A stretch of DNA of 64,000 nucleotides, from positions 2,336,001-2,400,000 of the forward strand of contig OZ244042.1 in the NCBI GenBank assembly GCA_965215015.1. The letters run 5' to 3'. Below the pieces are notes generated by a model that was not told the DNA's origin, did not search any database, and saw nothing but the letters and a program-made list of their open reading frames with translations. This DNA comes from Candidatus Poribacteria bacterium. GTDB taxonomy: Bacteria > Poribacteria > WGA-4E > PCPOR2b. The position numbers were made by a program, and so were the translations under genes. Below are positions 1 to 64,000 of this stretch, piece after piece. The stretch's first letter is position 1. The number at the start of each line of letters is the position of its first letter.

Positions 1-1069
1 CGATGTTGTACATCTTCGTCCCGTTCTTAAACTGAGACTTGATGATCCACTTCTCCTGTTCCGGCAGTTTCAAGTTCTCCAGTCGCTCCAATTCGTCACG
101 GTCAAGTGTGAGCCCCAGCCCCGGCTTTTCTGGCACCCGCAGAAAGCCATTAATCGGCTCCAACCGTTCCTTCACGACATCGTCTTTCCAAGTTTCGGTG
201 TCGGCGAAAAAATGAAACGTCGCTGTTGGAAACGCAGCCATCATGTGCGTCGTCATCGCGCGCGTGATAGTGCCGCCAACGTTTTGGAGCATGAACGGAC
301 TGTTGTCCGCGGCAAATAGTCCAGCACGGCGGATAGCATCTCCAATCCTGGAATGCCCCAGCATATAGGCGTCGGCGGGTTTCATTAACACCTCGTAGGT
401 CGCGCCCATCGGGAAATGGTGCAGGACGACAGGCAGCCGGGAGCGTTTACGCAATTCGATATACCCCTCAATATCCTCTCCCGGTAGCGGATCCTCAAAG
501 CATCCGGCGATAGGGTACTGTTCCAGTTTGGCAAGCAGTTCCGGCATGTGGTCGTCCGTGCCGTGCATGGTGAAGTCGTAATGGATCTTGAACCCCTCCG
601 GCGCGACCCCCTGCATTGCCTCAGTTTGGTCGATGACGTTCTCAAAGGGTGAGAGATGATACTTCAGCCATGTGTAACCCTGCGCGGCGTACTGCTCCAC
701 TGTCTCCGCCATGAGATGGGGATGCGTGGACACCGTCCAACTTCCCACCGGCACCCAAGAACGGTATTTCTGTCCAAATAGCTTATAAACAGGCACACCC
801 GCATATTGTCCCATCAGGTCGTACATCGCAGTTCCCAAACCGAGGGAGATCTCGTCCCCCACCCAGTCAAAGGGATTGGTGCCGATGTATCCGTCGATCA
901 GCTCCTGTGACTCCGTGCTCCCGCTCTCCCCCAATCCCACCAGTCCGTTGTCCGTATGCACGACATATACGGTGCGCGTGATGGGACCGTAGAAGTGGTT
1001 GAGTTGATACGCGATCCAGTCCACATATTCGAGAGTAATTGGGTGAACTTCGATTTCAGTAACTTTCAT
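1..1069 (-). CDS. mandelate racemase/muconate lactonizing enzyme family protein (3' end runs off window)
   Basis: Manual translation from ATG at 1069 (SD GGAGGA upstream): MKVTEIEVHPITLEY...VHTDNGLVGLGE...AMYDLMGQYAGVPVYKLFG...FEDPLP...VPEKPGLGL; enolase-superfamily motifs. Confidence 0.85.
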   Translation of the reverse strand, partial: MKVTEIEVHPITLEYVDWIAYQLNHFYGPITRTVYVVHTDNGLVGLGESGSTESQELIDGYIGTNPFDWVGDEISLGLGTAMYDLMGQYAGVPVYKLFGQKYRSWVPVGSWTVSTHPHLMAETVEQYAAQGYTWLKYHLSPFENVIDQTEAMQGVAPEGFKIHYDFTMHGTDDHMPELLAKLEQYPIAGCFEDPLPGEDIEGYIELRKRSRLPVVLHHFPMGATYEVLMKPADAYMLGHSRIGDAIRRAGLFAADNSPFMLQNVGGTITRAMTTHMMAAFPTATFHFFADTETWKDDVVKERLEPINGFLRVPEKPGLGLTLDRDELERLENLKLPEQEKWIIKSQFKNGTKMYNI

Positions 1070-1102
1070 GTTGTCCTCCGTCTTGCTACTTTGCTTCTTT
1101 TG

Positions 1103-2506
1103 TCAGTTTGGGGGAGGGACCGTTACATTAAGTACCGATTGAAGGATTCGCCGGTTTCCCTCTATAGCCAACCGCTTGACCGCATCCCACTCATCCAATC
1201 TGTGCTCTCCTATTGTCAACGGAAATACGCAGTTGTTGTGGAGCAGTGGATCTGAGTCCGGATCAAACCCATAAGTCTCGCTCGCTCGTTCCCATTCAAG
1301 GGTGCCGGGAATGGGCGTGAACTCCGCAAGTTTCGCCTGAACCCCCTGCGCGTGCACAAACTCGATGCTTTCGACCACCTCTTCCAAGGGTTGTCCGGGC
1401 AGTCCCATCAGCAGATAAACACCGATATCCTTGGCTGTAAATCCGGCGGCTTTCAATCGCTTAATCGCACGGGTGAAACCGTTGTTGGTGACTTTGGGAC
1501 CGGTCAATTTTTGCCGTATCACATCGCTAGTCTCCAAGCTGATCCGTATTGTTTTGAACCCGGTAGCGTACATCTTATGTGCAAGCTCGGCGTCAATCAC
1601 TTGGGCGTGCATCGAATTGGGTGTGTGGAAATAGAACTTCAACCTGCGTTCGAGGAGCTGATCTAAAATCTTGTGGAGGTGTTTCCGGGCGTTGAGCAGG
1701 AGCGCGTCATCATAGAACGCAAAGTTTTGTGTCCCGAATTCGTCATAGCACCACTGGAGCTCATCGACAACCTGCTTAGGATCGCGTTGCCGGAAGCCGG
1801 GACTGACTGAACGCACAGCGCAGTAGGAGCACGTCATCGGACAACCCCGCGCCGTCAGAACCGCTGCAAAGTCAAGTTTACGGATGAGGTCATGAGCGGG
1901 GAAGGGGTAATCGTTGATGTGAGTGGGGAGTTGGGAGCCATCCGATTGGTTTCCCGTCAACTGATCGACCAATCTCAGAGCAGAAAGTTCCCCTTCGCCT
2001 TTGACCACGAAATCCGCGCCCGATGTTTCCACCGCGTGTTTGTAACAGAGCGTCGCATACGTCCCGCCGAGCACCACCGGCACATCGGGATAGCGTCGCT
2101 TGACACGACGGATTACCTCGTGGGGGCCGGGATACCAGTAGGTCATCTTTGATGTCACTAACACCACATCTGGCTTTGGACGTTTATCCAATTCCGATTC
2201 AAAAATTTCCGGCGTGATACCGTACCGGCAGAAATGGCGGGGTATATCTTTGACAACCTCAGGACTCTCAACCGGCTCTCGATGATATTTCCCCGTGCCG
2301 TAGGCGTTGCCCTTCGGGGTGGTCAGCCCTTGCAGCTTGAGGAGGGCTGGACTGTAACGATCGAGGCAGTCGATAAAATCGAGTTGATAACCGTGTTGGC
2401 GGAAGATACTACCGATAGAGAGCAAGCCAATCGGCTCCACCCACAGGTTGAAGGCAGCAAAATCGTAGATCCACGGGTTGATAAGCAGCAAACGATTTTT
2501 TGACAT
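1103..2506 (-). CDS. B12-binding domain radical SAM protein
   Basis: CxxxCxxC (RGCPMTCSYC), N-terminal cobalamin-binding-like region (VVLGGTYAT, VKGEGE). Confidence 0.85.
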   Translation of the reverse strand: MSKNRLLLINPWIYDFAAFNLWVEPIGLLSIGSIFRQHGYQLDFIDCLDRYSPALLKLQGLTTPKGNAYGTGKYHREPVESPEVVKDIPRHFCRYGITPEIFESELDKRPKPDVVLVTSKMTYWYPGPHEVIRRVKRRYPDVPVVLGGTYATLCYKHAVETSGADFVVKGEGELSALRLVDQLTGNQSDGSQLPTHINDYPFPAHDLIRKLDFAAVLTARGCPMTCSYCAVRSVSPGFRQRDPKQVVDELQWCYDEFGTQNFAFYDDALLLNARKHLHKILDQLLERRLKFYFHTPNSMHAQVIDAELAHKMYATGFKTIRISLETSDVIRQKLTGPKVTNNGFTRAIKRLKAAGFTAKDIGVYLLMGLPGQPLEEVVESIEFVHAQGVQAKLAEFTPIPGTLEWERASETYGFDPDSDPLLHNNCVFPLTIGEHRLDEWDAVKRLAIEGNRRILQSVLNVTVPPPN

Positions 2507-2526
2507 GACAACCTTTCCTCTTGTTT

Positions 2527-3390
2527 TTAACTCGATACTTTATCTTGATCGTTGATGAGTTGCTTGAGTTTTTCAAGAGTTTCTGCATCTAAGTTGAGTC
2601 CTCGTAACCGTTCCTCAAGGGTCAGTCCGCGCATCCGTACTTCAGGAGGCATCTGCTCAAGTAGTTCGTCTTCATCTAAAAAAGAAATTAGATCTGGTCC
2701 GAAAGTTTTCGCAATACGCTCAAGTTGTTTTTCGTATAGACTTTGCTTGCCAGCCATTCTTAAGACCTCCTTTGTCAATTCAGGATTTGTACGAGAGGCA
2801 TAGTCAATGTACGTTACATTTTCTTCTTCAATCAGCCGAAGTATGAAGAGACGAAATTTCTCTTTTGAAGCCGCAAACAGAAGCAACGGATAATATTTCG
2901 ATTCGAGCGGAAGTTCATTACACACAAGCAGGTGAACAGGTAGGAGATCTGTGCTGACATAATGGCCAACGCCGATTTCTTCCCACCTCACATCATTTTG
3001 GTTCTGACGCAAGACTTTAATTGGTTTGCGAGCCGAGACAATCGTAACAGTCATTTCGGAGCTGGAGATTTGCCGCTCACCTAGATACAGGTGAGCGCGA
3101 CCGAGAATCAGGTGATAGTCGAAGATTGTCAATGAATCGCTTTTGCCTTTGAACTCGATTGAGTTATGAACGCGAAAAAGGTCGAAAGCGGTTCCGTGCC
3201 AAATCTTTTCCAAATTGCCGATTTGCTCGGCAACAACCAATACATCCATTGTGCGAGGAAGGCGGCTAATCTCAACCTGCGTCTGAATCGGGATGCCCAA
3301 TTCTCCAAAGCTAAATGTCAATACTTCCTTGAGAATTGGATCAATTTCATGTCGTTCAATAGTGGATTCGGTGTTGTCATCAGTAGGCAT
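2527..3390 (-). CDS. Rpn-like PD-(D/E)xK nuclease-family hypothetical protein
   Basis: MDVLVV...NSIEFKGKSD resembles a D...ExK motif; C-terminal helical repeats PEVRMRGLTLEERLRGL; internal SD+ATG at 2757. Confidence 0.6.
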   Translation of the reverse strand: MPTDDNTESTIERHEIDPILKEVLTFSFGELGIPIQTQVEISRLPRTMDVLVVAEQIGNLEKIWHGTAFDLFRVHNSIEFKGKSDSLTIFDYHLILGRAHLYLGERQISSSEMTVTIVSARKPIKVLRQNQNDVRWEEIGVGHYVSTDLLPVHLLVCNELPLESKYYPLLLFAASKEKFRLFILRLIEEENVTYIDYASRTNPELTKEVLRMAGKQSLYEKQLERIAKTFGPDLISFLDEDELLEQMPPEVRMRGLTLEERLRGLNLDAETLEKLKQLINDQDKVSS

Positions 3391-3448
3391 TATACTTTCT
3401 TGCCTTCACTCTCTGCTGGTGCGACAATAATGTTTTCGACTCTAATTC

Positions 3449-5503
3449 CTAAGCGACGCTGACATCTTCCAACGGCACAGTCATCTGCATCGCACCGAAG
3501 CGAACGACCGCTTTCTGGGCCTGTGAATCTATTTCACTGAGCACGCCAACGCTGTCTAAACTGTGCACACGGACCTCAGTGCCCTTTTTTAGTTCGTGAA
3601 TAAATGCCTGCCGTTCCTGTTCCTCTGGAAATTGGTTCAGCTCACCAGCCATATAGGTGCTGATTTCAGACAGCGATTCGAGCAGTGAACGGCGAGACGA
3701 TTCCGACTGACACAATCTATCAATCTGCCCTTTAATCTGGTGGAGCAGGGCATAGGTATCCACATCGAGTTGTGCCTGCATCTCCGTTTCCCGCGCAGAG
3801 ACTTCGTCCAATTTTTGGCGATATTCGCCCTGTAGACGTGCTGCCTCTGCCTGTGTTTCTATTACGGTGCGCTTGTTTTTCTCCATCACCACCTTAGCAG
3901 CCTGCAACTGATTTATCAGTTCGGTGGTGCCGTCAGCCTCGCCTGCTGAACTTTTTTCTGCGTTTGTGATAACCTCGTTTGGCAGCCCCAAACGTTTGGC
4001 AATTGCTAGCGCATTGCTGCTACCGGGTGTGCCAATCAACAGCTTGTAGGTTGGGCGCAATGTTACTGTATCAAATTCTACAGACGCATTTTCAATTCCC
4101 GGTACGATATAGCCGAGATTTTTGAGCGGACTGATGTGCGTCGAGACAACTGTGCGTGCGTTGCGGGTGTGCAGGTATTCGAGGATGGATGTGCCCAACG
4201 CCGCACCTTCCGCCGGATCGGTACCGCCGCCCAACTCATCTAACAGCACCAAACTGTTCTCCGCTGCAGACGAAAGGATCTCCGCAATGTTACGGAGATG
4301 GCTGGAGAATGTGCTCAAACTCTGTTCAATGCTCTGTTCATCGCCGATGTCCGCTGATATGTGTGAGAATACAGCCAGTTCAGAACCTGCTCCTGCGGAG
4401 ATGTGCAGACCCGACTGCGCCATCAGAGTCAACAAACCAACCGTTTTCAGCGTGATGGTCTTGCCGCCGGTGTTGGGACCCGTAATAATTAAGGTATTGA
4501 AATCATCGCCCAGACGGAAATTAATAGGGACCACTACTTCGATGTCAGAGTTCTCCGCCCGCTGCAGGGTTAAGAGTAATGGATGGCGTGCCACCTTGAG
4601 ATTGAGCTGGCCGTTTGCGTTCAAGGTTGGTGGATTCAGCTCATAATCGCGGCTGAAGCGCACTTTCGCATACGTCAGATCCAGATGGGCGAGTATCTTC
4701 AACGTTTCACCCATCGGTTCAGTCATTGCTGTAATCTTGGCGGTAATTTCGCGGAGCAGCCGCACAATCTCTGCCCCTTCGGCGTCGATTGCCGCTTGTA
4801 ACTCATTTCCCAGCTCGCGCACCACCGCAGGCTCGATAAATACGGTACTGCCTCGGTCAGATCTATCCCGCACCGCGCCGGGGACGCGGGACGCATCGCG
4901 CCCTTTCACGGCGATCACAGGACGCCCCTTGCGCTCCCGTATGATCGGATCTTGTAAATATGGACTGACACTTTTTGAACGGAGGGTTGATTGCAGCCTG
5001 CCGTGGATGCGTCCTTTCACCGTCTGAATCGTTTTACGGATAGATTTCAGCTCGGGACTGGCACTACTCTTTACCACGCCGTTTTCGTTCAGTGTGTTCT
5101 CAATTTTCGCTTCAATTTCGGGATATAACCGAATCTCCTCCGCCAATCGATGGAGATGCGGATAGTCCCCCTTTGCATCTTCCAGGTATCCTTTGACAAT
5201 CCTGAAGGCGCGGAGGGTTTCCTTGACGTGCATAATCTCCTCGATGATGAGGATATCCGCGCCTTTGTCCAATTTCTCTAAAATTGGAAAGAGATCATGC
5301 AGCCCGCCCAACGGTAGGTAACGATCCGGCGACAACAGTCTTTTCAACTCGGTTGTTTCCGCAATCAACCGCTTAATCCGATGCAGGTCGGTCAACGGTT
5401 GAATTCCCTGTACCAGCTTCGCCCCTAGCCCTGACGCTGTATAACCGCCCAGCAGTTCTCTGATCTTGTCATATTCTAGAACATCGAGCGTGTGTTGATT
5501 CAT
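3449..5503 (-). CDS. mutS2: MutS2 family protein lacking the C-terminal Smr domain
   Basis: LDVLEYDKI N-terminus, ARHPLL, ITGPNTGGKT Walker A, IGDEQSIEQSLSTFSSH, LDELGGGTDPAEG; ends after KOW-like segment. Confidence 0.9.
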   Translation of the reverse strand: MNQHTLDVLEYDKIRELLGGYTASGLGAKLVQGIQPLTDLHRIKRLIAETTELKRLLSPDRYLPLGGLHDLFPILEKLDKGADILIIEEIMHVKETLRAFRIVKGYLEDAKGDYPHLHRLAEEIRLYPEIEAKIENTLNENGVVKSSASPELKSIRKTIQTVKGRIHGRLQSTLRSKSVSPYLQDPIIRERKGRPVIAVKGRDASRVPGAVRDRSDRGSTVFIEPAVVRELGNELQAAIDAEGAEIVRLLREITAKITAMTEPMGETLKILAHLDLTYAKVRFSRDYELNPPTLNANGQLNLKVARHPLLLTLQRAENSDIEVVVPINFRLGDDFNTLIITGPNTGGKTITLKTVGLLTLMAQSGLHISAGAGSELAVFSHISADIGDEQSIEQSLSTFSSHLRNIAEILSSAAENSLVLLDELGGGTDPAEGAALGTSILEYLHTRNARTVVSTHISPLKNLGYIVPGIENASVEFDTVTLRPTYKLLIGTPGSSNALAIAKRLGLPNEVITNAEKSSAGEADGTTELINQLQAAKVVMEKNKRTVIETQAEAARLQGEYRQKLDEVSARETEMQAQLDVDTYALLHQIKGQIDRLCQSESSRRSLLESLSEISTYMAGELNQFPEEQERQAFIHELKKGTEVRVHSLDSVGVLSEIDSQAQKAVVRFGAMQMTVPLEDVSVA

Positions 5504-5530
5504 GATGGTTTGTTCCCCTACATTTCAACC

Positions 5531-6619
5531 TCATCTATCCCCTAGGACCACTTTTAATTCCTTCACAAATCGTTCATTCTCTTCAGGGGTGCCAATCGTC
5601 ACCCGGATGGATTTGGGGAAGCCGTATCCCGCTACAGGACGAACAATCACACCTTTTCGCATGAGCGCGTCGGAGATTTTACTTCCGGGATGGTCAAAAT
5701 GCACCAGAATGAAGTTCCCTTCCGATTCGACATACGCCAGTTCCATCTGATCCAACGCTTCATAGAGAAATGCTTTGCCGATGGTGTTGACCTCTTGGCT
5801 ACGACGCACATGCTCTGCATCTTTCAACGCAGCACGCGCCGCGGCCTGCGCGACGAGGTTGCAGTTAAACGGTTGACGCACCCGATTCATCGTTTCTATA
5901 ATATCGGGCTCGGCGAGCCCGTATCCGATTCGCATCCCCGCAAGCCCGTAAATCTTGGAGAACGTGCGCGTGATGATGACGTTGGGTCGTTCGTGGATGT
6001 AGGGCAACGTCTGCGGATAGTCGGGGCGATCAACGTATTCGTAGTAGGCTTCGTCAAAGACAACGAGGACATCGTCCGGCACGCGCGCCATCAATTTCTC
6101 CGTCTCCGTTTTCGTAACCATTGTTCCGGTCGGGTTGTTCGGATTGGCGATGAAGATGACGCGGGTCTGATCAGTGATTGCATCCGCCATAGCCTCCAGA
6201 TCTTGCGTATAACCGCACATCGGTGTAACGATTGACTTCGCACTGAACACCTTGGCGACTAACATGTAGACGACAAAGGCACTCTCCGAGTAAATTACCT
6301 CATCGCCCGGTGATATGTAGGTCTCCCCGACCAGTTGCAGCACTTCGTTGGAGCCGTTCCCTAAAATTAGATTTTCGGGCGGAACGCCGAGGTGCCCTGC
6401 CAGATCCTGTTTCAGGTAGTAGGCATTTCCGTCGGGATAGAGGTTCACCTGCGTTGCTGCAGCTTGAATGGCACCCATTGCCAAGGGCGAAGGCCCCAGC
6501 GGGTTTTCGTTCGATGCCAACTTGATAATATCGGAGATTCCCAACTCACGCTGGACCTCTTCAATCGGTTTGCCCCCCTGATAGGGTTGGATGGTTTCAA
6601 TTCCGGGCTTTGGTCTCAT
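5531..6619 (-). CDS. hisC: histidinol-phosphate aminotransferase
   Basis: IKLASNENPLG, NPNNPTG, DEAYYEY, RTFSKIYGLAGMRIGY. Confidence 0.93.
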   Translation of the reverse strand: MRPKPGIETIQPYQGGKPIEEVQRELGISDIIKLASNENPLGPSPLAMGAIQAAATQVNLYPDGNAYYLKQDLAGHLGVPPENLILGNGSNEVLQLVGETYISPGDEVIYSESAFVVYMLVAKVFSAKSIVTPMCGYTQDLEAMADAITDQTRVIFIANPNNPTGTMVTKTETEKLMARVPDDVLVVFDEAYYEYVDRPDYPQTLPYIHERPNVIITRTFSKIYGLAGMRIGYGLAEPDIIETMNRVRQPFNCNLVAQAAARAALKDAEHVRRSQEVNTIGKAFLYEALDQMELAYVESEGNFILVHFDHPGSKISDALMRKGVIVRPVAGYGFPKSIRVTIGTPEENERFVKELKVVLGDR

Positions 6620-6737
6620 AGATTACCTCGTGGTTCGTTTGTCAATTTCTTAGACACAATAAGTTATTGCAGAGAGTGGAGACCTTCGTTCCCTACCGCA
6701 GAGAGCACAGAGAAAAAAGCCTATATCTGCTCATTTC

Positions 6738-6908
6738 CTATTGATACCGGTTGATCAGTTCAACATAGGATCTCGCCCGGGCCTTTTCCTCAGGGGCCGT
6801 AAATCTGTACCTTTTGTCAGGAACGATGTCGGGGAGGGTTATGCCTGCGTCAAGGATTTGGATATAGCCCTTTTGCTTTCCAATTTCAATAAAATTCGTT
6901 TGTTTCAT
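6738..6908 (-). pseudogene. truncated N-terminus of an HsdR_N-type restriction-modification protein
   Basis: SD AGGAG then MKQTNFIEIGKQKGYIQILDAG...DKRYRFTAPEEKARARSYVELINRYQ*; PEEKxR motif resembles HsdR N-terminal domain proteins; only 56 aa. Confidence 0.55.
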
Positions 6909-7028
6909 ACGTTAAAGATCTCCTATATCTATTGAGGCGCATTCTCTCCCCCGGTGATTATCCTGTCTGACTAAAAAATATCACGAACTTCAACTTGTGT
7001 CAAGGGCAAATAGAGGAACGTTTTGAGA

Positions 7029-7058
7029 TTGACAGGCTTCTCGTGCTTACGGTAGAAT
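7029..7058 (+). promoter_or_regulatory. sigma70-type promoter
   Basis: TTGACA-N18-TAGAAT upstream of amidohydrolase. Confidence 0.6.
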
Positions 7059-7110
7059 AGAGAGCAATTTCTGAGCGATGTCAGGAGAGCCCATCAATAG
7101 GAGGAGACGG

Positions 7111-7914
7111 ATGATTATCGAATGGAATACACACATTTTTAGTCCGGATCTGCAACGGTATCCGTTTCACGAGAAGGCGGTCTACACACCCGATGTTTCT
7201 AGCCAGCCGACAGATTCGCTGGGGGTATATCTGGCACACATGAATCAACACGGCATTGACCGTGCGGTGTTGGTGCATCCAGAGCCTTACGGAGACGATC
7301 ACCGGCTCATTCTAGACTGCTTGGAACAGGAGAAGGAGCGTGTCAAAGGCACGTGCCTGTTCTATCCAAAAGATCCGGCCGCCCCTCGCAAGATGGAGGC
7401 GTTGGTGGCGCGACAACCTCGGATCATTGCAACACGATTCCACGCCCATCGCGGCAAGCAGATGTATCTGGATAGCCTGACCAGTCCCGAAGTGCGGGGA
7501 ATCTGGGAGAAGGCGTTGGAACTGGATCTAATCATCGAGCTGCATATTGGACCGAACCATGCACAGGGGGCAGCGGAGATGTTGAGGGGCTACCCGGAAT
7601 CCAAGGTGTTAATAGATCACTTAGCGGAGCCGCACATGGGGGATGCGGTAGAGTATGCACATGTGCTAGATCTGGCGGATTTTGATACCGTGTATATGAA
7701 ACTCTCCGGTCTCAATCACTTCGCTACGGATGCACCCCTCTACTTGGGCGCGCGTCCGTTTACCCGTCGCGTGATCCAAGCCTTTGGAACCGATAAAGTA
7801 GTCTGGGGCAGCGGCATACCCGATATAGTGGATGCACATCTAGCTGAATATACAGAGATAGACCGGCAAAAGGTAAAGGGGAATAATCTGGCGAGGCTGC
7901 TGGGTTGGGATTAG
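7111..7914 (+). CDS. amidohydrolase_2 family protein
   Basis: SD AGGAGGAG before ATG 7111; N-terminal THIF, GIDRAVLVHP, LIDHLAEP, YMKLSG, VWGSG. Confidence 0.85.
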   Translation: MIIEWNTHIFSPDLQRYPFHEKAVYTPDVSSQPTDSLGVYLAHMNQHGIDRAVLVHPEPYGDDHRLILDCLEQEKERVKGTCLFYPKDPAAPRKMEALVARQPRIIATRFHAHRGKQMYLDSLTSPEVRGIWEKALELDLIIELHIGPNHAQGAAEMLRGYPESKVLIDHLAEPHMGDAVEYAHVLDLADFDTVYMKLSGLNHFATDAPLYLGARPFTRRVIQAFGTDKVVWGSGIPDIVDAHLAEYTEIDRQKVKGNNLARLLGWD

Positions 7915-7942
7915 ACATTTAAAAAAGAAGAAGGGATTTCTG

Positions 7943-8698
7943 ATGGAACGTTTTCCTATTTTTGAATCATACGAATTTAATGAGGAGCAGAAGGTAGAAA
8001 TGGACCGGGTCGGGCATTTCGTTCTCCCCGGCATCTTGACGTCGAAGGCGTGTGAACGGTTGACCGAATCGCTATCGTACATTCAATCGCTTGTTCCAAA
8101 CGCAACTGAGGGGCACGAGCCGAACCGGTTTGCCGCAGAATACGACGAATTTTTGGAGAGCCTGATAGGGCATCCGCAGATGCTTACGCTTGCCCGACAA
8201 GTGCTTGGGCAGGACATCCGCTATGACCATTGTGTTACGCTTAACCGTCCGGGTGGCAATCAGGGGACCGGTTGGCATAGCCACACATACTCGGACAACG
8301 ATCCAAGCTTAGGATTCATACGCATCTTCTTTTACGTCAATGGGTTTGATGCCGATGATGGTGGGTTGAAGGCTGTTCCGGGGAGTCACCTGTATCGGGC
8401 TAAGTTCCGTTTTCAGACAGATGAGGAGTTTCAATCAGGATGGCTGGTGAATAAAAAGCACATGCTCACCGGCGAACCGTTGGAGATACAAGACTTGTCC
8501 GTTCCCGATGGTACGGTGGTATTGATGTGGACGCATGCCGCACACGCTGTCAGTCCGAGACAACCTAGTAGTGATACACGATGGACAGTGGTCTACGCAT
8601 ACCGTAACCCCGGGAGACCATCTGCAGCTCGTTGGATTAGTAAAGAATTTGAGTATAAACGCATCTACGGAGCTGAAGGATTGATGAGTCTTTATTAA
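7943..8698 (+). CDS. phytanoyl-CoA dioxygenase (PhyH) family protein
   Basis: GHFVLPGIL, WHSH, GGLKAVPGSH, HAAH...R facial-triad-like layout. Confidence 0.8.
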   Translation: MERFPIFESYEFNEEQKVEMDRVGHFVLPGILTSKACERLTESLSYIQSLVPNATEGHEPNRFAAEYDEFLESLIGHPQMLTLARQVLGQDIRYDHCVTLNRPGGNQGTGWHSHTYSDNDPSLGFIRIFFYVNGFDADDGGLKAVPGSHLYRAKFRFQTDEEFQSGWLVNKKHMLTGEPLEIQDLSVPDGTVVLMWTHAAHAVSPRQPSSDTRWTVVYAYRNPGRPSAARWISKEFEYKRIYGAEGLMSLY

Positions 8699-8717
8699 TT
8701 CTAAGGCAAGTTGCTAA

Positions 8718-8968
8718 TAGTAGGCATACTCCGTATGCCATAACCCCCCCTTCCCCCGCTAAATACCCGGCGGGTTATCCGTCAATTCCTGGGTCATTGA
8801 GTCGATTTCCCCTCTGCTTGCGAGGGGACTAAGGGGGCTGATACCATATTAGAGGAGGTACCGACAGAGCGTGCCTACTACTTTGGGGAATCTATCAAAA
8901 ACCGAGTCCGTAGGTCGAAATTCATATCTCGACAGCCACTGTCAATTTTGGAAAATTGACCTACAGAA
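8718..8968. repeat. REP-like cluster (representative of many intergenic clusters)
   Basis: GTAGGCATACTCCGTATGCC, CCCCnGCTTGCGnGGGG, GCGTGCCTACTAC and GTCnATTTTGGAAAATnGAC units; 8718-8846 closely matches 37422-37540; units recur at ~16205, 22840, 24880, 27195, 30960, 32485, 55940. Confidence 0.8.
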
Positions 8969-8974
8969 GTTTTC

Positions 8975-11038
8975 TTAAAACAGAAAGCCTGACTCAAAGA
9001 GGTAGGACATCTTGGTAAGGACTGCGCGCTCGCCGTTGGTGCTATCGGCGAATACGAGGAAGAGGCGGCTCTCTGGGGTGAAGCGGTAATCAAAGACAGA
9101 ATTGAAGTTGTATTTTACCTCATGAGACGTACGCTCGTCCACCCGCTCTGCGAAGATCCGCCAACCCATCCGCCGGGTGAATTGGTAGTTAACGTTCGCC
9201 CCAACGATGAGCGTATTGCGCTTTTCACGCCAGAGGAAGTTGCTCCCATTCAGGCTAAAGGTGAGTTTGCCAAAGAGGTTGACATTGGCAGATACCCGCG
9301 TAAACCGGCTATACTTGTTTTGACGAGGCCCGAATCGGTTAAACAACGATAGGCGTCCCCATTTGGGACGGTAACTAATATTTGAACCGATATATTGTCT
9401 GTTGTAAAGTGTACCCTCCTCGCGGCGGGTTCCACTTCCAACGAAGGTAAAAAGGTCAAACCTACCAATATCAACCCCGCTAGACAATCCGATCCGCCGA
9501 TCCCATAACAGATGCTGTCCGTTGAGTTTATAGAGATGGTAACCGCTGACGTAGTATCCGCGGACGAGGTTGTCTTTGTCGAATTGATGCTTGTATCGCA
9601 AGCGACCGAATGTCTTACGGAACGCCTCATCTTCCAATCCCATCTCATTTGGACGGAAACCGTCTGGCATATCTTCGACGCGAGCTTCGGCGCCCCAACC
9701 ACTCTCATGATCCCAGTCCATAGAGGCGTGGAATGCTGAGTGTATCTCACCATGGATCCAATCGGTCACATATTGGCCCCGGGCGGTCACGTCCCGGTGA
9801 AGAGCGAACCGACCATCTAACGAAAGCAAAGTCACATCTCGGTCCTCCTGATGCTTCTGCAAACCCATCGCGCCAATCACTGTGCGCCGACCAACGTTTC
9901 GGCTGACTCGCGTGGCAAGGAGATTTGCCTGCTTCTTCTGATCGCCGTCGTAGCGATCAACCATCGTTCCATAGGTATCGATGAGGACGAAATTATAGTC
10001 CCCAACTTTCCCCGTTGATTTTATACCGTAATCGATGTCCTGAACTCGGCGGCTGTAAAATAGGTCAAGCGGCAGTTCAAACAACTCCGACCCTTCGCGG
10101 AAAAATGGACGTCGCTCCGGTAGATACATCTCCCGATCGCTTGAGACGCTGATGCGCGTTGAATCGCTTTCCAACTGTGAGAAGTCCGGATTCAAAGTCA
10201 GATTTGTGGTGATGTTCGTCGAGAACGGAAGGGCAACGTCTAAACCTGCGCTCATATCCATCGACTCGCCTTCTATCGAGCGTTGAGTGACGTAGGGTAG
10301 AATATCAATCTTTCGATCCGTATTCACTTTGTTGAGGTCAAGGTCCGCCAACTTGCCGAACTCCGAAACCCGACTAAAGTCGTCTCCGGTATCCGCCCAC
10401 GTATAACGGACCCCTTCCATCGGATGGGGTCGCGCAAAGTTAATGCCCCATGTCGTTGTTTCGGGATCAAAACGGAGTTCGCTAAAGGGGATTGCCATTT
10501 CCGCTGTCCAATGGTTTCCATTCTTCTGGACCTTTGCCTCCCAGTTCGCATCCCACGCTTGGTCAAAGTTGCTCTCGTTACTGATTTTTGCGTCCATCTG
10601 TGTGCCCAGCGTGTTGACCGCCAGAACATAGCAATTGCGCTGATCATGATAGGTATCAAGCAGCACCTGAACCGTATCGTCCCGCCAGATGGGGGCATCG
10701 CGGCGCGTTTGCGTCTCACGCAACGCCTCCATATTCGGTTCGTCGCAGTGCACGCCGACATAAAGTGTATTTGCATCATATAGGACCATCGCCTTGGTGC
10801 CCAATTCTGCAGGGACACCGTGAGCACCTTCCACACGATAGAAATTGTCCGCAATCTCGGCTTGCTCCCAGACGCCATCGCAGAGGTCTCCATCAATAAC
10901 AGGCGGCGTATCGAGCCATTTGGCTTTGATAACACGACCGGAACTTTGACTATCAGCGAAAACTGATGTCCCTAAACACGCCATTATGATTAGAATCACC
11001 GAGCCTATCCATCGTTGTCGTTGAACATTTAACCACAT
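8975..11038 (-). CDS. CBM9-like / DUF5916 outer-membrane-type protein
   Basis: Signal peptide, PPVIDGDL, WTAEMAIPFSELRF, NPDFSQLESD, PERRPFFREG, FYSRR; beta-rich C-terminus ending in F; start likely ATG 11038. Confidence 0.8.
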   Translation of the reverse strand: MWLNVQRQRWIGSVILIIMACLGTSVFADSQSSGRVIKAKWLDTPPVIDGDLCDGVWEQAEIADNFYRVEGAHGVPAELGTKAMVLYDANTLYVGVHCDEPNMEALRETQTRRDAPIWRDDTVQVLLDTYHDQRNCYVLAVNTLGTQMDAKISNESNFDQAWDANWEAKVQKNGNHWTAEMAIPFSELRFDPETTTWGINFARPHPMEGVRYTWADTGDDFSRVSEFGKLADLDLNKVNTDRKIDILPYVTQRSIEGESMDMSAGLDVALPFSTNITTNLTLNPDFSQLESDSTRISVSSDREMYLPERRPFFREGSELFELPLDLFYSRRVQDIDYGIKSTGKVGDYNFVLIDTYGTMVDRYDGDQKKQANLLATRVSRNVGRRTVIGAMGLQKHQEDRDVTLLSLDGRFALHRDVTARGQYVTDWIHGEIHSAFHASMDWDHESGWGAEARVEDMPDGFRPNEMGLEDEAFRKTFGRLRYKHQFDKDNLVRGYYVSGYHLYKLNGQHLLWDRRIGLSSGVDIGRFDLFTFVGSGTRREEGTLYNRQYIGSNISYRPKWGRLSLFNRFGPRQNKYSRFTRVSANVNLFGKLTFSLNGSNFLWREKRNTLIVGANVNYQFTRRMGWRIFAERVDERTSHEVKYNFNSVFDYRFTPESRLFLVFADSTNGERAVLTKMSYLFESGFLF

Positions 11039-11057
11039 TATGACTGCCCTCTCCCAT

Positions 11058-13367
11058 CTATGCCGCCCAAGCAGAATCGCTAACCGAATCGGCTTGGTTG
11101 AACTGCTTGTTATACATATCTGCATACATCCCACCAGTCGCTAACAGCTGCTCGTGGGTGCCGACCTCAATAATTCTGCCCTCTTTCATCGCAACAATCA
11201 TGTCCGCATTCAGAACGGTCGAAAGTCGATGCGCGATGACGAATGAGGTTCTGGACTGCATCAACCGATCCAGTGCCTGTTGAATCTGTGCCTCAGATTC
11301 CGTATCCAGATTGGAGGTTGCCTCATCCAGAATCAGGATGCGCGGGTCTCGTAAAATGGTGCGTGCAATGGCGATGCGTTGTTTCTGCCCGCCGGAGAGA
11401 CGCATCCCGCGTTCCCCAACTTCTGTCTCATATCCCTCCGGCAACTGATCGACGATAAACTGATGCGCGTTGGCGGCGAGGGCGGCATCCACAACTTCCT
11501 CGTCCGTCGCACCGAGTTTACCGAATCGTATATTTTCGGCAATCGAGCCCGCGAACAGAAAATTATCCTGCAACACAATTCCCATCTGATTTCGCAACGA
11601 CTTAATCGAAACATCACGGAGGTTATACTCATCCACGAAAATATTACCCTCCACCGGATCATAAAATCTGGACATCAGGTTTGCAATGGTGCTTTTGCCA
11701 CACCCCGATGGTCCAACCAATGCCACCATCATCCCTGGCTTGGTTTCGAGGCTGATGTTGTGTAGCACCGGGTTTTCTGGTTCATAGCTGAAAGAGACGT
11801 TATCAAATTTGACATGGCCGCGAATTCGGGGAAGGGTTATCGCATCGGGCGACTCCTCAACGGTCGGCTCGGAATCGAGCAGACCGAAAACGCGTTCAGC
11901 CGAGATCATCGCCTCTTGAATCTGTGTATTGACCCTAATTAAGTTCATGATTGGCTCTTGGAGACGTTCCATAAATTGGTAGAAAGCGACCATCGCCCCG
12001 ACGGTAAAATCGCCTTGAATGACTAAGTATCCCCCATAACAGAGGACCGCAGCCCTACCAATTGACCGGAAAAAGAGCGCAACGCGCCTCATCGCCGTTT
12101 GGGTTGCGGTGATTTTGATTCTTGATTCAAGGGTCTCGCGCATATTATGGAATAACTGTCGCTCATGATAACGCTCCCGATGAAAAGCCTTGACAACCTT
12201 GGCCCCTGCAACTGCCTCGTACATCCCCGTTGAGATGTCCGCCCACTTATGTCGCCATTGACGCCACATTGGACGCAGCCGTTTGATGAAGAGGTGATAG
12301 TTCCCAATGATCATCGGGAAGATTAGCAGGGAGAAGAGGGTCAATTTCCAATTCCAATAGAGCATGATGCCCAGCATGAGGATGAAAGTGACCGCATCGG
12401 TTATGATCCGGATTGATGTTTCGGTGGCGAGGCTCCGAAGGGCGGCGACATCTTCCCTGACCCGTGAAAGGATTTGTCCCGTCCCTTGGGCTTCGTAGAA
12501 ACGCATCGACAGCGACTGTAGGTGAGAGAACACCTTATTTCTCAGATCAAACAGAATACGCTGGCTGATCCATGTCATCACGTAGGTGCAGAAATAGGAA
12601 AGGACCCCGAAAATCGCATAGTAGATAATAATGGTGCAAAGGATAATAGTCAGCCAACCGACTAGCGTGTGGTGAAATTCATGCCCTAGCAAGGTGTGTG
12701 TAACCGTAGCGGCATAAACCTTGATTTCACCTTCGGCGACGTACAGCTTACCGCTTTCTTTCCAGATCGTATGCTGCTTTCCGGTTGCCTCATCAATGAT
12801 GAGCCAGCGGCTGCCTACCTCTTCAACCGAGACGATTGCCTTTGAAGATAGGGACATATCACGCTCATCAAACACTTCATACAGCTTCTTGACTGCCTTG
12901 TTGAACGCCTCAAGTTCCTCTGGATCATTCATCTCCCCCGGTTTTTTTAAATCATTCACCCCCTCAAGTTTCTCTAAATACTTCTTCTTCTGGAACTCGG
13001 AGTCAATCTGAAACACCTTTTGACTGATACGGTATTTCTGACCTGTTTCTGTGTCAGTGAGCCCCCATTTTTCTCCCCTCTTTTCAATCGAGATGACGGT
13101 ACTTGAGGAGAGCAAAACCCCTTGTGTGTCAAGCTGCTGCCTCAGCGCGTTAGAAAGCCCTGCCCGATTGTCTAGCTCATCCTGAAACCCCAAATCAACG
13201 CTTGCAAGGGGTTTGTTAGCGGACTCTAACAGTGTATCAATGACAAACTTCTGAACGAGCGGCATGAATAACGGGGACTGCCCGACAAGCACGACCAGGA
13301 AAAAACCGAGGATCAGTTTGGGTAGATAAGGCTTCGCGTATGCGAATAATCTGAAAAACTGTTTCAT
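11058..13367 (-). CDS. ABC exporter, fused permease/ATPase with large loop insertion
   Basis: GPSGCGKST, LSGGQKQR, ILILDEATS; TMD with long soluble insert after TM1. Confidence 0.92.
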   Translation of the reverse strand: MKQFFRLFAYAKPYLPKLILGFFLVVLVGQSPLFMPLVQKFVIDTLLESANKPLASVDLGFQDELDNRAGLSNALRQQLDTQGVLLSSSTVISIEKRGEKWGLTDTETGQKYRISQKVFQIDSEFQKKKYLEKLEGVNDLKKPGEMNDPEELEAFNKAVKKLYEVFDERDMSLSSKAIVSVEEVGSRWLIIDEATGKQHTIWKESGKLYVAEGEIKVYAATVTHTLLGHEFHHTLVGWLTIILCTIIIYYAIFGVLSYFCTYVMTWISQRILFDLRNKVFSHLQSLSMRFYEAQGTGQILSRVREDVAALRSLATETSIRIITDAVTFILMLGIMLYWNWKLTLFSLLIFPMIIGNYHLFIKRLRPMWRQWRHKWADISTGMYEAVAGAKVVKAFHRERYHERQLFHNMRETLESRIKITATQTAMRRVALFFRSIGRAAVLCYGGYLVIQGDFTVGAMVAFYQFMERLQEPIMNLIRVNTQIQEAMISAERVFGLLDSEPTVEESPDAITLPRIRGHVKFDNVSFSYEPENPVLHNISLETKPGMMVALVGPSGCGKSTIANLMSRFYDPVEGNIFVDEYNLRDVSIKSLRNQMGIVLQDNFLFAGSIAENIRFGKLGATDEEVVDAALAANAHQFIVDQLPEGYETEVGERGMRLSGGQKQRIAIARTILRDPRILILDEATSNLDTESEAQIQQALDRLMQSRTSFVIAHRLSTVLNADMIVAMKEGRIIEVGTHEQLLATGGMYADMYNKQFNQADSVSDSAWAA

Positions 13368-13402
13368 CGCGGACCTCCATTGCCCTACAATTCAGGCACC
13401 GC

Positions 13403-14491
13403 TTACATCTTCATCTTCTCACTATTTTGGAGCACTTCCTGAATCTCTTTGACTGCCTTTGTCTCTGCCACGACGGTTTTCTGGAGCAATTTTATCGCCA
13501 CACGGCATGTCGGCTTAAAGTGTCTCATCGCTTCTTGTGGGCTCTGTGCCCCCCGATTCGAGTGTATCCACAAGCCAATCCGAGATAATCCCAAGCGGAG
13601 TCGGGCTTTCGGCTTTGCCTCCGTCGAAGAGGTTTCGCGCGCTTCAAGTGAAGGGAGTACCCTCTGAACGGTTTTGAGCAACACTACAACCTTCTGGTAC
13701 TCAGCAATTGCTTTATCCAGATGCTCCAGGTCCTCGTCTTCAAAATGTTCTCGAATCATCTGTAGGTAGTCCACAGCCGCTGTTCGAGCTTCAATAAATT
13801 GCGTCAGCGGCTGTCCACTCCACTTCATAACTTTAGAAACGTTATGCGGGGTCAGTTTCCTCCTGCGGCTTAGTAGACCGCTCAAGTGTGCGATGAGTTC
13901 GTCGTAGGCTGCGAGACCGATTGCACAACCGTGGATTTTTCGACGAGTCTCTGCTAATTTTCTCGCAACGCGTAAGGTTCCTAGGGCTGCGTCGCGCCCC
14001 TTGGGCTCGCGCTCACGCCCGCCAATCACGAATTGATAGTAGCCGTGAGGTCCCAATTCAAGAAATCCACCGCTCGGATGCCACTGTTTGTGCAGGTCCC
14101 CGGTTTTAATCTGATACCGAGAGCCATTTTGGCAGATAAGGGTTTCGGGACCGTCGGCCTGAGTAAGGAACGGACAGGAGTCGTCGAACGGTAGTAATGT
14201 CGGTTTTCCAGCGCGCGTATTTTCTTGAAGCCGCTCTGATGCAGCCTCGTAGGTGTCATCGTATGAGATTTCAAAGCTATAGCCGAGCGTCCGGCAGGTT
14301 GTGCGTAATGGGTTGTGAAAGAAGGTATTCATCCCCGCTTCAGGGTCAGCGCGGTTATAAAAGAAACGGAAGGCTTCACCGGACGCACCCATCAGATAGG
14401 TGTATGAAACATCTTCCTTGCGGTACCTCAGAGCTTCTTGGACAGTGTGGATGTAGTCTATAGGTCGTGCTAGGGTCATTGGTTGATTCAT
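13403..14491 (-). CDS. hypothetical protein, BtrH-like N-terminus
   Basis: SYTYLMGASGEAFRFFY...TLGY...GKP and GLAAYD motifs resemble BtrH/DUF4872-like proteins. Confidence 0.55.
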   Translation of the reverse strand: MNQPMTLARPIDYIHTVQEALRYRKEDVSYTYLMGASGEAFRFFYNRADPEAGMNTFFHNPLRTTCRTLGYSFEISYDDTYEAASERLQENTRAGKPTLLPFDDSCPFLTQADGPETLICQNGSRYQIKTGDLHKQWHPSGGFLELGPHGYYQFVIGGREREPKGRDAALGTLRVARKLAETRRKIHGCAIGLAAYDELIAHLSGLLSRRRKLTPHNVSKVMKWSGQPLTQFIEARTAAVDYLQMIREHFEDEDLEHLDKAIAEYQKVVVLLKTVQRVLPSLEARETSSTEAKPKARLRLGLSRIGLWIHSNRGAQSPQEAMRHFKPTCRVAIKLLQKTVVAETKAVKEIQEVLQNSEKMKM

Positions 14492-14637
14492 TGTTACTTC
14501 TCCCGGCTTTTTTTAGCCTTTGTGTCGGGTTTTCCCCAACATAAAATGATGGAGGGGTTCACTAGGTAAACAAGCTTACATGCGTTCACCCCAAGTGGAT
14601 TAATGGCCTCCACCATAGCGATACGGAATGACTATTA

Positions 14638-14654
14638 AGCATAAACCGTGCCAA
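14638..14654 (-). promoter_or_regulatory. sigma54 (-24/-12) promoter
   Basis: Minus strand TTGGCACGGTTTATGCT matches YTGGCACG-N4-TTGCW with one mismatch, ~150 bp upstream of 14491. Confidence 0.65.
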
Positions 14655-15079
14655 CTTCGCATCCAGATCTATAAATGGGCTTAAACCCGCGTTATGACTG
14701 GATCTTACGGGAGAAGGCGTTGACCGGGATGGAATATTTGAATCGTTTCAAAATGTGACAGTTGAGAAAGGTCAAGGGAGGTTATTTGGAGGTAAAAAGT
14801 ACGCTGCAGCGCGTGAACACAGGTTTTACGATCGATTTGTTGCATTTTGCAACACGATACATTTTGCAACGGGGTGGTATGAAGCGTGGAGGCATAGGGG
14901 CATTTAGTTCTCTTGTAGGAGGGATTTCCAAATCCCACCACACCGTTCAAACAGCGAGAAAACCCAAAACTCAATAGTCCTACGTGGAGGCATTTTTCTT
15001 ATTGTCAACCACCGATGGTAGGTGTTAAAATACCTCTGAACATGAGCGGAATATCCGAATCTTAGATTTGAAGGGAAAC

Positions 15080-16069
15080 ATGCAGGTGAACAGGAACCGA
15101 GCCAAACTTGTCGTCGGCTCATTGATAGCAGAACCGGGACAAAGCGTCGAAGGACATCTAAAAGTGGGGAATATGCAGGATGGTACGCCCTTCCGATTGC
15201 CAATTGTTTTAATTAACGGTGCACAAAGTGGACAAACGCTCTACCTACAAGCGGCAAGTGATGGGGATGAGCTCAACGGGATTGCCGTTATCCATGAAAT
15301 TTTACGCCAGATTCATCCTGATAATTTGCGAGGCAGAATTATTGCCGTTCCGATCGTGAATTTTCACGCATTTCACGCCAGACAAGCCCACAGTCCCGTT
15401 GATAACATGAAGATGAATCGATGCTTCCCGGGGCGTCCCGACGGCACCTCTAGTGAACGAATTGCTTACAAACTCTTTCATACGGTCATCCGCCAAGCCC
15501 ACTACTGCATTGACCTCCATCAAGGCGGCGTCCACCCTATGATCGATGAGGTTCGGGTGCGTGTTGACCCAAAACACCCCCAACATGCAGCCTGCCTTGA
15601 GTTGGCGCGTATCTTTGGACTGGGTTACATTTTTGATCAGAAGGGACCGAAGGGACAACTTGCCCAAGCCGCACCGGAGATTGGTATTCCGACTATTGAT
15701 CCGGAGTTAGGTGGGTGTCACGGTTGGGACGCTGCCAGCATTGCAAAGGGTGTACAGGGTGTACTGAACATCCTGAGATACTACAACTTTATCGATGGAG
15801 AACCGAAGCTCCCCCAGCAGCAGGTCGTTATCAATCGGTTTGTGGCACTTTGTAGTAACCAGGGCGGTTTTGTGTACTACCAAGCTGACCTGTATGATCG
15901 GGTTGAAGCGTATCAGCCAATTGCGGGAATCTGTGACGTCTTTGGCCATCTGCGAGAAACCATCCGGGCTCCTGAAAATGGCATCTTCTGGTCGCGTCCG
16001 GTATACCCGATGGTTGCCAGCGGTGAATCGGTTGGGAAGATTGGTGTTCCGTCTGACTACATCCAGTAG
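15080..16069 (+). CDS. succinylglutamate desuccinylase/aspartoacylase family protein
   Basis: DGDELNG, MNRCFPG, IDLHQG, PELGG, C-terminal biotinyl-like hybrid motif. Confidence 0.88.
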   Translation: MQVNRNRAKLVVGSLIAEPGQSVEGHLKVGNMQDGTPFRLPIVLINGAQSGQTLYLQAASDGDELNGIAVIHEILRQIHPDNLRGRIIAVPIVNFHAFHARQAHSPVDNMKMNRCFPGRPDGTSSERIAYKLFHTVIRQAHYCIDLHQGGVHPMIDEVRVRVDPKHPQHAACLELARIFGLGYIFDQKGPKGQLAQAAPEIGIPTIDPELGGCHGWDAASIAKGVQGVLNILRYYNFIDGEPKLPQQQVVINRFVALCSNQGGFVYYQADLYDRVEAYQPIAGICDVFGHLRETIRAPENGIFWSRPVYPMVASGESVGKIGVPSDYIQ

Positions 16070-16301
16070 AGGGGAGAGAACGAGACAGCCAGAAAACGAG
16101 CGGAATTTAACGCAAAGCATTTTTAATACATTGCGCCATAGCGGCCTAAAGTCTCCGGCCGTTGTGAAATCGCCCCGATTTCTGCAACGATCCCGATAAT
16201 TGTTACGGCATACGGAGTATGCCTAACTACCTTTATGGTACGATCACTGGTTGGAAAACCCCGACGAGTCGAAGGCAGGCTCTGTGGCTACGGGCAACCA
16301 T

Positions 16302-17270
16302 TCAACCCGGCTCTGTCTCCGCTAAAATCCCAACCCAATTCTCCCCGCTTTGCGTCACTTCATGGCTTTCTTTTAATTGACGGACTTCGATTACTCGAAA
16401 GCCATTTGCCGCTAACCGGGCTTCCACCTGCAACGCCTCTGGTGCCAGAATTCCCGACAGTATCAACCGACCCACCGGCTCAAGAAATTTCGGACATTGA
16501 GGAATCATCGGTAAGATGACTTTTGTGAGAATATTGGCGACAATGAGCGGATATTTCGGAAAAGGCAAATCGCTCGCCCCCGTCTTTTCAGATGATGTAG
16601 AAGCAATTTGCCTTTCGAGCGCATTCAGTCCATCGCCATGATGCAAATGGATGACTGATTCCACCTTGTTGAGTCGAACATTGCTTTGAGCAATTGGAAT
16701 CGTTGTTGTATCCAAATCAACAGCATCGACCCGCTTGGCACCTAGCTTGGCGGCTGCGATTGCCAAGATTCCAGAGCCGGTGCCAATATCGGCGACCATA
16801 TCGGAGTCCCTTATGGCTGCCTCCAGTAATTCCAACGCGAGTTGTGTCGTGGGGTGTTGCCCTGTGCCGAATGCCATGCCCGGATCTAATCGGATTAAGA
16901 CTTCATATGGCTCGGGCATAATATTATCCCATGTCGGCGCAATGACCAAGCGTTTTCCAATCCTTTGAGGTGGAAAGGCTGACCGCCACTGCTCTGACCA
17001 GTTATCTCCCTCCATGGACCTTAGCGTAACTGTTGCAGGTCGTGTATCGATTCCCACCTGAATTAAGCCCGCTAGAAATTCACGCAAATCCTGGACTCGC
17101 TCACCAATGAGGTCGTCTGTCGGGAAGTAGGAAATCAGTGTAACTGCGGGAGCGTTTGCGGAGGGGGTGTCTTTTATTTGAATGCCTGTTGCGTCGCGCT
17201 CAAAGAGATGGTTTGCGACAGCGTCCGAGGCTTCTTGAGAGGTTGTGATTGTTACCTGAGCCCATTTCAT
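16302..17270 (-). CDS. prmA: ribosomal protein L11 methyltransferase
   Basis: LDPGMAFGTGQHPTT, DIGTGSGILAIAA, VANIL; downstream of dnaJ. Confidence 0.95.
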   Translation of the reverse strand: MKWAQVTITTSQEASDAVANHLFERDATGIQIKDTPSANAPAVTLISYFPTDDLIGERVQDLREFLAGLIQVGIDTRPATVTLRSMEGDNWSEQWRSAFPPQRIGKRLVIAPTWDNIMPEPYEVLIRLDPGMAFGTGQHPTTQLALELLEAAIRDSDMVADIGTGSGILAIAAAKLGAKRVDAVDLDTTTIPIAQSNVRLNKVESVIHLHHGDGLNALERQIASTSSEKTGASDLPFPKYPLIVANILTKVILPMIPQCPKFLEPVGRLILSGILAPEALQVEARLAANGFRVIEVRQLKESHEVTQSGENWVGILAETEPG

Positions 17271-17385
17271 ATCTTGGTGGGGCGTAGAGGTACCCGACTG
17301 AGAAAAAATGTAGTGCTTTACTTTACCCTGTCAGGGTTTATAGAGCCCGCCCCCACTTCAACTACCTCTATTCCTGTAGCTGTGC

Positions 17386-18543
17386 TTATTCGTTTTTGTT
17401 TTCGTCGCGGTCATCATGGCGATGGAAAAGCTTATCACCGAGTTTATCGAAAAAGCCTGAATTTTCTTCCACCTCACCTTTACCGCGAACCCGTACAAAC
17501 GCTTCCAAAATCACCTTTTCTCGTTCTGTTAGGTTCGTCGGGGTTTCGACCTGAATTTCAACAATGAGATCTCCAGAACCGTAGTGGTTGTAGTAGGGAA
17601 CGCCTTTCTTGGGAATGCGTAATCTCGCACCAAACTGTGTACCACCGGGAACCGTGAGTTTGGCTGTGCCATCGATTGTCGGGATTTCAATTTCGGTGCC
17701 GAGCGCAGCTTGCGGGAATGAAATTTTCGCCCTTGTCACCAGATCATTGTTTTCCCGTACAAAAAGTTCGTGCGGTGCCACGTGGATAATAACAAAGAGG
17801 TCACCGGGCGGGCCGCCGTTGACTCCCGCTTCGCCTTCACTCCGCATCTGAATCTTGGCGCCGGTGTCAACCCCCTTGGGGATGCCAACCTTAATCTGGC
17901 GAATCTTCCGAACAAGCCCCTGACCGTTGCATTCGCTACAAGGGTTTGGAATCACCCGGCCTTCACCCTGACAGCGCGGGCAGGTGCGCGACATACTAAA
18001 GAAGCCTTGTGTTCGTGTGACTTGCCCACGCCCAAAACATTCTGGGCAGGTCTCGGGTATGGATCCGGCTTCAGCACCAGTACCATGACAGGTTTGACAG
18101 GTTTCCAAGCGAGGGACATCAATGGTCAAGGTCTTTCCCAGTATGACATCTTCTAAGGAGATTTGCAGGTCATATTGAAGGCTTCGCCCACGTTTCGGTC
18201 CTCCCTGCCTGCGGCTAGATCCACCAAATCCGAAGAGATCGCCAAAGTCACCGAAAATGTCCCCGACGATATCCTCAAAGTTACCAAAGTCAAATCCACC
18301 TGTCCCCATCATTCCTTCTAGCCCTGCATGACCAAACTGGTCATAGCGGCTACGTTTTTCGGAGTCACGCAATACCTCGTACGCTTCGGTTGCCTCTTTG
18401 AATTTTTCCTCAGCTTCTTTATTATCAGGATTCTTATCAGGGTGGTATTTAATTGCCAGCTTACGGTAGGCTTTCTTAATCTCATCTTCGCCTGCGTTTC
18501 GACTGACATTGAGTACTTCATAATAGTCGCGTTTTTGCACCAT
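17386..18543 (-). CDS. dnaJ: chaperone DnaJ
   Basis: J domain HPD, G/F region, four CxxCxGxG repeats. Confidence 0.97.
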
Positions 18544-18804
18544 GGGGCCTCCCCACTATTTTTTATAGCAATAAGTAGATAGGGGCTTTTCTCTGAACTT
18601 AACGCAAAGCTGTCCCCGCTTCCACCTCCCCATGCTTGCGGAGGATTCGAGGGGTGTATCGTTCCGCCTCATCGCGAGCCGCACGAAGAAACGAAATCCC
18701 CCCTTCCATGACAAAGCGGAAAACGGAAAGCCGGTTCCGTCGCTTTCTCGTTTTCTTTTTTTTGCATCTTAGCCCCCTTGCGTTTAATTAAAAGCCGGTA
18801 GTAA

Positions 18805-20748
18805 CTACTTATTCCCTTTTTTATTTTTTTTGTCGTCCGTGTTTTGGTCAACAACTTCCGCTTCAGCATCGATAACAGTTTCGTCCGATGTTTCTGCTGC
18901 TGTCGTTGCATTTGCTGCTTCGGCTGTAGTTTTGGATTCGGCTGCTGCTTGAGCATACATTACTTCTGCTAATTTATGGCTCACTTGTGTCAGCGCATCG
19001 GTATCTGCCTTAATGGCTTCGATATCATTTCGGTTCAATGTTTCCCTTAACTTCTCGATTGCCCTCTGGACTTCGTTGCGATCTGCTTCAGAGATTTTAT
19101 CCCCATATTCGTTAAGGGACTTTTCCGTGCTATAAATTAGCGAGTCGGCACTGTTGCGCGCCTCGGCTTCCTCTCTCCTTTGTGAATCTTCTTCGGCGTG
19201 ATCTTCGGCGTCTGTAACCATCTGCTCGATTTCCTCGTCGGACAAACCACTTGAGGATTCAATCCGAATTTTCTGCTCTTTCCCTGTGCCAAGGTCTTTC
19301 GCAGAAACATGCACAATGCCATTTGCATCGATATCAAACGTTACGTCAATCTGTGGCACTCCACGCGGTGCCGGGGGAATACCTATCAGATCGAATCTGC
19401 CCAGTGTGCGATTATAGACCGCCATATCCCGCTCGCCCTGTAGCACATGTATACTCACAGCTTCTTGGTTATCCGAAGCCGTTGAAAAGGTTTGGCTTTT
19501 CTTGGTCGGGATGGTGGTATTGCGTTCGATCAGGCGAGTAAAGACGCTGCCAAGTGTCTCGATACCGAGTGAAAGGGGTGTGACATCGAGCAACAGCACA
19601 TCCTTGACCCCCTCATCGCCGGATAGGACGCCGCCTTGGATTGCCGCCCCAATAGCGACTACTTCATCGGGGTTCACTCCTCTGTGCGGCTCCTTACCGA
19701 AAAATTGCTCAACCGCTTCTTGTACCTTCGGCATCCGCGTCTGACCGCCGACCAGCACAACTTCATCAATGTCGGATGCGTTTAACTCAGCATCAGCAAG
19801 GGCTTGGCGACACGGTTCAATTGCCCGATCAATGAGGTCTGCAGTCAGCTGCTCCAGTTTTGCGCGCGTGAGCGTAAGATTCAAATGCTTGGGACCGCTT
19901 GCGTCTGCGGTAATAAAAGGCAGATTAATCTCTGACTGTAGTGCCGTTGATAATTCACACTTTGCTTTTTCTGCTGCTTCCCTCAAGCGTTGGAGTGCCA
20001 TTGGGTCTTGCCGCAGATCCATGCCGTTCTCGTTACGAAATTCTTCGGCTAACCAATCAACAATCTTCTCATCGAAGTCATCTCCCCCCAAATGTGTGTC
20101 CCCATTTGTACTTTTAACCTCGAAAATACCTTCGCCAATCTCAAGGATTGAGATATCAAAGGTGCCTCCACCTAAATCATAAACGGCGATTTTCTGATCC
20201 GTCTTTTTGTCTAATCCATAAGCGAGAGAAGCCGCTGTCGGTTCGTTGATAATTCGCAGTACTTCGAGGCCAGCGATTTGTCCGGCGTCTTTGGTGGCTT
20301 GGCGTTGTGCATCGTTAAAATATGCAGGCACCGTAATGACAGCTTGCGTTACCGTTTCACCGAGATACGATTCCGCTGTCTCCTTCATTTTACGCAAAAC
20401 GAGGCCTGAAATCTCAGGAGGGGCGTGCTCACGATCGTCAATCTTGATTCTTGCTTCGCTATCGCTGCCCCCAATTACTGCATAAGGCACCCGCTGCATT
20501 TCCTCGTTAACCTCATTATAACGCCTCCCCATGAAACGTTTGACCGAAGATACAGTGTTCTGGGGGTTTGTCACTGCCTGCCGCTTCGCAACCTGCCCAA
20601 CAATCCGGTCACCATCTTTCGTAAAAGCGACTACGGAAGGGGTGGTACGGTTACCTTCAGCATTTTCGAGGACCTTCGGTTCTCCGCTCTCTAAAACGGC
20701 AACGCACGAATTGGTTGTACCGAGGTCTATGCCGATTACTTTACTCAT
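18805..20748 (-). CDS. dnaK: chaperone DnaK
   Basis: [30 protein letters not shown]; start at ATG 20748 overlapping grpE stop. Confidence 0.98.
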
Positions 20749-21379
20749 TTGATGCTTCCTCCTCGACGTTCGGGACTTCACTTTCCGCAACCTGTTCGCC
20801 TTTTCCTTTAGAGACCGAAACCATTGATGGACGAATCACGCGGTTATTTAACATATACCCTTTTTGCCACTCTTCAATAACTCTATTTTCGGGGACATCC
20901 TCTGATTCGACGTGCATCACCGCTTCATGTTGCGTAGGATCGAATGGTTCATTGACGGCTTCAATTGGGGTGACACCACGTTTTTCAAGGGTGCTAAGAA
21001 TGCCTTTGTAAATCATCCCAACTCCCTCAGCGAGGGCGGCAAAATCTTGAGATTCTTTTGTCGACTGGATCGCTCTTTCGATACTGTCTACGGTCGGGAT
21101 TAACTCTTTTACAAAGCTTTCAAGTGCGTATTTTAAGGATTCCTCTTTCTCACGTTCAGCCCGTTTTCTTGAATTATCGAACTCCGCAATGGTGCGAAGC
21201 ATCTGATCGTGTCGTGCCTCAAACTCGGCTTTATATGCCTCATATTCGGCTGTAAGCTTAGCAAGTGCCTCCGCTTCGGGTGAGTCTCCCGACTCATCGT
21301 TAATCGGTGGACTTTCTGCTGTTTCTGAATTGGCTGTTTGTGTTTCTGTTTCTTGCACTTCTGCTTTTTTTTCTGACAT
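20741..21379 (-). CDS. grpE: nucleotide exchange factor GrpE
   Basis: [34 protein letters not shown]. Confidence 0.96.
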
Positions 21380-21433
21380 AGGTATAACCTCTCTAAGGGA
21401 TAGCTACAAAGTAGTCTTCACATCTTGCCGGTA

Positions 21434-22474
21434 CTACAGTGATTCTTCAAACAATTCACTAATCATCCGGGATGTAAATTTGACAATTGATACGATACGC
21501 GGATACGCCATCCGGGTCGGCCCAATGACACCTATGGTCCCAAACTGATTCCCTCGTACCCGGTAGCTTGATCTTACGATACTGCACATTTCCATACCTT
21601 CACAACCGTTTTCACTACCAATGAGTACCTGAATTCCAAGGGGTTCTTGCCGAGCGGACAACAAATCGGCAACCTGCTCCTTCTGTTCTAAGACTCGAAA
21701 TAGCGATTCGATTTTCTGGACTTCTCCAAATTCAGGATGACTGAAGAAGTTGGAAGTACCATCAATATAAACATGAATTTCCTGCTCTAGCGCAAAGGTG
21801 TTCCGCGTGACAACCGATATTGGGTCTGACAGAGGGAGGTCGAAAACAGCTTTCAACTTTGCAGGGTCCTGTGAAATCCGCCGTATCTGTTTCAATGGCA
21901 GCCCTGCTAACTTTTCATTTAATATCCGGTTTATCTGATAGAGTTCCGCATCGGACAGATTTTTAGGAATCGAAACGACCTGGTTCTTGACGACGCCAGA
22001 AGCCATCAGTAAAATCGCGAGTATGTGCTCACTGTCAATCGAGATAAGCTCAAGGCGGCGTAGGATACTCTCATGCAACTCTGGGCTCAAGACGACGCCG
22101 ATATGGTGCGAAATCGCAGACAGGATTTTGGAGGTCTGCTCCATGATCTCTTCAAAATCGTGACTAGATGAAGCGTAACTATCTCGGATAAATTGCCTGT
22201 CCCTTCGACTCAACTTCTGGTTGGTCATCAGGCGATCGACATAGACACGATAACCCTGCTCCGTTGGAACACGCCCGGCAGAGGTGTGAGGATGAGTCAG
22301 ATAGCCAAGCTCCTCGAGGGCCGCCATGGTATTCCTAAGCGTTGCCGCACTTAAGCCCATGTCATAGTCTTGCACAATTTTCTGTGAACTGACGGGCTCA
22401 GCTGTCCGATTATAGCAATCGATAATTGCTTCTAAAACGGCATGTTTTCGGGAATCTAGCACAGGAGTGATCAA
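21434..22474 (-). CDS. hrcA: heat-inducible transcription repressor HrcA
   Basis: EPVSS, ATLRNTMAALEELGYL, HTSAGRVPT, GVIGPTRMAY. Confidence 0.96.
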   Translation of the reverse strand: MITPVLDSRKHAVLEAIIDCYNRTAEPVSSQKIVQDYDMGLSAATLRNTMAALEELGYLTHPHTSAGRVPTEQGYRVYVDRLMTNQKLSRRDRQFIRDSYASSSHDFEEIMEQTSKILSAISHHIGVVLSPELHESILRRLELISIDSEHILAILLMASGVVKNQVVSIPKNLSDAELYQINRILNEKLAGLPLKQIRRISQDPAKLKAVFDLPLSDPISVVTRNTFALEQEIHVYIDGTSNFFSHPEFGEVQKIESLFRVLEQKEQVADLLSARQEPLGIQVLIGSENGCEGMEMCSIVRSSYRVRGNQFGTIGVIGPTRMAYPRIVSIVKFTSRMISELFEESL

Positions 22475-22501
22475 CAGGATCGCCTCAATTTGCAGGGTAT
22501 T

Positions 22502-22528
22502 TTAGCACTCTGCTCTTGAGAGTGCTAA
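22502..22528. promoter_or_regulatory. CIRCE operator
   Basis: Perfect TTAGCACTC-N9-GAGTGCTAA immediately upstream of hrcA. Confidence 0.97.
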
Positions 22529-22534
22529 CGAGTT

Positions 22535-22563
22535 AAATTACCATTTTCAGAGGGATTTGTCAA
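22535..22563 (-). promoter_or_regulatory. sigma70 promoter of hrcA operon
   Basis: Minus strand TTGACA-N17-TAATTT with TG extended -10, just upstream of CIRCE. Confidence 0.75.
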
Positions 22564-22966
22564 GCAAAATGTCATGGTCATAAAAATTAACAAGTGGGCA
22601 ACAAAACAAAAAGGGAACGTAGCAGACGGAGAATTGGTTACATTACAAATTGGGGTGCTCATAATAATAGTCTGAATCTCGGATTAAGCAGAGGACGCAG
22701 ATTGCACGGATTCTTGGCCCGCGCGGGTTAGAAACCCACAACCGTATAGGTTAAGTCGATTGCCGGTCTATATTCACATCTCGACAAAATACGGTTGCGC
22801 CACAATCTTGGCTCAATCAACCCGGAACCTCTAGATATTGTCGATTTTGGAAAATCGACCTACAAAAGTCTTGATTGTCTGGTTGTGATGAAATGTCAAC
22901 AGAGCCTAGCAACTTGGGTTATCTTTAACTGAATACGCTCGAATTTTCAATAGGTAACTGCTTCGA

Positions 22967-24778
22967 CTATCCCACCTCTTGCCCTTTGTATTGAAGCTGA
23001 TACAACCGATAGTAAATCCCTCGTTGCTGTAGCAGTTCATTGTGCGTCCCCATCTCCTGAATCTCACCGCGGTGCAGGACGATGATCTTATCCGCATTTT
23101 GAATGGTCGACAGCCGGTGTGCAATCGCGATTGATGTCCGATTTGCCATCAGGCGACTCAGGGCGTCCTGAACGAGGAGTTCGGTTTCGGTGTCCACGCT
23201 GGAGGTTGCCTCATCGAGAATCAGTATATCGGGATCGGAAGCCAGCGCACGTGCGAAGGCAACGAGCTGCTTTTGCCCAACCGATAGCCCCGCTCCGCCC
23301 TCTTTGATTTCTGTTGCGTAGCCCTCCGGCATTCTCTGCACGTACCTATCTAGATGAACCTCTTTTGCAGCGGCGATGGTCTGCTCCTTTGAAATCTCGG
23401 GATTGTCCAGATTGATATTCTTCTCAATGGTCCCGGAAAATAGGAAAATATTCTGCTGCACAATGTTGATAGCACGGCGGAGGTCTGCCAACTCTATCTC
23501 CCGAAGATCTATGCCATCAATTAGAACTTGGCCCCGGCTCACTTCATAAAATCGACATAACAGGTTGATAATCGATGTTTTGCCGGACCCGGTATGCCCC
23601 ACAAATGCGACCTTTTCGCCCGCCTTCACCTTGAAGGAGACATCGCGCAGGACATAATTCTCTGCGTTATAGGCGAGCCAGACATTGCGGAACTCGATCT
23701 CGCCGTTTAACCCGTCTAATGCTTTGGCTGGAGTTGGGTTGACAATATTCGGCTGCGTATCCATCAAATCAAAGATCCGTTCAGACGACGCCATCGCGTT
23801 TTGGAAGATCGTGTATTTCTCACTGAGCTCACGAATGGGCCAGAACAATCGCTGACTGTATTGGATGAAAGCGAACAATACGCCGAAAGTCATCGCATCT
23901 TGCAGAATCTGCCCGCCACCATACCAGATAATAACCGCCAGTGCAAGCGAGCCACAGACTTCGATCATCGGAGAGAAGAGCGAGAAGTAGAAGATGCTAC
24001 GCAGGTTTGCGCCGAGGTATTGCTTATTCCTCTCATCGAATTGCAGCCAGCTGCGCGGCTCCCGCGCAAACAGCTGCATCGTTGTCATGCCGACGATATT
24101 TTCGTTCAGGAAGGCATTAATCTGGGCAAGATACCTGCGCTGATCGCGGAAAGCGCGACGGGAATAGACCTGATAAACAGTCGTTGCCGCAAAGATGATC
24201 GGTAACACAGTAAAAGTTACCAACGCCAGCTTCCAATTCAAGAGTAGCATCGCTACCACGTAGCCGAAGATACTGAGTAAGTTCCCAAAGACCGTAATAA
24301 CTCCGGAGGTAAATAGCTCTTTTAGTACCTCCACATCGCCCATGACACGGGTCATCAGTCTACCCACCGGATTGTTGTCAAAGAAACGGACATCCAACCG
24401 CTGCAGATGTGAAAAGAGCGACATGCGCATGTCATACATCGCTTTCTGCCCGACTATCTGCATTCCGTATTCTTCAAAATAGGTAAATATGAATCTCGCC
24501 ACTAGAACGAGCACATAATAGATTGCAATCGTTTCCAGTCCCTGCAGATTTCCCGGCTGAATATGGTTATCAATTCCAAGCTGTGTCAGATAGGGCAGCA
24601 ACGCTTCAGATGCCGAGTAGCCAATCATCAAAAGCACGATGAACGCAACTTCAAGCCGATACGGTTTTAGGTAAGCGATCAGCCGTTTCATCAACTCCCG
24701 ATCATACACTTTACCGAGCTGGTCTTCTTCTTCGCTATAGTCGTAGAGTTGACTACCACTACCACCGCTACCAAACAT
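22967..24778 (-). CDS. ABC exporter ATPase/permease, subunit B of a heterodimeric multidrug-type pair
   Basis: GHTGSGKT, LSVGQKQL, ILDEATSSVD; YDRELMKRL N-terminus typical of the second half. Confidence 0.9.
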   Translation of the reverse strand: MFGSGGSGSQLYDYSEEEDQLGKVYDRELMKRLIAYLKPYRLEVAFIVLLMIGYSASEALLPYLTQLGIDNHIQPGNLQGLETIAIYYVLVLVARFIFTYFEEYGMQIVGQKAMYDMRMSLFSHLQRLDVRFFDNNPVGRLMTRVMGDVEVLKELFTSGVITVFGNLLSIFGYVVAMLLLNWKLALVTFTVLPIIFAATTVYQVYSRRAFRDQRRYLAQINAFLNENIVGMTTMQLFAREPRSWLQFDERNKQYLGANLRSIFYFSLFSPMIEVCGSLALAVIIWYGGGQILQDAMTFGVLFAFIQYSQRLFWPIRELSEKYTIFQNAMASSERIFDLMDTQPNIVNPTPAKALDGLNGEIEFRNVWLAYNAENYVLRDVSFKVKAGEKVAFVGHTGSGKTSIINLLCRFYEVSRGQVLIDGIDLREIELADLRRAINIVQQNIFLFSGTIEKNINLDNPEISKEQTIAAAKEVHLDRYVQRMPEGYATEIKEGGAGLSVGQKQLVAFARALASDPDILILDEATSSVDTETELLVQDALSRLMANRTSIAIAHRLSTIQNADKIIVLHRGEIQEMGTHNELLQQRGIYYRLYQLQYKGQEVG

Positions 24779-24955
24779 AGATAAATCCTCCTTCGTTCAT
24801 GTTAAGAAATCGTGCAAAAGAGCCCCCTTTAAGCTCTCCTCTAATCCCCCACAAGTGGGGAGAACCAACCCTCCTCCCCTCGCCTGCGGGAGACTAGAGG
24901 AGGGACCGGTTTCTCTTCGTGTTTTGTACTCTCTTTTTGCAGGAACCTTCCCCTT

Positions 24956-26113
24956 TTACCGAAATCTTGCAATCTAAAGTCCCGTCTTTTAAGGCAGAGA
25001 TACATATTGGCAAAGCGTGTTGATGGCAGCCTGTTAGGTGATACCTAACAGGCGTAGAAAACGTTGAATTTGCAGGTGAAATGGGGTACAATTGGCTTGT
25101 CTTTCGCGAGGGAATGCTACACCGTCGCTTGGCAGTATCCCTCACATTCTACAGCATAGAGAAAGACATTCCCATGAAACCTATAAATTCAAATGCTATC
25201 ACAATCATGGCAATCGAGAACTACATAAGCAAATAGGAACCTATGTGCATATCTACAATCACTGTATTGCGCTTCATAGACGCGCTCCTGCCAAAAAACA
25301 GATGATGCGTCCTTTCACGAAACTCAAACAGTTGTCCCAATATGCTCACGGTATGAACTTGGTGGCCCCACGGCGATTCAAGACGTAATAGCGCGAATAG
25401 ACAAAGGCTAGCAGTAATTCTTCCGCAACCTGAGTATAGCCACGACGGGTAAAAGCGGGGGCTTCGACTTCGGGTTAACAACCTATCTCCCTGTCTTAGG
25501 TGCTAACGATGTAGAGTCGCCACAGTTCCTCAAACGGAGTTGCAAAGTTGTCAAGCAAACGTCAAAACGGCATTCATGCCCAAAGAAACGAAGTGGCAAT
25601 TGTGAACAGACAAGACGCAAGCTGGCACGGCAGCATCGGAAAATAGCGAATTGATGTGAAGATTTCACTGGAAACTTGCTCATCAATTCACTGATGCGTA
25701 TAACCATTTATCCTTTGAAACGCTAAACCTAAGTGGCATGAAAAGCCTTTGGGGACGTAAGGTCAGCGATCTGGGTTTCGGTGATTTGATGAATAAGTGG
25801 TGATACATCGTTGACAAAAAAGGTAAAAGATTGCGTGCATTGCCCCGTGGTCTCCGCCCTCACGAGCTTGTAGCGAATGTGGCTTTATGAATGGAAATCT
25901 TGAGCTTCGTGATAGAACGTGGCAATGTCCGGTCTGCGACACAGAGTTGGCTATTGACCGCAATTCGTCGGTCAATAGCCATAGGGTTAGTCCCTCAACC
26001 CTTGAAAGGAGAGGACATAAGAGGGGGTTCGCTGTCCAGCCCTTGTCGATAGCACAGTTCGCGTCCCGAAGGAAGGGGACAATCCCCGTCCTTCAGGGTG
26101 GGGAGTCTGTCAA
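24956..26113 (+). mobile_element. tnpB: decayed IS200/IS605-family element with tnpB pseudogene
   Basis: TTAC followed by left-end hairpin (~24956-25015); ATG 25174 MKTYKFKCYHNHGNRELHKQI-like start with frameshift; CSECG...RDRTWQCPVC...DRNSSVN Zn finger/RuvC-III remnant; right end AATCCCCGTCCTTCAGGGTGGGGAGTCTGTCAA. Confidence 0.85.
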
Positions 26114-26307
26114 TCTCTACACATTACAAGGCCTGTAAGTGATGCTGTCTTTCTTCCCAATCGGGGAACATGAAATTCTTGAACATTTTTCCTGGCTTAT
26201 GCTTGCTGCCTGTATGATAAAGCATTATAGGCAATTAGATGAAAATTGTCAAGAAATCTGATAATAGCAAATAGGGAAATTGCATCCGTTATAGAGATTA
26301 GGTAGTT

Positions 26308-26529
26308 GAGGGGTGCTCATAGTAATTGTCTGAATCACGGATTAAACGGATGACACGGATACAGATAGGGGCTCAGGCGAGAGATGGACAAGATGCCCTA
26401 CCGACGTGGTTGAAGGTGCTTTGTTTTTCCCAATTATGGTTGGAAGTTTAATGACAGTTAGGTGTTAGCCAAGCCATATCCCGTAACGATTGTGTGGTTT
26501 ACGGCACGCGGGGCGTGCCTACTACTTTA
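26308..26529 (+). mobile_element. MITE copy (GAGGGGTGCTCATA terminus, right TIR lost)
   Basis: Aligns by eye with 35710-35940 and 42024-42265. Confidence 0.75.
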
Positions 26530-26638
26530 CAGATTTCAGCGAGGGCAGGATCTGTAGCTACGATTAGATTTCCATTATCGTATACCAAAGTCATATACAC
26601 TATGGACATGCGATTGTCCTGCCGCGTAGCAAGATCTC

Positions 26639-27634
26639 TTGACAGCGTCTAGGCAAACCCAAGCATTTATGCTTGGGTCCAATGGGTTAATTTTTGTTGA
26701 TTTTTTCCGGTAAATATGATAGAATCGGCCTGTCTTTCAGTGGGAGAATGCAGCACTAAGTGGTGCCTCCCACACCTACACACCCACTGCATAGGACACG
26801 ACAGATAGAAAGACAATCCCATGTTAAAAACTCGCAAAATCGCCTTGGCAGATTTGGAGGAGGGGTTAGCCACAGGTGAATGGCATTCTCCTATAGACCT
26901 CTGTCGCTGTTTCAATGCTATCAAGTATGAATACCACTGGGGTGTGGCGATATGGCATAGAATGCCTCAAAGCATGCGATTTACACCCATCTAAAAGATG
27001 CGATAGGCAGATGGCAGTCCGATCAAAACCGATTCCTTAAATTTAAGAAGGGGTCACACCGGTCAAAGCTACCAAGTAGATAGTGGTCAAGGGACAATCT
27101 CTGTTGTAGGTTGGCGGATTAAATTCCCAAAATCGGTTGGATCCGCTTATGTCAATCCCTACGCCTCGCTTAGCAGGCGCAGAAGGTTGAGTCCTCCCCG
27201 CTTGCGGAGGATAGAGGGGGTAGAGGGGGGCGTTCCGAATCACATCACCTATATCCGACAAGACGCACACCCTAAACGACCACAACGATTGTAAATAGTG
27301 CCGAGCGGATAGGTATCAAGATGATTCAAGCGGATACCTTACTACTCTTCGACTCAGATCTGTTCTGCATGTCGCACAATAAACAGTGCCTCTCACCATC
27401 AGATAGAACATACCATTGCAGTGAATACGGTTACACACAAGATGGAGACCTAACGCTGCAATAAACCTCAGAACCCTTGCCGTGGGATACACGGGGCGGC
27501 TAAACGCTTGTGAAGATTCCATAAGACCTCAGCTGTCGAGGCACGAATCGCCGAGCTAAGAAGATAGCACAGGGTAACTGCTACTGTTCAGCCTATCATA
27601 AGAATCCCAATGTTTTAACATTGGGAGCAGTCAA
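26639..27634 (+). mobile_element. tnpB: second decayed IS605/IS1341-type element with tnpB fragments
   Basis: TTGAC + left-end hairpin ACCCAAGCATTTATGCTTGGGT; MLKTRKIAL at 26821; C-terminal SSTQICSAC...DRTYHCSEYGYTQDGD-NAAINLRTLAVG; right end AATCCCAATGTTTTAACATTGGGAGCAGTCAA. Confidence 0.8.
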
Positions 27635-27663
27635 CCTTAAAGGTTTGGACTGGGCCGAAAGGA

Positions 27664-28851
27664 ATGAAAATGAATACCAATCAATCACCGGCGGCGGAAC
27701 CTTACCGCGCCCCTGCTTTTGCTGATGCGAAGCCTGAACTTTCCGCTCCCGGAGCCACGCTAGAGCGGTTGGAACACCTGAGGGAGCACGGTTTTGTCAT
27801 CATCAACGATTTTGTCGATAACCCCTGGATCCCGATCCTGCGTGAAGCAGGCCGCCGCGTCACCGAAGCGTGTGCGCCCGAGCACGTCTACAGCAAAATC
27901 GACTGCTCGAAAGGCTACGTGCACCGCACAGGACAGGATCAGCCGTGGGCGATTCGCGGGCTGATCCATCCGGCTTTCAATGAACCCAGTTTTGCTGAAT
28001 TCCACGGCTCTTCAGATTTTCTAGATTTTGTCTCCTCTTGGTGTAATGGGTTACAGCCAGAGGATATGGTGCTCGGTGGACTGCTGCTGTGGTGCAATCC
28101 CCGGACGCACGAGAATCAACTCGGTTGGCATCGAGACGTAACGTGGTGGGGCACCGGGGAGAAATACTTTGCACAGCGCGAGGTCCGAGGGGAGGGACCT
28201 GAGGCGTATTCTGAGGAGACCGAAAGAATCCGCTGGAAAGAAATCGTCGCGAATAACGCGAAGTCTATCACAGAACGAAATGGCGTGAGCATGTTCTTGG
28301 CACTGGCGGACGACGAATGCCACGAGTTAGTAGTGGGTAGCCACAATCGATGGCGTACACCGTTGGAGCATGACGTACTTCTGCCGAGAGGGATGAAAGA
28401 TCAGGGTGTACCGCACACGCCGAGTTGGAACGGCGAAGACCCGTTGCCTGGGCAGGTTGCAATCCGGCTCAAAGCGGGGGAAGCCCTTATCCGTAATGGC
28501 ACAACAATCCACACCGGACACACTATCCCTCAGCGTGAGCGGAATACCTTGTCAATCGGTTGGTCGAAGTGGTCAGGCGAGTTCACCGGGGAGCCATCGG
28601 TGGCGGACGTGCGCCACGCGTGGCAACTCGATCCCGCCGTGCGCGAAGCGTTGCCGCACAAATGGATGAAAATCGCTTGGGACCGTTGGGCGGAAACACA
28701 GAAGCTGGGAGATACGCTTGAGGACCGGTACACCGGGTTTGAAATCAAGCGCATCAAGGCTGGAAAGGTCATCGGTTGGCGTAGTGAATTGGAGCACCAA
28801 GCGGCGGCAGCCGGCGAGGCATGGGAACGCTTCCAGACCGCAGCGAGCTAG
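27664..28851 (+). CDS. phytanoyl-CoA dioxygenase family protein
   Basis: LREHGFVII, WHRD, VVGSH, LKAGEALI...IHTG. Confidence 0.8.
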   Translation: MKMNTNQSPAAEPYRAPAFADAKPELSAPGATLERLEHLREHGFVIINDFVDNPWIPILREAGRRVTEACAPEHVYSKIDCSKGYVHRTGQDQPWAIRGLIHPAFNEPSFAEFHGSSDFLDFVSSWCNGLQPEDMVLGGLLLWCNPRTHENQLGWHRDVTWWGTGEKYFAQREVRGEGPEAYSEETERIRWKEIVANNAKSITERNGVSMFLALADDECHELVVGSHNRWRTPLEHDVLLPRGMKDQGVPHTPSWNGEDPLPGQVAIRLKAGEALIRNGTTIHTGHTIPQRERNTLSIGWSKWSGEFTGEPSVADVRHAWQLDPAVREALPHKWMKIAWDRWAETQKLGDTLEDRYTGFEIKRIKAGKVIGWRSELEHQAAAAGEAWERFQTAAS

Positions 28852-28859
28852 GTTCTATT

Positions 28860-29011
28860 GAGATTTTTGGGTGTCGGAGACACCACTTAGGAGTGGTGCT
28901 GTATTCTTCCTCTGAAAGACAGGCTTATTCTATCATATTTACATATTTATCGGGAAAAATCAACCCATTGGACCCGAGCATAAATGCTTAGGCTTACCTA
29001 GATGTTGTCAA
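28860..29011 (-). mobile_element. solo left end of IS605-type element (inverted copy of 26639-26790)
   Basis: Minus strand TTGACAACATCTAGGTAAGCCTAAGCATTTATGCTCGGGTCCAATGGGTT...ATATGATAGAAT..GCCTGTCTTTCAG closely matches 26639 onward; TTGAC overlaps the ABC gene stop codon. Confidence 0.8.
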
Positions 29012-30750
29012 AGGGCTTCAAGCTCTTCTTGCAACAACTGTTTTTCATGGATACCGGCATAGATGCCATCACGGGCCAGTAACTCCTCATGCGTACCGCG
29101 TTCGACAATCTCCCCTTCGTCCAAGACGATAATTAAATCTGCCGCCTTGACTGTCGAAATGCGGTGCGATATGAGGAGTGTCGTGCGATCTTCCATAACC
29201 TCATCCAACCTTGTAAGGATGGTATCCTCTGTATTCGTGTCTACGCTTGCGAAAGCGTCGTCCAAGATCAAAATCTTCGGCTTAACCATAATTGCGCGGG
29301 CGAGCGCGGTCCGTTGTTTCTGGCCTCCTGAGATGGTTTGCCCGCGTTCCCCTAAGAACGTCTCTAGTCCATCGGGAAATTCCTCAATCTGCTCAAGGAG
29401 ATCTGCAGTGTGTGCGACATCCTTGACCTCGACTTCATTCGTATCGCCAACACCGTAGGTGATGTTGTTCCGCAGGAGGTCGGAAAAGAGGAAGGGTTCC
29501 TGCTCAACGACACCGATACTTGATCTCAAGAGTTGGAGCGGGATATCTTGAATATCGACACCGTCGATGAAGACCATGCCCCGCTCCGCTTGACGGATGC
29601 GAGGGATAAAGTTGATTAAGGTGGTCTTACCGCTGCCGGTCGCACCGACAATTGCAACCGTGGACCCGCGCGGAATCTCGAGGTTGATATTTTTGAGTAC
29701 CGGCTCCCCGCGCGGATAAGCGAAGTTGAGATGTCTAAATTCGATTTCGCCATGAATCGTTTTGATGTCTTGGCGTACCGTTTCTCCATCGGCGATTTCG
29801 GGCTGTACATCGAGAATTCTGCGGATTCTTTCCATTGAAGCAGCACCACGTTCAAAGGTATTCACAATAAAACCAAATGTAATCATCGGACGGATGAACA
29901 TCATCAGATAGGCGTTGAAAGATATGAAGTCGCCCAACGTGATTTGTCCCTCGACTACGCGGACGCCGCCGAGCCAGAGGAGAACAGCAACGCCAAGCCC
30001 GGGCAAGAATCGGAACAACGGAAAGAAAAAAGTTACCAATCGAATCTGGGCACGATTGCGTTCCACGAAGTCCCGGTTATATACTTCAAACTCCTCTACC
30101 TCGCTTTTCTCAAGCGTATACGCTTTGACAACGCGCACACCGGACAGGTTCTCCTGTACTTTGGTGTTCATTGTAGAAAAGCCTTCTTGGATCCGCTCAT
30201 AATGTTTGTGAACTCGCCTCCCCAATTCCTTAATCATGACAGCGAGGATTGGATACGGTAAAAGTGCCAACAACGTCAATTGTACGTCGATCTGCAGCAT
30301 AATTATCAGTGCCAGCAGAAAAAAAATAAGAGCGTCTGATGTATATGACACCGCGCTGCTGAGTACCATCCGGACGGCGTTCATGTCACTGGTCGCTCGC
30401 GCCATCAAATCTCCCGTGCGGGCATCCTGATAGTAGGACGCAGACAGTTTTTGAAGATGCGTGAAGAAATCGTTCCGAAGATGGTATTCCATCCGCCTCG
30501 CCGCACTTTGGATAACCTGACGCTGACCGAATCGAAGCATACCTCCAACCAGAGCAGCTCCCAAAATGAGTAGTGCGTAGAATAAGACCTTGAGAGGGGT
30601 AATGGCTCGAGCTAGGTCGTCAACAACCCACTTCAAAAACTTTGGCTGCACCACAATCACCGCATTTGTCGTGAGCACAAAGAAAAAGCTCACGATAACA
30701 GCGGATCGATAGCGAATAACATACGGTTTGAGATGTAATAAGCTGCGGAT
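29008..30750 (-). CDS. ABC exporter ATPase/permease, subunit A of heterodimeric pair
   Basis: GATGSGKTT, ISGGQKQR, degenerate Walker B ILDDAFASVD; frame open to ATC at 30750 with SD AAGGAG 9 nt upstream. Confidence 0.88.
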   Translation of the reverse strand: MRSLLHLKPYVIRYRSAVIVSFFFVLTTNAVIVVQPKFLKWVVDDLARAITPLKVLFYALLILGAALVGGMLRFGQRQVIQSAARRMEYHLRNDFFTHLQKLSASYYQDARTGDLMARATSDMNAVRMVLSSAVSYTSDALIFFLLALIIMLQIDVQLTLLALLPYPILAVMIKELGRRVHKHYERIQEGFSTMNTKVQENLSGVRVVKAYTLEKSEVEEFEVYNRDFVERNRAQIRLVTFFFPLFRFLPGLGVAVLLWLGGVRVVEGQITLGDFISFNAYLMMFIRPMITFGFIVNTFERGAASMERIRRILDVQPEIADGETVRQDIKTIHGEIEFRHLNFAYPRGEPVLKNINLEIPRGSTVAIVGATGSGKTTLINFIPRIRQAERGMVFIDGVDIQDIPLQLLRSSIGVVEQEPFLFSDLLRNNITYGVGDTNEVEVKDVAHTADLLEQIEEFPDGLETFLGERGQTISGGQKQRTALARAIMVKPKILILDDAFASVDTNTEDTILTRLDEVMEDRTTLLISHRISTVKAADLIIVLDEGEIVERGTHEELLARDGIYAGIHEKQLLQEELEAL

Positions 30751-30784
30751 ATAGCATCACTCCTTTCTTTAACACTTTTATGGA

Positions 30785-31092
30785 TAGGGCTTACGCAGTT
30801 GAACCCTCGAAGCCGACACCAGAAAAGGTCGCGCAATGTTCCTGGTGGGATGAGCTATGACTTTTGCGCTAGAGTCATAGTATCCTCGGCGATTCATCGC
30901 CGGTGAACCTGCCTCTCAATCTCCCATGAATCGGGCGACGACCGTTAATCCCAAAGTAGTCGGCACGCTCCGCGTACCCTCCCTCCGCTTGCGGAGGGTT
31001 AGGGGGCTTAGGGTTCTTAGCGGGGGAAGAAGGGTACTACCTTAAAGACGTACAATGAGCGCGTTACTACACACTGAAGTGCATAACTCCTA
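30785..31092. repeat. composite MITE/REP cluster bounded by TAGGGCTTACGCA...TGCATAACTCCTA
   Basis: Imperfect terminal inverted repeats like those at 56951-57138; internal GATTCATCGCCG, GGCACGCTCCGCGT and CCTCCGCTTGCGGAGG palindromes. Confidence 0.65.
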
Positions 31093-31128
31093 ATGGATTC
31101 AACTTCTGAGTATTTCATCTGATTCTAC

Positions 31129-32286
31129 TTATCCGCTGATTGTTTCAATTTCAATTCCGGGGGCACTCAATACCTGTGGCTTGAGATCGACGCCAAGCCC
31201 AGGACCCTCCGGCGCGGTCAGATGGCCTTCCTTGACCGGGATCAGCCCTGTTACGAGGTTATCGTATTGGACGAGATAGTGACGACGGACGCTTTCAAGT
31301 ATGAATAGGTTCGTGAGGTGGGTTGTCAGGTGAATTGAAGCAGTATGCAGGACGGGCCCCCCGCAGTTGTGTGGTGCGATGGGCAGGTAATAGGTATCAG
31401 CGAGCACCGCAATTTTTCGAGCCTCTGTTATGCCGCCACACCAACAGATGTCGGGCATAATAAACTGTGGGATTCCAAGTTCTATCAGCTCTCGGAATTG
31501 GTAGCGCGTCATCAGACGTTCGCTGATACAGAGCGGTTGGGAAACGTGGTCGGCAAGCATAGCATAGGACTTCATGTTATCTTGCGGCATCATCTCCTCT
31601 AACCACATCACGTTATACGGTTCAAGTGCGTGGGCAATCTTGATCGCCGAGGGAACATTCCATAAGCCGTGAAACTCTAGGACAATCTCAATGTCATCGC
31701 CGACAGCGTCGCGAATCTGTTGGATAGGTCGTAACCCAATTGCCATATCTGTATTTGTGATAAATTGTCCGCGATTTTTGTGACCTACGCCATCAAAGGG
31801 CCACACCTTCATGGCTCCGATGCCACTTTCTAGGAGTTCCTTTGCCAGTTTCGCCGCTTCGCTGTTTTCGACGTTGTTGAAATCGTAGCGATGGTCATAG
31901 CAGGTATTGTATGTGCCGACCCTATCGCGAGATTTTCCACCGAGTAGTTGATAGATTGGCTGCCCGGTGGCTTTCCCGTAGATGTCCCACAGTGCGATAT
32001 CGATTGCACTAATTGCCCGCAACTCTGCGCCCGCCCAACCGTGCCAGCCAATTCCATGGAACATCTCTCGCCACAGTCTTTCAATCTCCAGCGGATTTTG
32101 TCCAATCAGCATTGATGCGAACCTTCCACGGATAACACCGCGTTCTGCCTCACCGAGTGGATAGGTTTCACCGAGTCCTGTGATGCCTGCGTCGGTATGA
32201 ATGCGGACCCAGATACACGGGACATGCTCACCCTCGATAAGTGCACCTTCCTGCGGGTAAATCATTTCAATCTTTGTAATTTTCAC
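31129..32286 (-). CDS. mandelate racemase/muconate lactonizing enzyme family protein
   Basis: ISAIDIALWDIYGK, MKVW, EFHG, WLEE, GGITEARKIA, PGLG. Confidence 0.9.
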   Translation of the reverse strand: MKITKIEMIYPQEGALIEGEHVPCIWVRIHTDAGITGLGETYPLGEAERGVIRGRFASMLIGQNPLEIERLWREMFHGIGWHGWAGAELRAISAIDIALWDIYGKATGQPIYQLLGGKSRDRVGTYNTCYDHRYDFNNVENSEAAKLAKELLESGIGAMKVWPFDGVGHKNRGQFITNTDMAIGLRPIQQIRDAVGDDIEIVLEFHGLWNVPSAIKIAHALEPYNVMWLEEMMPQDNMKSYAMLADHVSQPLCISERLMTRYQFRELIELGIPQFIMPDICWCGGITEARKIAVLADTYYLPIAPHNCGGPVLHTASIHLTTHLTNLFILESVRRHYLVQYDNLVTGLIPVKEGHLTAPEGPGLGVDLKPQVLSAPGIEIETISG

Positions 32287-32518
32287 ACTATCTCCGGTTC
32301 AAATTAGTAGGAGAACAAGGGGTGTTCCCTGAAAATATGCCTAAAGAAAATGATGGCTGTGAGTCGCTTCAAACCGTTTAACGCACAATTAGTTTGGGAA
32401 TAAGTAGATATAGACTTATTTAAGCAGATTTTGAATCTCAATGTTATCGAGGACCCCCTACCCCCCTCTAAGCACCCCCTCACTCTCCCCGCAAGCGGGG
32501 GTATTCAGAGAACAGCCT

Positions 32519-33766
32519 CTATCTACTCACTGCGATTAGTTTTTCGATCCGGTTGTCCAGTGCCTGCTGATCGCTTTCAAACGATGCCAGTCCGGCAAGG
32601 TTCAAAAGCGTGTCGATGGCGAGTTCACCCGATTTTATCCGATCTCCCCAGATTTCATGCTTGGGTATTTTACCATCATCTGCGATTTGTGCGAGTTCCT
32701 CCTCGGAGAGTTTGGGGAACAAATCGCCGGCACCCATATCGTGCGCCCGATCCACAATCTCTTCCGCTGTTTGAGGAACAGCCGTTACTAAGCTGTCAGT
32801 CAGTCGACGGTCAGACTCCGAAATCTCCCAGAGCGTATCTATCCGAAGGTCTAATCCGTTGATACCGTCGTTGAGGTGAACCGTATATTCATTTTCGATG
32901 CTCGACTCCCATTCTCCCGAAAGTTCCTGCTTGGCAGCGGCAGCAACATTCACAGGCATGGTGAAGACATCAATTCCAGCCAAATACGGTAGCTGCCCCG
33001 CTGCCCTTAAACTCGCGGCGATTTGGAGCGTCGGTTCCCGATTGTTTTGAGAGAGGTTTTTCACCACACGCTGGCTCGAAAGGACTGCCTTTTCACCTAC
33101 CAGTTTACCGTCGCCCAATTGGTGGTCGGCGATGTAAGAGTTGAGCCTCCCAAGAAACACATTGACATAGGAGGGGGCACCAAAAGCGGTTGCGACGAAG
33201 TTATGCCGTGCACTGAATCCTAACGTGAAATTGACTGGTATTCCATCTTCCCGCAAGCGGCGCATAGCAATCAAGCCGGAGGGCGTCAAAGGTACTTTAA
33301 TAATAAAGTGTTCGGGACAAATCTCATAGTAGCGTTGACCGTAGGATACACTCCGCTCGATATCGTGTGCCAGAATTGTATGAAGTTCCACACTCACCCG
33401 ACCGCCAAAACGTTGCGCTAAACGAAGTCCATGACGGGCATTTAAGATAAACGCAATCTCAATAATCTGCGTTTGAATATCCAGTCCGGTGAGCATGCTG
33501 GCCGCTTTCTGGATTAAGTCATCGTAAATTCCTTTCTGTACTTCGGTGTTGAGCAGCGTGTTATTGGTTGTCAGGGCGGTAAATTCAGCGGCCCATAACG
33601 CTGTGGCGGCTTCAATATCACCGGTATCCAACCAAAGTTCAGAACCAGCCAGACGTAACGCTTTCCAAAACGGATCCGATTCCGTCTCAATACGCTCGCG
33701 CTGTAAATCAATTCCTTCCTGCACAAAATTGTGAATCAGGTCAATGCGATTTGATGGCAAACCCAT
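32519..33766 (-). CDS. transaldolase family protein
   Basis: LWLDTGD, TTNNTLL, VSVE, IIKVPLT, VNFTLGFS, FLGRL, IAASLR; SD AAGGAG before ATG 33766. Confidence 0.85.
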   Translation of the reverse strand: MGLPSNRIDLIHNFVQEGIDLQRERIETESDPFWKALRLAGSELWLDTGDIEAATALWAAEFTALTTNNTLLNTEVQKGIYDDLIQKAASMLTGLDIQTQIIEIAFILNARHGLRLAQRFGGRVSVELHTILAHDIERSVSYGQRYYEICPEHFIIKVPLTPSGLIAMRRLREDGIPVNFTLGFSARHNFVATAFGAPSYVNVFLGRLNSYIADHQLGDGKLVGEKAVLSSQRVVKNLSQNNREPTLQIAASLRAAGQLPYLAGIDVFTMPVNVAAAAKQELSGEWESSIENEYTVHLNDGINGLDLRIDTLWEISESDRRLTDSLVTAVPQTAEEIVDRAHDMGAGDLFPKLSEEELAQIADDGKIPKHEIWGDRIKSGELAIDTLLNLAGLASFESDQQALDNRIEKLIAVSR

Positions 33767-33807
33767 ACACAAACTCCTTCCAACGAAATATAATTCTCGT
33801 AGTTCCT

Positions 33808-34238
33808 TTGACATACAAGGCTTTTAAGGTCACATCCCCTGTGGAGGCAACAAACTTTAGGCGTGTCCAGAGCTAGGGGAGACGCTTCCGAAACGCGGGT
33901 AACTCTTCACGGAGTGTTTTAGAGATGACCCCTTTGATTTTACCAAATGGTGGTTCCCATGGCTTGCGTGGGGGATGCTCGCCAGAAAAGGAATGAGTTC
34001 AGGCATATATTCAATAGCACAGACAATATATCCATGATGCGCTTGATTCTCTGCGACAATCACTTGGATGCGGTCTTGCATCTCCGGTGAAAGTACAGAA
34101 CGTCAATACTTTTCTGTATTGTACAGAGGGCCTATATCACAATTTTAGTAGTATCTCAAGATGTTTTCATTGATTGCCGTTTGCCAATCTGTATCTCCAC
34201 CTTAAAGGATGGAGATACAGATTGGAAGATTTTGATAA
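33808..34238 (-). mobile_element. tnpA: decayed IS200/IS605 element with tnpA pseudogene, tnpB deleted
   Basis: Left-end hairpin CCAATCTGTATCTCCA...TGGAGATACAGATTGG similar to the 24956 left end; KY*RSVLSPEMQDRIQVIVAE...AIEYMPE...KGSS...WT..KFVASTG remnants; ends GTATGTCAA. Confidence 0.7.
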
Positions 34239-34332
34239 TCTACAGCAACGATTGTTCTAGCAATCTGGCTTGCAAACGCCTTAATCAATAAGGATTGCGT
34301 AGGGACGCAGATTTGTGTTCTCTACTATCCGT

Positions 34333-35466
34333 CTAAAATCTAGGAATCTGCAGGCTGCCGCTGCTCAATGCTTCAAACAGTTCGTCATACTCCTCTCGAC
34401 TTACCGGCAAGTCAATCGTCTTTTTTTGCATCGCCGAAAGCACGATGGCGTTGATTAGCTCGACCGCGGGCCGCGCGCTCACACCGTTGACCAGTGGCTC
34501 ACCGCCATTGAGAATGGCATTGATAAAGCTGTCCATCAGTATATCGTGTCCGCCGGGTTCATCCCGCAGCTTGACAGGCTGCCATGAAATCTCCGGTTGT
34601 CCAGCGATGCCGCTCGTCCGCCCCACGAGGTCTGTCAACGAATCCTCATAAGTGCCGAGTAGGATGTGGTCTTCCCGATCACTCGCTAGACTCCGCACAT
34701 CCGGAATCGCTATGGTCCCTTTGTCGCCGGCAATCTGACGGATGCTATAACCCCTCGGTTGGTTAATTGTGAGTTGAATCGAGCCGAAGGAGCCGTTTGC
34801 AAACAGCACATTTGCACAGACCACATCTTCCACCTCAATCTGATGGAATTGATTGCCAATCATCGCAGAGACTTGAACCGGTTCGCCAACCAACCAGCAG
34901 ATTAGATCCAGATCATGGCTCGTTTGATTCATCAACACCCCACCGCCGGCATGTCGCCATGTCTGACGCCAGATATCACGGGCATAGTAACTTTCTGGTC
35001 GAAACTCAATCCATGTCCAGAGCACGCGCATGATGTTTCCAATTGCTTCGGTATCAATCAGATGCTTCATCGTCTGAGGGGTTCGATAGGTTCGGTATTG
35101 GTGTCCAACGCAGAGTTTCAAATCGCGGGCTTTCGCCATCTCGATCATCGCGTCTGCGTCCGATACACGGTTGGCAAGCGGTTTCTCGGTGAAAACGTGC
35201 ACCCCCGCGTTCAGGCACTCTAAGCCGATGATAGCGTGCAGATGGTGTGGCGTCGCAATTGATACCCCATCAACAATCCCCGCATCCAGCAGCTCACGAT
35301 AATCGGTGAAGGCACGTACACCGAGCTCTTGCGATTGCGTCTTGACGGAGGTTTCGTCGAGGTCCACCAACGCTGTCAGCTCTACATTTTCATGCTCCTG
35401 AGCCATGCTTACATGCTTGCCGCCGACACCTTTAATCCCAATGACTCCATAGCGTACGCTGTCCAT
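34333..35466 (-). CDS. Gfo/Idh/MocA family oxidoreductase
   Basis: YGVIGIKGVG, IATPHHLH, HVFTEKPLA, GGGVLMNQTSHDLD. Confidence 0.92.
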   Translation of the reverse strand: MDSVRYGVIGIKGVGGKHVSMAQEHENVELTALVDLDETSVKTQSQELGVRAFTDYRELLDAGIVDGVSIATPHHLHAIIGLECLNAGVHVFTEKPLANRVSDADAMIEMAKARDLKLCVGHQYRTYRTPQTMKHLIDTEAIGNIMRVLWTWIEFRPESYYARDIWRQTWRHAGGGVLMNQTSHDLDLICWLVGEPVQVSAMIGNQFHQIEVEDVVCANVLFANGSFGSIQLTINQPRGYSIRQIAGDKGTIAIPDVRSLASDREDHILLGTYEDSLTDLVGRTSGIAGQPEISWQPVKLRDEPGGHDILMDSFINAILNGGEPLVNGVSARPAVELINAIVLSAMQKKTIDLPVSREEYDELFEALSSGSLQIPRF

Positions 35467-35709
35467 TATCCCCTCCCAAAAACAGGCAAATCTATAACAC
35501 GAATCAGCCGAGCCGAACTCATCTCACTGCATTATAGCAAAGCCGAGGGCACTTGTCAATTTTGTTTCTAATGAAATCATAGAAATTCGCTGTACACAAA
35601 CAATTCGCAAGATACTTATTGACGAATTTAGGGGCATTTAGTTCTCTTGTAGGAGGGATTTCCAAATCCCGACGCACCGCTCAGACAGTGGGAAAACCGA
35701 AAACTAAAT

Positions 35710-35940
35710 GAGGGGTGCTCATAATAATTGTCTGAATCGCGGATTCAGCAGATGGCACAGAAACACAGATACAGATATGGGTCGCCGTAGATAGGGCAAG
35801 ATGCCCCACCGACGGGGTTGGAGTTGCTTTCAAGTTATAGTTGGGAGTTTAATGACAGTTGGGTGTTAGCGAAGCAATATGTCGTAATGATTGTGTGGTT
35901 TACGGCACGCGGATCGCGCCTACTACTTTATGCCCCCCTC
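35710..35940 (+). mobile_element. MITE with 8-bp target duplication AACTAAAT
   Basis: GAGGGGTGCTCATAA...TTATGCCCCCCTC flanked by AACTAAAT at 35702-35709 and 35941-35948; inserted in the end of another repeat (35630-35709, similar to 14897-14980). Confidence 0.85.
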
Positions 35941-36118
35941 AACTAAATAACTCTATGACGAATTATTTAGAAATTGACAGAAATTTATCATCCGTGATAA
36001 GATGTACTCATTCAGTGTTCAATCGTTCGATAAACCACCGGCTGTGCCGATTCAAATCGAAGCGGAGGGCTCAGCCGGTGGCAAAGAATCTACGACGCAC
36101 AATTATACGGAGGTTATA

Positions 36119-37234
36119 ATGGCTACAGATACAAGTAATGTGTATACAAGATTAGGTGTACGTCCGCTAATCAATGCTGCGGGGAACCAAACCGTGCGCG
36201 GTGGCTCTACTCCTTCCGCAGCGGTAAGGGAAGCAATGGATGGCGCAGACGTCAATTTCGTGGACATGGAGACGTTTCTCAAGAAGTCCGGAGATTTTAT
36301 TGCTTCATTTTTAGACGTCGAAGCCGCTTACGTCACAGCGGGCTGCTATGCTGCGATGGTGCTGAGTTCTGCGGCAGCCATGACCTATCAGCACCCGGAA
36401 AGAAGGGATCAACTCCCGGATACCACAGGACTGAAAGACGAACTGGTATTCCAGAAGAGTCAGCGGTACGGTTATGATAGGGCTTACAGCGTGCCCGGAA
36501 GCAAGCTAGTACTTGTAGGAGACGAAGCAGGATGTACATCAGAGGAGTTTGAGAACGCTATCGGTCCCAATACCGCCGCAATTATCTACCTCGTTCAGGC
36601 TGAAGCGAACAGCGGTGTGTCTCTTGAGGAAGCGATCGAGATAGCGCGCCGGAACAATGTGCTTGCTATCGCGGATAGCGCAGCGCAAATCTATCCGCTT
36701 GACTACTTCCGACGAAATGCCCGATGCGCCGATCTCGTCTGCTTCGGTGGTAAATACTTCAATGCACCGCACTCCACCGGGTTCGTGTGTGGTAGGAAGG
36801 ATTTAATCGAAGAAGTGATAGCCCACGGCTTTATTGCGCCGCGCCCGCTTGGTCGAGGAATGAAGGTAGATCGGCAGGAGATTGTTGGGCTTTTAACGGC
36901 AATCGAGAATTGGTTCTCAATGGACCACGAGCAACGCTCAAAAGACCAAGACGCTCGATACGCCGAAATTTCGCAGGCACTTGAGGATATCCCCGGCGTA
37001 TCAACAGAAATCATCTATGCCGAGAAAAGCCACACATTGTCCAATCTCCATGTCACTGTTGACGAAGCAACCGTCGGTCAGAACGCAGAGCAGGTGAATG
37101 ATGCGCTAGATGCCGGCACACCTCGCATTAGGGCGTCCACCGGTGGTGATGATGTGGTTATTAATGCTTACACTCTCCGTGAAGGCGAGGAGCGTATTGT
37201 TGCTAATCGTTTGAGGGAGGTGCTCGCCGGATAG
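36119..37234 (+). CDS. SelA/DgaE-like PLP-dependent enzyme
   Basis: LGVRPLINAAG..T..GGS, DSAAQ, FGGKY, GRGMKVDRQEIVGL; SD GGAGG before ATG 36119; TTGACA-N18-TAAGAT upstream. Confidence 0.85.
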   Translation: MATDTSNVYTRLGVRPLINAAGNQTVRGGSTPSAAVREAMDGADVNFVDMETFLKKSGDFIASFLDVEAAYVTAGCYAAMVLSSAAAMTYQHPERRDQLPDTTGLKDELVFQKSQRYGYDRAYSVPGSKLVLVGDEAGCTSEEFENAIGPNTAAIIYLVQAEANSGVSLEEAIEIARRNNVLAIADSAAQIYPLDYFRRNARCADLVCFGGKYFNAPHSTGFVCGRKDLIEEVIAHGFIAPRPLGRGMKVDRQEIVGLLTAIENWFSMDHEQRSKDQDARYAEISQALEDIPGVSTEIIYAEKSHTLSNLHVTVDEATVGQNAEQVNDALDAGTPRIRASTGGDDVVINAYTLREGEERIVANRLREVLAG

Positions 37235-37694
37235 CGGCTTTAAAAGGACATGAGGAAAGTTCTCATTCTGCGCGTCGCCGTGTTGGGTAGGGAACACGCC
37301 GACAAGAATGAAAAAGGTGGACGAGCATAAAGCCCCGCTCCGACAAAGGATAGGAGTTACGCACTTGAGTTTGTCATAACGCAATTCAACCCGCGTCACC
37401 ATAGACGATAAATCCCCGACAGTAGTAGGTATACTCCGTATGCCGTTCCCCCCACTAAATACCCGGCGGGTTGTCCGTCAATTCCTGGCTCATTGAGCTT
37501 GTTTCCCCTCGCTTGCGGGGGCTAGGGGCGGCTGATACCGTGTGGGTATTCGGAATTAGAGGGGGGGATGGCACGCGGAGCGTGCCGACTACCGTCGGGG
37601 ATTTATTGTCGCCGCCCGATTCATCGGGCGTTGAGAGGCATGTTCACCGGCGATGGATCACCGATGTTATACGTCGCTCTTTGCGGTTACCGGT

Positions 37695-38012
37695 TCACTT
37701 TTCTAATAACCACTGAAGTTGCCTGCGTTCTTCGGGACTAAGGCGGGATGTGATTTCATCAACACTAAAGCGAGACAGAATTTCATCACCGATGTCCTCA
37801 ATGATGATATCTAAGGCTTCTTTGGATAGATCGCTTTTGAAAGGCATATCAACCTCCCGTATAATCTCAGATCTGAGATTATACGCGAAGGTTATGACCG
37901 GATTATAATCGCTATCATTTCGGTCAATCGCGTCGCGTAAGAATTCCTCAAACTTCTGCTTTGATTGGGTAAATCGAAGGGCCATTATCCGCTTGAAGAT
38001 GAAATCCGGCAT
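37695..38012 (-). pseudogene. C-terminal fragment of an Rpn-like protein (paralog of 2527-3390); 50-aa internal ORF 37695-37847
   Basis: LRFTQSKQKFEEFLRDAI...REVDMP...LSPEERRQL parallels LLFAASKEKFRLFILRLI...KEVLRMA...TLEERL; SD GGAGGT before ATG 37847. Confidence 0.6.
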
Positions 38013-38185
38013 ATAACGTTGTATATCATTGTTTGGGGACCAGCCACAGAGTTTACCTCAAGAATAGCGCAGGGACTATATGCTACTCATATTCTGCTAT
38101 TGTGTCAAGTCGTAATTGTGCGTAAATCAGGTCATTTCGTTTTCGCTGGTACTCGCTCGGGTAAATAGGCCGAACGCTGTAATCT

Positions 38186-39313
38186 TTACAGGACAGCCGC
38201 TTCATCTACACTGAACCGGTCTTGCTGTGAATCAAGGGACGCTTGAATACCGATGGGAAGCGTCAGTTGAGGTGCTGTATGACCAAAATCTACCCCTGTC
38301 AAGATGGGGAATTGGGAGCCTGCTGTGTATTCAAGGATCAACGATTCAAAGAGCCTTTCCTCCTCCTCAGAAAGTTCATTAACCTTACCGATAACTAAGC
38401 CTACAATCTGATCGAACAGTCCCATCTGTTGACACTGGGCGAGCGATTCGTCAATTTTGCTCAGTAGTAGGCCATCGCCGAAGTTGACCTGCTCAAGGCA
38501 TAAGAGCGCGCCCCGCAACGGAGCCCAATATGGCGTACCGACCAGAGTCAACATCGCATCTAAATGGCCTCCGATTAATTGACCGCTTGCTTTGCCCTTT
38601 CTTAACCAATGCCAGCCCGGATTCGTTTGCATTGTGCGTGGCTGTTCCTCGCTCGGATAGGCGTCCGTCCATTGTGCGGGCGGTTTAAGTATACCTACCG
38701 GTTCTGCCCTGAACAACATCTGTTCGACACCCTGCCATGTATAAGGGAAGGGCCGCGGATATTCGCTGAAACCGTTGAGAATCATCGGCCCGTGAAACGC
38801 AACCAGACCTACCTTTGCGTATAGACCAATCAACAGGGCAGTAATCGCACTATAACCCATCACAACTTTGGGGGACTGCTCAATCTGTTCCCAATCCAGC
38901 AGCGGTAAAACCGCATTGACGCCCGAACCACCGGATAAACAGAAAATAGCTTTTATCTTTGGGTCAGCGAACATCTGATTTAAATCTTCGGCTCGATGTT
39001 GAGCCGGTGGGTTCAGGTGTTGCCGTTGGTCAAGCGCGTGTGGTGCGACCTGAACGTGTAACCCTGCCTTCTCTAAGTATGAAACTCCCCGTTGAAAAGC
39101 AGGCTCGTTAATTGTGAAAAATGCCGAGGCCGGCGATACAATGCCTACAGTGTCTTGGGGTGCCAGTTTTGGTGGTTTAATTGGTTTATGCATCTCGTTG
39201 ATTGAAGTTGAGCCATCAGCGCGTTTCGCCATTGATGGACGGTTCATGGAGATGCCAGCTCCCGCAAGGAGTAGGGGGACCTTCAGGGCCTCACGTCTAT
39301 TGATTTTATTCAC
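38186..39313 (-). CDS. S66 LD-carboxypeptidase (MccF-like) with Tat-like signal
   Basis: INRREALK, GIVSPAS, RAEDLNQMFADP, MGYSAIT, FHGP, DFGHTAP; GTG start inferred. Confidence 0.85.
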   Translation of the reverse strand: MNKINRREALKVPLLLAGAGISMNRPSMAKRADGSTSINEMHKPIKPPKLAPQDTVGIVSPASAFFTINEPAFQRGVSYLEKAGLHVQVAPHALDQRQHLNPPAQHRAEDLNQMFADPKIKAIFCLSGGSGVNAVLPLLDWEQIEQSPKVVMGYSAITALLIGLYAKVGLVAFHGPMILNGFSEYPRPFPYTWQGVEQMLFRAEPVGILKPPAQWTDAYPSEEQPRTMQTNPGWHWLRKGKASGQLIGGHLDAMLTLVGTPYWAPLRGALLCLEQVNFGDGLLLSKIDESLAQCQQMGLFDQIVGLVIGKVNELSEEEERLFESLILEYTAGSQFPILTGVDFGHTAPQLTLPIGIQASLDSQQDRFSVDEAAVL

Positions 39314-39413
39314 AATTATGTTCCTTGTAGGGTATCGACCTGATTCATGCTTAACTGGCAAGGCAGCAATGGGAAATGGAATCTAGAAATTCGCATTTGT
39401 TGATTCGCCAATC

Positions 39414-41873
39414 TCACTGATTCCGTTTCCCCGGCGTCCCGCCTAATGATTTAAAGTCGCCGGTGCCATTGGGCACTCGACCGAACGCGATGTCTTCCTG
39501 CTGTGCCCTAAATTTGATCACGTCAAGTACCTGATTCCCCCGTTGGTCAATGTCGATGAGCATGACCATCTCCCCATTCTTAGAGAGCTTGAAGTTAGCA
39601 TGGAGTCCCGACTCGGCCTTGCCATCTTCGTCTGCCCAAACAATCAGATAACCGCCGGGGGCAATCTGGGTGTCGTCGGGAAACTGCCACTTGCGCGGAT
39701 TGTTCTGGCTATCGCTGAGATACATCCCTGAAAGATTAACCGCATAATCACTCACGTTGTGGAGTTCGATCCAATCGTCGTTTTCGCCTTCAGGGTCGAC
39801 GTGACTTTTCGTATTACTCGCCATCAACTCATTAATAACGACCGGAGAACTATCGGCGATAGATGCAGTGACGTGGTAAGTCAACGGCGTAAATTCGGTT
39901 TGGGCTGGGAAAAACGTCGTTGCGCCGCCCGATCCAGCAGAGCGAGCTTCGACATAGTAATGGATTTTCTTTCCAGCAGGAAAAGCAGGAATCTCACCCA
40001 CGTAGACCGCGCCATCTTTTGACATCGGGATGCTCAGGAAGGGTGCCAATCGTCCAGACGCGTAATACAAGATGACCGCATCGACTCTGACATCTCCACC
40101 AATCTCGGTTGTGATCCGTACAGGCTGGTTCGCTGTCGGTGCTTTGGGCTGCTTGGAGACAGAGGCAATGGTTGGTATTGACTTGTTGATTTCGGGATGC
40201 TTGAGCAGATATTCTGCGCGCTCCTCGACAAAACGTTTGAAACTCGGTGTGGCTCTCCGTCCCCTGCCCCCCCGCCTATCACCCCGACCTCCCTCACCGC
40301 CTTGGTCCTTGATGTGACTGGTCGCGAATGCCTCATAAGCATAAAGTTTCTTATCGTCCGCCTTCACTTCAGTGTCAACAAGTGATTGATATTCTGTGAT
40401 AACTGGATGGAGCAAATCCCAATCGAGCCATTCGTTGACAATAGTGCGGATGTGAGCCAAATACCGGGCGCGTAGATGTGGAATGGCAAGTAGACGCCTG
40501 ATGACGGGGCGCATCATATCGTCTTCCTGCGAAACAGGGGATAGCATCTGCCCATCGATCTGCCAAGAGTTCGGACCACCGCCACCGGCAAATCGAAATG
40601 TCTCGTTACTGTCATGTGGCAGCAGATGGAAGCGACCCATCGGGTCCTGATAGAGAGCGTAATCGCTGGCGCGACTGATATAGCCGTCGTTATCTATGAA
40701 TACATTTTCCAGTGCGAGGAACCAAAGTGCCCGATCAATGTTGAAAACCGTAGAAAGCGCAGATTCGAGTTGGTCATCGGGCGTTCTTTCAAAAACTTTG
40801 CACAGGTTAATCAGATCCTGCCAAGCGTTTGGTGCCTCCTCCACTCTCGTTTTGAGTTGGTAGAATTGTTGATAGGCAGAGGGTTGGTCTCCATTATAAA
40901 CTAAGCCGCTGTTGCGTCCGGGTGGTACCTTCCAGCGAACCCCGTCTTTGGTGCCAAACCATTCGTCGAGGAAATCTTTGTTGAATTGTTGGCTGTTGAC
41001 GTAAATCCCCCAGCTTTCCCCGTTGATGACCAGTTTAACGAAGTTCGCTTTCGGGGCAGGGATGTAGTTGGTAGCAATTTTTGAATAGAGAATTTCGCGG
41101 AGGAAGGAGGGATCGGAATGACCGTTTAGCAGATTTAGTGTTTTGTAACCGTAGAGCCGTTGTTTCTCATCTCCGTAGTCAATAGCGATATTGAACGACT
41201 TTTTCTCGTTCTGAACTGTAAAATAGGATGAACTGCCGCGGAATCTGACACCTACGGATCGATAGACCGCTCCATCGACAATTAAATCTGCCGGCACATT
41301 GACATCGGTTCGATAGAAGTCGCCGAGCTGTTCGTACCAGTCCGCATCGTGGAATCGAAGGTAGAGGGTACGGAGGGTGTTTGCCTCGTAGAGGTTGGGG
41401 GTGCCGTTAGTCTGGGTGGCGCGGCTCGCTTCCAAATCATCTTCGTGCATTGTATGAGGCGATGTGCTTCCAGATGGGCGTGACGCACCGGTCACGCCTC
41501 GGTTTTCGTGGATGTAGTTGCGAGCGGCTTCCCGCTCTACATCGTTTAACCTACCATCCTTGTCTGTATCAAAACGGTTGACAATCTTCTCCGCCCGGCG
41601 CGGTCCACGTCCACTACCGAAACGACCTCGCTCGCTGCCACCGTGTTCTTCCCGGATTTCCTGTTCGGTGAATTGTACTCCTGTGAAGACTTCGAGAGCG
41701 ATTATTTCAATCATAATTGCTTTTTCGGCTTCACTCAATTGACCGTTGCTATTTAGATCAAATCGCTTCTCTTCTTTTAAAAGCGTATCTTGTGCTGAGG
41801 TGCTTACGGCAATTGACATCAAAAAGGTAAGCAATATTCCCAAAAGATTGGTGATGATATATTTACGTCTCAT
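39414..41873 (-). CDS. CotH kinase family protein with EF-hands and lamin-tail domain
   Basis: Signal peptide, DLNSNGQLS and DTDKDGRLN EF-hand loops, VGVRFRGSSS, KKSFNI, DPSFLRE, PHDSNETF, VVINELMASN...DWIELHN. Confidence 0.88.
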   Translation of the reverse strand: MRRKYIITNLLGILLTFLMSIAVSTSAQDTLLKEEKRFDLNSNGQLSEAEKAIMIEIIALEVFTGVQFTEQEIREEHGGSERGRFGSGRGPRRAEKIVNRFDTDKDGRLNDVEREAARNYIHENRGVTGASRPSGSTSPHTMHEDDLEASRATQTNGTPNLYEANTLRTLYLRFHDADWYEQLGDFYRTDVNVPADLIVDGAVYRSVGVRFRGSSSYFTVQNEKKSFNIAIDYGDEKQRLYGYKTLNLLNGHSDPSFLREILYSKIATNYIPAPKANFVKLVINGESWGIYVNSQQFNKDFLDEWFGTKDGVRWKVPPGRNSGLVYNGDQPSAYQQFYQLKTRVEEAPNAWQDLINLCKVFERTPDDQLESALSTVFNIDRALWFLALENVFIDNDGYISRASDYALYQDPMGRFHLLPHDSNETFRFAGGGGPNSWQIDGQMLSPVSQEDDMMRPVIRRLLAIPHLRARYLAHIRTIVNEWLDWDLLHPVITEYQSLVDTEVKADDKKLYAYEAFATSHIKDQGGEGGRGDRRGGRGRRATPSFKRFVEERAEYLLKHPEINKSIPTIASVSKQPKAPTANQPVRITTEIGGDVRVDAVILYYASGRLAPFLSIPMSKDGAVYVGEIPAFPAGKKIHYYVEARSAGSGGATTFFPAQTEFTPLTYHVTASIADSSPVVINELMASNTKSHVDPEGENDDWIELHNVSDYAVNLSGMYLSDSQNNPRKWQFPDDTQIAPGGYLIVWADEDGKAESGLHANFKLSKNGEMVMLIDIDQRGNQVLDVIKFRAQQEDIAFGRVPNGTGDFKSLGGTPGKRNQ

Positions 41874-42023
41874 GTTTTCCTCCTCGCGGGACGTTTTCAG
41901 TTTAAGTTTTCACAATATGTGCTTCTACCGGTATTAGGCAGGCAGCAGTAGCATTTGTTCGGAAAAATAACTTTTTGGAAGAACTAGACTGAAAATTTTA
42001 CTGCTTGCACCTTTGAATTATTT

Positions 42024-42265
42024 GAGGGGTGCTCATAATAATTGTCTGAATCACGGCTGCAGCAGATACAGCAAATTACACGGATACAGAGAGGGGCCTC
42101 AGACCGGAGATGAAGCAAAATGCCCTACCTACGAGGGTGGGGACATTTTGTTTTTTCCAATGAGGGGTGGGGGAATGGCAGTTGGGTGTTAGCGAAACCA
42201 TATGCCGTAACGGTTGTGTGGTTTACGGCAAGCGGAGCGTGCCTACTACTTTATGAGCCCCTCTG
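42024..42265 (+). mobile_element. MITE copy
   Basis: GAGGGGTGCTCATAA...TTATGAGCCCCTCTG; flanks AATTATTT/AATTAATT (7 of 8). Confidence 0.82.
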
Positions 42266-42376
42266 AATTAATTAAAATGCCCCTATATCAATTCAAATCG
42301 AATCGATATAGGGGCAGGCACCAATCTTCGCAATGAACATAACCTTCCCTGATTTCCTATCAGAGTCTAGAGGCAA

Positions 42377-43189
42377 CTATCCATCTTGAGAAATTTTGGT
42401 GCTTTCTGGTTGAGAATCTAAGTGCTTGTGTAACCGCTTTTGGAGCTGCCGGACAGCTGCATTCTTCCGGGAAGCAACAGTACCAACAGGGCACCGAGCT
42501 ATCTCAGCAACTTCTTGGTATGATAACCCTTGTAATTCTGTTAAGACAAAGACTAACCGATGCTCTTCGGACAGGTCGCCAATCGCCGATTGGATGGCTT
42601 CATCTGCCTCTCTAGCAATGGCCGTTTCCTCCGGCAAATATCGGTTATCTGCAATCTCTTCTGATAAGTTATAATCACTGCTGCTATCATTAGCAATGGG
42701 AGCCTCCAGCGAAGAGGTGTAGGGGGTTCGTTGATCTTTAGCAATCTGCTTCAAACAGACATTCTTTGCAATGTGATAAAGGAAAGTGGTAAACTTGGCA
42801 AGCGGTTGATAGGTCGGTGCGCTGCGCCAAAGGCGCAAAAACGTTTCTTGACACAAATCCTCCGCAAGCGTACGATTGTTCACGAAACGATAAATAAAGT
42901 TCAATGTGTTGGTATAGTGACGTTTGGTTAATATTTCAAATGCTGCGCTATTTCCTTCTTTGACGGATAACATTAGATTTTCATCGGATCGTCTCACGCT
43001 CGTCTCCTTTGGATTTCTCCTCGTTGCACGGCAGGTAGAACCCAGCGAAGCGTCCAATCTGATTAAGCCAATATAATCAGATCTCTGTGCTCCGGAGTCA
43101 CCTGCCAATTCAGCCGGAATCTTGTCGTAGCCTGTGCCTTTCTCGTAATCGTGCTCTGGCCCAAAATCGAATGTTGAAGTACCTGCCAC
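42377..43189 (-). CDS. ECF sigma-70 family RNA polymerase sigma factor (start 43189 or 42997)
   Basis: SDENLM, AEDLCQETFLRLW, FTTFLYHIAKN, LSYQEVAEIARCPVGTVASR; two GTG starts each preceded by AAGGAGAC. Confidence 0.9.
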   Translation of the reverse strand: MAGTSTFDFGPEHDYEKGTGYDKIPAELAGDSGAQRSDYIGLIRLDASLGSTCRATRRNPKETSVRRSDENLMLSVKEGNSAAFEILTKRHYTNTLNFIYRFVNNRTLAEDLCQETFLRLWRSAPTYQPLAKFTTFLYHIAKNVCLKQIAKDQRTPYTSSLEAPIANDSSSDYNLSEEIADNRYLPEETAIAREADEAIQSAIGDLSEEHRLVFVLTELQGLSYQEVAEIARCPVGTVASRKNAAVRQLQKRLHKHLDSQPESTKISQDG

Positions 43190-43839
43190 CTGCTGTCTCC
43201 TTTGGCGATAAAAACGTTGTTTCGGGAATCAATGGGGGAATCTTGTATGCCTTCCTGAACCCCCAATCTGTATCTCTATGAGCGACTGAGAGTTGAGCTA
43301 AACTAAATCCCTTTGATAGGTCAAGGATAGTCCTGCAACCTGAAGGATTATGTGATATCTCCTTCTGTTCCTCAGATCCGGTGGTTGTGTGATGGCGCGC
43401 AGTGTCTTGCGCGGAGGATTTGAAGGAGTTTCCCGGTGTTGCCTCGGGTGCTCTCTCTATCAGCGGATTCAACGCTCGGGTGCGTTTTGGTCCTGTATGG
43501 TTAAACATCTCTCATGTACCTCCTTTTTGGTTTATCAGTTAATAAGTTGAGAGTAAGAATCTGGAGAAAAATTATAGTGCTATCGGTTCCTGCATCTCAG
43601 GACTTCATCATTAACAACTATAGTATAACTCCAATGTTGCTAAAAACTTCATGAAAAAATTAAGATAATTTATTTAATGGATGTGCATAATTCGAGACAC
43701 ATTATAGCGGAATTCAAGCGAGGGTGCCTGCGTCAATCGTAGGGGCTTGGTTGCCAAGCTGGGACCCCACCCCCTACGCATTGAGAGGTGTTGAGAAGTA
43801 TACGTATCAAAACCTATTTATGAGCCCCCTCGGTTATTT

Positions 43840-44083
43840 AAGAGGGGCTCATAAAGTAGTAGGCACACTCGACGTGCCGTAAACCCCATAACCATTATGG
43901 CATATGGCTTGGCTAACGCTTAACTTTCATTAAACTCACACCCCTCATTGGGAAAAAGCAAAATATCCCCCTCCGTCGGTGGGGGATATTGCCTCATCTC
44001 CCGCCTGAGGCCCCTATCTGTATTCGTGTTTTCTGTGTCATCTGCTGCAGCCGCGATTCAGACAATAATTATGAGCACCCCTC
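43840..44083 (-). mobile_element. MITE copy, inverted relative to 42024
   Basis: AAGAGGGGCTCATAA...TTATGAGCACCCCTC; reverse complement aligns with 42024-42265. Confidence 0.82.
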
Positions 44084-44127
44084 ATTTATTTTATGCTAAC
44101 TCATTTACCTACATCTATTATTCTAAA

Positions 44128-44280
44128 TGTCTGAATTAGGATTTTCAGGATTAACCGCTTGAACCCCCTGCACCTTCTGGTTCTGAAAGGATCTAGGGGG
44201 TTCATTTGAACCCCTGCACATTCATGTTCTTAGCATGAATGTTGTAAGATCTTAACCGCTTTGAATGTTGACAAATCCCA
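44128..44280. repeat. palindromic module block 1 (upstream of recombinase)
   Basis: TGTCTGAATTAGGATTTTCAGGA, AACCGCTTGAACCCC, AGGATCTAGGGGGTTCATTTGAACCCC, CATTCATG-N6-CATGAATG. Confidence 0.85.
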
Positions 44281-44292
44281 AAGGAGACCATC

Positions 44293-45294
44293 ATGAATCC
44301 ATTAGCAGTCAAGCATATACCGCTTGAACCCCTCGTCTGCCGCCACGAGGACACACTGGATGAAAAGGGGCGCCTCAAAGATCTACAACCTTCTGGTTTG
44401 AAGCCAGAAGGCTTGAGGATCCTCCGTATCGCTGTGGCGTGGGATGCGTTATCGGAAAACACCAAGACGGCTTATCAGAAGGCGTATAAACGGCTTTCTC
44501 GCCGTAGCGTGGTTGTTGAAGATCTAACGGATGAATCACTCGCCTTGTGTATCTCGCAACTGGACGCCGATGGTCTATCGCCAGCCACGCTCTCACTTAC
44601 TGTCGCTTCGGTCAAGTGGTATTTCAAACATATCATGCGCTCTCCAGCCAGATGGACAACCACCGATAAGCGCCTGCTCACCATCAAGCGTGATACTGAG
44701 AACAGGGGCAATGGGCAAGTCGACGGTCTTTCGTGGGCGGATGTGTATTTCGTGTGCAGGTTCGCTGAATCTGAACAAAGCATCAAGGGCTATCGGGATT
44801 CTGCATTGATACGGCTCATGAGTGATTGCCTGTTGCGAATCTCTGAAGCGGTGGCAGTCAACCTTGAGGATATCCAAGAAAATGCCTTAATCGTCCAGTC
44901 GAGTAAGACGGATCAACAAGGCGAGGGTGTGGCGTTGTATATCGGGGATCGGACAATGCAGATGATACGCGGATACTGCACCGAAGCAAACATAACCACA
45001 GGGGCGTTGTTCAGGCGTATCGTGCGGGGCGATCATATCCAATCCACGAGGCTCACGGTCAATGGAGCTCGCTACGCTATCAAAGAATGGGCTTCTGTCG
45101 CTGGCATTGATGGCTTTATCTCTGGGCATTCGCTTCGTGTGGGGGCTGCGGTGTCTTTATCTCAAGCGGGGGCGTCGGTCGTGGAGATGCAACAAGCGGG
45201 CAGATGGAAATCACTACAGATGCCAGCGCATTATGCACGGGTAAAGGAAGCGGAAAAGGTGGCTGTGGCTCGGTATCGGTATAAAAAGGGGTAG
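44293..45294 (+). CDS. Cre-like tyrosine recombinase/integrase
   Basis: SENTKTAY SAM-like domain, RDSALI...LLRISEA, SSKTDQ, SGHSLRVG, QAGRWKS, PAHYAR (R-K-H-R-W-Y intact); SD AAAGGAG. Confidence 0.93.
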   Translation: MNPLAVKHIPLEPLVCRHEDTLDEKGRLKDLQPSGLKPEGLRILRIAVAWDALSENTKTAYQKAYKRLSRRSVVVEDLTDESLALCISQLDADGLSPATLSLTVASVKWYFKHIMRSPARWTTTDKRLLTIKRDTENRGNGQVDGLSWADVYFVCRFAESEQSIKGYRDSALIRLMSDCLLRISEAVAVNLEDIQENALIVQSSKTDQQGEGVALYIGDRTMQMIRGYCTEANITTGALFRRIVRGDHIQSTRLTVNGARYAIKEWASVAGIDGFISGHSLRVGAAVSLSQAGASVVEMQQAGRWKSLQMPAHYARVKEAEKVAVARYRYKKG

Positions 45295-45295
45295 A

Positions 45296-45394
45296 AAGGA
45301 TCTATCACATTCGGACTTGTTAGGGCTCGCCCTAACAAGCTGTTTTTAACATGAATGTTGAAGATCTAGGATTGTTAGGCTGGAATCTAACAAT
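45296..45394. repeat. palindromic module block 2
   Basis: AGATCT-bounded CATTC...ATGAATG module with nested CTTGTTAG-N8-CTAACAAG, followed by GATTGTTAG-N8-CTAACAATC. Confidence 0.85.
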
Positions 45395-45432
45395 CTTCTG
45401 TTATTTTACCCTTTTTCGCCATTCGTTTCTAC

Positions 45433-45494
45433 CTAAAACAAAAGGGCTGCGCGATTCAGGATTACCGATGATGCAGCCCTTTTTCTGTTTTTAG
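45433..45494. terminator. hairpin with U-tract upstream of the Cys-rich peptide gene
   Basis: AAAAGGGCTGC-loop-GCAGCCCTTTTT. Confidence 0.5.
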
Positions 45495-45531
45495 ATTCTG
45501 TTTTGGGCGGAACGATGGCAATAAGGAGAAG

Positions 45532-45807
45532 ATGATGTTTTCAACAAAAAGACGGTTGATGGCTATGGTCCTAATCGTTGGGTTCTTGGTAGCTAGTTTT
45601 GGGCTGTTCCCACCGCCGGCTTACAGCGATGATTGTTCAACAGCCACAAACAACTGTTGTGCTGCTATCGCTTTAGCAGCCTATTATTGTAACCTATATG
45701 GTAGTGGCAGTGGGGTGTGTGATGCATGGCAAAGGTACGCCGGGCAGAAGTGTTCAACCGCGGCTGAGATATGTGGCTATTCTGCCTATCATCTGTGCTA
45801 TAATTAG
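45532..45807 (+). CDS. secreted cysteine-rich small protein
   Basis: SD TAAGGAG; signal peptide ending PAYS; 59-aa mature part with 8 Cys. Confidence 0.8.
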   Translation: MMFSTKRRLMAMVLIVGFLVASFGLFPPPAYSDDCSTATNNCCAAIALAAYYCNLYGSGSGVCDAWQRYAGQKCSTAAEICGYSAYHLCYN

Positions 45808-45857
45808 CCCTCACTGTTTTCTCCCGCTGTAGCAGAGATTTTTTCCCTTACCTTTCC

Positions 45858-45984
45858 AAAAGATCTTAGGGGTTCAAGAGGTTCCGCGGTTTTAAAACCG
45901 CTTGAACCCCTTCCTCTTAACCCCTGCACATTCATGTTTTAAACCGCTAACAATCCCTCACCTAACAACCGCACCTAACAGGCG
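45858..45984. repeat. palindromic module block 3
   Basis: GGTTCCGCGGTTTTAAAACCGCTTGAACCCCT (45880-45911) identical to 50951-50982; CCCCTGCACATTCATGTT; three CTAACA half-sites. Confidence 0.85.
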
Positions 45985-46023
45985 TGGTTATAAATCTTAT
46001 TGAAACATAAAGGGAGATCGCCG

Positions 46024-47163
46024 ATGAAAACCAAGTTGATACCGAATCTTTCAATGAAGTTGAAAAAATCAATCTATGTGTCCGGTGCCCTGTTGGCAGG
46101 AATCGTCGTTTGTATGTCTGTATTTTTTGGGCTTCGGGAGCATAAGGAGAGGGAACTTCAGGGGAAAAGTAACTTCACTCTCCAAAACAATGGGATCGCC
46201 GCCGCGCCCCTAACAATGCCGCGTGGGAATTCAGAGGAAGAGTTACAGACGCCCGCAGAAAGAATTGTGCAGCACACAAAAAATAATTTTGTGTCTCTGT
46301 ATAGCGAAGATGAACTTGCAACGCAAGAGAGACAAAAAATGCTTGAGGTTATGAATTCGCCGGAGTACCTTAAATACATGAAAAACGCGCTGGAAAAAGG
46401 TTATAGGTTCCGTCATTCTGCTGAATTTTGGGAATCACACGGGTTTCCGTTAGAGAGGGATATGTTTAAGGATGCCTTCCGAAAAGAGTTTCCGACTGGG
46501 GTGCCTGAGATGCGTCTGAAAATGGCGAATCTATTTCTTTCCCAAGAACCGGTAGACCTGACTAACCCAAGCGCAGCGGCTTTGCAACGTCAAGAGGTGT
46601 TCCTTAAGTTTATCAAAGAAGAAGGTCGAAATATAGGCTGGCTGGGGGGACAGTTCGGGATCGATCTTGATGGTGCTATGCTAGCAGGGTGGGAAGAAGG
46701 ATCTGAGAGCACCCCTGCTTTTGTCTGGATAACTGATGTTCAAAGACATGCGGCGAGTATTGTCGCAGCCGCAGAAACGACCGGAGTCGATACACCTGAA
46801 GCACAGGTATCAGCTCCTTCATGGGATATGTCCTCCGTCATGGAAAGCCCCTCTGCATCTGATAGCGAAATGTCAGTGCCCCTCCCCCCGCTTGATACAT
46901 CAACTGACGCCGAGATTGAGGCAGCCACGAGACCTCAACCGCTCGATATGCCCCAAAATCACCGCCCTGATATGCCGGGCGAGATTCAAAGTAATCTTGA
47001 AGCATCCCTGAAATCGCAGTTTTCACCAGAGCAGTTCGATCGGGCGATGTCTACTTTAGAGCAGTATGGACCCGAAGAAGGGCTCCGCCGTCTACGTCAA
47101 AGCGATCCAGACTTTGCCAAGCAAGTAGAACAACATCGTAACCGAGAGGAGGTTTCCAAATGA
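46024..47163 (+). CDS. membrane-anchored hypothetical protein
   Basis: N-terminal TM helix, Pro/Ser-rich linker, C-terminal FSPEQFDRAMSTLEQYGPEEGLRRLR; overlaps next start (ATGA). Confidence 0.75.
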   Translation: MKTKLIPNLSMKLKKSIYVSGALLAGIVVCMSVFFGLREHKERELQGKSNFTLQNNGIAAAPLTMPRGNSEEELQTPAERIVQHTKNNFVSLYSEDELATQERQKMLEVMNSPEYLKYMKNALEKGYRFRHSAEFWESHGFPLERDMFKDAFRKEFPTGVPEMRLKMANLFLSQEPVDLTNPSAAALQRQEVFLKFIKEEGRNIGWLGGQFGIDLDGAMLAGWEEGSESTPAFVWITDVQRHAASIVAAAETTGVDTPEAQVSAPSWDMSSVMESPSASDSEMSVPLPPLDTSTDAEIEAATRPQPLDMPQNHRPDMPGEIQSNLEASLKSQFSPEQFDRAMSTLEQYGPEEGLRRLRQSDPDFAKQVEQHRNREEVSK

Positions 47164-47393
47164 AAGTGTTTATGATAGCGTGGGTAGTGTTTTGTTTCTT
47201 GGTAATTGCGGGGTTGTTCATTGCCTATGCAACAGACAACTTTCCCGGTGTCCCCGCTCCCCAACAAGTTGATATGGAAACAGAGGAAGAGTGTTCACCA
47301 TGTGAGAAGAATCTGAAACGTCTCAAAGAGGCGAGGGAACGGTGGGAGCGTGAGCGTAAAGCCCAAGCCGTTGACCGTGGAGATGCGGAATGA
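47160..47393 (+). CDS. small membrane/secreted protein with CxxC
   Basis: SD GAGGAGG, ATGA coupling on both sides, TM helix, EECSPCEK. Confidence 0.7.
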   Translation: MKVFMIAWVVFCFLVIAGLFIAYATDNFPGVPAPQQVDMETEEECSPCEKNLKRLKEARERWERERKAQAVDRGDAE

Positions 47394-47908
47394 ATCACAA
47401 GCAGAAGTATTTCTACGCCTCATTGGGCGCGGTGATTATGCTAGTTGGGATTTTGGTTGGTTCTATCGTTTCACCCCCTCTGATCGCACAGCGGAAGGAC
47501 ATGCCTGGGGATATAAAGTGTACCTCACTAATAGTGGTTGATAAGTCAGGTGAGCCTGCGATTGTCTTACGCACCGATGAGGCTTTGGGTAACGGTGTCG
47601 TCCTTCACAATCCTGTGGGTACTCCTGCGGTGCTCTTGGTCGCTGATGAAACGGGAAACAGTATCGCTGTTGCCGATAAGTCAGGAGAGGCTGCAGTGCT
47701 GTTACGTACGAGTGAATTAGCGAATCGTGTTATCGTCCGCAGTCCTTTAGGCAAAGATGGGGTTCGTCTTTCTGCGGGTAAAGTTGCCAATCGGGTAACG
47801 GTATCCAATCCTGAGGAGGCAAATGCTGTGCAGTTATACGCCGATGAAGTGGCCAATCGTGTTACCGTTCACAATCGGGTAGGTATCATCAGGTGGCAAG
47901 CACCGTAA
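47390..47908 (+). CDS. membrane-anchored beta-repeat hypothetical protein
   Basis: TM helix then five ~22-aa repeats (VxDKSGEPAIVLRTDE..GN). Confidence 0.75.
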   Translation: MNHKQKYFYASLGAVIMLVGILVGSIVSPPLIAQRKDMPGDIKCTSLIVVDKSGEPAIVLRTDEALGNGVVLHNPVGTPAVLLVADETGNSIAVADKSGEAAVLLRTSELANRVIVRSPLGKDGVRLSAGKVANRVTVSNPEEANAVQLYADEVANRVTVHNRVGIIRWQAP

Positions 47909-47912
47909 CCGT

Positions 47913-48133
47913 CAATCCTGATAATTTGTCTGAATCAGGATGGCTTGTTAGGCTTTGCCTAACAAGCGTCAGGATTAAAGGATTTTCAGGAGATTGTTAG
48001 GATCTTGTAGGCTGCCTATCAGACGCGCTAACAGGATTGTTAGGTATCACCTAACAATCTGCTAACAGACGGTTCTTAACCGCCTGAAGGATTTACCACA
48101 TTCATGTTTCAAACATGAATGTTGACAAATCCC
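47913..48133. repeat. palindromic module block 4
   Basis: TGTCTGAATCAGGAT module interrupted by GCTTGTTAGGC-TTT-GCCTAACAAGC; further TGTTAG/CTAACA hairpins; ACATTCATGTTT-C-AAACATGAATGT. Confidence 0.85.
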
Positions 48134-48157
48134 ATAAGTTTGGGGGAAGATTTAACC

Positions 48158-49011
48158 ATGAAATTAAAAAGCGAAAAATTACTTCTGCTTCTACCAATCG
48201 TTGTTATTGCAAATTCGATGGCACTATATCTTTGGATAAAACTTGGGTGGACTGTACCGACTCTCATTGCCACATTATTTGGGATTGGTACGATATTATC
48301 CTTCGTTTTGATTAATCGATTCTATGAATACCTACAAGACAATAGGTATTTCATAATTGGAAGTGCGATTTTTGTATTTATGGTAGGGATGTATCTCTGG
48401 AGAGGTAAAGGAATTCCCTATATCGGTATATCATTTGCCTTGCTTGGTATGTGTCTTTTATTTATGGTGGTCTTGAAGGGGCTGTGGCGGAATATTTGCT
48501 GTATCGCTGCTCTGGTTCTCTGTGGAATCGTTTTCATCTTTGGAGATAAAGAGGTTAACCAGGCCCCCACTCCTGCCATAGAGGAAGTCGGGGTGATAAA
48601 GCCGGGGAGTGCCGCCGCCGTTTCACGCGACATGGCCGATATGATGCACCGGATATTCCCCTCTGAACAACTTGAGGACCCAGCGGTTCAGGAAATAATA
48701 GAGGTTATAGCCTCCGATTCATTTCAGAAAAAGTTGAAACAACACAATCCGAAGACAATGGATGAATACATCCATTTCATTGTGTCCCACGGATTTACTG
48801 ATCTTTCAGAGGCAGATTTTCACAAAGTCCTTGATGCTGGGTACCAAGTTGCCGAAGCGGATTACAAAAAAGATCTTCAACATTCATGTTAAAAACATGA
48901 ATGTGATAGATCCTTGCCAAAAACTCTGGTAAAACCCCTGAGACTGAAGACGATGTGATGAAACACCGATTGGTTACAGCGATGGAGGAGTTCGGGTTGC
49001 TGGGGGCATAG
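48158..49011 (+). pseudogene. multi-TM hypothetical protein interrupted by a 47-bp palindromic insert
   Basis: About five hydrophobic segments; stop at 48892 lies inside insert 48869-48915; removing it restores the frame (YKAKNSGKTPETEDDVMKHRL...) to 49011. Confidence 0.7.
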
Positions 49012-49262
49012 AGGATTTTATGAAGGATCGTAATAATGTTACGCATTTAATAGTTTTAGACTTAACAATCTATTGTTTTTGCTATTGTTTTTTTTGATAT
49101 TCTATGAGTGAACTTGCCAATCGTTGTGAATAATTGATGTCGATTCTAAGTCGCCTTACCTATAGGAGCCATTTGATGTCTAACCTGTTGCACAACACAG
49201 TTTCGCTGTGCATGGCGAAATTTCTGACTCACCATCTACATGGCAAAAGGAGGTGAGCCTTT

Positions 49263-49448
49263 ATGCCACGCATACAACGCGTTAAGTCTGACTCGCGTAA
49301 AAATGGCACACTCGTCAGAACTCATTTACGGACGGACCCTGACGGAAATCGGTATAATCATCTCAAACCACCCACCCAAAAGCACATTCAAGATTATTTT
49401 GACAGGAAACTGGGAATACGCAGCCCTCGCCCCCGACGGCGCAGATAA
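49263..49448 (+). CDS. small basic passenger protein in IS1595
   Basis: SD AAGGAGGTGA; VKSDSRKNGTLVRTHLRTDPDGNRYN; conserved in second copy. Confidence 0.7.
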   Translation: MPRIQRVKSDSRKNGTLVRTHLRTDPDGNRYNHLKPPTQKHIQDYFDRKLGIRSPRPRRRR

Positions 49449-49463
49449 TTCTATCCGGGGATG

Positions 49464-50348
49464 CTACACAAAACACTCCCTGATAAACCTCTCAAACCCC
49501 TTGGGGCGGCCCCGATTGTTCCACTTAAAACAGGCTTCGGCCAGGTAAAGTGGTGTCCATTTCTTACTGTAATGATGATGCGTTCCGTGAAATGCTCGCT
49601 TGAGCATTGACCCAAACCCCTCAATCGTGTTCGTATGAGCGATGCCTTTGACATACTCTTTCTCACCGTGCTTCACCGTCAAATGAGGCATTAATTCCGA
49701 AGCACCTTCGTAACTCTGGAACTCATCTGTCATGAGAACCGATTGCTGGGGGTTAACAACATCTTTGATAAACCCAATAACACCCTGACGGGTTAAATCT
49801 GTGGCGATACGGGCAATAACCTTACCCGTTCGTTCTATTGCACCGATAACCGCTGTCTTTGCTGTCCCTCTACCCCGTTTCGGTGCAGGAGGCAGGTTGT
49901 CGTCATCATCTTTTCTTCTGCGAGGTTTGCCCCCCAAGTAAGTTTCATCACATTCGATAATGCCTTTCAAGAAAGTGGTGCCCCGGCATTCCATCTCTTT
50001 CCTTATTCGTTGCATCATATACCAGGTAGACATCTGATTCAGCCCAAGATGCCGGGCAAGTTGACAACTGGACAGGCTTTTCTTGGCATCTACCATCAAG
50101 GCGATCCCAACAAACCACTTAGTAAGTGAAATCTTAGTCCCTTGAAACAGCGTGCCAGGCAAAACATTGAAACTCGACTTGCATAGGTGGCAATTCCATC
50201 GTCCAATTTTACCATTTTCACGTTTTCTTGCCACTCTATCACTCCCACAATGGGGACACTCCGGAGCATCTCCCCATCGCACTTGTTCGAGATGCTTAAT
50301 ACAATTTTCATGAGTCGAAAATCGCTCGACAATCTCAAGTAAATTCAT
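49464..50348 (-). CDS. IS1595 (ISXO2-like) DDE transposase
   Basis: CPHC...CHLC zinc ribbon, SSCQLARHLG HTH, ECDETYLGG, KRGRG, MTDE, HTNTIEG, YLAE. Confidence 0.93.
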   Translation of the reverse strand: MNLLEIVERFSTHENCIKHLEQVRWGDAPECPHCGSDRVARKRENGKIGRWNCHLCKSSFNVLPGTLFQGTKISLTKWFVGIALMVDAKKSLSSCQLARHLGLNQMSTWYMMQRIRKEMECRGTTFLKGIIECDETYLGGKPRRRKDDDDNLPPAPKRGRGTAKTAVIGAIERTGKVIARIATDLTRQGVIGFIKDVVNPQQSVLMTDEFQSYEGASELMPHLTVKHGEKEYVKGIAHTNTIEGFGSMLKRAFHGTHHHYSKKWTPLYLAEACFKWNNRGRPKGFERFIRECFV

Positions 50349-50471
50349 ACTTGACTCCTTTATTCATGCGGGTTGAGACGATATGATTATCTCAAAAATA
50401 TGATTATCTCAAGAATACGCCAAAAAGTCAAGCCTTTATCTGTTAAGTGCGTAATTATTTTTGTTCTATGT

Positions 50472-50684
50472 TCATTTTTTAGGGCAGGTGGGTTTCCCAC
50501 TTGCCCTTCTTCTCTTTAGGCAGTCGGTCATCTTTTCGACGGACTGCCGTTTTCGTCCGCTACGAGTAACCATCTTTGGCAAAGGGATGGTGTCAGGTAG
50601 CATACGAATCAGTTGCCCGACAAATCCTAACACCATGATGGCAACCAGAACTGTGTGGGATGGGCTCCATGCAGAAAAGTCCAT
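50472..50684 (-). CDS. small membrane protein, probably truncated or chimeric
   Basis: SD AAAGGAG; MDFSAWSPSHTVLVAIMVLGFVGQ TM segment followed by low-information tail. Confidence 0.4.
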   Translation of the reverse strand: MDFSAWSPSHTVLVAIMVLGFVGQLIRMLPDTIPLPKMVTRSGRKRQSVEKMTDCLKRRRASGKPTCPKK

Positions 50685-50736
50685 AAGTGTCTCCTTTTTG
50701 TGGATCTCAATTGCTTGCAGAGGTTGTAAACCTAGT

Positions 50737-51162
50737 TGTCTGAATCAGGATTTTCAAACGCCTGTTAGCTCTCTGTTAGCGGAACGCTACCAGACGCGCT
50801 ACCAGACGGGATTATGAGATTTTCAGGATGAGGAGCTTGGGGGATTATACTTCATTCGGTTATTAACAGAAGCCTAACAACCCCTCTGTTAGCGAAAGCG
50901 CTAATAGCTTGTGAGGCTTTGAAGGTGCAGGGGTTCAAGCGGTTTTCAGGGGTTCCGCGGTTTTAAAACCGCTTGAACCCCTACCGCGGAACCCCCTAGA
51001 TCTTCTGACAAGAGGCTAACAAGCGGTTCTAAACCTGGTCCCCCTCCTGAGAATCCTTTAATCCTGAGAATCCTGATTCAGACAATTACCAGGATTGTGA
51101 GGTGTTCACTGCCTGTTAGCGCGTCTGATAGGCTTTGCCTAACAGAGAGGCTAACAGACGGT
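50737..51162. repeat. palindromic module block 5
   Basis: Two TGTCTGAATCAGGA modules in opposite orientation, multiple nested CTGTTAG/CTAACAG hairpins, GGGGTTC/GAACCCC modules. Confidence 0.85.
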
Positions 51163-51165
51163 TGG

Positions 51166-51885
51166 CTACGCTTCTTTCACGATTTTTGTGACTTTTCCGA
51201 TGATGGTCATTTCTTCGGTGACGATGATGTGGTTGTAGTTCGGGTTGGTCGGGGCAAGCAGCGCGTGTCCGTTGCGGAGGTAGAGCTTCTTGCACGTCAC
51301 TTCGCCTTCGACGTAGGCTATGACGGTCGTGCCGTTGTTCCAGTTGTTGCCGGGTTGAATCAGTAGGAGGTCGCCGTCTTCGATGCGCGGTGCCATCGAC
51401 ATGCCTCTGGCGCGGAGGAAGAATTCGCCCGGACCGAGGGTGTCTTTGTGCATGTATTCATACCCGACGACATCGCCGGGGTCCACCTGATCGAGGGTGC
51501 CGCACGGGATGTCGCCGAGAATGGGGACCGCAACGAAGTCGTCATCATCGACGGGGACAGCGTGTTCGAGGCGCATGGTCTCGCCTTGGGCTAAAGGGTC
51601 CTGTTTGCGGGGCGGTGTGGGTTGTCGGTCCGGGGGAATTTGACCGGGGGTCGAGTCTTCTCCGTAGAATAGATCACTAATAGTGAAATTTTGATGGCTC
51701 ACTTTGGTTAGGTATTTCGCGATTGCAAACAGTATTTGGGGATCAATCGCTTTGGCTTGATTGTTTACAATTTTGGAGATGTAGGATTGGGGCACGTTGG
51801 CAGCTTTTGCCATTTCGGTCTGTTTGGCTTTGATGCCTCGGTTTTTTAGAGCTGTGATTATTTCTTTGATGCGGTATTTTAACAA
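51166..51885 (-). CDS. CI/LexA-like repressor (XRE HTH + S24 peptidase)
   Basis: QTEMAKAANVPQSYISKIVN HTH; VPILGDIPCG cleavage-site region; ARGMSMAP Ser; VTCKK Lys; IIGKV. Confidence 0.9.
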   Translation of the reverse strand: MLKYRIKEIITALKNRGIKAKQTEMAKAANVPQSYISKIVNNQAKAIDPQILFAIAKYLTKVSHQNFTISDLFYGEDSTPGQIPPDRQPTPPRKQDPLAQGETMRLEHAVPVDDDDFVAVPILGDIPCGTLDQVDPGDVVGYEYMHKDTLGPGEFFLRARGMSMAPRIEDGDLLLIQPGNNWNNGTTVIAYVEGEVTCKKLYLRNGHALLAPTNPNYNHIIVTEEMTIIGKVTKIVKEA

Positions 51886-52111
51886 GATGTTTCACTCCTA
51901 TCTTGCTTCCGCCGTTATCACCATCGGATAATTTGCCGTGTTAGGTGAATTTTGTTGGCAGTCTGGTATCCATTGGCTATAATATACCCCTGATGGAAGT
52001 GTGTAGTAGGCTTTACGAAAAACAATAATAATGGTTTCACTAACTCTTATTATGACACACTTCCGCTGATTTTTCAAGGGGTATCTGGTAATGGGGGTTG
52101 ACGCTTAGATT

Positions 52112-52339
52112 ATGAAATTGACCATTGAGACGCTTATTAATGAGTCGGGGTTCCGTAGGAATTATATCTCGGAGCTATTGGGTGTCTCGGAGCAGGCATT
52201 GTCCTATAAGGTGAAAGGGCGACGCCGGTTTACGGAACTGGAGTTGAGGCAGCTGGCTATGGTGCTGGAGGTGCACCTGCGGATTGTGCGGCGGGCGGCG
52301 GGTGCCTCCCACTCGCGCTCTTCCCCGAACGACGAATGA
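52112..52339 (+). CDS. Cro-like HTH protein divergent from CI-like repressor
   Basis: YISELLGVSEQALSYKVKGRRRFTELELRQLAMVLEV. Confidence 0.8.
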   Translation: MKLTIETLINESGFRRNYISELLGVSEQALSYKVKGRRRFTELELRQLAMVLEVHLRIVRRAAGASHSRSSPNDE

Positions 52340-52349
52340 GGTTGGCAGT

Positions 52350-52654
52350 TGTCTGAATCAGGATTCTCAGGATTTGAGGATTTTCAGGAGAAGATCTATA
52401 ACCTTCAGGTTTACAACCAGAAGGTTAGAAGATCTTGGGGATTTAACTTTCAACGGTTTTTAACCGTCTGTTAGCGCGTCTGATAGGCTTTGCCTAACAG
52501 AGGGCTAACAGACGCAGGATCTAGGGGGTTCATTTGAACCCCCTAGATCCTTAGACGCGAACAAGTTAAAACCAGAAGGCTTGAAGATCTTGGAGGTATA
52601 AATCCTCAAAATCCTTTAATCCTGAGAATCCTGATTCAGACAAGATTGTTAGGC
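52350..52654. repeat. palindromic module block 6
   Basis: Copies of 51113-51160, 44188-44214, 44377-44421-like and 51052-51085 modules. Confidence 0.85.
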
Positions 52655-52671
52655 GGAAGGAAAAGGGGCTG

Positions 52672-52965
52672 ATGGAATTATCATATTTGAAGGCAATCGG
52701 GGTTGGGATTCCGAGCGGGTATACGATAGCCAATGGGGCAATGACCGCTGATAGCGAGCATGTCTACTTTGCAGCGGCGCATGGGAGCGCGCCGAAGTTG
52801 TTAATCTTCAACATGACGGGCAAGCGGATAGAGACAGCGGAATTCAGTATCCACGCCTTGCCGTCGAGTCGGTCGTTTGATGCCGTTGCGATTGATGCCG
52901 AAAATCTGTATCTGCTATCAAACAGCGAGGCGTTGGGGGTACTGGCAGACGTTTTCCCATATTCA
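52672..52965 (+). pseudogene. 5' fragment of a beta-propeller-like hypothetical protein
   Basis: Purine-rich SD; GAMTADSEHVYFA and DAVAIDAENLYLL repeats; sequence character changes at ~52965. Confidence 0.45.
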
Positions 52966-53425
52966 TTGTTGGAATCGAGTGCTATCACTTTATCGAAGTC
53001 CTCAATGGCTTTGTCATATTCACCTTTGCCGAGGGATTCTAGCGCACTTCTTTCAATCTCCTTTTCATCGGGGCGTTGCTGCATATCTACAAACATCAGA
53101 ACTGGGAGTACGACACAACAGAGGAATATGATAAAAAGGAATAGGCAATAACCTGATAAGGTTACAATCCTCTTGGTATCTCGAAGTTCTGCAAGTGCCC
53201 CAAAATAGAGACGGTAAATAAAGAATAATAAACAGAAACTGAGGGAAGAAATAATTACCAAAAAAACAACCCACCAAATAAACCCTTCTATAGAATTTAG
53301 AAGGCTAAGCATACCACGAAAATCGAAAGACGGTAATTTGGATAAAAGGAGGAAGAAATATATCCCGAAACCGATGAGTCGGAGCCTGTTGTGCCTAAGT
53401 CTTTTTGAAATAGGTAATTTCTCAT
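52950..53425 (-). pseudogene. membrane protein with one TPR motif, 3'-truncated
   Basis: Three TM segments then KGEYDKAIEDFDKVIALDSNN; downstream runs into the antisense of the 52672 fragment. Confidence 0.5.
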
Positions 53426-53779
53426 CTCTTTGGGCTATCTTCTTGTGTCCTTTTACCCCCAATTTGCACTCGCACCTGAAAATCCTTTAATCCTGAGAAT
53501 CCTGATATTGTTTCAAGATGCCAGTGGACGACTTGTGCGACACGACTCACGTTGAATATCCATATCAGGGATATTATCACACACCCAGACCAGACTAAGT
53601 AATGTAAAGTCTCGGCGTTTTGAAATTCCACCCCCAAAAACTTCTTAACCTCGCCATATAAGACCAATAAGCCAATAACAAGAGGGGGTAGCATCAGGCG
53701 GCTGGTTGCATAGACCTCCGAAATAGATTGGCGCACCGCATTTCCCACCTCTTTGTATAGTTCTAACGACAATTTATTT
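53422..53779 (-). pseudogene. membrane hypothetical protein, 5' end cut by IS1595 derivative
   Basis: Two TM segments; apparent start lies within the element end; contains in-frame repeat module at 53476-53506. Confidence 0.4.
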
Positions 53780-54239
53780 CGCACTTAACAGATAAAGGCT
53801 TGATTTTTGCCGTATTTTTGAGATAATCATATCGTCTAAACCCGCATGAATAGAGGTCTGCGTATTCCCAATTTCCTGTCAAAATAATCTTGAATGTGCT
53901 TTTGGGTGGGTGGTTTGAGATGATTATACGGATTTCCGTCAGGTTTCGTCCGTAAATGAGGTCTGACGAGTGTGCCATTTTTACGCGAGTCAGACTTAAG
54001 GCGTTGTATGCGTGGCATAAAGGCTCACCTCCTTTTGCCATGTAGATGGTGAGTCAGAAATTTCGCCATGCACAGCGAAACTGTGTTGTGCAACAGGTTA
54101 GACATCAAATGGCTCCTATAGGTAAGGCGACTGAGAATCGACATCAATTATTCACAACGATTGGCAAGTTCACTCATAGAATATCAAAAAAAACAATAGC
54201 AAAAACAATAGATTGTTAAGTCTAAAACTATTAAATGCG
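53780..54239 (+). mobile_element. non-autonomous IS1595 deletion derivative (inverted relative to 49042-50451)
   Basis: ~380 bp near-identical inverted copy of 49042-49423 joined to inverted copy of 50362-50451; transposase absent. Confidence 0.88.
53836..54018 (-). CDS. second copy of small basic passenger protein
   Basis: MPRIQRLKSDSRKNGTLVRPHLRTKPDGNPYNHLK; SD AAGGAGGTGA. Confidence 0.68.
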   Translation of the reverse strand: MPRIQRLKSDSRKNGTLVRPHLRTKPDGNPYNHLKPPTQKHIQDYFDRKLGIRRPLFMRV

Positions 54240-54721
54240 TTTTAGAAAACCGTCAGTTAGTCCTAATATACAAGAGGAGTATTTTCTGTGATCGATTAGC
54301 CGTTGCTTTTCCACCTCGGTCAGAAGTCTAGCTGTCAGATATGCAGCACCACCCGTTAGATTTGCAATCCCCAGTTTTATCTCTCATAGGGGAATTGCAT
54401 CTGTTATAGGAATTAGGCAGTTGAGCAATCAGGGGGACAATCTGTGTCGGAAATAGGAGATGATTTTCGCAATCGAAGTGCGTAAGTCCTACACAATATC
54501 TACATGCAATTACCTTTTTATCTCTAATAGCCCTGAACTGATCGATAGAGATTGTTGTTGACGGAAAAATAAGGACAGAGTAAAATGACTTATTATATAG
54601 AGACAATAGTGGGCAATTAGGTTTAATAATTGTCAAAAGATACCCGCTAGCCCCAGTGGTATAGGAACTTAGAAGATCCACGGGGAGATTCGAGAGAGAA
54701 ACGGTAGAGTTGGAGCAGCAG

Positions 54722-55891
54722 ATGATAACGAAATTTGACTACTTCTACGGAGGGCATGTGGAAATGGATAACATGGGTTTCCAGGGCCTCCGTGTTGACG
54801 ATAGGATAGAGACGGACGAGCATCTAGCCTCTGTATTCGATGAAGCACGGGCGATTGCTCAGTTAATGGACAAATTGAATTTTGATACCCTGTGGCTCGC
54901 CGAGCACCACTTTCAACGCGAAGGATACGGCGGCATCCCAAATATACCGATGCTTAGCCTCTATCTCGCAGAGAATACCGAGCAGCTCAAGTTCGGAGGC
55001 TTTTTTAATACCATTCCCGCATGGCACCCGATCCGATTGGCTGAAGACTTTGCCATGGTGGACATCCTTACAAAGGGACGTGTCAGATTCGGCATCGGTA
55101 GGGGTTACATCCCACGGGAGGTAGAAACGCTGGGATCGCCGCTTGAGGATGACGCCGCAAACCGTGAGTTATTCGAGGAGCAGGTCGAGATTATTTTCAA
55201 GGCGTGGAATGAGCAGGCTTTCTCCCATCGCGGGATACACTACGACCTACCAGCGAGAGTTTTCAACCGGGGACAGGAGTTGGAGGAGATAACGCTTGTG
55301 CCGCGTCCCTTCAACCTGCCTGTGGAATGCTGGCAACCCATCTTCAGTGCGAGCCCGCGAGGTATAGACTTTATGGTCAAACACGGTATCAAGGGTGTCG
55401 TCCCCGGAGGCCCCCGAGTTAATGAGATTGCTGCGAGGTGGAGAGAAACGCACTTACGCGCCGGACGCGACACTGAACTCGGTGAGGACTTGGCTCTGGT
55501 GTTACAAGTACATATCGCTGATACCGAAGAGAAAGCGATTCAAGAGGCATCCGTCTGGTTTGAAGAACAACTCAAAGTGCTAGCACCGTTGGGAAGGATG
55601 CCCACGCTCACCCAAGAACAGATTCAAGCGACGTTCGATCCAGAAAAAGCACCACTGGCTGGGTTGCCAACCGTTCACGATTTGGTTAATGGTGGTGGCT
55701 GGATATGTGGACCACCGGCGCACGTTTTTGAAAAGATTTCAGCGATCCAGGAAAGATTGCCCGGACTGGAGCGTGTGACAATAGGAGCAGGTGCTTTGGC
55801 AATCCCGCCTAGCGCAATCCGACGAGATATCGAGCGGTTCGGCAGGGAAGTCTTGCCAAAATTTCCGGAAGCGATTGCCACTTGTTCTTGA
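54722..55891 (+). CDS. LLM class flavin-dependent oxidoreductase
   Basis: WLAEHHF, WHPIRLAEDFAMVDILTKGRVRFGIGRGY, FGREVLPKF. Confidence 0.9.
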   Translation: MITKFDYFYGGHVEMDNMGFQGLRVDDRIETDEHLASVFDEARAIAQLMDKLNFDTLWLAEHHFQREGYGGIPNIPMLSLYLAENTEQLKFGGFFNTIPAWHPIRLAEDFAMVDILTKGRVRFGIGRGYIPREVETLGSPLEDDAANRELFEEQVEIIFKAWNEQAFSHRGIHYDLPARVFNRGQELEEITLVPRPFNLPVECWQPIFSASPRGIDFMVKHGIKGVVPGGPRVNEIAARWRETHLRAGRDTELGEDLALVLQVHIADTEEKAIQEASVWFEEQLKVLAPLGRMPTLTQEQIQATFDPEKAPLAGLPTVHDLVNGGGWICGPPAHVFEKISAIQERLPGLERVTIGAGALAIPPSAIRRDIERFGREVLPKFPEAIATCS

Positions 55892-56043
55892 ACCGACATC
55901 GTACTCAGCGCGGAACCTCTCCCCGGTGATACTTAAAAGTAGTAGGCATACTCTCCGTATGTCGTAGCTATTGTGCATACTACGGCACGATGGAGGGGAC
56001 TTACTACTGTTGAGGCCGCAACCATTAGAAACAGGAAATCTAG

Positions 56044-56853
56044 ATGATAAATCAATATAAAGTTAATCATACAAAGGCCGCACTTCTCAGGGGTGAAATT
56101 ATCACCGTTCCAGAGATTAATCGGGTATCCAACCCAATCGTTGTGGAGGTACTGGCTCTGGCGGGATATACCTGCGTGTGGATAGATATGGAACATAGCC
56201 ATCTTAATTTAGATGGACTCTCCAATATGATTTTGGCTGCACGAACTGTCGATCTTGATGTCATTGTTCGTATTCCCCACGGCCCCTACAACCAGGTCAT
56301 GAAAACGTTGGAACTGGGCGCCGATGGTCTGATTTGGCCCCACTGCAAAAGTGCTGATGAGGCGCGTCAATTTGTCCGTATGGCAAAATTTCGACCCCTC
56401 GGGCTGCGCGGTATGGGTGGGGGTAGGGACTCTCTATTCGGCCGGATGGAACGCAAAGATTTCTTGGATCAAGCCAACGAAAACACACTACTTGGCGTGA
56501 TGATCGAAGACAAGGAAGGGGTGGACGATGTTGAAGCCATCGCCGCAGTTGAGGGGATTGATCTGTTGTTTGTAGGGCCCGGAGATCTCGCGCACAGCTA
56601 CGGCATGGAACGCGAAGTGGGACACCCGATTACTCAAAAGGTTGTTCTTGAAGCCTTCGACAGAGTAGGTAAGGCTTGTCGCACTCATGGGATTGCAATG
56701 GGCACGGCGGTCGATCCGGGCGAATCGATGCGCGTTGTCGTCGAGAAAGGTACTCGCTGGCTTAACTGTTGTCACGATGTCACTGCCCTTATCAACGGCT
56801 ATAGCCATGCCCGAAATGCTACCAATGAAATAGCGGAGGCATTAAAAAAATAA
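56044..56853 (+). CDS. HpcH/HpaI aldolase family protein
   Basis: WIDMEHS, KFRPLGLRG, VMIEDKEGV, LFVGPGDL. Confidence 0.9.
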   Translation: MINQYKVNHTKAALLRGEIITVPEINRVSNPIVVEVLALAGYTCVWIDMEHSHLNLDGLSNMILAARTVDLDVIVRIPHGPYNQVMKTLELGADGLIWPHCKSADEARQFVRMAKFRPLGLRGMGGGRDSLFGRMERKDFLDQANENTLLGVMIEDKEGVDDVEAIAAVEGIDLLFVGPGDLAHSYGMEREVGHPITQKVVLEAFDRVGKACRTHGIAMGTAVDPGESMRVVVEKGTRWLNCCHDVTALINGYSHARNATNEIAEALKK

Positions 56854-56950
56854 AGATTCATATTAAAAAAAATGAAACGTGAAAGCTATTTGCTCATTAG
56901 TTCATTGGTGCAGTCGGACTAGGAAGCCTGACCTACGGGAATGATATAAA

Positions 56951-57138
56951 TAGGACTTACGCAGTTGAAGGTTCAACGCCTCCGTTGAGAGCGTCTTTGA
57001 CCTGTTGTAGTTCGGCGATTCATCGCCGCACCTGACAACTCTCACTGTCTGATTCATCGGGCAACTCCAGTAGATGTACTATTAAGTATCCGTAGGGAAC
57101 AATGATTGTTGCTCTCTACTTGAAGTACGTAAGTCCTA
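56951..57138. mobile_element. MITE-like element with TAGGACTTACG terminal inverted repeats
   Basis: TAGGACTTACGCA...TACGTAAGTCCTA with internal GGCGATTCATCGCC palindrome; same family as 30785-31092. Confidence 0.7.
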
Positions 57139-57277
57139 AAAAAATAAGTGTGTGAAACGTGATGTGTGAAAACCATTAGTTGATTAGCAAGTACGGGCGG
57201 ATTGCCCCTACTTCGACGGTTTCTGTTGCACGGTTGCTTAATATCAGCCAAGATAAAGTGAGAGGAAGGTTATAAAA

Positions 57278-58393
57278 ATGAAGATTGAGAAGATTACGCC
57301 GTTTCTGGTAGATAGATTCCTGCTAGTTCGGGTCTACACCGATGAAGGGATTGTCGGCAACGGTGAAGCTGGCTTGTGGGCACATCAGAAAACAGTGTAT
57401 GAAGCCATACTCGAACTGAGCGAATACTATATGGGCAAAGACCCCGGTCGTATCGAGCATCACTATCAGGTGGTTTCGAGGGATTCTCACTTCATGGGAG
57501 CTGCTATCAGCGCGGCGATGAGTGCCATCGATGTTGCACTGTGGGACATCTTAGGGAAGTCGGTCAATCTGCCGGTATACCAATTGCTCGGCGGGAAGTG
57601 TCGGGACAAGGTCAAGGTATTTAACAATGTGTCAGGAGACACATTGGCTGAACGGGCGGAGAGCGCAATCCAAAACGTTGAGGCGGGGTACATCTCACTC
57701 CGAACAACCCCATTTTTCTCTGATTGGGAGAAGGGTACTTCAACCCAAACGATTACAGCGGCGGTGGAGATTGTCCGAACCATCCGTGAAGCAATCGGTA
57801 ATGATATCGATCTGGGGCTTGAGATTCATCGAAACCTGACACCGGATGAGGCAATCATTCTCGCCGGCGAGCTTGCACCTTTCCGAATCCTGTACTATGA
57901 GGACCCAATCGCGCCGCAGAGCATCGAAGCATTGGAGTACGTTGCACAGCACGTTCACATTCCGATAGCGACCGGTGAACGTTTCTATAACATTCAGCAG
58001 TTCAAAGAGCTCATTGATAAAAAAACGGTCAGCCTCATCCGACCCGATGTTTCACTGGCAGGCGGCATCACACACTGTAAAAAAATTGCGGCACTCGCCG
58101 AAGCCTCCTTTGTGGGTATTTTCCCACACTTGATGGGAAGTCCGGTCAACCTTGCTGCATTTGTTCAACTCGATGCGGCCATCCCCAACTTTGTTGTGCA
58201 TGAGACTCACACCGGTGCTGACGCATTTAATGAGATTGTCGATCATCCCCTTGAGCGAGATGGCGGGTATGTTATCGTACCGAATCGACCGGGTATTGGA
58301 TTGGAAATCAACGAAGCGAAACTAGAAAAGTTCCCCTATCAATCGAGACAGATTACCGGCAGCTTCCATGCCGATGGTTCTGTGGCTCACTGA
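57278..58393 (+). CDS. galactonate dehydratase-like enolase superfamily protein
   Basis: SAIDVALWDILGK, EIHR, YEDP, IATGER, GGITHCKKIA, DGSVAH C-terminus. Confidence 0.88.
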   Translation: MKIEKITPFLVDRFLLVRVYTDEGIVGNGEAGLWAHQKTVYEAILELSEYYMGKDPGRIEHHYQVVSRDSHFMGAAISAAMSAIDVALWDILGKSVNLPVYQLLGGKCRDKVKVFNNVSGDTLAERAESAIQNVEAGYISLRTTPFFSDWEKGTSTQTITAAVEIVRTIREAIGNDIDLGLEIHRNLTPDEAIILAGELAPFRILYYEDPIAPQSIEALEYVAQHVHIPIATGERFYNIQQFKELIDKKTVSLIRPDVSLAGGITHCKKIAALAEASFVGIFPHLMGSPVNLAAFVQLDAAIPNFVVHETHTGADAFNEIVDHPLERDGGYVIVPNRPGIGLEINEAKLEKFPYQSRQITGSFHADGSVAH

Positions 58394-58419
58394 GACGGCC
58401 TAGCATAGGGCTAGCAACA

Positions 58420-59048
58420 AAGAGGCTTCAGCCTGTATTCCTAGATCGATAAATCCTAATTGCTTTAACCCGAATTGTGTGCTTCCTTACGGCTTGATAA
58501 CAGAACATGTGCGTCAGGGGATGAATGATTTCATTGATTTCTTGGGTTTCATCAATCAACAACTTCATACAAGAGAGATACCCCGTCTTGAAAATTTTCT
58601 CATGACAGCGAATTTCAGCAGTATCGTTGGTAAGTTTGCGAACATCAGTATCCCAAAGTGCTGCTCCAGTTTAGTGAAGAATCAGTAGCACAACGGACAT
58701 CCGGATTTAGTTCCATCTGGAATGTTTCCCAACAATGCAATTCAACATTCGAGCGAAAGCATTGAAATCAAAGCATCCCGTCATGCGAGCGGCTGGCAGG
58801 GCCATAACCCAGAGGCAATCTGGCTTATGGCCTTTCACTTTGACAGCAATACTGTCAGGGACGGGCAAAAGGATATTGATCCAAAATCATTTCGGTTCAA
58901 AGGGGTGTACGCTGCTAGACTAGAAAAAGAGGATTGGAATTTTTCAGGTAGATCGGCGGTGAGCCGACGGACAATTACTGCAAGCGTAAACCGAAACGGT
59001 ACACAGAAAATGAGGGCGAACTGGGTATACGAGGACTTAGATGAATGA
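58420..59048 (+). pseudogene. putative type II restriction endonuclease pseudogene
   Basis: Continuous frame with one in-frame TAG at 58686 (KNQ*HNGHPDLV...IEIKAS, PD...ExK motif); no clear start; convergent with MTase. Confidence 0.65.
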
Positions 59049-59978
59049 CAGGCTTAATTGGGCTTCTCTTGTTGGTAATTGGGTTAATTTGGGGATTGCT
59101 TGCTGGCTCATCATATAATATTCTTCGTAACGTTCAAGACCAATACAAGAATAACCAATCGCTTCGGCAGCCGCAACTGTGGAACCTGATCCCATAAATG
59201 GATCTACGATAATACCTTCACCAAGCGGCAGGGAGGCATAAACAATTTGACGGAGGAAAGACTGCGGCTTCAGACTCGGATGATTGGCAATTTTCCGTTC
59301 GTTTTGTGGAGTGCGTTCACTTGCGATAACATCTTCAGGGGGATTCCCATTTGGTTTACGACGCAGCCCGCCCGTTTGGAATACTTTCAGACAATCGCTG
59401 ACTTTCATGCTGTTGGGAATGGGTTTGCGAAAAATCCCCCACGGTTCATAGCAGCCTCTCGGCAGCGTACAAACGTCAGGAAATTCTTTCTCCGCGTTCT
59501 TTGGTCTATCACCGCCCCGTAATGTTTTAACTAACCGGACAATCTGACCGCGAAATTCAAAGCCAGTGTTGATGATTGATGTGAAGACAATTTGAGCGAG
59601 GAAAGCATTTGAAGCCAGAAAGACATGTCCTCCGGGGCGTAATATTCTTAAAGCGAGTTTAGCCCATTGGCAAAAGTAGTGCTGCATACGACTGCGTTCC
59701 GCGTAGTTCAAGACAGTAAATCGGGGCAAGGGCGAACGTTGATGTCCATCAAAAGCGGGCGGAATACGCCAAATACCGCCATTCCCATTCGTCCGTTTTT
59801 CAAGTTGATCGAAATCATATTCTTTTACCCCATACGGCGGATCTGTTACGATAGCATGTAAACTTACTTCCGGGAGATGTTCCATCCACTTAAAGCAGTC
59901 TGCATGAATAATCACGGACTCCTTGAAGAAATGGTGCCCATATTCAAAGACATATCCGGATAGATCTTTAGCACTCAT
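59037..59978 (-). CDS. N4/N6 DNA methyltransferase (beta class)
   Basis: VTDPPYG before HPSLKP and VDPFMGSGST. Confidence 0.92.
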   Translation of the reverse strand: MSAKDLSGYVFEYGHHFFKESVIIHADCFKWMEHLPEVSLHAIVTDPPYGVKEYDFDQLEKRTNGNGGIWRIPPAFDGHQRSPLPRFTVLNYAERSRMQHYFCQWAKLALRILRPGGHVFLASNAFLAQIVFTSIINTGFEFRGQIVRLVKTLRGGDRPKNAEKEFPDVCTLPRGCYEPWGIFRKPIPNSMKVSDCLKVFQTGGLRRKPNGNPPEDVIASERTPQNERKIANHPSLKPQSFLRQIVYASLPLGEGIIVDPFMGSGSTVAAAEAIGYSCIGLERYEEYYMMSQQAIPKLTQLPTREAQLSLSFI

Positions 59979-60113
59979 AGTGCACCTCTGAATTATTTTA
60001 GACTTCTGTAGCGTTCGTTTCTTTTTGATTGTAATTTTCTGTTGGCTAATTTGGATAATATGGTAACGTGTGAATCTATGTTTGTCAAAGTATTTACATC
60101 ATGAAGGAGAACT

Positions 60114-61298
60114 ATGAAAATCACCGAACTTGAAATTCTGCGGGTGCCACCGAGCTGGGTTTGGTTGCGGATACATACCGACACCGAACTGATCGGGCTG
60201 GGTGAACCCCATCTTGAGGGACATTCGGAAACTGTTATCACCGAAGTCAAGCGGCTTGAGCCACTGCTAATTGGAAAAGATCCGTGTCGTGTCGAAGAAC
60301 TATGGCATCTGATGTATGGCGAAGGCTATGTGGGCGGCCCCGTCAAAATGAGCGCAATCAGTGGGATTGACATTGCGCTGTGGGACTTGGCGGGCAAAGC
60401 GGCTGGGCTGCCTATCTACAAGATGCTTGGTGGTGCCTGCCACGACCGAATTCGTATGTATCATGCGACGGGTGGGGGGCTACCTTGGTGCGTGGAGCCG
60501 GGACAACCCTACCGCGCCGGAAGACCGCCGGAAAGCTCGCTGACACCCGATGCGCCAGAAACCTATAGGGAGGCAGCGCGAGTGCTGACCGAAGAATGGG
60601 GCTTTCGATGCCTGAAAGTCCACTTCGGCCCGGGGGCTGACTTGCCAATTACTTCACAGGTAGAGGCGTTTGGAGAAAAATTCGCCGCCGTGTGTGAAGG
60701 AGCAGGGCCAGACGCTGATGTGGCTGTGGACATCCATAACCCACACCCGGCAATCGCCAAACAACTCATTGAGGTGCTTACTCCGCACCGACCGCTTTTT
60801 GTCGAAGAACCTATGCCTGTTGAGCGGGTGGATGTGCTCGCCCAAATTGTACAAAACGCCAGCGTCCCAATTGCCGCAGGTGAACGCTGGATGGGCAAAT
60901 GGATCTTTTTCGATGCACTTTCCCGCGGCGCGTTGTCTGTATTACAACCAGACATCTGCCACGCGGGGGGCATTACGGAATGCCGTAAAATTGCGGTGAT
61001 GGGCGAAGCTGCCTACGCCAAGTTAGCGTTGCACTGTCCACTCAGTCCGCTTGCTCTGGCAGCCTCAATTCAACTTGATGCCTGCACGCCTAACTTCTTG
61101 GTACAGGAACACAACGAAGTGAATGACACGCGCGATGGCTCCCGCACGTTAATCGGTAAAGGGTATTTCAAAGAGCCTTTCGTGCTTGACCATGAAGGTT
61201 GTGTGCCAGTTCCGGACGGACCGGGGCTGGGGATTTCGTTGGATGAAGAGGGTATGGAACGAATCATGGCCAAGCCGTGGAGTCTCCAGCGAGGATAA
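60114..61298 (+). CDS. galactonate dehydratase-like enolase superfamily protein
   Basis: VPPSWVWLRIHTD, SAISGIDIALWDLAGK, VDIH, FVEEP, AAGER, HCPLSP. Confidence 0.88.
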   Translation: MKITELEILRVPPSWVWLRIHTDTELIGLGEPHLEGHSETVITEVKRLEPLLIGKDPCRVEELWHLMYGEGYVGGPVKMSAISGIDIALWDLAGKAAGLPIYKMLGGACHDRIRMYHATGGGLPWCVEPGQPYRAGRPPESSLTPDAPETYREAARVLTEEWGFRCLKVHFGPGADLPITSQVEAFGEKFAAVCEGAGPDADVAVDIHNPHPAIAKQLIEVLTPHRPLFVEEPMPVERVDVLAQIVQNASVPIAAGERWMGKWIFFDALSRGALSVLQPDICHAGGITECRKIAVMGEAAYAKLALHCPLSPLALAASIQLDACTPNFLVQEHNEVNDTRDGSRTLIGKGYFKEPFVLDHEGCVPVPDGPGLGISLDEEGMERIMAKPWSLQRG

Positions 61299-61423
61299 TG
61301 TAGTGTAAACCGCTTTTCTACTTGACGATGTGGTGGAACTATGTCACGATAAAGTGGGAGTGTATTCTAGGGGGTTGTATAGCTATAAATGACTAACATT
61401 GTGATTCAACGGAAGGGGTTGGC

Positions 61424-63088
61424 ATGAAAACGATAGATGCAATTGCAAAAACGTTGAAAGCGGAAGGAATCGAATACTTGAGTTGTTTTCCTACGACCTC
61501 GATGATCGAAGCCGCGGCCCAGGCAGGTATCCGCCCGATTATCTGCCGGCAGGAACGGGTTGGGGTGCATATTGCAGACGGGTATTCGAGGGTCACAAAC
61601 GGAGCCAAACCCGGGGTTTTCGCTATGCAATACGGTCCGGGGACCGAAAATAGTTTCGCAGGTATAGCCACCGCTTTCTCCGATTCGGTTCCGATGCTTT
61701 TGTTGCCACTTGGACACCCCGTCGATCGTCACGGGGTTTCACCCCTGTTTCGGTCAGAGGTTAGCTACGCTGCCATCACCAAGCGGGTGGAAGTGGTGAC
61801 ATCTACGGAGCGTGTGCACGGTGTAATGCGTCGGTCTCTAGCGGCGTTGCGGCAGGGTAGACCGGGACCCGTGATGGTTGAAATTCCGGCGGACGTGGCG
61901 ATACAGGAGATGAGTGATTTCAATGGAGATACCTCTCATGTGAAGCCCGTCAAATCCCAAGGCGATCCGAAGGATATTGAAGCCGCTGCCAAAGCCTTAT
62001 GTAGTGCCCAAGGTCCTGTCATTTATGCTGGGCAGGGGGTCTTGTACGCAGAAGCGACAGAGGAACTGCGGGAACTTTCTGAATTCTTAGCTGTGCCGGT
62101 GCTGACAACGTTAATGGGAAAAAGTGCTTTTCCTGAGGCGCATCCGCTCGCGTTGGGGTGTGGGACAGGTTCAATGCCCAAGGTGCTTCACCATTTCTTG
62201 CACGCAGCGGATCTGATATGTGGGATTGGCTGCAGCTTTACCGACCACGTCATGGCGATGCGACTGCCAGCAGGAAAGACAATTATCCACGCTACAAATG
62301 ATCCCGTTGACGTTCAGAAAGACCTGGACGTGGATTACCCTATCGTCGGAGATGCCAAGCTGGTCCTTCGTCAACTGTTAGAGGCATGCAAAGATATTAC
62401 AGGGAATCAGGTTCGGTCAACCAACGACGTGGCTTCACAAATCGCAGCCATCAACGCAGAGTGGCTTAGGGACTGGATGCCCAAACTCACAAGCGACGAG
62501 ATCCCCATTACTCCCTTTCGTGTGATTTGGGACTTGATGCGAGCCATTCCCCCTGAGGATGCAATTGTGACACATGACGCCGGCAGTCCGCGTGAACGGA
62601 TGATTAGCTTCTATCGGTCTGCCGGACCGCGTAGCTTCATCGGTTGGGGCAAATCCCACGCGCTGGGCACAGGCTTGGGACTCATCATCGGAGCCAAGCT
62701 GGCGAAGCCGGAAAAAGTCTGCACCTACGTTACAGGAGATACAGCGTTTGGCATGGTTGGGCTTGACTTTGAAACCGCTGTACGGCAAGGGATTCCTATT
62801 ATTACGGTGTTGTTTAACAACGGTGGTATGGCAGGAGAAGCGACGGGCGTTGCTGAAGCGGAGTATCAAATCAGCAATCTCGGCAGCGATTACGCAGACC
62901 TTGCGCGGGCGATGGGCGGTCATGGAGAGCGGATTGAAAACCCTGCGGAAATTGTTCCGGCGTTCCAGCGTGCCCGCCGTGTTACTGAAGATGACGGGCT
63001 TCCGGTATTGCTTGAGTTTATGACAACGCGCGAGAGAGGCTCATCTGGGCCCGGCAACGATTTTAAGCCTGTAGGGTTACCTAGTTGA
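61424..63088 (+). CDS. thiamine pyrophosphate-dependent enzyme, acetolactate synthase-like
   Basis: CRQER...IADGYSR, GRPGPVMVEIP, GDTAFGM...NNG. Confidence 0.9.
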   Translation: MKTIDAIAKTLKAEGIEYLSCFPTTSMIEAAAQAGIRPIICRQERVGVHIADGYSRVTNGAKPGVFAMQYGPGTENSFAGIATAFSDSVPMLLLPLGHPVDRHGVSPLFRSEVSYAAITKRVEVVTSTERVHGVMRRSLAALRQGRPGPVMVEIPADVAIQEMSDFNGDTSHVKPVKSQGDPKDIEAAAKALCSAQGPVIYAGQGVLYAEATEELRELSEFLAVPVLTTLMGKSAFPEAHPLALGCGTGSMPKVLHHFLHAADLICGIGCSFTDHVMAMRLPAGKTIIHATNDPVDVQKDLDVDYPIVGDAKLVLRQLLEACKDITGNQVRSTNDVASQIAAINAEWLRDWMPKLTSDEIPITPFRVIWDLMRAIPPEDAIVTHDAGSPRERMISFYRSAGPRSFIGWGKSHALGTGLGLIIGAKLAKPEKVCTYVTGDTAFGMVGLDFETAVRQGIPIITVLFNNGGMAGEATGVAEAEYQISNLGSDYADLARAMGGHGERIENPAEIVPAFQRARRVTEDDGLPVLLEFMTTRERGSSGPGNDFKPVGLPS

Positions 63089-63244
63089 ACGTTTGAAGCT
63101 TTGTAGTTCGGTGATTCATCGCCGCTGGATACCGTTGCCAACGTCCGATTAATCGGGCAACCCCAGCAGAGACTTCATAAGGGGGCCTAGGGAACAGCGA
63201 TAGTTGTTCCCTACTGAAGCGCGTAACTCCTAGCTTATATAACT

Positions 63245-63677
63245 GAGGGGTGCTCATAAATCCAATTCGTGAAATCGTGTCCTCGGAGGGGTGCCATTTC
63301 TCAGGAGTTGGCAGCCTTAGAACGTCTCTGTATCGCAGATTCATACCGATTCTTGGATGGCACCGAGGGTGCCCAATCTGTGTTTTCGGGGTCATCTGTG
63401 TAATCCGTGATTCAGACAATAAGGAGACCCCTTCCTCAGGCCTATCTCGGCGTTTAGATGTGAACGTGACTCATCTCATCCTGTGAATCCTTGAATTCTG
63501 AAAAGTCTGATTCAGATCGCTTTGAATCCCGAGGACACCAACACCATTGCGCTAGAGTTCTAGGCTCAATGAGCCCGGCGTGTAACGCAACATATAGGGT
63601 ATTTTCGGGGCAAGAATCCGTGCAACCCGCTTCATCAGTTGAATCCGCGATTCAGACAATAATTATGAGCACCCCTC
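63245..63677. mobile_element. long MITE with perfect 15-bp TIR and 8-bp target duplication
   Basis: GAGGGGTGCTCATAA...TTATGAGCACCCCTC flanked by ATATAACT on both sides. Confidence 0.88.
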
Positions 63678-63748
63678 ATATAACTTGACTACGGTTAATC
63701 GGATGAGAGGACAGAGACAAGTAGAAAACAAAAACAGGGAGAACCACC

Positions 63749-64000
63749 ATGGCACTCACACCTCAAGAGATACAACTTTTTCGGCATAACGGCTTCATCA
63801 AATTACCGACACGGTTGACTGATGACCTTGTAGATGGACTGAAAGCAGCGGCATTAAAAAATATTCGGGAGGCGGTTGAACCGGTTGCACGTAATAAAGA
63901 CGGACGGGTGATTCGCATTTCCAATCTGTGGGGGCGCGGCGGCATCTTTCGGGAGACAATCGTGTGCGACGAAATCCTTAACCCCTTGGAGTCGTTATTG
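63749..64000 (+). CDS. phytanoyl-CoA dioxygenase family protein (5' part, runs off window)
   Basis: SD GGGAG; MALTPQEIQLFRHNGFIKLP... typical PhyH N-terminus. Confidence 0.7.
   Translation, partial: MALTPQEIQLFRHNGFIKLPTRLTDDLVDGLKAAALKNIREAVEPVARNKDGRVIRISNLWGRGGIFRETIVCDEILNPLESLL

Follow-up and report, generated by a model that had tools for sequence, protein, structure and literature searches.

The window, by which we mean the whole stretch of 64,000 nucleotides that was analysed, comes from a sponge-associated member of the Poribacteria and includes an island that is specific to one strain (Table 1). The region described here is the core of this insertion, which is missing from sister genomes: homology to G003, G008, G015 and G005 ends at about 43665-43675 and restarts at about 54516-54546, G003 has 166 nt without a match at the island position, and the spacing of the flanking genes is 758-902 nt in 12 of the 18 relatives with a readable distance compared to 11.5 kb here. 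The island carries a copy of a Cre-like recombinase, a four-gene membrane-protein operon (the cargo operon), an IS1595 element whose other genomic copies are 88-94% identical (blastn), and a CI/Cro-like gene pair with divergent promoter-like sites between the two genes (51955-51983 on the forward strand and 52077-52049 on the reverse strand). None of the cargo operon proteins has a match in Pfam, NCBIfam or PHROG.

Table 1. Features of the island and its surroundings (window positions; strand '.' where none applies)
Feature	Position	Strand	Evidence or remark
Two other dispersed repeat families, left edge	43666-43840 and 43832-44092	.	Numerous further genomic matches, 70-90% identity (blastn)
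Strain-specific insertion (island), 10.9 kb	43676-54545	.	Between sigma-70-family gene and luciferase-like monooxygenase gene
Left-end 22-mer of recombinase element	44106-44127	+	Module e directly after
Block 1: e-like head, b hairpin, c hairpin	44128-44292	+	5' untranslated region of recombinase element
Cre-like tyrosine recombinase, 333 aa	44293-45294	+	Pfam Phage_integrase, 61 bits
48-nt d-type hairpin, in frame in recombinase gene (16 extra residues)	44373-44420	+	Missing in paralogues B, C and D
Block 2: c hairpin with nested a hairpin (45296-45366), then leader part	45295-45531	+	nhmmer, alignment
Cargo operon, four genes	45532-47908	+	Paralogues in this genome; tandem arrays in sister genomes
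91-aa Cys-rich secreted peptide	45532-45807	+	Cargo operon
Block 3	45808-46024	+	Within cargo operon
387-aa protein	46000-47163	+	Cargo operon
77-aa protein	47160-47393	+	Cargo operon
172-aa membrane-anchored protein	47390-47908	+	Cargo operon
Block 4: e with embedded a hairpin, more a sites and half-sites, c hairpin	47909-48157	+	
Membrane protein gene	48158-48892	+	Homologues begin MKLKS; stop codon within loop of c hairpin 48866-48915
IS1595-family insertion sequence	49040-50452	-	Pfam DDE_Tnp_IS1595 116 bits, NCBIfam 179 bits
IS1595 transposase gene	49464-50348	-	Within the insertion sequence
Block 5: MITE-like, bounded by inverted e modules, a and b inside	50737-51085	.	Inverted repeat I19
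CI/LexA-like repressor, HTH and S24 peptidase	51166-51885	-	Pfam Peptidase_S24 81.6 bits and HTH_3; PHROG transcriptional repressor
Cro-like small HTH protein, divergent from repressor	52112-52339	+	Weak HTH_3 match, phrog_2328
Block 6: MITE-like, 41-nt inverted e arms (93% complementary), inside d, a, b, d	52350-52643	.	Inverted repeat I3
Truncated e module	53475-53510	-	Repeats D8, I13, I15
Internally deleted IS1595 copy, inverted relative to 49040-50452	53780-54243	+	Matches both ends of other IS copies (blastn)

The first-pass annotation had assigned the recombinase to the Cre type rather than to IntI, and this assignment holds: a PDB profile search with a 13-member family profile returned Cre as the best match (E 4.8e-15; XerD 9e-8), and the NCBIfam 'tyrosine recombinase/integron integrase' model gave 63 bits against a cut-off of 220. 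Residues R182, K205, H279, R282, W305 and Y314 are invariant in the family, which predicts an intact catalytic set. The family is multi-copy and restricted to Poribacteria, and this genome has the most copies of those compared. The left-end 22-mer occurs in five genomic copies with 0-2 mismatches, each followed by module e and a recombinase copy or fragment; a search for its inverted partner found none.

Five short modules recur in the six blocks. Module a is a TGTTAG-N7/8-CTAACA palindrome of 19-25 bp, related to a hairpin in the 5' leader of the cargo operon, with 7 bases between the hexamers in 42 of 56 cases and 8 bases in 12. Modules b, c and d are variants of a single hairpin of about 45 bp flanked by RGATCY; they had been suggested as recombination sites or products, but their loops are just 2-3 nt, not the 6-8-bp spacers around which tyrosine recombinases bind. 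The 14 nt of module e open a unit of about 45 nt that has a sharp outer edge, and e-derived inverted repeats of 41-48 nt surround blocks 5 and 6. Counts in the genome, the window and the island are 54, 5 and 4 for a, 6, 4 and 4 for b, 4, 3 and 3 for c, 4, 2 and 2 for d, and 126, 5 and 5 for e; 100 dinucleotide shuffles of the window contained no a. The fifth a of the window, at 25032, is the single outlier noticed before. The claim that the modules occur almost only in the island is thus valid for the window and not for the genome, in which a and e are dispersed, strictly extragenic families and solely b-d, rare genome-wide and mostly sited in the recombinase element's 5' region, are concentrated here.

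The observation from which the first-pass annotation set out is confirmed. All six blocks begin with the sequences it described and draw on the same module types, and the copies reported as exact are identical (44188-44214 = 52516-52542, 27 nt; 45880-45911 = 50951-50982, 32 nt; 51052-51085 = 52610-52643, 34 nt). A repeat search of 43500-53500 yielded 36 direct-repeat families and 54 inverted pairs, with modules in both orientations. Part of block 4 (47927-47991) matches the 5' end of recombinase copy B at 95% identity, and part of block 2 (45370-45517) corresponds to the 3' two-thirds of the operon leader (nhmmer, leader profile positions 73-199, E 2e-21), including an a-type palindrome (45373-45392) and a terminator. 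The modules are intergenic, as had been stated, in the blocks, and they also lie within two ORFs, namely at 44373-44420 in the recombinase gene and at 48866-48915 at the end of the gene 48158-48892.

Hairpins of this kind could have been selected by the host for structures that work at the RNA or DNA level between transcription units, whether as terminators, insulators, mRNA stabilisers or protein-binding sites, rather than being mobile DNA. Compensated changes keep the stems, both in the centres and outer stems of a and between c and d, which differ at three positions of the stem, with every change compensated in the opposite arm; ATG-ORFs of at least 120 aa, which make up 80% of the genome, contain none of the 54 a and four of the 126 e; in its native context the a hairpin forms stem P3 within a conserved leader; and a shared motif, TGAATGTTGACAAATCCC, follows c hairpins upstream of two genes. 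We nevertheless consider such selection unlikely: modules b-d have no T-run, neither terminator-like sites (13 in the region vs 11.3 +/- 3.5 in shuffles) nor promoter-like sites (20 vs 16.2 +/- 3.9) exceed chance, modules occur within coding sequence, their order and orientation vary in no fixed relation to genes, and their copy numbers differ up to 18-fold among genomes of one genus. They are also absent from the orthologous intergenic spaces of G003, against which the mosaic blocks are insertions at all three other loci tested (550 vs 13 nt, 615 vs 34 nt, and one within a 3,067-nt insertion).

Across the genome there are 18 mosaic loci. Six have a recombinase homologue or fragment at most 5 kb away, compared to 2.7% of the genome, and to that extent the expected enrichment near the recombinase is present; the copies are however not independent for this purpose, because the paralogues carry e, b and d in a shared 5' region, and the other 12 loci have no recombinase nearby. 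Some of these 12 lie between housekeeping genes, as do copies of both a and e, and the neighbours of mosaic blocks include PspA, flotillin, a glycosyltransferase, a GFO/IDH/MocA oxidoreductase, an enolase-superfamily gene and a Rex-like gene. Units bounded by e with mixed inner modules were found at four more sites, none of them within 17 kb of a recombinase. The proposed link to the recombinase family is not supported in other genomes, where 78 homologous recombinase loci (1.13 Mb) contain a single a-type site and a single e. All 20 genus genomes searched have module e, including three without a recombinase homologue at E <= 1e-20 (42 copies in G011, 19 in G002 and 7 in G003); a is expanded only in this genome (54 vs 0-15 in 19 relatives; reversed-pattern control 0-6).

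The six paralogous recombinase loci differ from one another by whole modules, and the same is seen when block 1 is aligned with copies B, C, D and E. Only the window copy has the 48-nt in-frame d hairpin, which appears as a 16-residue gap in BLASTP against P0002; only copy B has a 27-nt a hairpin, and its recombinase gene contains an in-frame palindrome of 27 nt; the gene of copy D contains 51 nt in frame; and copy E is cut off at a c hairpin with an a hairpin nested inside. Truncations that end in hairpins, as in copy E, would be expected if the mosaics were by-products of replication and repair at palindromes in non-essential DNA, by template switching, hairpin-tip breakage and repair, or gene conversion, with no dedicated enzyme. 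Modules are interleaved (A-B-A'-B') as well as nested, for example at 50928-50996, a mosaic block at 3929 kb incorporates fragments of the 5' end of the recombinase element, and no target duplication was found at any block. The 54 dispersed 19-bp copies of a with fixed spacing and the 126 sharp-edged copies of e are not easily explained in this way, and we give such an origin only a slender chance.

The first-pass annotation had also suggested that genes behave as rearrangeable cassettes, and this is partly supported. The cargo operon does belong to a cassette-like family that forms tandem arrays in sister genomes, with an a-type palindrome at the head of every cassette in five arrays, but rearrangement could not be shown. 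If the recombinase used a as its core site, operon and leader together could form a cassette that the enzyme excises, inserts or duplicates, and scattered a sites and mosaics could be products or relics. The geometry of a is suggestive: 6-9-bp inverted arms enclose 7-9 variable bases, and 13/13 sites in sister genomes have conserved arms with varying non-palindromic centres. The recombinase adjoins cassette genes or the leader in 12/78 loci of other genomes (11/58 of those with at least 15 kb), in varying relative orientation, where a rough estimate from copy numbers puts chance adjacency at about 1-3%, and 7/11 leader matches in this genome lie within 2 kb of a recombinase copy. Nonetheless, the site is internal to a conserved element of about 200 nt that looks transcribed, since near-consensus sigma-70 promoters precede two copies in this genome and a terminator ends it. 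The five arrays, at a conserved chromosomal locus, contain no recombinase-sized ORF in 9-14 kb, as judged by ORF length alone; the cassette gene is missing from the remaining 66/78 recombinase loci; the centres of most dispersed a sites in this genome are self-complementary, with 3-nt loops; and a sites lie inside strain-specific insertions, not at their edges. The cassettes are moreover all paralogues, and therefore tandem duplication is enough to account for the arrays. A recombinase-driven cassette system is in our judgement distinctly improbable, and nothing here demonstrates that the recombinase moves the palindromic modules.

Several known systems offer parallels. BIMEs and REP/REPIN clusters of enterobacteria and pseudomonads are short extragenic palindromes in varied order and orientation, with tens to hundreds of copies. 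The extragenic palindromes here likewise form varied intergenic mosaics; unlike in BIMEs and REPs, a consistent GTAG or CGTC tag is absent from modules a-d, no module lies within about 1 kb of either Y1_Tnp (RAYT-type) gene of this genome, and the units, enclosed by a 45-nt inverted repeat, are nested. A likeness to MITEs is seen in blocks 5 and 6 and at least four more units, which are non-coding and 200-420 bp long, with inverted-repeat ends of 24-41 nt (24 nt in block 5, 41 nt in block 6) that begin with TG; they differ in having no target-site duplication or autonomous partner that we could find, a variable mosaic as interior, and an end module, e, that also heads tandem arrays of 100-154-nt units.

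Neisseria intergenic mosaic elements (NIMEs) and Correia elements are blocks of repeat units with short flanking inverted repeats beside variable or horizontally acquired genes. Block structure and setting are similar here, whereas there is no sequence relation, the palindromes nest in each other and a tyrosine recombinase element has some of them in its 5' region. Rickettsia palindromic elements are tolerated in frame in protein-coding genes, like the inserts in three recombinase gene copies here, although our units are much shorter (27-51 nt) and mostly extragenic. With integrons the island shares a tyrosine recombinase beside small genes separated by palindromes, and the sister arrays a palindromic site per unit. 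Integron attC sites measure 57-141 bp; the modules here measure 19-50 bp, the enzyme is Cre-like and below the integron integrase cut-off, each cassette is an operon, paralogous to the others, that has a promoter and leader of its own, and recombinase and cassette are co-oriented in this window. Simple sites such as loxP and those of the Xer/dif type, including the dif modules of Acinetobacter plasmids, have arms of 11-13 bp. Module a, a candidate site, has the comparable layout of inverted arms around a short centre and a Cre-like enzyme nearby, but its arms are 6-9 bp and most dispersed centres are palindromic.

Taken on balance, we think it somewhat probable that the modules are mosaic repeats akin to BIMEs, NIMEs and MITEs that have accumulated in a patchwork mobile island, and that the recombinase does not act on them. 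Several observations pull the other way: the share of mosaic loci near a recombinase, the fixed geometry of a, which would suit a tyrosine recombinase core site, and its expansion solely in the genome richest in recombinase copies; the compensated stems, which could mean selected function and not selfishness; and the failure to identify a transposase able to move the e-bounded units, alongside the lack, at every block, of a clean empty site or target duplication. In the mosaic-repeat reading, e would be the terminal inverted repeat, about 45 nt long, of MITE-like units, and the 5' untranslated region of the recombinase element would be the usual home of b-d. Such units may have been inserted into, or lost from, one another as well as intergenic DNA and, now and then, genes, in which those that survive would be the ones in frame; the mosaics that result, both nested and interleaved, would be equal in kind to BIMEs, NIMEs, Rickettsia palindromic elements and nested MITEs. 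The modules would pile up at this locus because the island is dispensable mobile DNA, composed of the recombinase element, the cassette operon, IS1595 and the CI/Cro pair, and the most likely role of the Cre-like recombinase is to serve the multi-copy element that carries it.

The module-rich island (window 43676-54545, 10.9 kb) is an insertion and a patchwork of several elements. The window corresponds to G000:C1:2336001-2400000 of a closed 5.94-Mb genome. In it a sigma-factor gene ends at 43189 and a luciferase-like gene starts at 54710, a separation of 11.5 kb; in the 18 relatives of the same genus with a readable distance this gap measures 758-902 nt (12/18), about 1.2 kb (2/18) or 2.1-4.2 kb (4/18), and homology to four relatives ends at ~43675 and restarts at ~54516-54546. 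The two repeat families at the left of the insertion (43666-43840, ~170 nt, and 43832-44092, ~250 nt) have dozens of copies genome-wide at 70-90% identity. Further to the right a full IS1595-family element (49040-50452) and an internally deleted, inverted copy (53780-54243), with 3.3 kb between them, bracket a CI/Cro-like repressor pair and two genes. This pair occurs only once in the genome and is enclosed by a 48-nt inverted repeat (51044-51091 and 52343-52390, 90% complementary), which corresponds to the inner ends of two blocks bounded by module e, blocks 5 and 6 of the six module-filled intergenic spaces.

Features of the insertion and copies of the operon leader (window positions unless a locus or genome is named)
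Feature	Position	Strand
Two high-copy repeat families, part of the insertion	43666-44092	
Left end of the recombinase element	starts 44106	
Tyrosine recombinase gene	44293-45294	+
Leader, 3' two-thirds	45370-45517	
Operon for four small or membrane-anchored proteins (91, 387, 77, 172 aa)	45532-47908	+
Membrane protein gene	48158-48892	+
IS1595 transposase gene	49464-50348	-
CI/LexA-like repressor gene	51166-51885	-
Small HTH protein gene, divergent from the repressor	52112-52339	+
Leader copies in sister-genome loci	L029:3645-3850, 6079-6284, 8046-8251, 10417-10622; also L030, L031, L032, L033	
Leader copies in G000 with near-consensus sigma-70 promoters just upstream	2858673-2858877, 3848834-3849038	

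None of the four operon proteins has a family match; in the Protein Atlas the 172-aa protein falls into unnamed clusters only, and the 387-aa protein gives no usable match. The 91-aa protein (45532-45807), encoded by the first gene, is rich in cysteine, begins much like a signal sequence and may be a secreted peptide; its paralogues lead the cassettes in sister genomes. As to whether a c hairpin has cut the C-terminus of the membrane protein, the four homologues compared with it stop earlier. The island has no Rfam match at threshold, and promoter and terminator scans returned counts no higher than those of shuffles.

All six blocks begin with the sequences described in the first-pass annotation, and the three exact copies that it quoted are identical on comparison. 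Its statement that modules a to d occur almost only in the island holds within the window, where the a palindrome (TGTTAG-N7/8-CTAACA) is present five times (at 45318, 45373, 47946 and 48038, with an outlier at 25032; none in 100 shuffles), but not for the genome, which carries 54 copies of a, six of b, four of c and four of d, as well as 126 of e. Between 43500 and 53500 we found 36 direct-repeat families and 54 inverted pairs, the same short units appearing in both orientations. The palindromic modules measure 19-50 bp. If 3-11 bases are allowed between the hexamers of module a, the spacing is 7 in 42 and 8 in 12 of 56 sites; the centres and outer stems are variable and both mostly complementary, and the flanks vary as well. 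Modules b, c and d are variants of a single ~45-bp hairpin with RGATCY at each foot, and the three stem positions that distinguish c from d are all compensated in the opposite arm. Module e forms the first part of a ~45-nt unit whose outer edge is sharp and whose CAGGAT-like subrepeats recur every ~10 nt. It is also found at the head of tandemly arrayed units of 100, 144 and 154 nt (e.g. G000:C1:3401950-3402950, 4098050-4098800 and 730800-733400); since these units are repeated over their whole length, the arrays do not resemble CRISPRs.

The modules are overwhelmingly extragenic: ATG-initiated ORFs of at least 120 aa, amounting to 80% of the genome, contain none of the 54 a copies and four of the 126 e copies. 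With looser 10-mer patterns for b and d, many of the matches fall in genes by chance (21/30 and 32/54, respectively), and therefore only blocks with at least two module types were counted; there are 26 such mosaic blocks, grouped into 18 loci. Present at many loci outside genes and combining a small set of palindromic units in varying order and orientation, they answer to the description of BIMEs and NIMEs, used here as descriptive classes and not as homologous families. The modules may be likened to BIMEs, NIMEs and Rickettsia palindromic elements. On balance, small extragenic palindromic and MITE-like repeats, present genome-wide and nested into mosaics, have probably built up in a patchwork island that is dispensable and strain-specific; the Cre-like recombinase would then serve its own multi-copy element instead of driving the shuffling.

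The MITE-like character concerns module e. Block 6 has arms of 41 nt that are 93% complementary (52349-52389 with 52603-52643), block 5 has arms of 24 nt, and five further e(+)...e(-) units lie elsewhere in the genome, all showing what is expected of MITEs, a short non-coding stretch framed by terminal inverted repeats. The target duplication and the related autonomous element that also belong to the MITE definition were not found: target-site duplications are visible neither at seven e-bounded units nor at two sites compared with the closest relative, G003; a clean empty site was seen neither at these seven units nor at the loci compared with G003; and the search between e ends revealed no transposase. 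At the L136 locus (G000:C1:2717600-2719600) an e-bounded block coincides with a duplicated, interrupted gene segment; the G003 reading frame is uninterrupted there, and e-associated events can therefore disrupt genes.

Comparisons between paralogues and with relatives reveal the modules as units of insertion and deletion. Six paralogous recombinase loci share a left end consisting of a 22-mer followed by e and the b hairpin, and otherwise differ by whole modules. The element in the window (copy A) has extra b/d and c modules; among the copies, only paralogue B carries a 27-nt a hairpin within e, which recurs in block 4 of the window; and in copy E the 5' half is missing up to a c hairpin with an a hairpin nested in it, the composite also present at 45296-45366. 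Three copies have palindromes inside the recombinase ORF, all in frame: 48 nt in copy A (44373-44420, 16 residues), 27 nt in B and 51 nt in D. In paralogue B a GC-rich perfect palindrome of 30 nt (G000:C1:7051-7080) lies in frame, at a point where the protein is nine residues longer than that of the window copy. At all three other loci tested the mosaic blocks are insertions relative to G003, with 550 versus 13 nt at 3929 kb, 615 versus 34 nt at 3649 kb and, at 4741 kb, a block within a 3,067-nt insertion; the 3929-kb block represents the 5' end of the recombinase element, reversed and decayed. In four public short-read contig runs with this DNA the contigs break at modules, and the listed joints have short sides of 20-59 nt; joints specific to X1 and X2 have a depth 3-5x the local one and may hence stem from other repeat copies or strains.

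The enzyme itself is, as predicted from its sequence, a Cre-like recombinase with the catalytic R-K-H-R-W/H-Y set and a Cre-type catalytic domain. R182, K205, H279, R282, W305 and Y314 are invariant across 13 family members and align with Cre R173, K201, H289, R292, W315 and Y324. A profile of the 13 members aligns with Cre residues 72-338 (E 4.8e-15) and less well with XerD (E 9e-8), and the best NCBIfam matches, XerD (63.8 bits, cut-off 329.6) and XerA/integron integrase (63.1 bits, cut-off 220), are both far under their cut-offs; the proposal of a Cre-type enzyme rather than IntI is borne out. The family is multi-copy and restricted to Poribacteria: relatives are encoded in 481 stretches of a species-representative collection, and Candidatus Poribacteria is the source of the named relatives of the window proteins and of 76 of the 78 related loci. 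G000 has ~15 loci with homologues or fragments, including two full-length and four truncated copies at 78-96% identity and four full-length but distant ones. The portions of the literature reached by full-text search contained no match for Poribacteria repeats or this recombinase.

Does the recombinase account for the modules? Within this genome the two are statistically associated: six of the 18 mosaic loci lie within 5 kb of a recombinase homologue or fragment, compared with 2.7% of the genome, although these six are not independent because they are copies or fragments of one element whose 5' region itself includes e, b and d. The other 12 have no recombinase nearby, and several are located between ordinary genes (PspA, flotillin, glycosyltransferase, oxidoreductase, enolase-family). 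The association breaks down in other genomes, whose 78 homologous recombinase loci (1.13 Mb) together contain a single a and a single e. Module e is present in all 20 genomes of the genus (7-43 copies), including those without a recombinase homologue at E <= 1e-20 (G011 with 42, G002 with 19 and G003 with seven). Module a is expanded in G000 only; the next genome, G018, has 15 copies and the others 0-7, against 0-6 for a reversed-pattern control. Twelve of the 15 copies in G018 are one identical hairpin within a different multi-copy element (10 fetched and checked). This 19-nt hairpin, TGTTAGGCTTTGCCTAACA, is identical in L126-L135, ten fetched loci; the host element spans at least 400 bp and has no Rfam match. 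Hairpin density at 55 other recombinase loci is 0.27 per kb within 700 nt of the gene versus 0.14 per kb elsewhere, a modest difference confounded by intergenic position, and no palindrome common to these loci was seen.

The suggestion of an integron- or shufflon-like system gains little support from comparison with the known systems. Integrons possess an IntI with a specific extra domain and attC sites of 57-141 bp at the cassette ends with an internal R/L box layout; in length, the 19-50-bp modules lie below this range. The NCBIfam scores of the window recombinase do not place it with IntI. Integron cassettes are unrelated, mostly promoterless, arranged in one orientation and accompanied by a divergent integrase gene, whereas the cassettes here are paralogous to one another and bring along a promoter and leader of their own, and the recombinase is co-oriented with the cassette in the window and variably oriented elsewhere. 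Shufflon repeats reside inside alternative coding segments of one gene; the repeats here are extragenic, and no alternative gene segments of this kind were seen. The modules likewise differ from REPs and REPINs, in which palindromes with a GTAG or CGTC tag flank a Y1 (RAYT) gene: around the two Y1_Tnp gene matches of RAYT or IS200 type (G000:C1:1533127-1533438 and 2414499-2414732) there is no module a-e within ~1 kb. GTAG-headed palindromes of the classical REP kind (L111:8830-8857, G000 915788-915815) do exist in G000 and sister genomes, separate from modules a-e.

A different role for the recombinase is conceivable in connection with the operon. In five sister genomes an a-type palindrome, here with hexamers spaced 9 bases apart, is embedded at 13 sites in a conserved ~200-nt element composed of two hairpins, the palindrome and a strong terminator. 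These genomes carry tandem repeats of an operon homologous to that of the window, and each repeat has the element in front of it. Given the sigma-70 promoters upstream of two G000 copies, it resembles an attenuator-containing 5' leader that is transcribed, of a kind that appears to be undescribed; its segment CTCGAATCGC could pair with the left arm of the terminator. RNAalifold on 14 leaders yields 57 pairs, of which six show compensated changes, and the covariation term is -0.09, weak support because the sequences are too alike; the leader arrays have no Rfam match at threshold. The recombinase family is repeatedly linked to this cassette-like operon family: homologues adjoin cassette operons or leaders, in variable orientation, in 12 of the 78 loci of other genomes, and seven of 11 leader matches in G000 lie within 2 kb of a recombinase copy. 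The linkage exceeds a rough chance estimate (1-3%), yet involves a minority of loci, and the fetched DNA of five arrays at a conserved chromosomal locus has no recombinase-sized ORF (by ORF length only). A Cre-like enzyme would be expected to bind and recombine a cognate site in which inverted arms enclose an asymmetric spacer of 6-8 bp, and the candidate sites were compared with this on geometry. The leader palindrome, with its 6-9-bp arms and 7-9 variable bases, might serve as a lox-like core site of a Poribacteria-specific Cre-like recombinase and cassette system, in which operons would be excised, inserted and amplified into the arrays of sister genomes and the a palindromes of the island would be relics, integron-like in outcome but with a Cre-type enzyme and simple sites; we consider this improbable.

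If the accumulation of nested repeats is the right reading, the island provides a clear example of small palindromic repeats nesting into mosaics in an uncultured sponge-symbiont phylum, where they would fill dispensable DNA and enter genes even in frame. This helps annotation and our grasp of the repeat load of these genomes and introduces no new principle. Worth keeping are the recombinase family, its linkage to cassette-like operons and the terminator-ending leader without an Rfam match; the more interesting outcome would be a recombinase that acts on the leader palindrome, which, if true, would make this a cassette system of a new kind.

Follow-up and report, generated by a model that had tools for sequence, protein, structure and literature searches.

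Genes and small repeats of the locus

The window analyzed here comprises 64,000 nt of the Candidatus Poribacteria contig OZ244042.1 (positions 2,336,001-2,400,000), from a sponge symbiont. It carries a gene for a Cre-like tyrosine recombinase (44293-45294, plus strand; Pfam PF00589) and a predicted membrane-protein gene (48158-49011, plus strand; delimited by its ORF and by the alignment of homologues), together with TGTTAG/CTAACA hairpins, palindromes of 36-48 bp with AGATCT ends (P units) and a 41-bp module, M1 (TGTCTGAATCAGGA...).

P units have terminal inverted repeats of 7-8 bp (AAGATCT / AGATCYT). One of them, 47 bp long, lies within coding sequence (48869-48915; fold z -6.6) and folds with 7-8 bp paired in its outer stem and 10 bp in its inner stem, the two being separated by a 3x3 internal loop. 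The ORF that starts at 48158 ends inside this unit (TAA, 48890-48892); without it, a single open frame of 268 codons runs to 49011, as the downstream 32 codons (48916-49011) remain open, and the tail beginning with AKNSGKTPETEDDVM matches the tails of homologues (61% identity to homologue L009). The junction was examined in six homologous loci out of seven fetched, and the exact empty site, GATTACAAA followed directly by GCCAAAAAC, was found in all six of these loci from other Poribacteria, without target duplication. A preliminary description of the window had claimed that the unit truncates the ORF and that its deletion restores the frame to 49011, and had proposed a search for empty sites in homologues; both the frame and the empty site were recovered. 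The public contigs compared, which cannot show rare variants, contained neither an empty nor a new allele at 48869 and gave no sign of present-day movement.

A second copy of this P unit, inverted and interrupted (45296-45367), follows 2 bp after the stop codon of the recombinase gene. Its two parts (45296-45312, 17 nt, and 45341-45367, 27 nt) form the reverse complement of 48871-48915, and the 28-bp hairpin between them (GGACTTGTTAGGGCTCGCCCTAACAAGC, 45313-45340) takes the place of a single A of the P unit (in genome coordinates, filled hairpin h2381318 vs. empty copy 2384871-2384915). Repeat search and direct sequence comparison agreed on this arrangement, which the preliminary description had already noticed, although its range of 48869-48915 was slightly too wide, since 48869-48870 and 45368-45369 do not match. 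The recombinase gene is flanked on its other side, 39 bp before the start, by a composite P unit (44187-44254) with AGGATCT...AGATCTT ends that encloses two different hairpins, GGGGTTCAnnnTGAACCCC and CACATTCATGTT..CATGAATGTTG. Within the gene, a 50-nt insert (44373-44422; AAAGATCT..GGATCC plus a few extra bases; fold z -4.1) replaces CA, and the resulting net addition of 48 nt is missing from all three aligned recombinase paralogues. Of the two genes, that at 48158 is truncated, and the recombinase gene has 16 additional codons with its frame kept.

Further P units were located at 52390-52437 (inner stem CCTTCAGG/CCAGAAGG; fold z -6.9) and 52516-52553 (inner stem GGGGGTTCA/TGAACCCCC; fold z -7.4), and the repeat search also found a P-like palindrome (48087-48125) that precedes the 48158 gene and is inverted relative to 48877-48915 (39 nt, 90% complementary). 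The units at 44377, 48869, 52390 and 52516 have AGATCT/GGATCT-type ends in common, as first described, but their inner hairpins are not all unrelated, as had been supposed: the inner stems of 44377 and 52390 differ from that of 48869 by compensated changes (CATTCATG/CATGAATG vs. CCTTCTGG/CCAGAAGG).

The M1 module resembles the terminal repeat of a family of MITEs and is mostly a host for insertions. Copies without interruption lie at 51045-51086 (minus strand; contigs from elsewhere stop exactly at 51045 and 51086), 52350-52390 (plus strand; contig loose ends at 52349/52350 and 52389/52390) and 52603-52643 (minus strand; repeat search). On the plus strand, the copy at 47927-47993 is interrupted by a 27-bp hairpin (GGCTTGTTAGGCTTTGCCTAACAAGCG, 47942-47968) that replaces TY, and the copy at 50737-50830 by a 52-bp nested double hairpin (50757-50808); these interruptions, like the uninterrupted version at 52350-52390, had been pointed out before and are visible in the sequence. 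Site 1 of M1 is filled by a hairpin in three copies here vs. none among 472 M1 copies in 40 relatives, and it holds different centers (GCTTTGC vs. CGGAACG), as does the nested composite. Repeat search and folding placed a hairpin nested in the center of another TGTTAG hairpin at 51112-51160, one base inside the range first given (51111-51160), and the repeat search yielded a second such double hairpin at 52464-52514. Other hairpins occur at 48038-48056 (TGTTAGGTATCACCTAACA), among whole and half hairpins in the run 47995-48075, and at 25032-25050 (TGTTAGGTGATACCTAACA), where the remnant of a broken TnpB (25827-25976) lies about 0.8 kb away. A TGTTAG stem at 45373-45392 is part of a conserved leader that precedes a gene for a small peptide, present across the genus.

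DNA folds were computed for eight units, each against 200 shuffles. Six of them reached z-scores of -4.1 to -7.9 and the nested unit 51105-51163 reached -3.9, with no shuffle as good in any of these cases, while the fold of the degenerate 50757-50808 was weak (z -1.8, 11/200 shuffles as good).

Repeats are dense in this region, and contigs built from short reads end within the hairpins, as might be expected if the long-read assembly had joined repeats chimerically. Independent contigs from two studies nevertheless carry both units, reproducing 45266-45909 with no differences and spanning 47962-49069 gap-free with 2-3 substitutions, and we regard an assembly artefact as practically out of the question.

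The TGTTAG hairpins as a family

Hairpins of the form TGTTAG-N7/8-CTAACA number 54 in the genome. The backward-read pattern used as a control occurs 2 times, and the inverse arm order 4 times at any spacing from 0 to 14. Among all 4096 hexamers, TGTTAG ranks third for the hairpin arrangement (mean 1.0, sd 3.3). The consensus is a palindrome of 25/26 bp, GNY-TGTTAG-SN-(NNN)-NS-CTAACA-RNC, built of 11-bp arms and a 3/4-nt center. Four stem positions covary, with several pair types at each, and beat all 2000 shuffles: 40 of 53 copies are paired at one of them (shuffle mean 26, maximum 37), and 29 of 53 (14.5 and 23), 42 of 53 (24.5 and 36) and 43 of 53 (19 and 30) at the other three. The 53 copies contain 32 different center blocks, which suggests an old, diverged family. 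As inserts, the hairpins measure 27-32 bp and replace 0-5 target bases; their joints are imprecise, with 3-6 variable bases outside the core. The 6-bp core is the only constant part, and the ends vary.

None of the 54 hairpins lies in an ORF of ≥ 150 aa, though such ORFs make up 83% of the genome. Repeated flanks were found at 43 of 53 hairpins vs. 100 of 200 random non-ORF sites. Besides two genes, the hosts of hairpins and P units are other palindromes, MITE ends and the 3' parts of dead TnpB elements. Empty paralogous sites spanning the junction exist for 14/54 hairpins, in at least seven different host contexts, and no common target motif emerged among seven host sites. At one orthologous intergenic site, about 125 extra bp with a hairpin are present here in comparison with five genus mates. 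Relatives have hairpin counts at background (0-7), except in one genome, where a larger repeat, each copy with a single hairpin, has been amplified. Empty-site comparisons gave no target duplication at hairpin or P-unit insertions.

Exact empty sites in homologues elsewhere, in recombinase paralogues and in paralogous repeats show hairpins and P units to be discrete and secondarily inserted, and, with hairpins lying within palindromes within other repeats, their history is layered. The tiny inserted units with a layered history proposed in the preliminary description are borne out by these comparisons.

Alternatively, the palindromes could serve the host, whether as operators, terminators, RNA stems or recombination sites, and the empty copies would then have arisen by deletion. 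The stem at 45373-45392 in its conserved leader would suit such a role, and so would the fixed place that the hairpin has in part of the TnpB 3' regions, which might be that of a native RNA stem. Two coding frames and six plus three unfilled homologues, however, indicate insertion and not deletion, site 1 is filled in M1 copies here and never in those of the relatives, no Rfam family matched the palindromes, and the covariation speaks against a simple dimer-binding operator. For the inserted copies this explanation is largely refuted, and overall we consider it very improbable.

Candidate movers

Taken together, the region probably consists of nested mini-elements, non-coding and able to form hairpins, that an enzyme acting in trans and recognizing shape added to hosts already in place. 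Recognition would concern a cruciform or the folded form of a single strand rather than conserved ends, because the stems covary and the 6-bp core alone is constant, and the enzyme supplied in trans would insert the units. We infer a selfish DNA behavior of the SDR/REP kind.

The best candidate mover, still a weak one, is the Cre-like subfamily, which might act by conservative, duplication-free insertion; we hold this possible, though doubtful. Conservative recombination by tyrosine recombinases leaves no target duplication, and integron integrases and XerCD work on folded hairpins. The closest solved relative of the window's recombinase is Cre, with the C-terminal motif H, R, W, Y aligned, while its NCBIfam matches were to XerD/XerA/XerC-type models alone and far below the cut-offs. 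The subfamily has 6-7 copies, and copies with > 80% identity were found in this genome only (relatives ≤ 62%). A hairpin lies within 5 kb at 5/7 subfamily loci vs. 0/8 distant recombinase loci (P ~0.0004 under random placement of 37 hairpin clusters), but both could just accumulate in repeat-rich islands and co-localize for this reason. Against the link count the 42 of 53 hairpins that are > 5 kb from any subfamily recombinase gene, and the recombinase genes that are themselves victims (one in-frame insert, several truncated copies). Two relatives have the hairpin inside a larger repeat without the window's recombinase subfamily. Exact joints are the norm for site-specific recombinases and HUH transposases, and the imprecise joints here count against such an enzyme.

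A slightly less probable reading does without a dedicated enzyme: stalled replication would switch template between hairpins and then return (copy-choice), and switching within a hairpin would keep the arms complementary. The imprecise joints, the loss of target bases, the variable unit ends and the missing target duplication would all be accommodated, host sites are mostly hairpin-forming repeats, outer triplets and center blocks reassort around the constant core, and the same context (M1 site 1; the nested composite) occurs with differing centers. Intrastrand template switching perfects quasi-palindromes in E. coli, and would yield covariation without selection. The first insertions into seven unrelated sites, on the other hand, would require an ectopic template and microhomology, and none was seen at the joints; the constant TGTTAG core, with its rank among the hexamers, more readily fits a protein that reads it, and the clean 47-bp and 29-bp insertions resemble discrete units.

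The preliminary description had also proposed a RAYT/HUH transposase flanked by these motifs, which was not found in the genome or at 30 Y1 loci of relatives. An origin similar to that of REPs, in which an HUH enzyme (Y1, RAYT/IS200-type) moved single-stranded DNA and has since decayed, leaving fossil copies, is in our opinion unlikely. Hairpin shape, absent target duplication and extragenic location would be as in REPs, a TGTTAG-like hairpin sits at one place of the 3' region in 6/19 broken TnpB (IS605-family) remnants, and 4/53 hairpins (0.1 expected) lie ≤ 200 nt upstream of a TnpB element end. CGTC-tagged REPs, too, reportedly have no dedicated transposase alongside (PMC3733652). Set against this, the genome has no intact HUH/RAYT transposase and its two Y1_Tnp matches are both broken and without flanking hairpins, relatives with 2-11 Y1 matches have hairpin counts at background, none of their 30 Y1 loci has a hairpin within 1.5 kb (hexamer density there equals background), and a conserved unpaired GTAG/CGTC tag is absent from the hairpins. 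The hairpin was also considered as a constant subterminal part of IS200/IS605 ends and rejected as such, being missing from the same place in 13/19 TnpB 3' regions. A sizeable share of the probability lies outside these three.

Comparison with known small repeats

The closest likeness is to the small dispersed repeats (SDR1-8) found in Nostoc punctiforme and its relatives, reportedly described by Elhai et al. in 2008. These are said to be about 21-27 nt long, with a hairpin backed by compensatory changes, to be nested mutually and in miniature transposons, to be present or absent between homologous regions and to have a mover that is not known. The TGTTAG hairpins resemble them as 25/26-bp palindromes with four covarying pairs that nest within one another as well as within other small repeats and are likewise present or absent between homologous regions. 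They differ in belonging to another phylum (the comparison being by features and not by SDR consensus sequence) and in their variable ends, with the 6-bp core alone constant. Among the cyanobacteria examined in one study, SDR-like repeats were reported to be absent beyond Nostocaceae (PMC5861425).

REPs are multicopy extragenic palindromes, 20-40 bp in length, whose stems and loops are heterogeneous and of which some members are intragenic (PMC3116915, PMC3733652). TGTTAG hairpins are also short, multicopy, extragenic imperfect palindromes, but they have no unpaired GTAG/CGTC tag (positions -1 to -3 are paired, -4 to -10 contain no conserved word, and the few copies with CGTC ahead of the core have it paired), no RAYT flanked by them, and only about 54-70 copies. 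Neighboring hairpins are 23, 36, 55, 81 and 104 bp apart, with no fixed doublet spacing as in REPINs seen, but the near-perfect palindromes conceal hairpin orientation.

Rickettsia palindromic elements (RPE), about 150 bp long (PMC10969869), are resembled by the palindrome that adds 16 codons to the recombinase gene; the units here, however, are 47-50 bp, and one of them lies out of frame and cuts its gene short. P units resemble MITEs in their 7-8-bp terminal inverted repeats and lack of coding capacity, but are smaller than usual MITEs (PMC10969869). M1 has the character of a MITE-family end repeat. The P-unit and hairpin insertions differ from MITEs by the missing target-site duplication.

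Integron attC sites are 57-141 bp long and carry the core words GTTRRRY / RYYYAAC in the order 5'-RYYYAAC ... GTTRRRY-3'. The likeness lies in a tyrosine recombinase beside imperfect palindromes (outer stem, unpaired spacer, inner stem), in GTTAGGC / GCCTAAC, which match these core words, and in the absence of target duplication, shared with XerCD. The arms here are reversed, though (GTTAG...CTAAC, with 59 occurrences at close spacing vs. 4 for the attC-like order), the units are shorter, and the recombinase is Cre/Xer-like and not IntI. The TGTTAG hairpins are a new family of a kind already known from the SDRs of cyanobacteria and from REP elements.

Insertions in two genes of the window

The gene starting at 48158 is closed by a TAA that lies within the 47-bp unit at 48869-48915, a representative of the P units (AGATCT-ended palindromes of 36-48 bp), and without this unit its frame extends to 49011. 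For comparison, seven homologous loci were fetched from six other genomes and six of them were examined at the junction, the seventh (L012, whose alignment ended at residue 225) being left out there. In this orthologue-type check all six loci, which are homologues and not proven orthologues since the gene family is multi-copy, lacked the unit and were continuous across the junction (...TAC-MAA|GCY...). The closest homologue (L009) reads GCGGATTACAAA|GCCAAAAACCCCGG, while the window reads GCGGATTACAAA + 47 bp + GCCAAAAACTCTGG, with no base duplicated and none lost. Moreover, the 32 codons stranded downstream can still be aligned to the tails of the homologues (identity to L009 at 19 of 31 residues). 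By these alignments the 47-bp unit was inserted, and its ends are exact; the argument from the reading frame holds without orthology.

The insertion is not an assembly artefact, a possibility raised in the preliminary description. Logan contigs from public runs of two different studies covered 47962/47963-49069 with 2–3 substitutions and 0 gaps, and 45266/45267-45909 with 0 differences, reproducing without gaps both this unit and the interrupted palindrome at 45296-45367. In contigs from other contexts the match ended exactly at 48869 and at 48914/48915, in agreement with the ends of the unit. Among the joints listed for four runs, none left out the 47 bp (contigs cannot reveal rare alleles), and the 24-mer that precedes the unit gave 0 records in a metagenome scan. 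The 48158-49011 gene and that at 46000-47908 encode membrane or secreted proteins without Pfam match; both belong to multi-copy families that are arrayed beside recombinase genes in relatives. At 46502, within the 46000 gene, a public contig from one run adds a 15-nt in-frame duplication-like insertion.

The second affected gene (44293-45294) encodes a Cre/Xer-like tyrosine recombinase and has P units directly before and after it. At 44373-44422 it holds 50 nt where three paralogous copies read CA, a net gain of 48 nt (16 codons, in frame) in the form of an AGATCT-ended palindrome. The paralogue at genome position 3847736 carries another in-frame palindromic insert, 51 nt long and of different sequence.

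Palindromes that interrupt one another

The host genome is complete and consists of a single contig of 5,943,281 bp (G+C 49.3%), the window being bases 2,336,001-2,400,000. The nested arrangements reported in the preliminary description were confirmed. The reverse complement of 48871-48915 equals 45296-45312 plus 45341-45367, with a 28-bp hairpin (GGACTTGTTAGGGCTCGCCCTAACAAGC) in place of one A. The 41-bp repeat module M1 (TGTCTGAATCAGGA...) is split by a 27-bp hairpin at 47942-47968 and by a 52-bp hairpin-in-hairpin at 50757-50808, and stands uninterrupted at 52350-52390, 51045-51086 (minus strand) and 52603-52643 (minus strand). The nested composite is also free-standing at 51112-51160 and 52464-52514.

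The pattern TGTTAG-N7/8-CTAACA was found in 54 genome copies, compared to 2 for the backwards control pattern, and TGTTAG was third among the 4096 hexamers ranked for the same arrangement; with one mismatch allowed per 6-bp core the family grows to ~70 members. A reversed-genome control was discarded, since reversal preserves inverted repeats and hence has no meaning for palindromes. P units were found by BLAST, as a strict regular expression gave only 3. The hairpin at 45373-45392 is part of a conserved leader and was excluded, leaving 53, in which three positions outside the core and two inside it were paired far above shuffles, with several pair types each, while the third inner position was unpaired. 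By these covarying pairs, the hairpin unit is a 25/26-bp palindrome with 11-bp arms. Stop-to-stop frames of ≥ 150 aa hold none of the 54 hairpins though they cover 83% of the genome. In the region 44000-53000 no Rfam family came near threshold, and four weak matches were at chance level.

Genome-wide, other hairpin families outnumber TGTTAG at the same spacing (TCCCCC...GGGGGA, 151; GTCGAG...CTCGAC, 52; GAGTTT...AAACTC, 34). The leader (45370-45608) lies upstream of the gene for a 91-aa cysteine-rich secreted peptide (45532-45807), begins with a TGTTAG...CTAACA stem (8-nt loop), and also contains a terminator-like hairpin, GGGCTGC...GCAGCCC, followed by a T-run. Leaders of this type recur throughout the genus, with several copies in each genome, sometimes arrayed every ~2–2.4 kb. 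The leader has no Rfam match and may be an undescribed cis-regulatory RNA. At 50897, public contigs (runs of two studies) have 11 nt more in a TGTTAGCG...CGCTAATAG hairpin, inserted into its loop.

In order to find empty sites, each hairpin plus 5 bases of flank on either side was removed, and the joined flanks were searched against the genome. A junction-spanning paralogous copy without the hairpin was found for 14 of 54 hairpins; as some of these are copies of one event, the independent host sites were counted as at least seven. They comprise either arm of the P unit (CATTC^ATG), a related palindrome (CCTTC^TG^GTT), two sites in M1 (site 1, GGAT^TY^TCAGG; site 2, TTTT^CA^GGATT), the 3' regions of dead TnpB elements (GGGATTCT^CG^CCCATT and CACTTT^AGT^GGATAG) and a further repeat with a clean 29-bp insertion (GGCTACA^TC). 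The inserts measure 27–32 bp and replace 0–5 target bases; no target duplication was seen at them and no common target word was apparent when host sites were compared. In addition, P units are split by M1 (genome positions 1821800 and 4741825) and by hairpins that are in turn interrupted (8687 and 2865330), implying a layered insertion history. Together with the empty sites in homologues and paralogues, this bears out the proposal that the palindromes are tiny inserted elements.

Across the 53 hairpins 32 centre blocks were counted, and outer triplets and centres reassort among family members. In two comparisons (window 47946-47964 with genome position 2886242, and window 52464-52514 with 50759-50808), hairpins in otherwise identical contexts differ solely in their 7-nt centre, GCTTTGC or CGGAACG, a "centre swap" in which two pairs are flipped and one loop base differs. 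Replication template switching, a rival for how the hairpins spread, would account for the ragged joints, for the bias towards hairpin hosts and for the reassorted outer stems and centres (the same context can bear different centres), but is a poor account of the constant core and of first insertions into unrelated sites.

Distribution among relatives and candidate movers

Hairpin counts in 40 relatives ranged from 0 to 7, as did the controls, except for one genome with 15 (G018). Eleven of these 15 were fetched and 10 lay within copies of one larger repeat, for which reason a second independent expansion was rejected. Among species-representative genomes, one exact hairpin 19-mer was found in 11 stretches of Poribacteria and as 4 singletons from other phyla, about chance level; a metagenome scan with it gave 14 records in unrelated contexts. 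At one orthologous intergenic site, ~125 bp present here (a hairpin inside a larger repeat) are missing in five genus mates. M1 is present in 126 copies in the host genome, 416 in 19 genus mates (all of which have it) and 472 in all 40 relatives, while the hairpin-filled M1 site 1 (3 copies) was found in the host genome only. M1 (TGTCTGAATCAGGATTnnCAGGATTnnAGGATTnnCAGGA; in the window at 44128, 47927, 50737, 51045, 52350 and 52603) forms the ends of ~100–150-bp units that occur in tandem arrays and as inverted pairs. This resembles a terminal repeat, and M1 looks like that of a MITE family common to the whole bacterial family. A joint 51086>44035 (two runs) was rejected as a circle junction and read as another M1-ended copy, since the stretch 44040-44084 usually flanks that repeat family. 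The divergent pair at 51166-52339, a CI/LexA-like repressor (HTH_3 + Peptidase_S24, minus strand) and a small HTH protein (plus strand), is bordered by M1 modules and nested hairpins; both genes are single-copy, possibly left over from a prophage or an island.

The preliminary description had suggested looking for a RAYT/HUH transposase flanked by the hairpins. A Y1_Tnp search of the host genome and 40 relatives revealed none with flanking hairpins, and RAYT was rejected as the mover. The host genome has two Y1_Tnp matches, both broken and without adjoining hairpins; relatives have up to 11, many intact, with hairpin counts at background, and none of 30 fetched Y1 loci had a hairpin within 1.5 kb. 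TnpB (Cas12f1-like_TNB) matches were found at 19 loci (window example, 25827-25976), all in frames of only 39–109 aa. By this measure IS605-type elements appear to be dead in the host genome, and a repeat family survives from their conserved 3' regions, which end in ...GGGAGTACGTCAA. A TGTTAG-like hairpin stands at one place of the 3' region in 6 of the 19 broken remnants and in none of the others, and 4 of the 53 hairpins are found a short way upstream of a TnpB-type element end (0.1 expected). We read the IS605-type debris as one more tolerant host and no pointer to the mover. An intact IS1595-family transposase gene (DDE_Tnp_IS1595 + zinc ribbon) was also noted at 49464-50348 (minus strand), with a 96%-identical copy at genome position 5411982 and fragments elsewhere.

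The genes around 37 hairpin clusters belong most commonly to common metabolic families, and no enzyme stands out there except the recombinase (4 clusters). Its subfamily (> 80% identity) comprises 6–7 copies, two of them intact (window 44293-45294 and genome positions 6759-7730), and is confined to the host genome, the best match in relatives reaching 62%. Five of seven subfamily loci had a hairpin within 5 kb vs. none of eight loci of more distant recombinases (P ~0.0004 by random placement of the 37 clusters). This co-localisation could equally reflect a shared build-up in repeat-rich islands, and the untidy joints count against a site-specific enzyme; a tyrosine recombinase that uses folded palindromes and duplicates no target fits. 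The co-amplified Cre-like recombinase is a weak candidate mover and the testable lead. That the palindromes are its working sites, with folded or cruciform TGTTAG and P-unit hairpins cut and joined, we consider improbable. Such a recombinase family, with 1–10 copies in Poribacteria, would plant 25–48-bp units into structured DNA, swap hairpin centres and remodel the secreted/membrane-protein gene islands where units cluster, in a manner integron-like but much smaller. If true, this would be the first enzyme for "very small mobile elements" of the SDR type (small dispersed repeats of cyanobacteria), for which, to our knowledge, no mover has been known since 2008.

Comparison with known small repeats

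On defined features the units fall outside REP/RAYT, MITE and integron systems, and an integron was rejected by integrase type (Cre/Xer-like) and arm order. They partially match REPs, including the CGTC type, which PMC3733652 describes as having no transposase of its own, and Rickettsia palindromic elements (RPEs), whose in-frame insertion into genes is described in PMC10969869. With 25–48 bp they approach the minimum size for mobile DNA, and they measurably affect two genes. For the annotation of Poribacteria this means false gene ends (48158 gene) and extra peptide segments (recombinase), and short-read assemblies break at unit centres. No earlier description of these repeats in Poribacteria was found among the papers listed, which is not proof of absence. 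The very small, well-bounded nested insertion elements are real and constitute a new family in a little-studied phylum. Their behaviour matches that of the SDRs of Nostocaceae, and we know of no one who has shown how the comparable cyanobacterial SDRs move. What this second, unrelated lineage adds is two disrupted genes, sites in clean filled and empty form, a burst confined to the lineage and a co-amplified recombinase; together they provide a concrete, testable pair of enzyme and hairpin.
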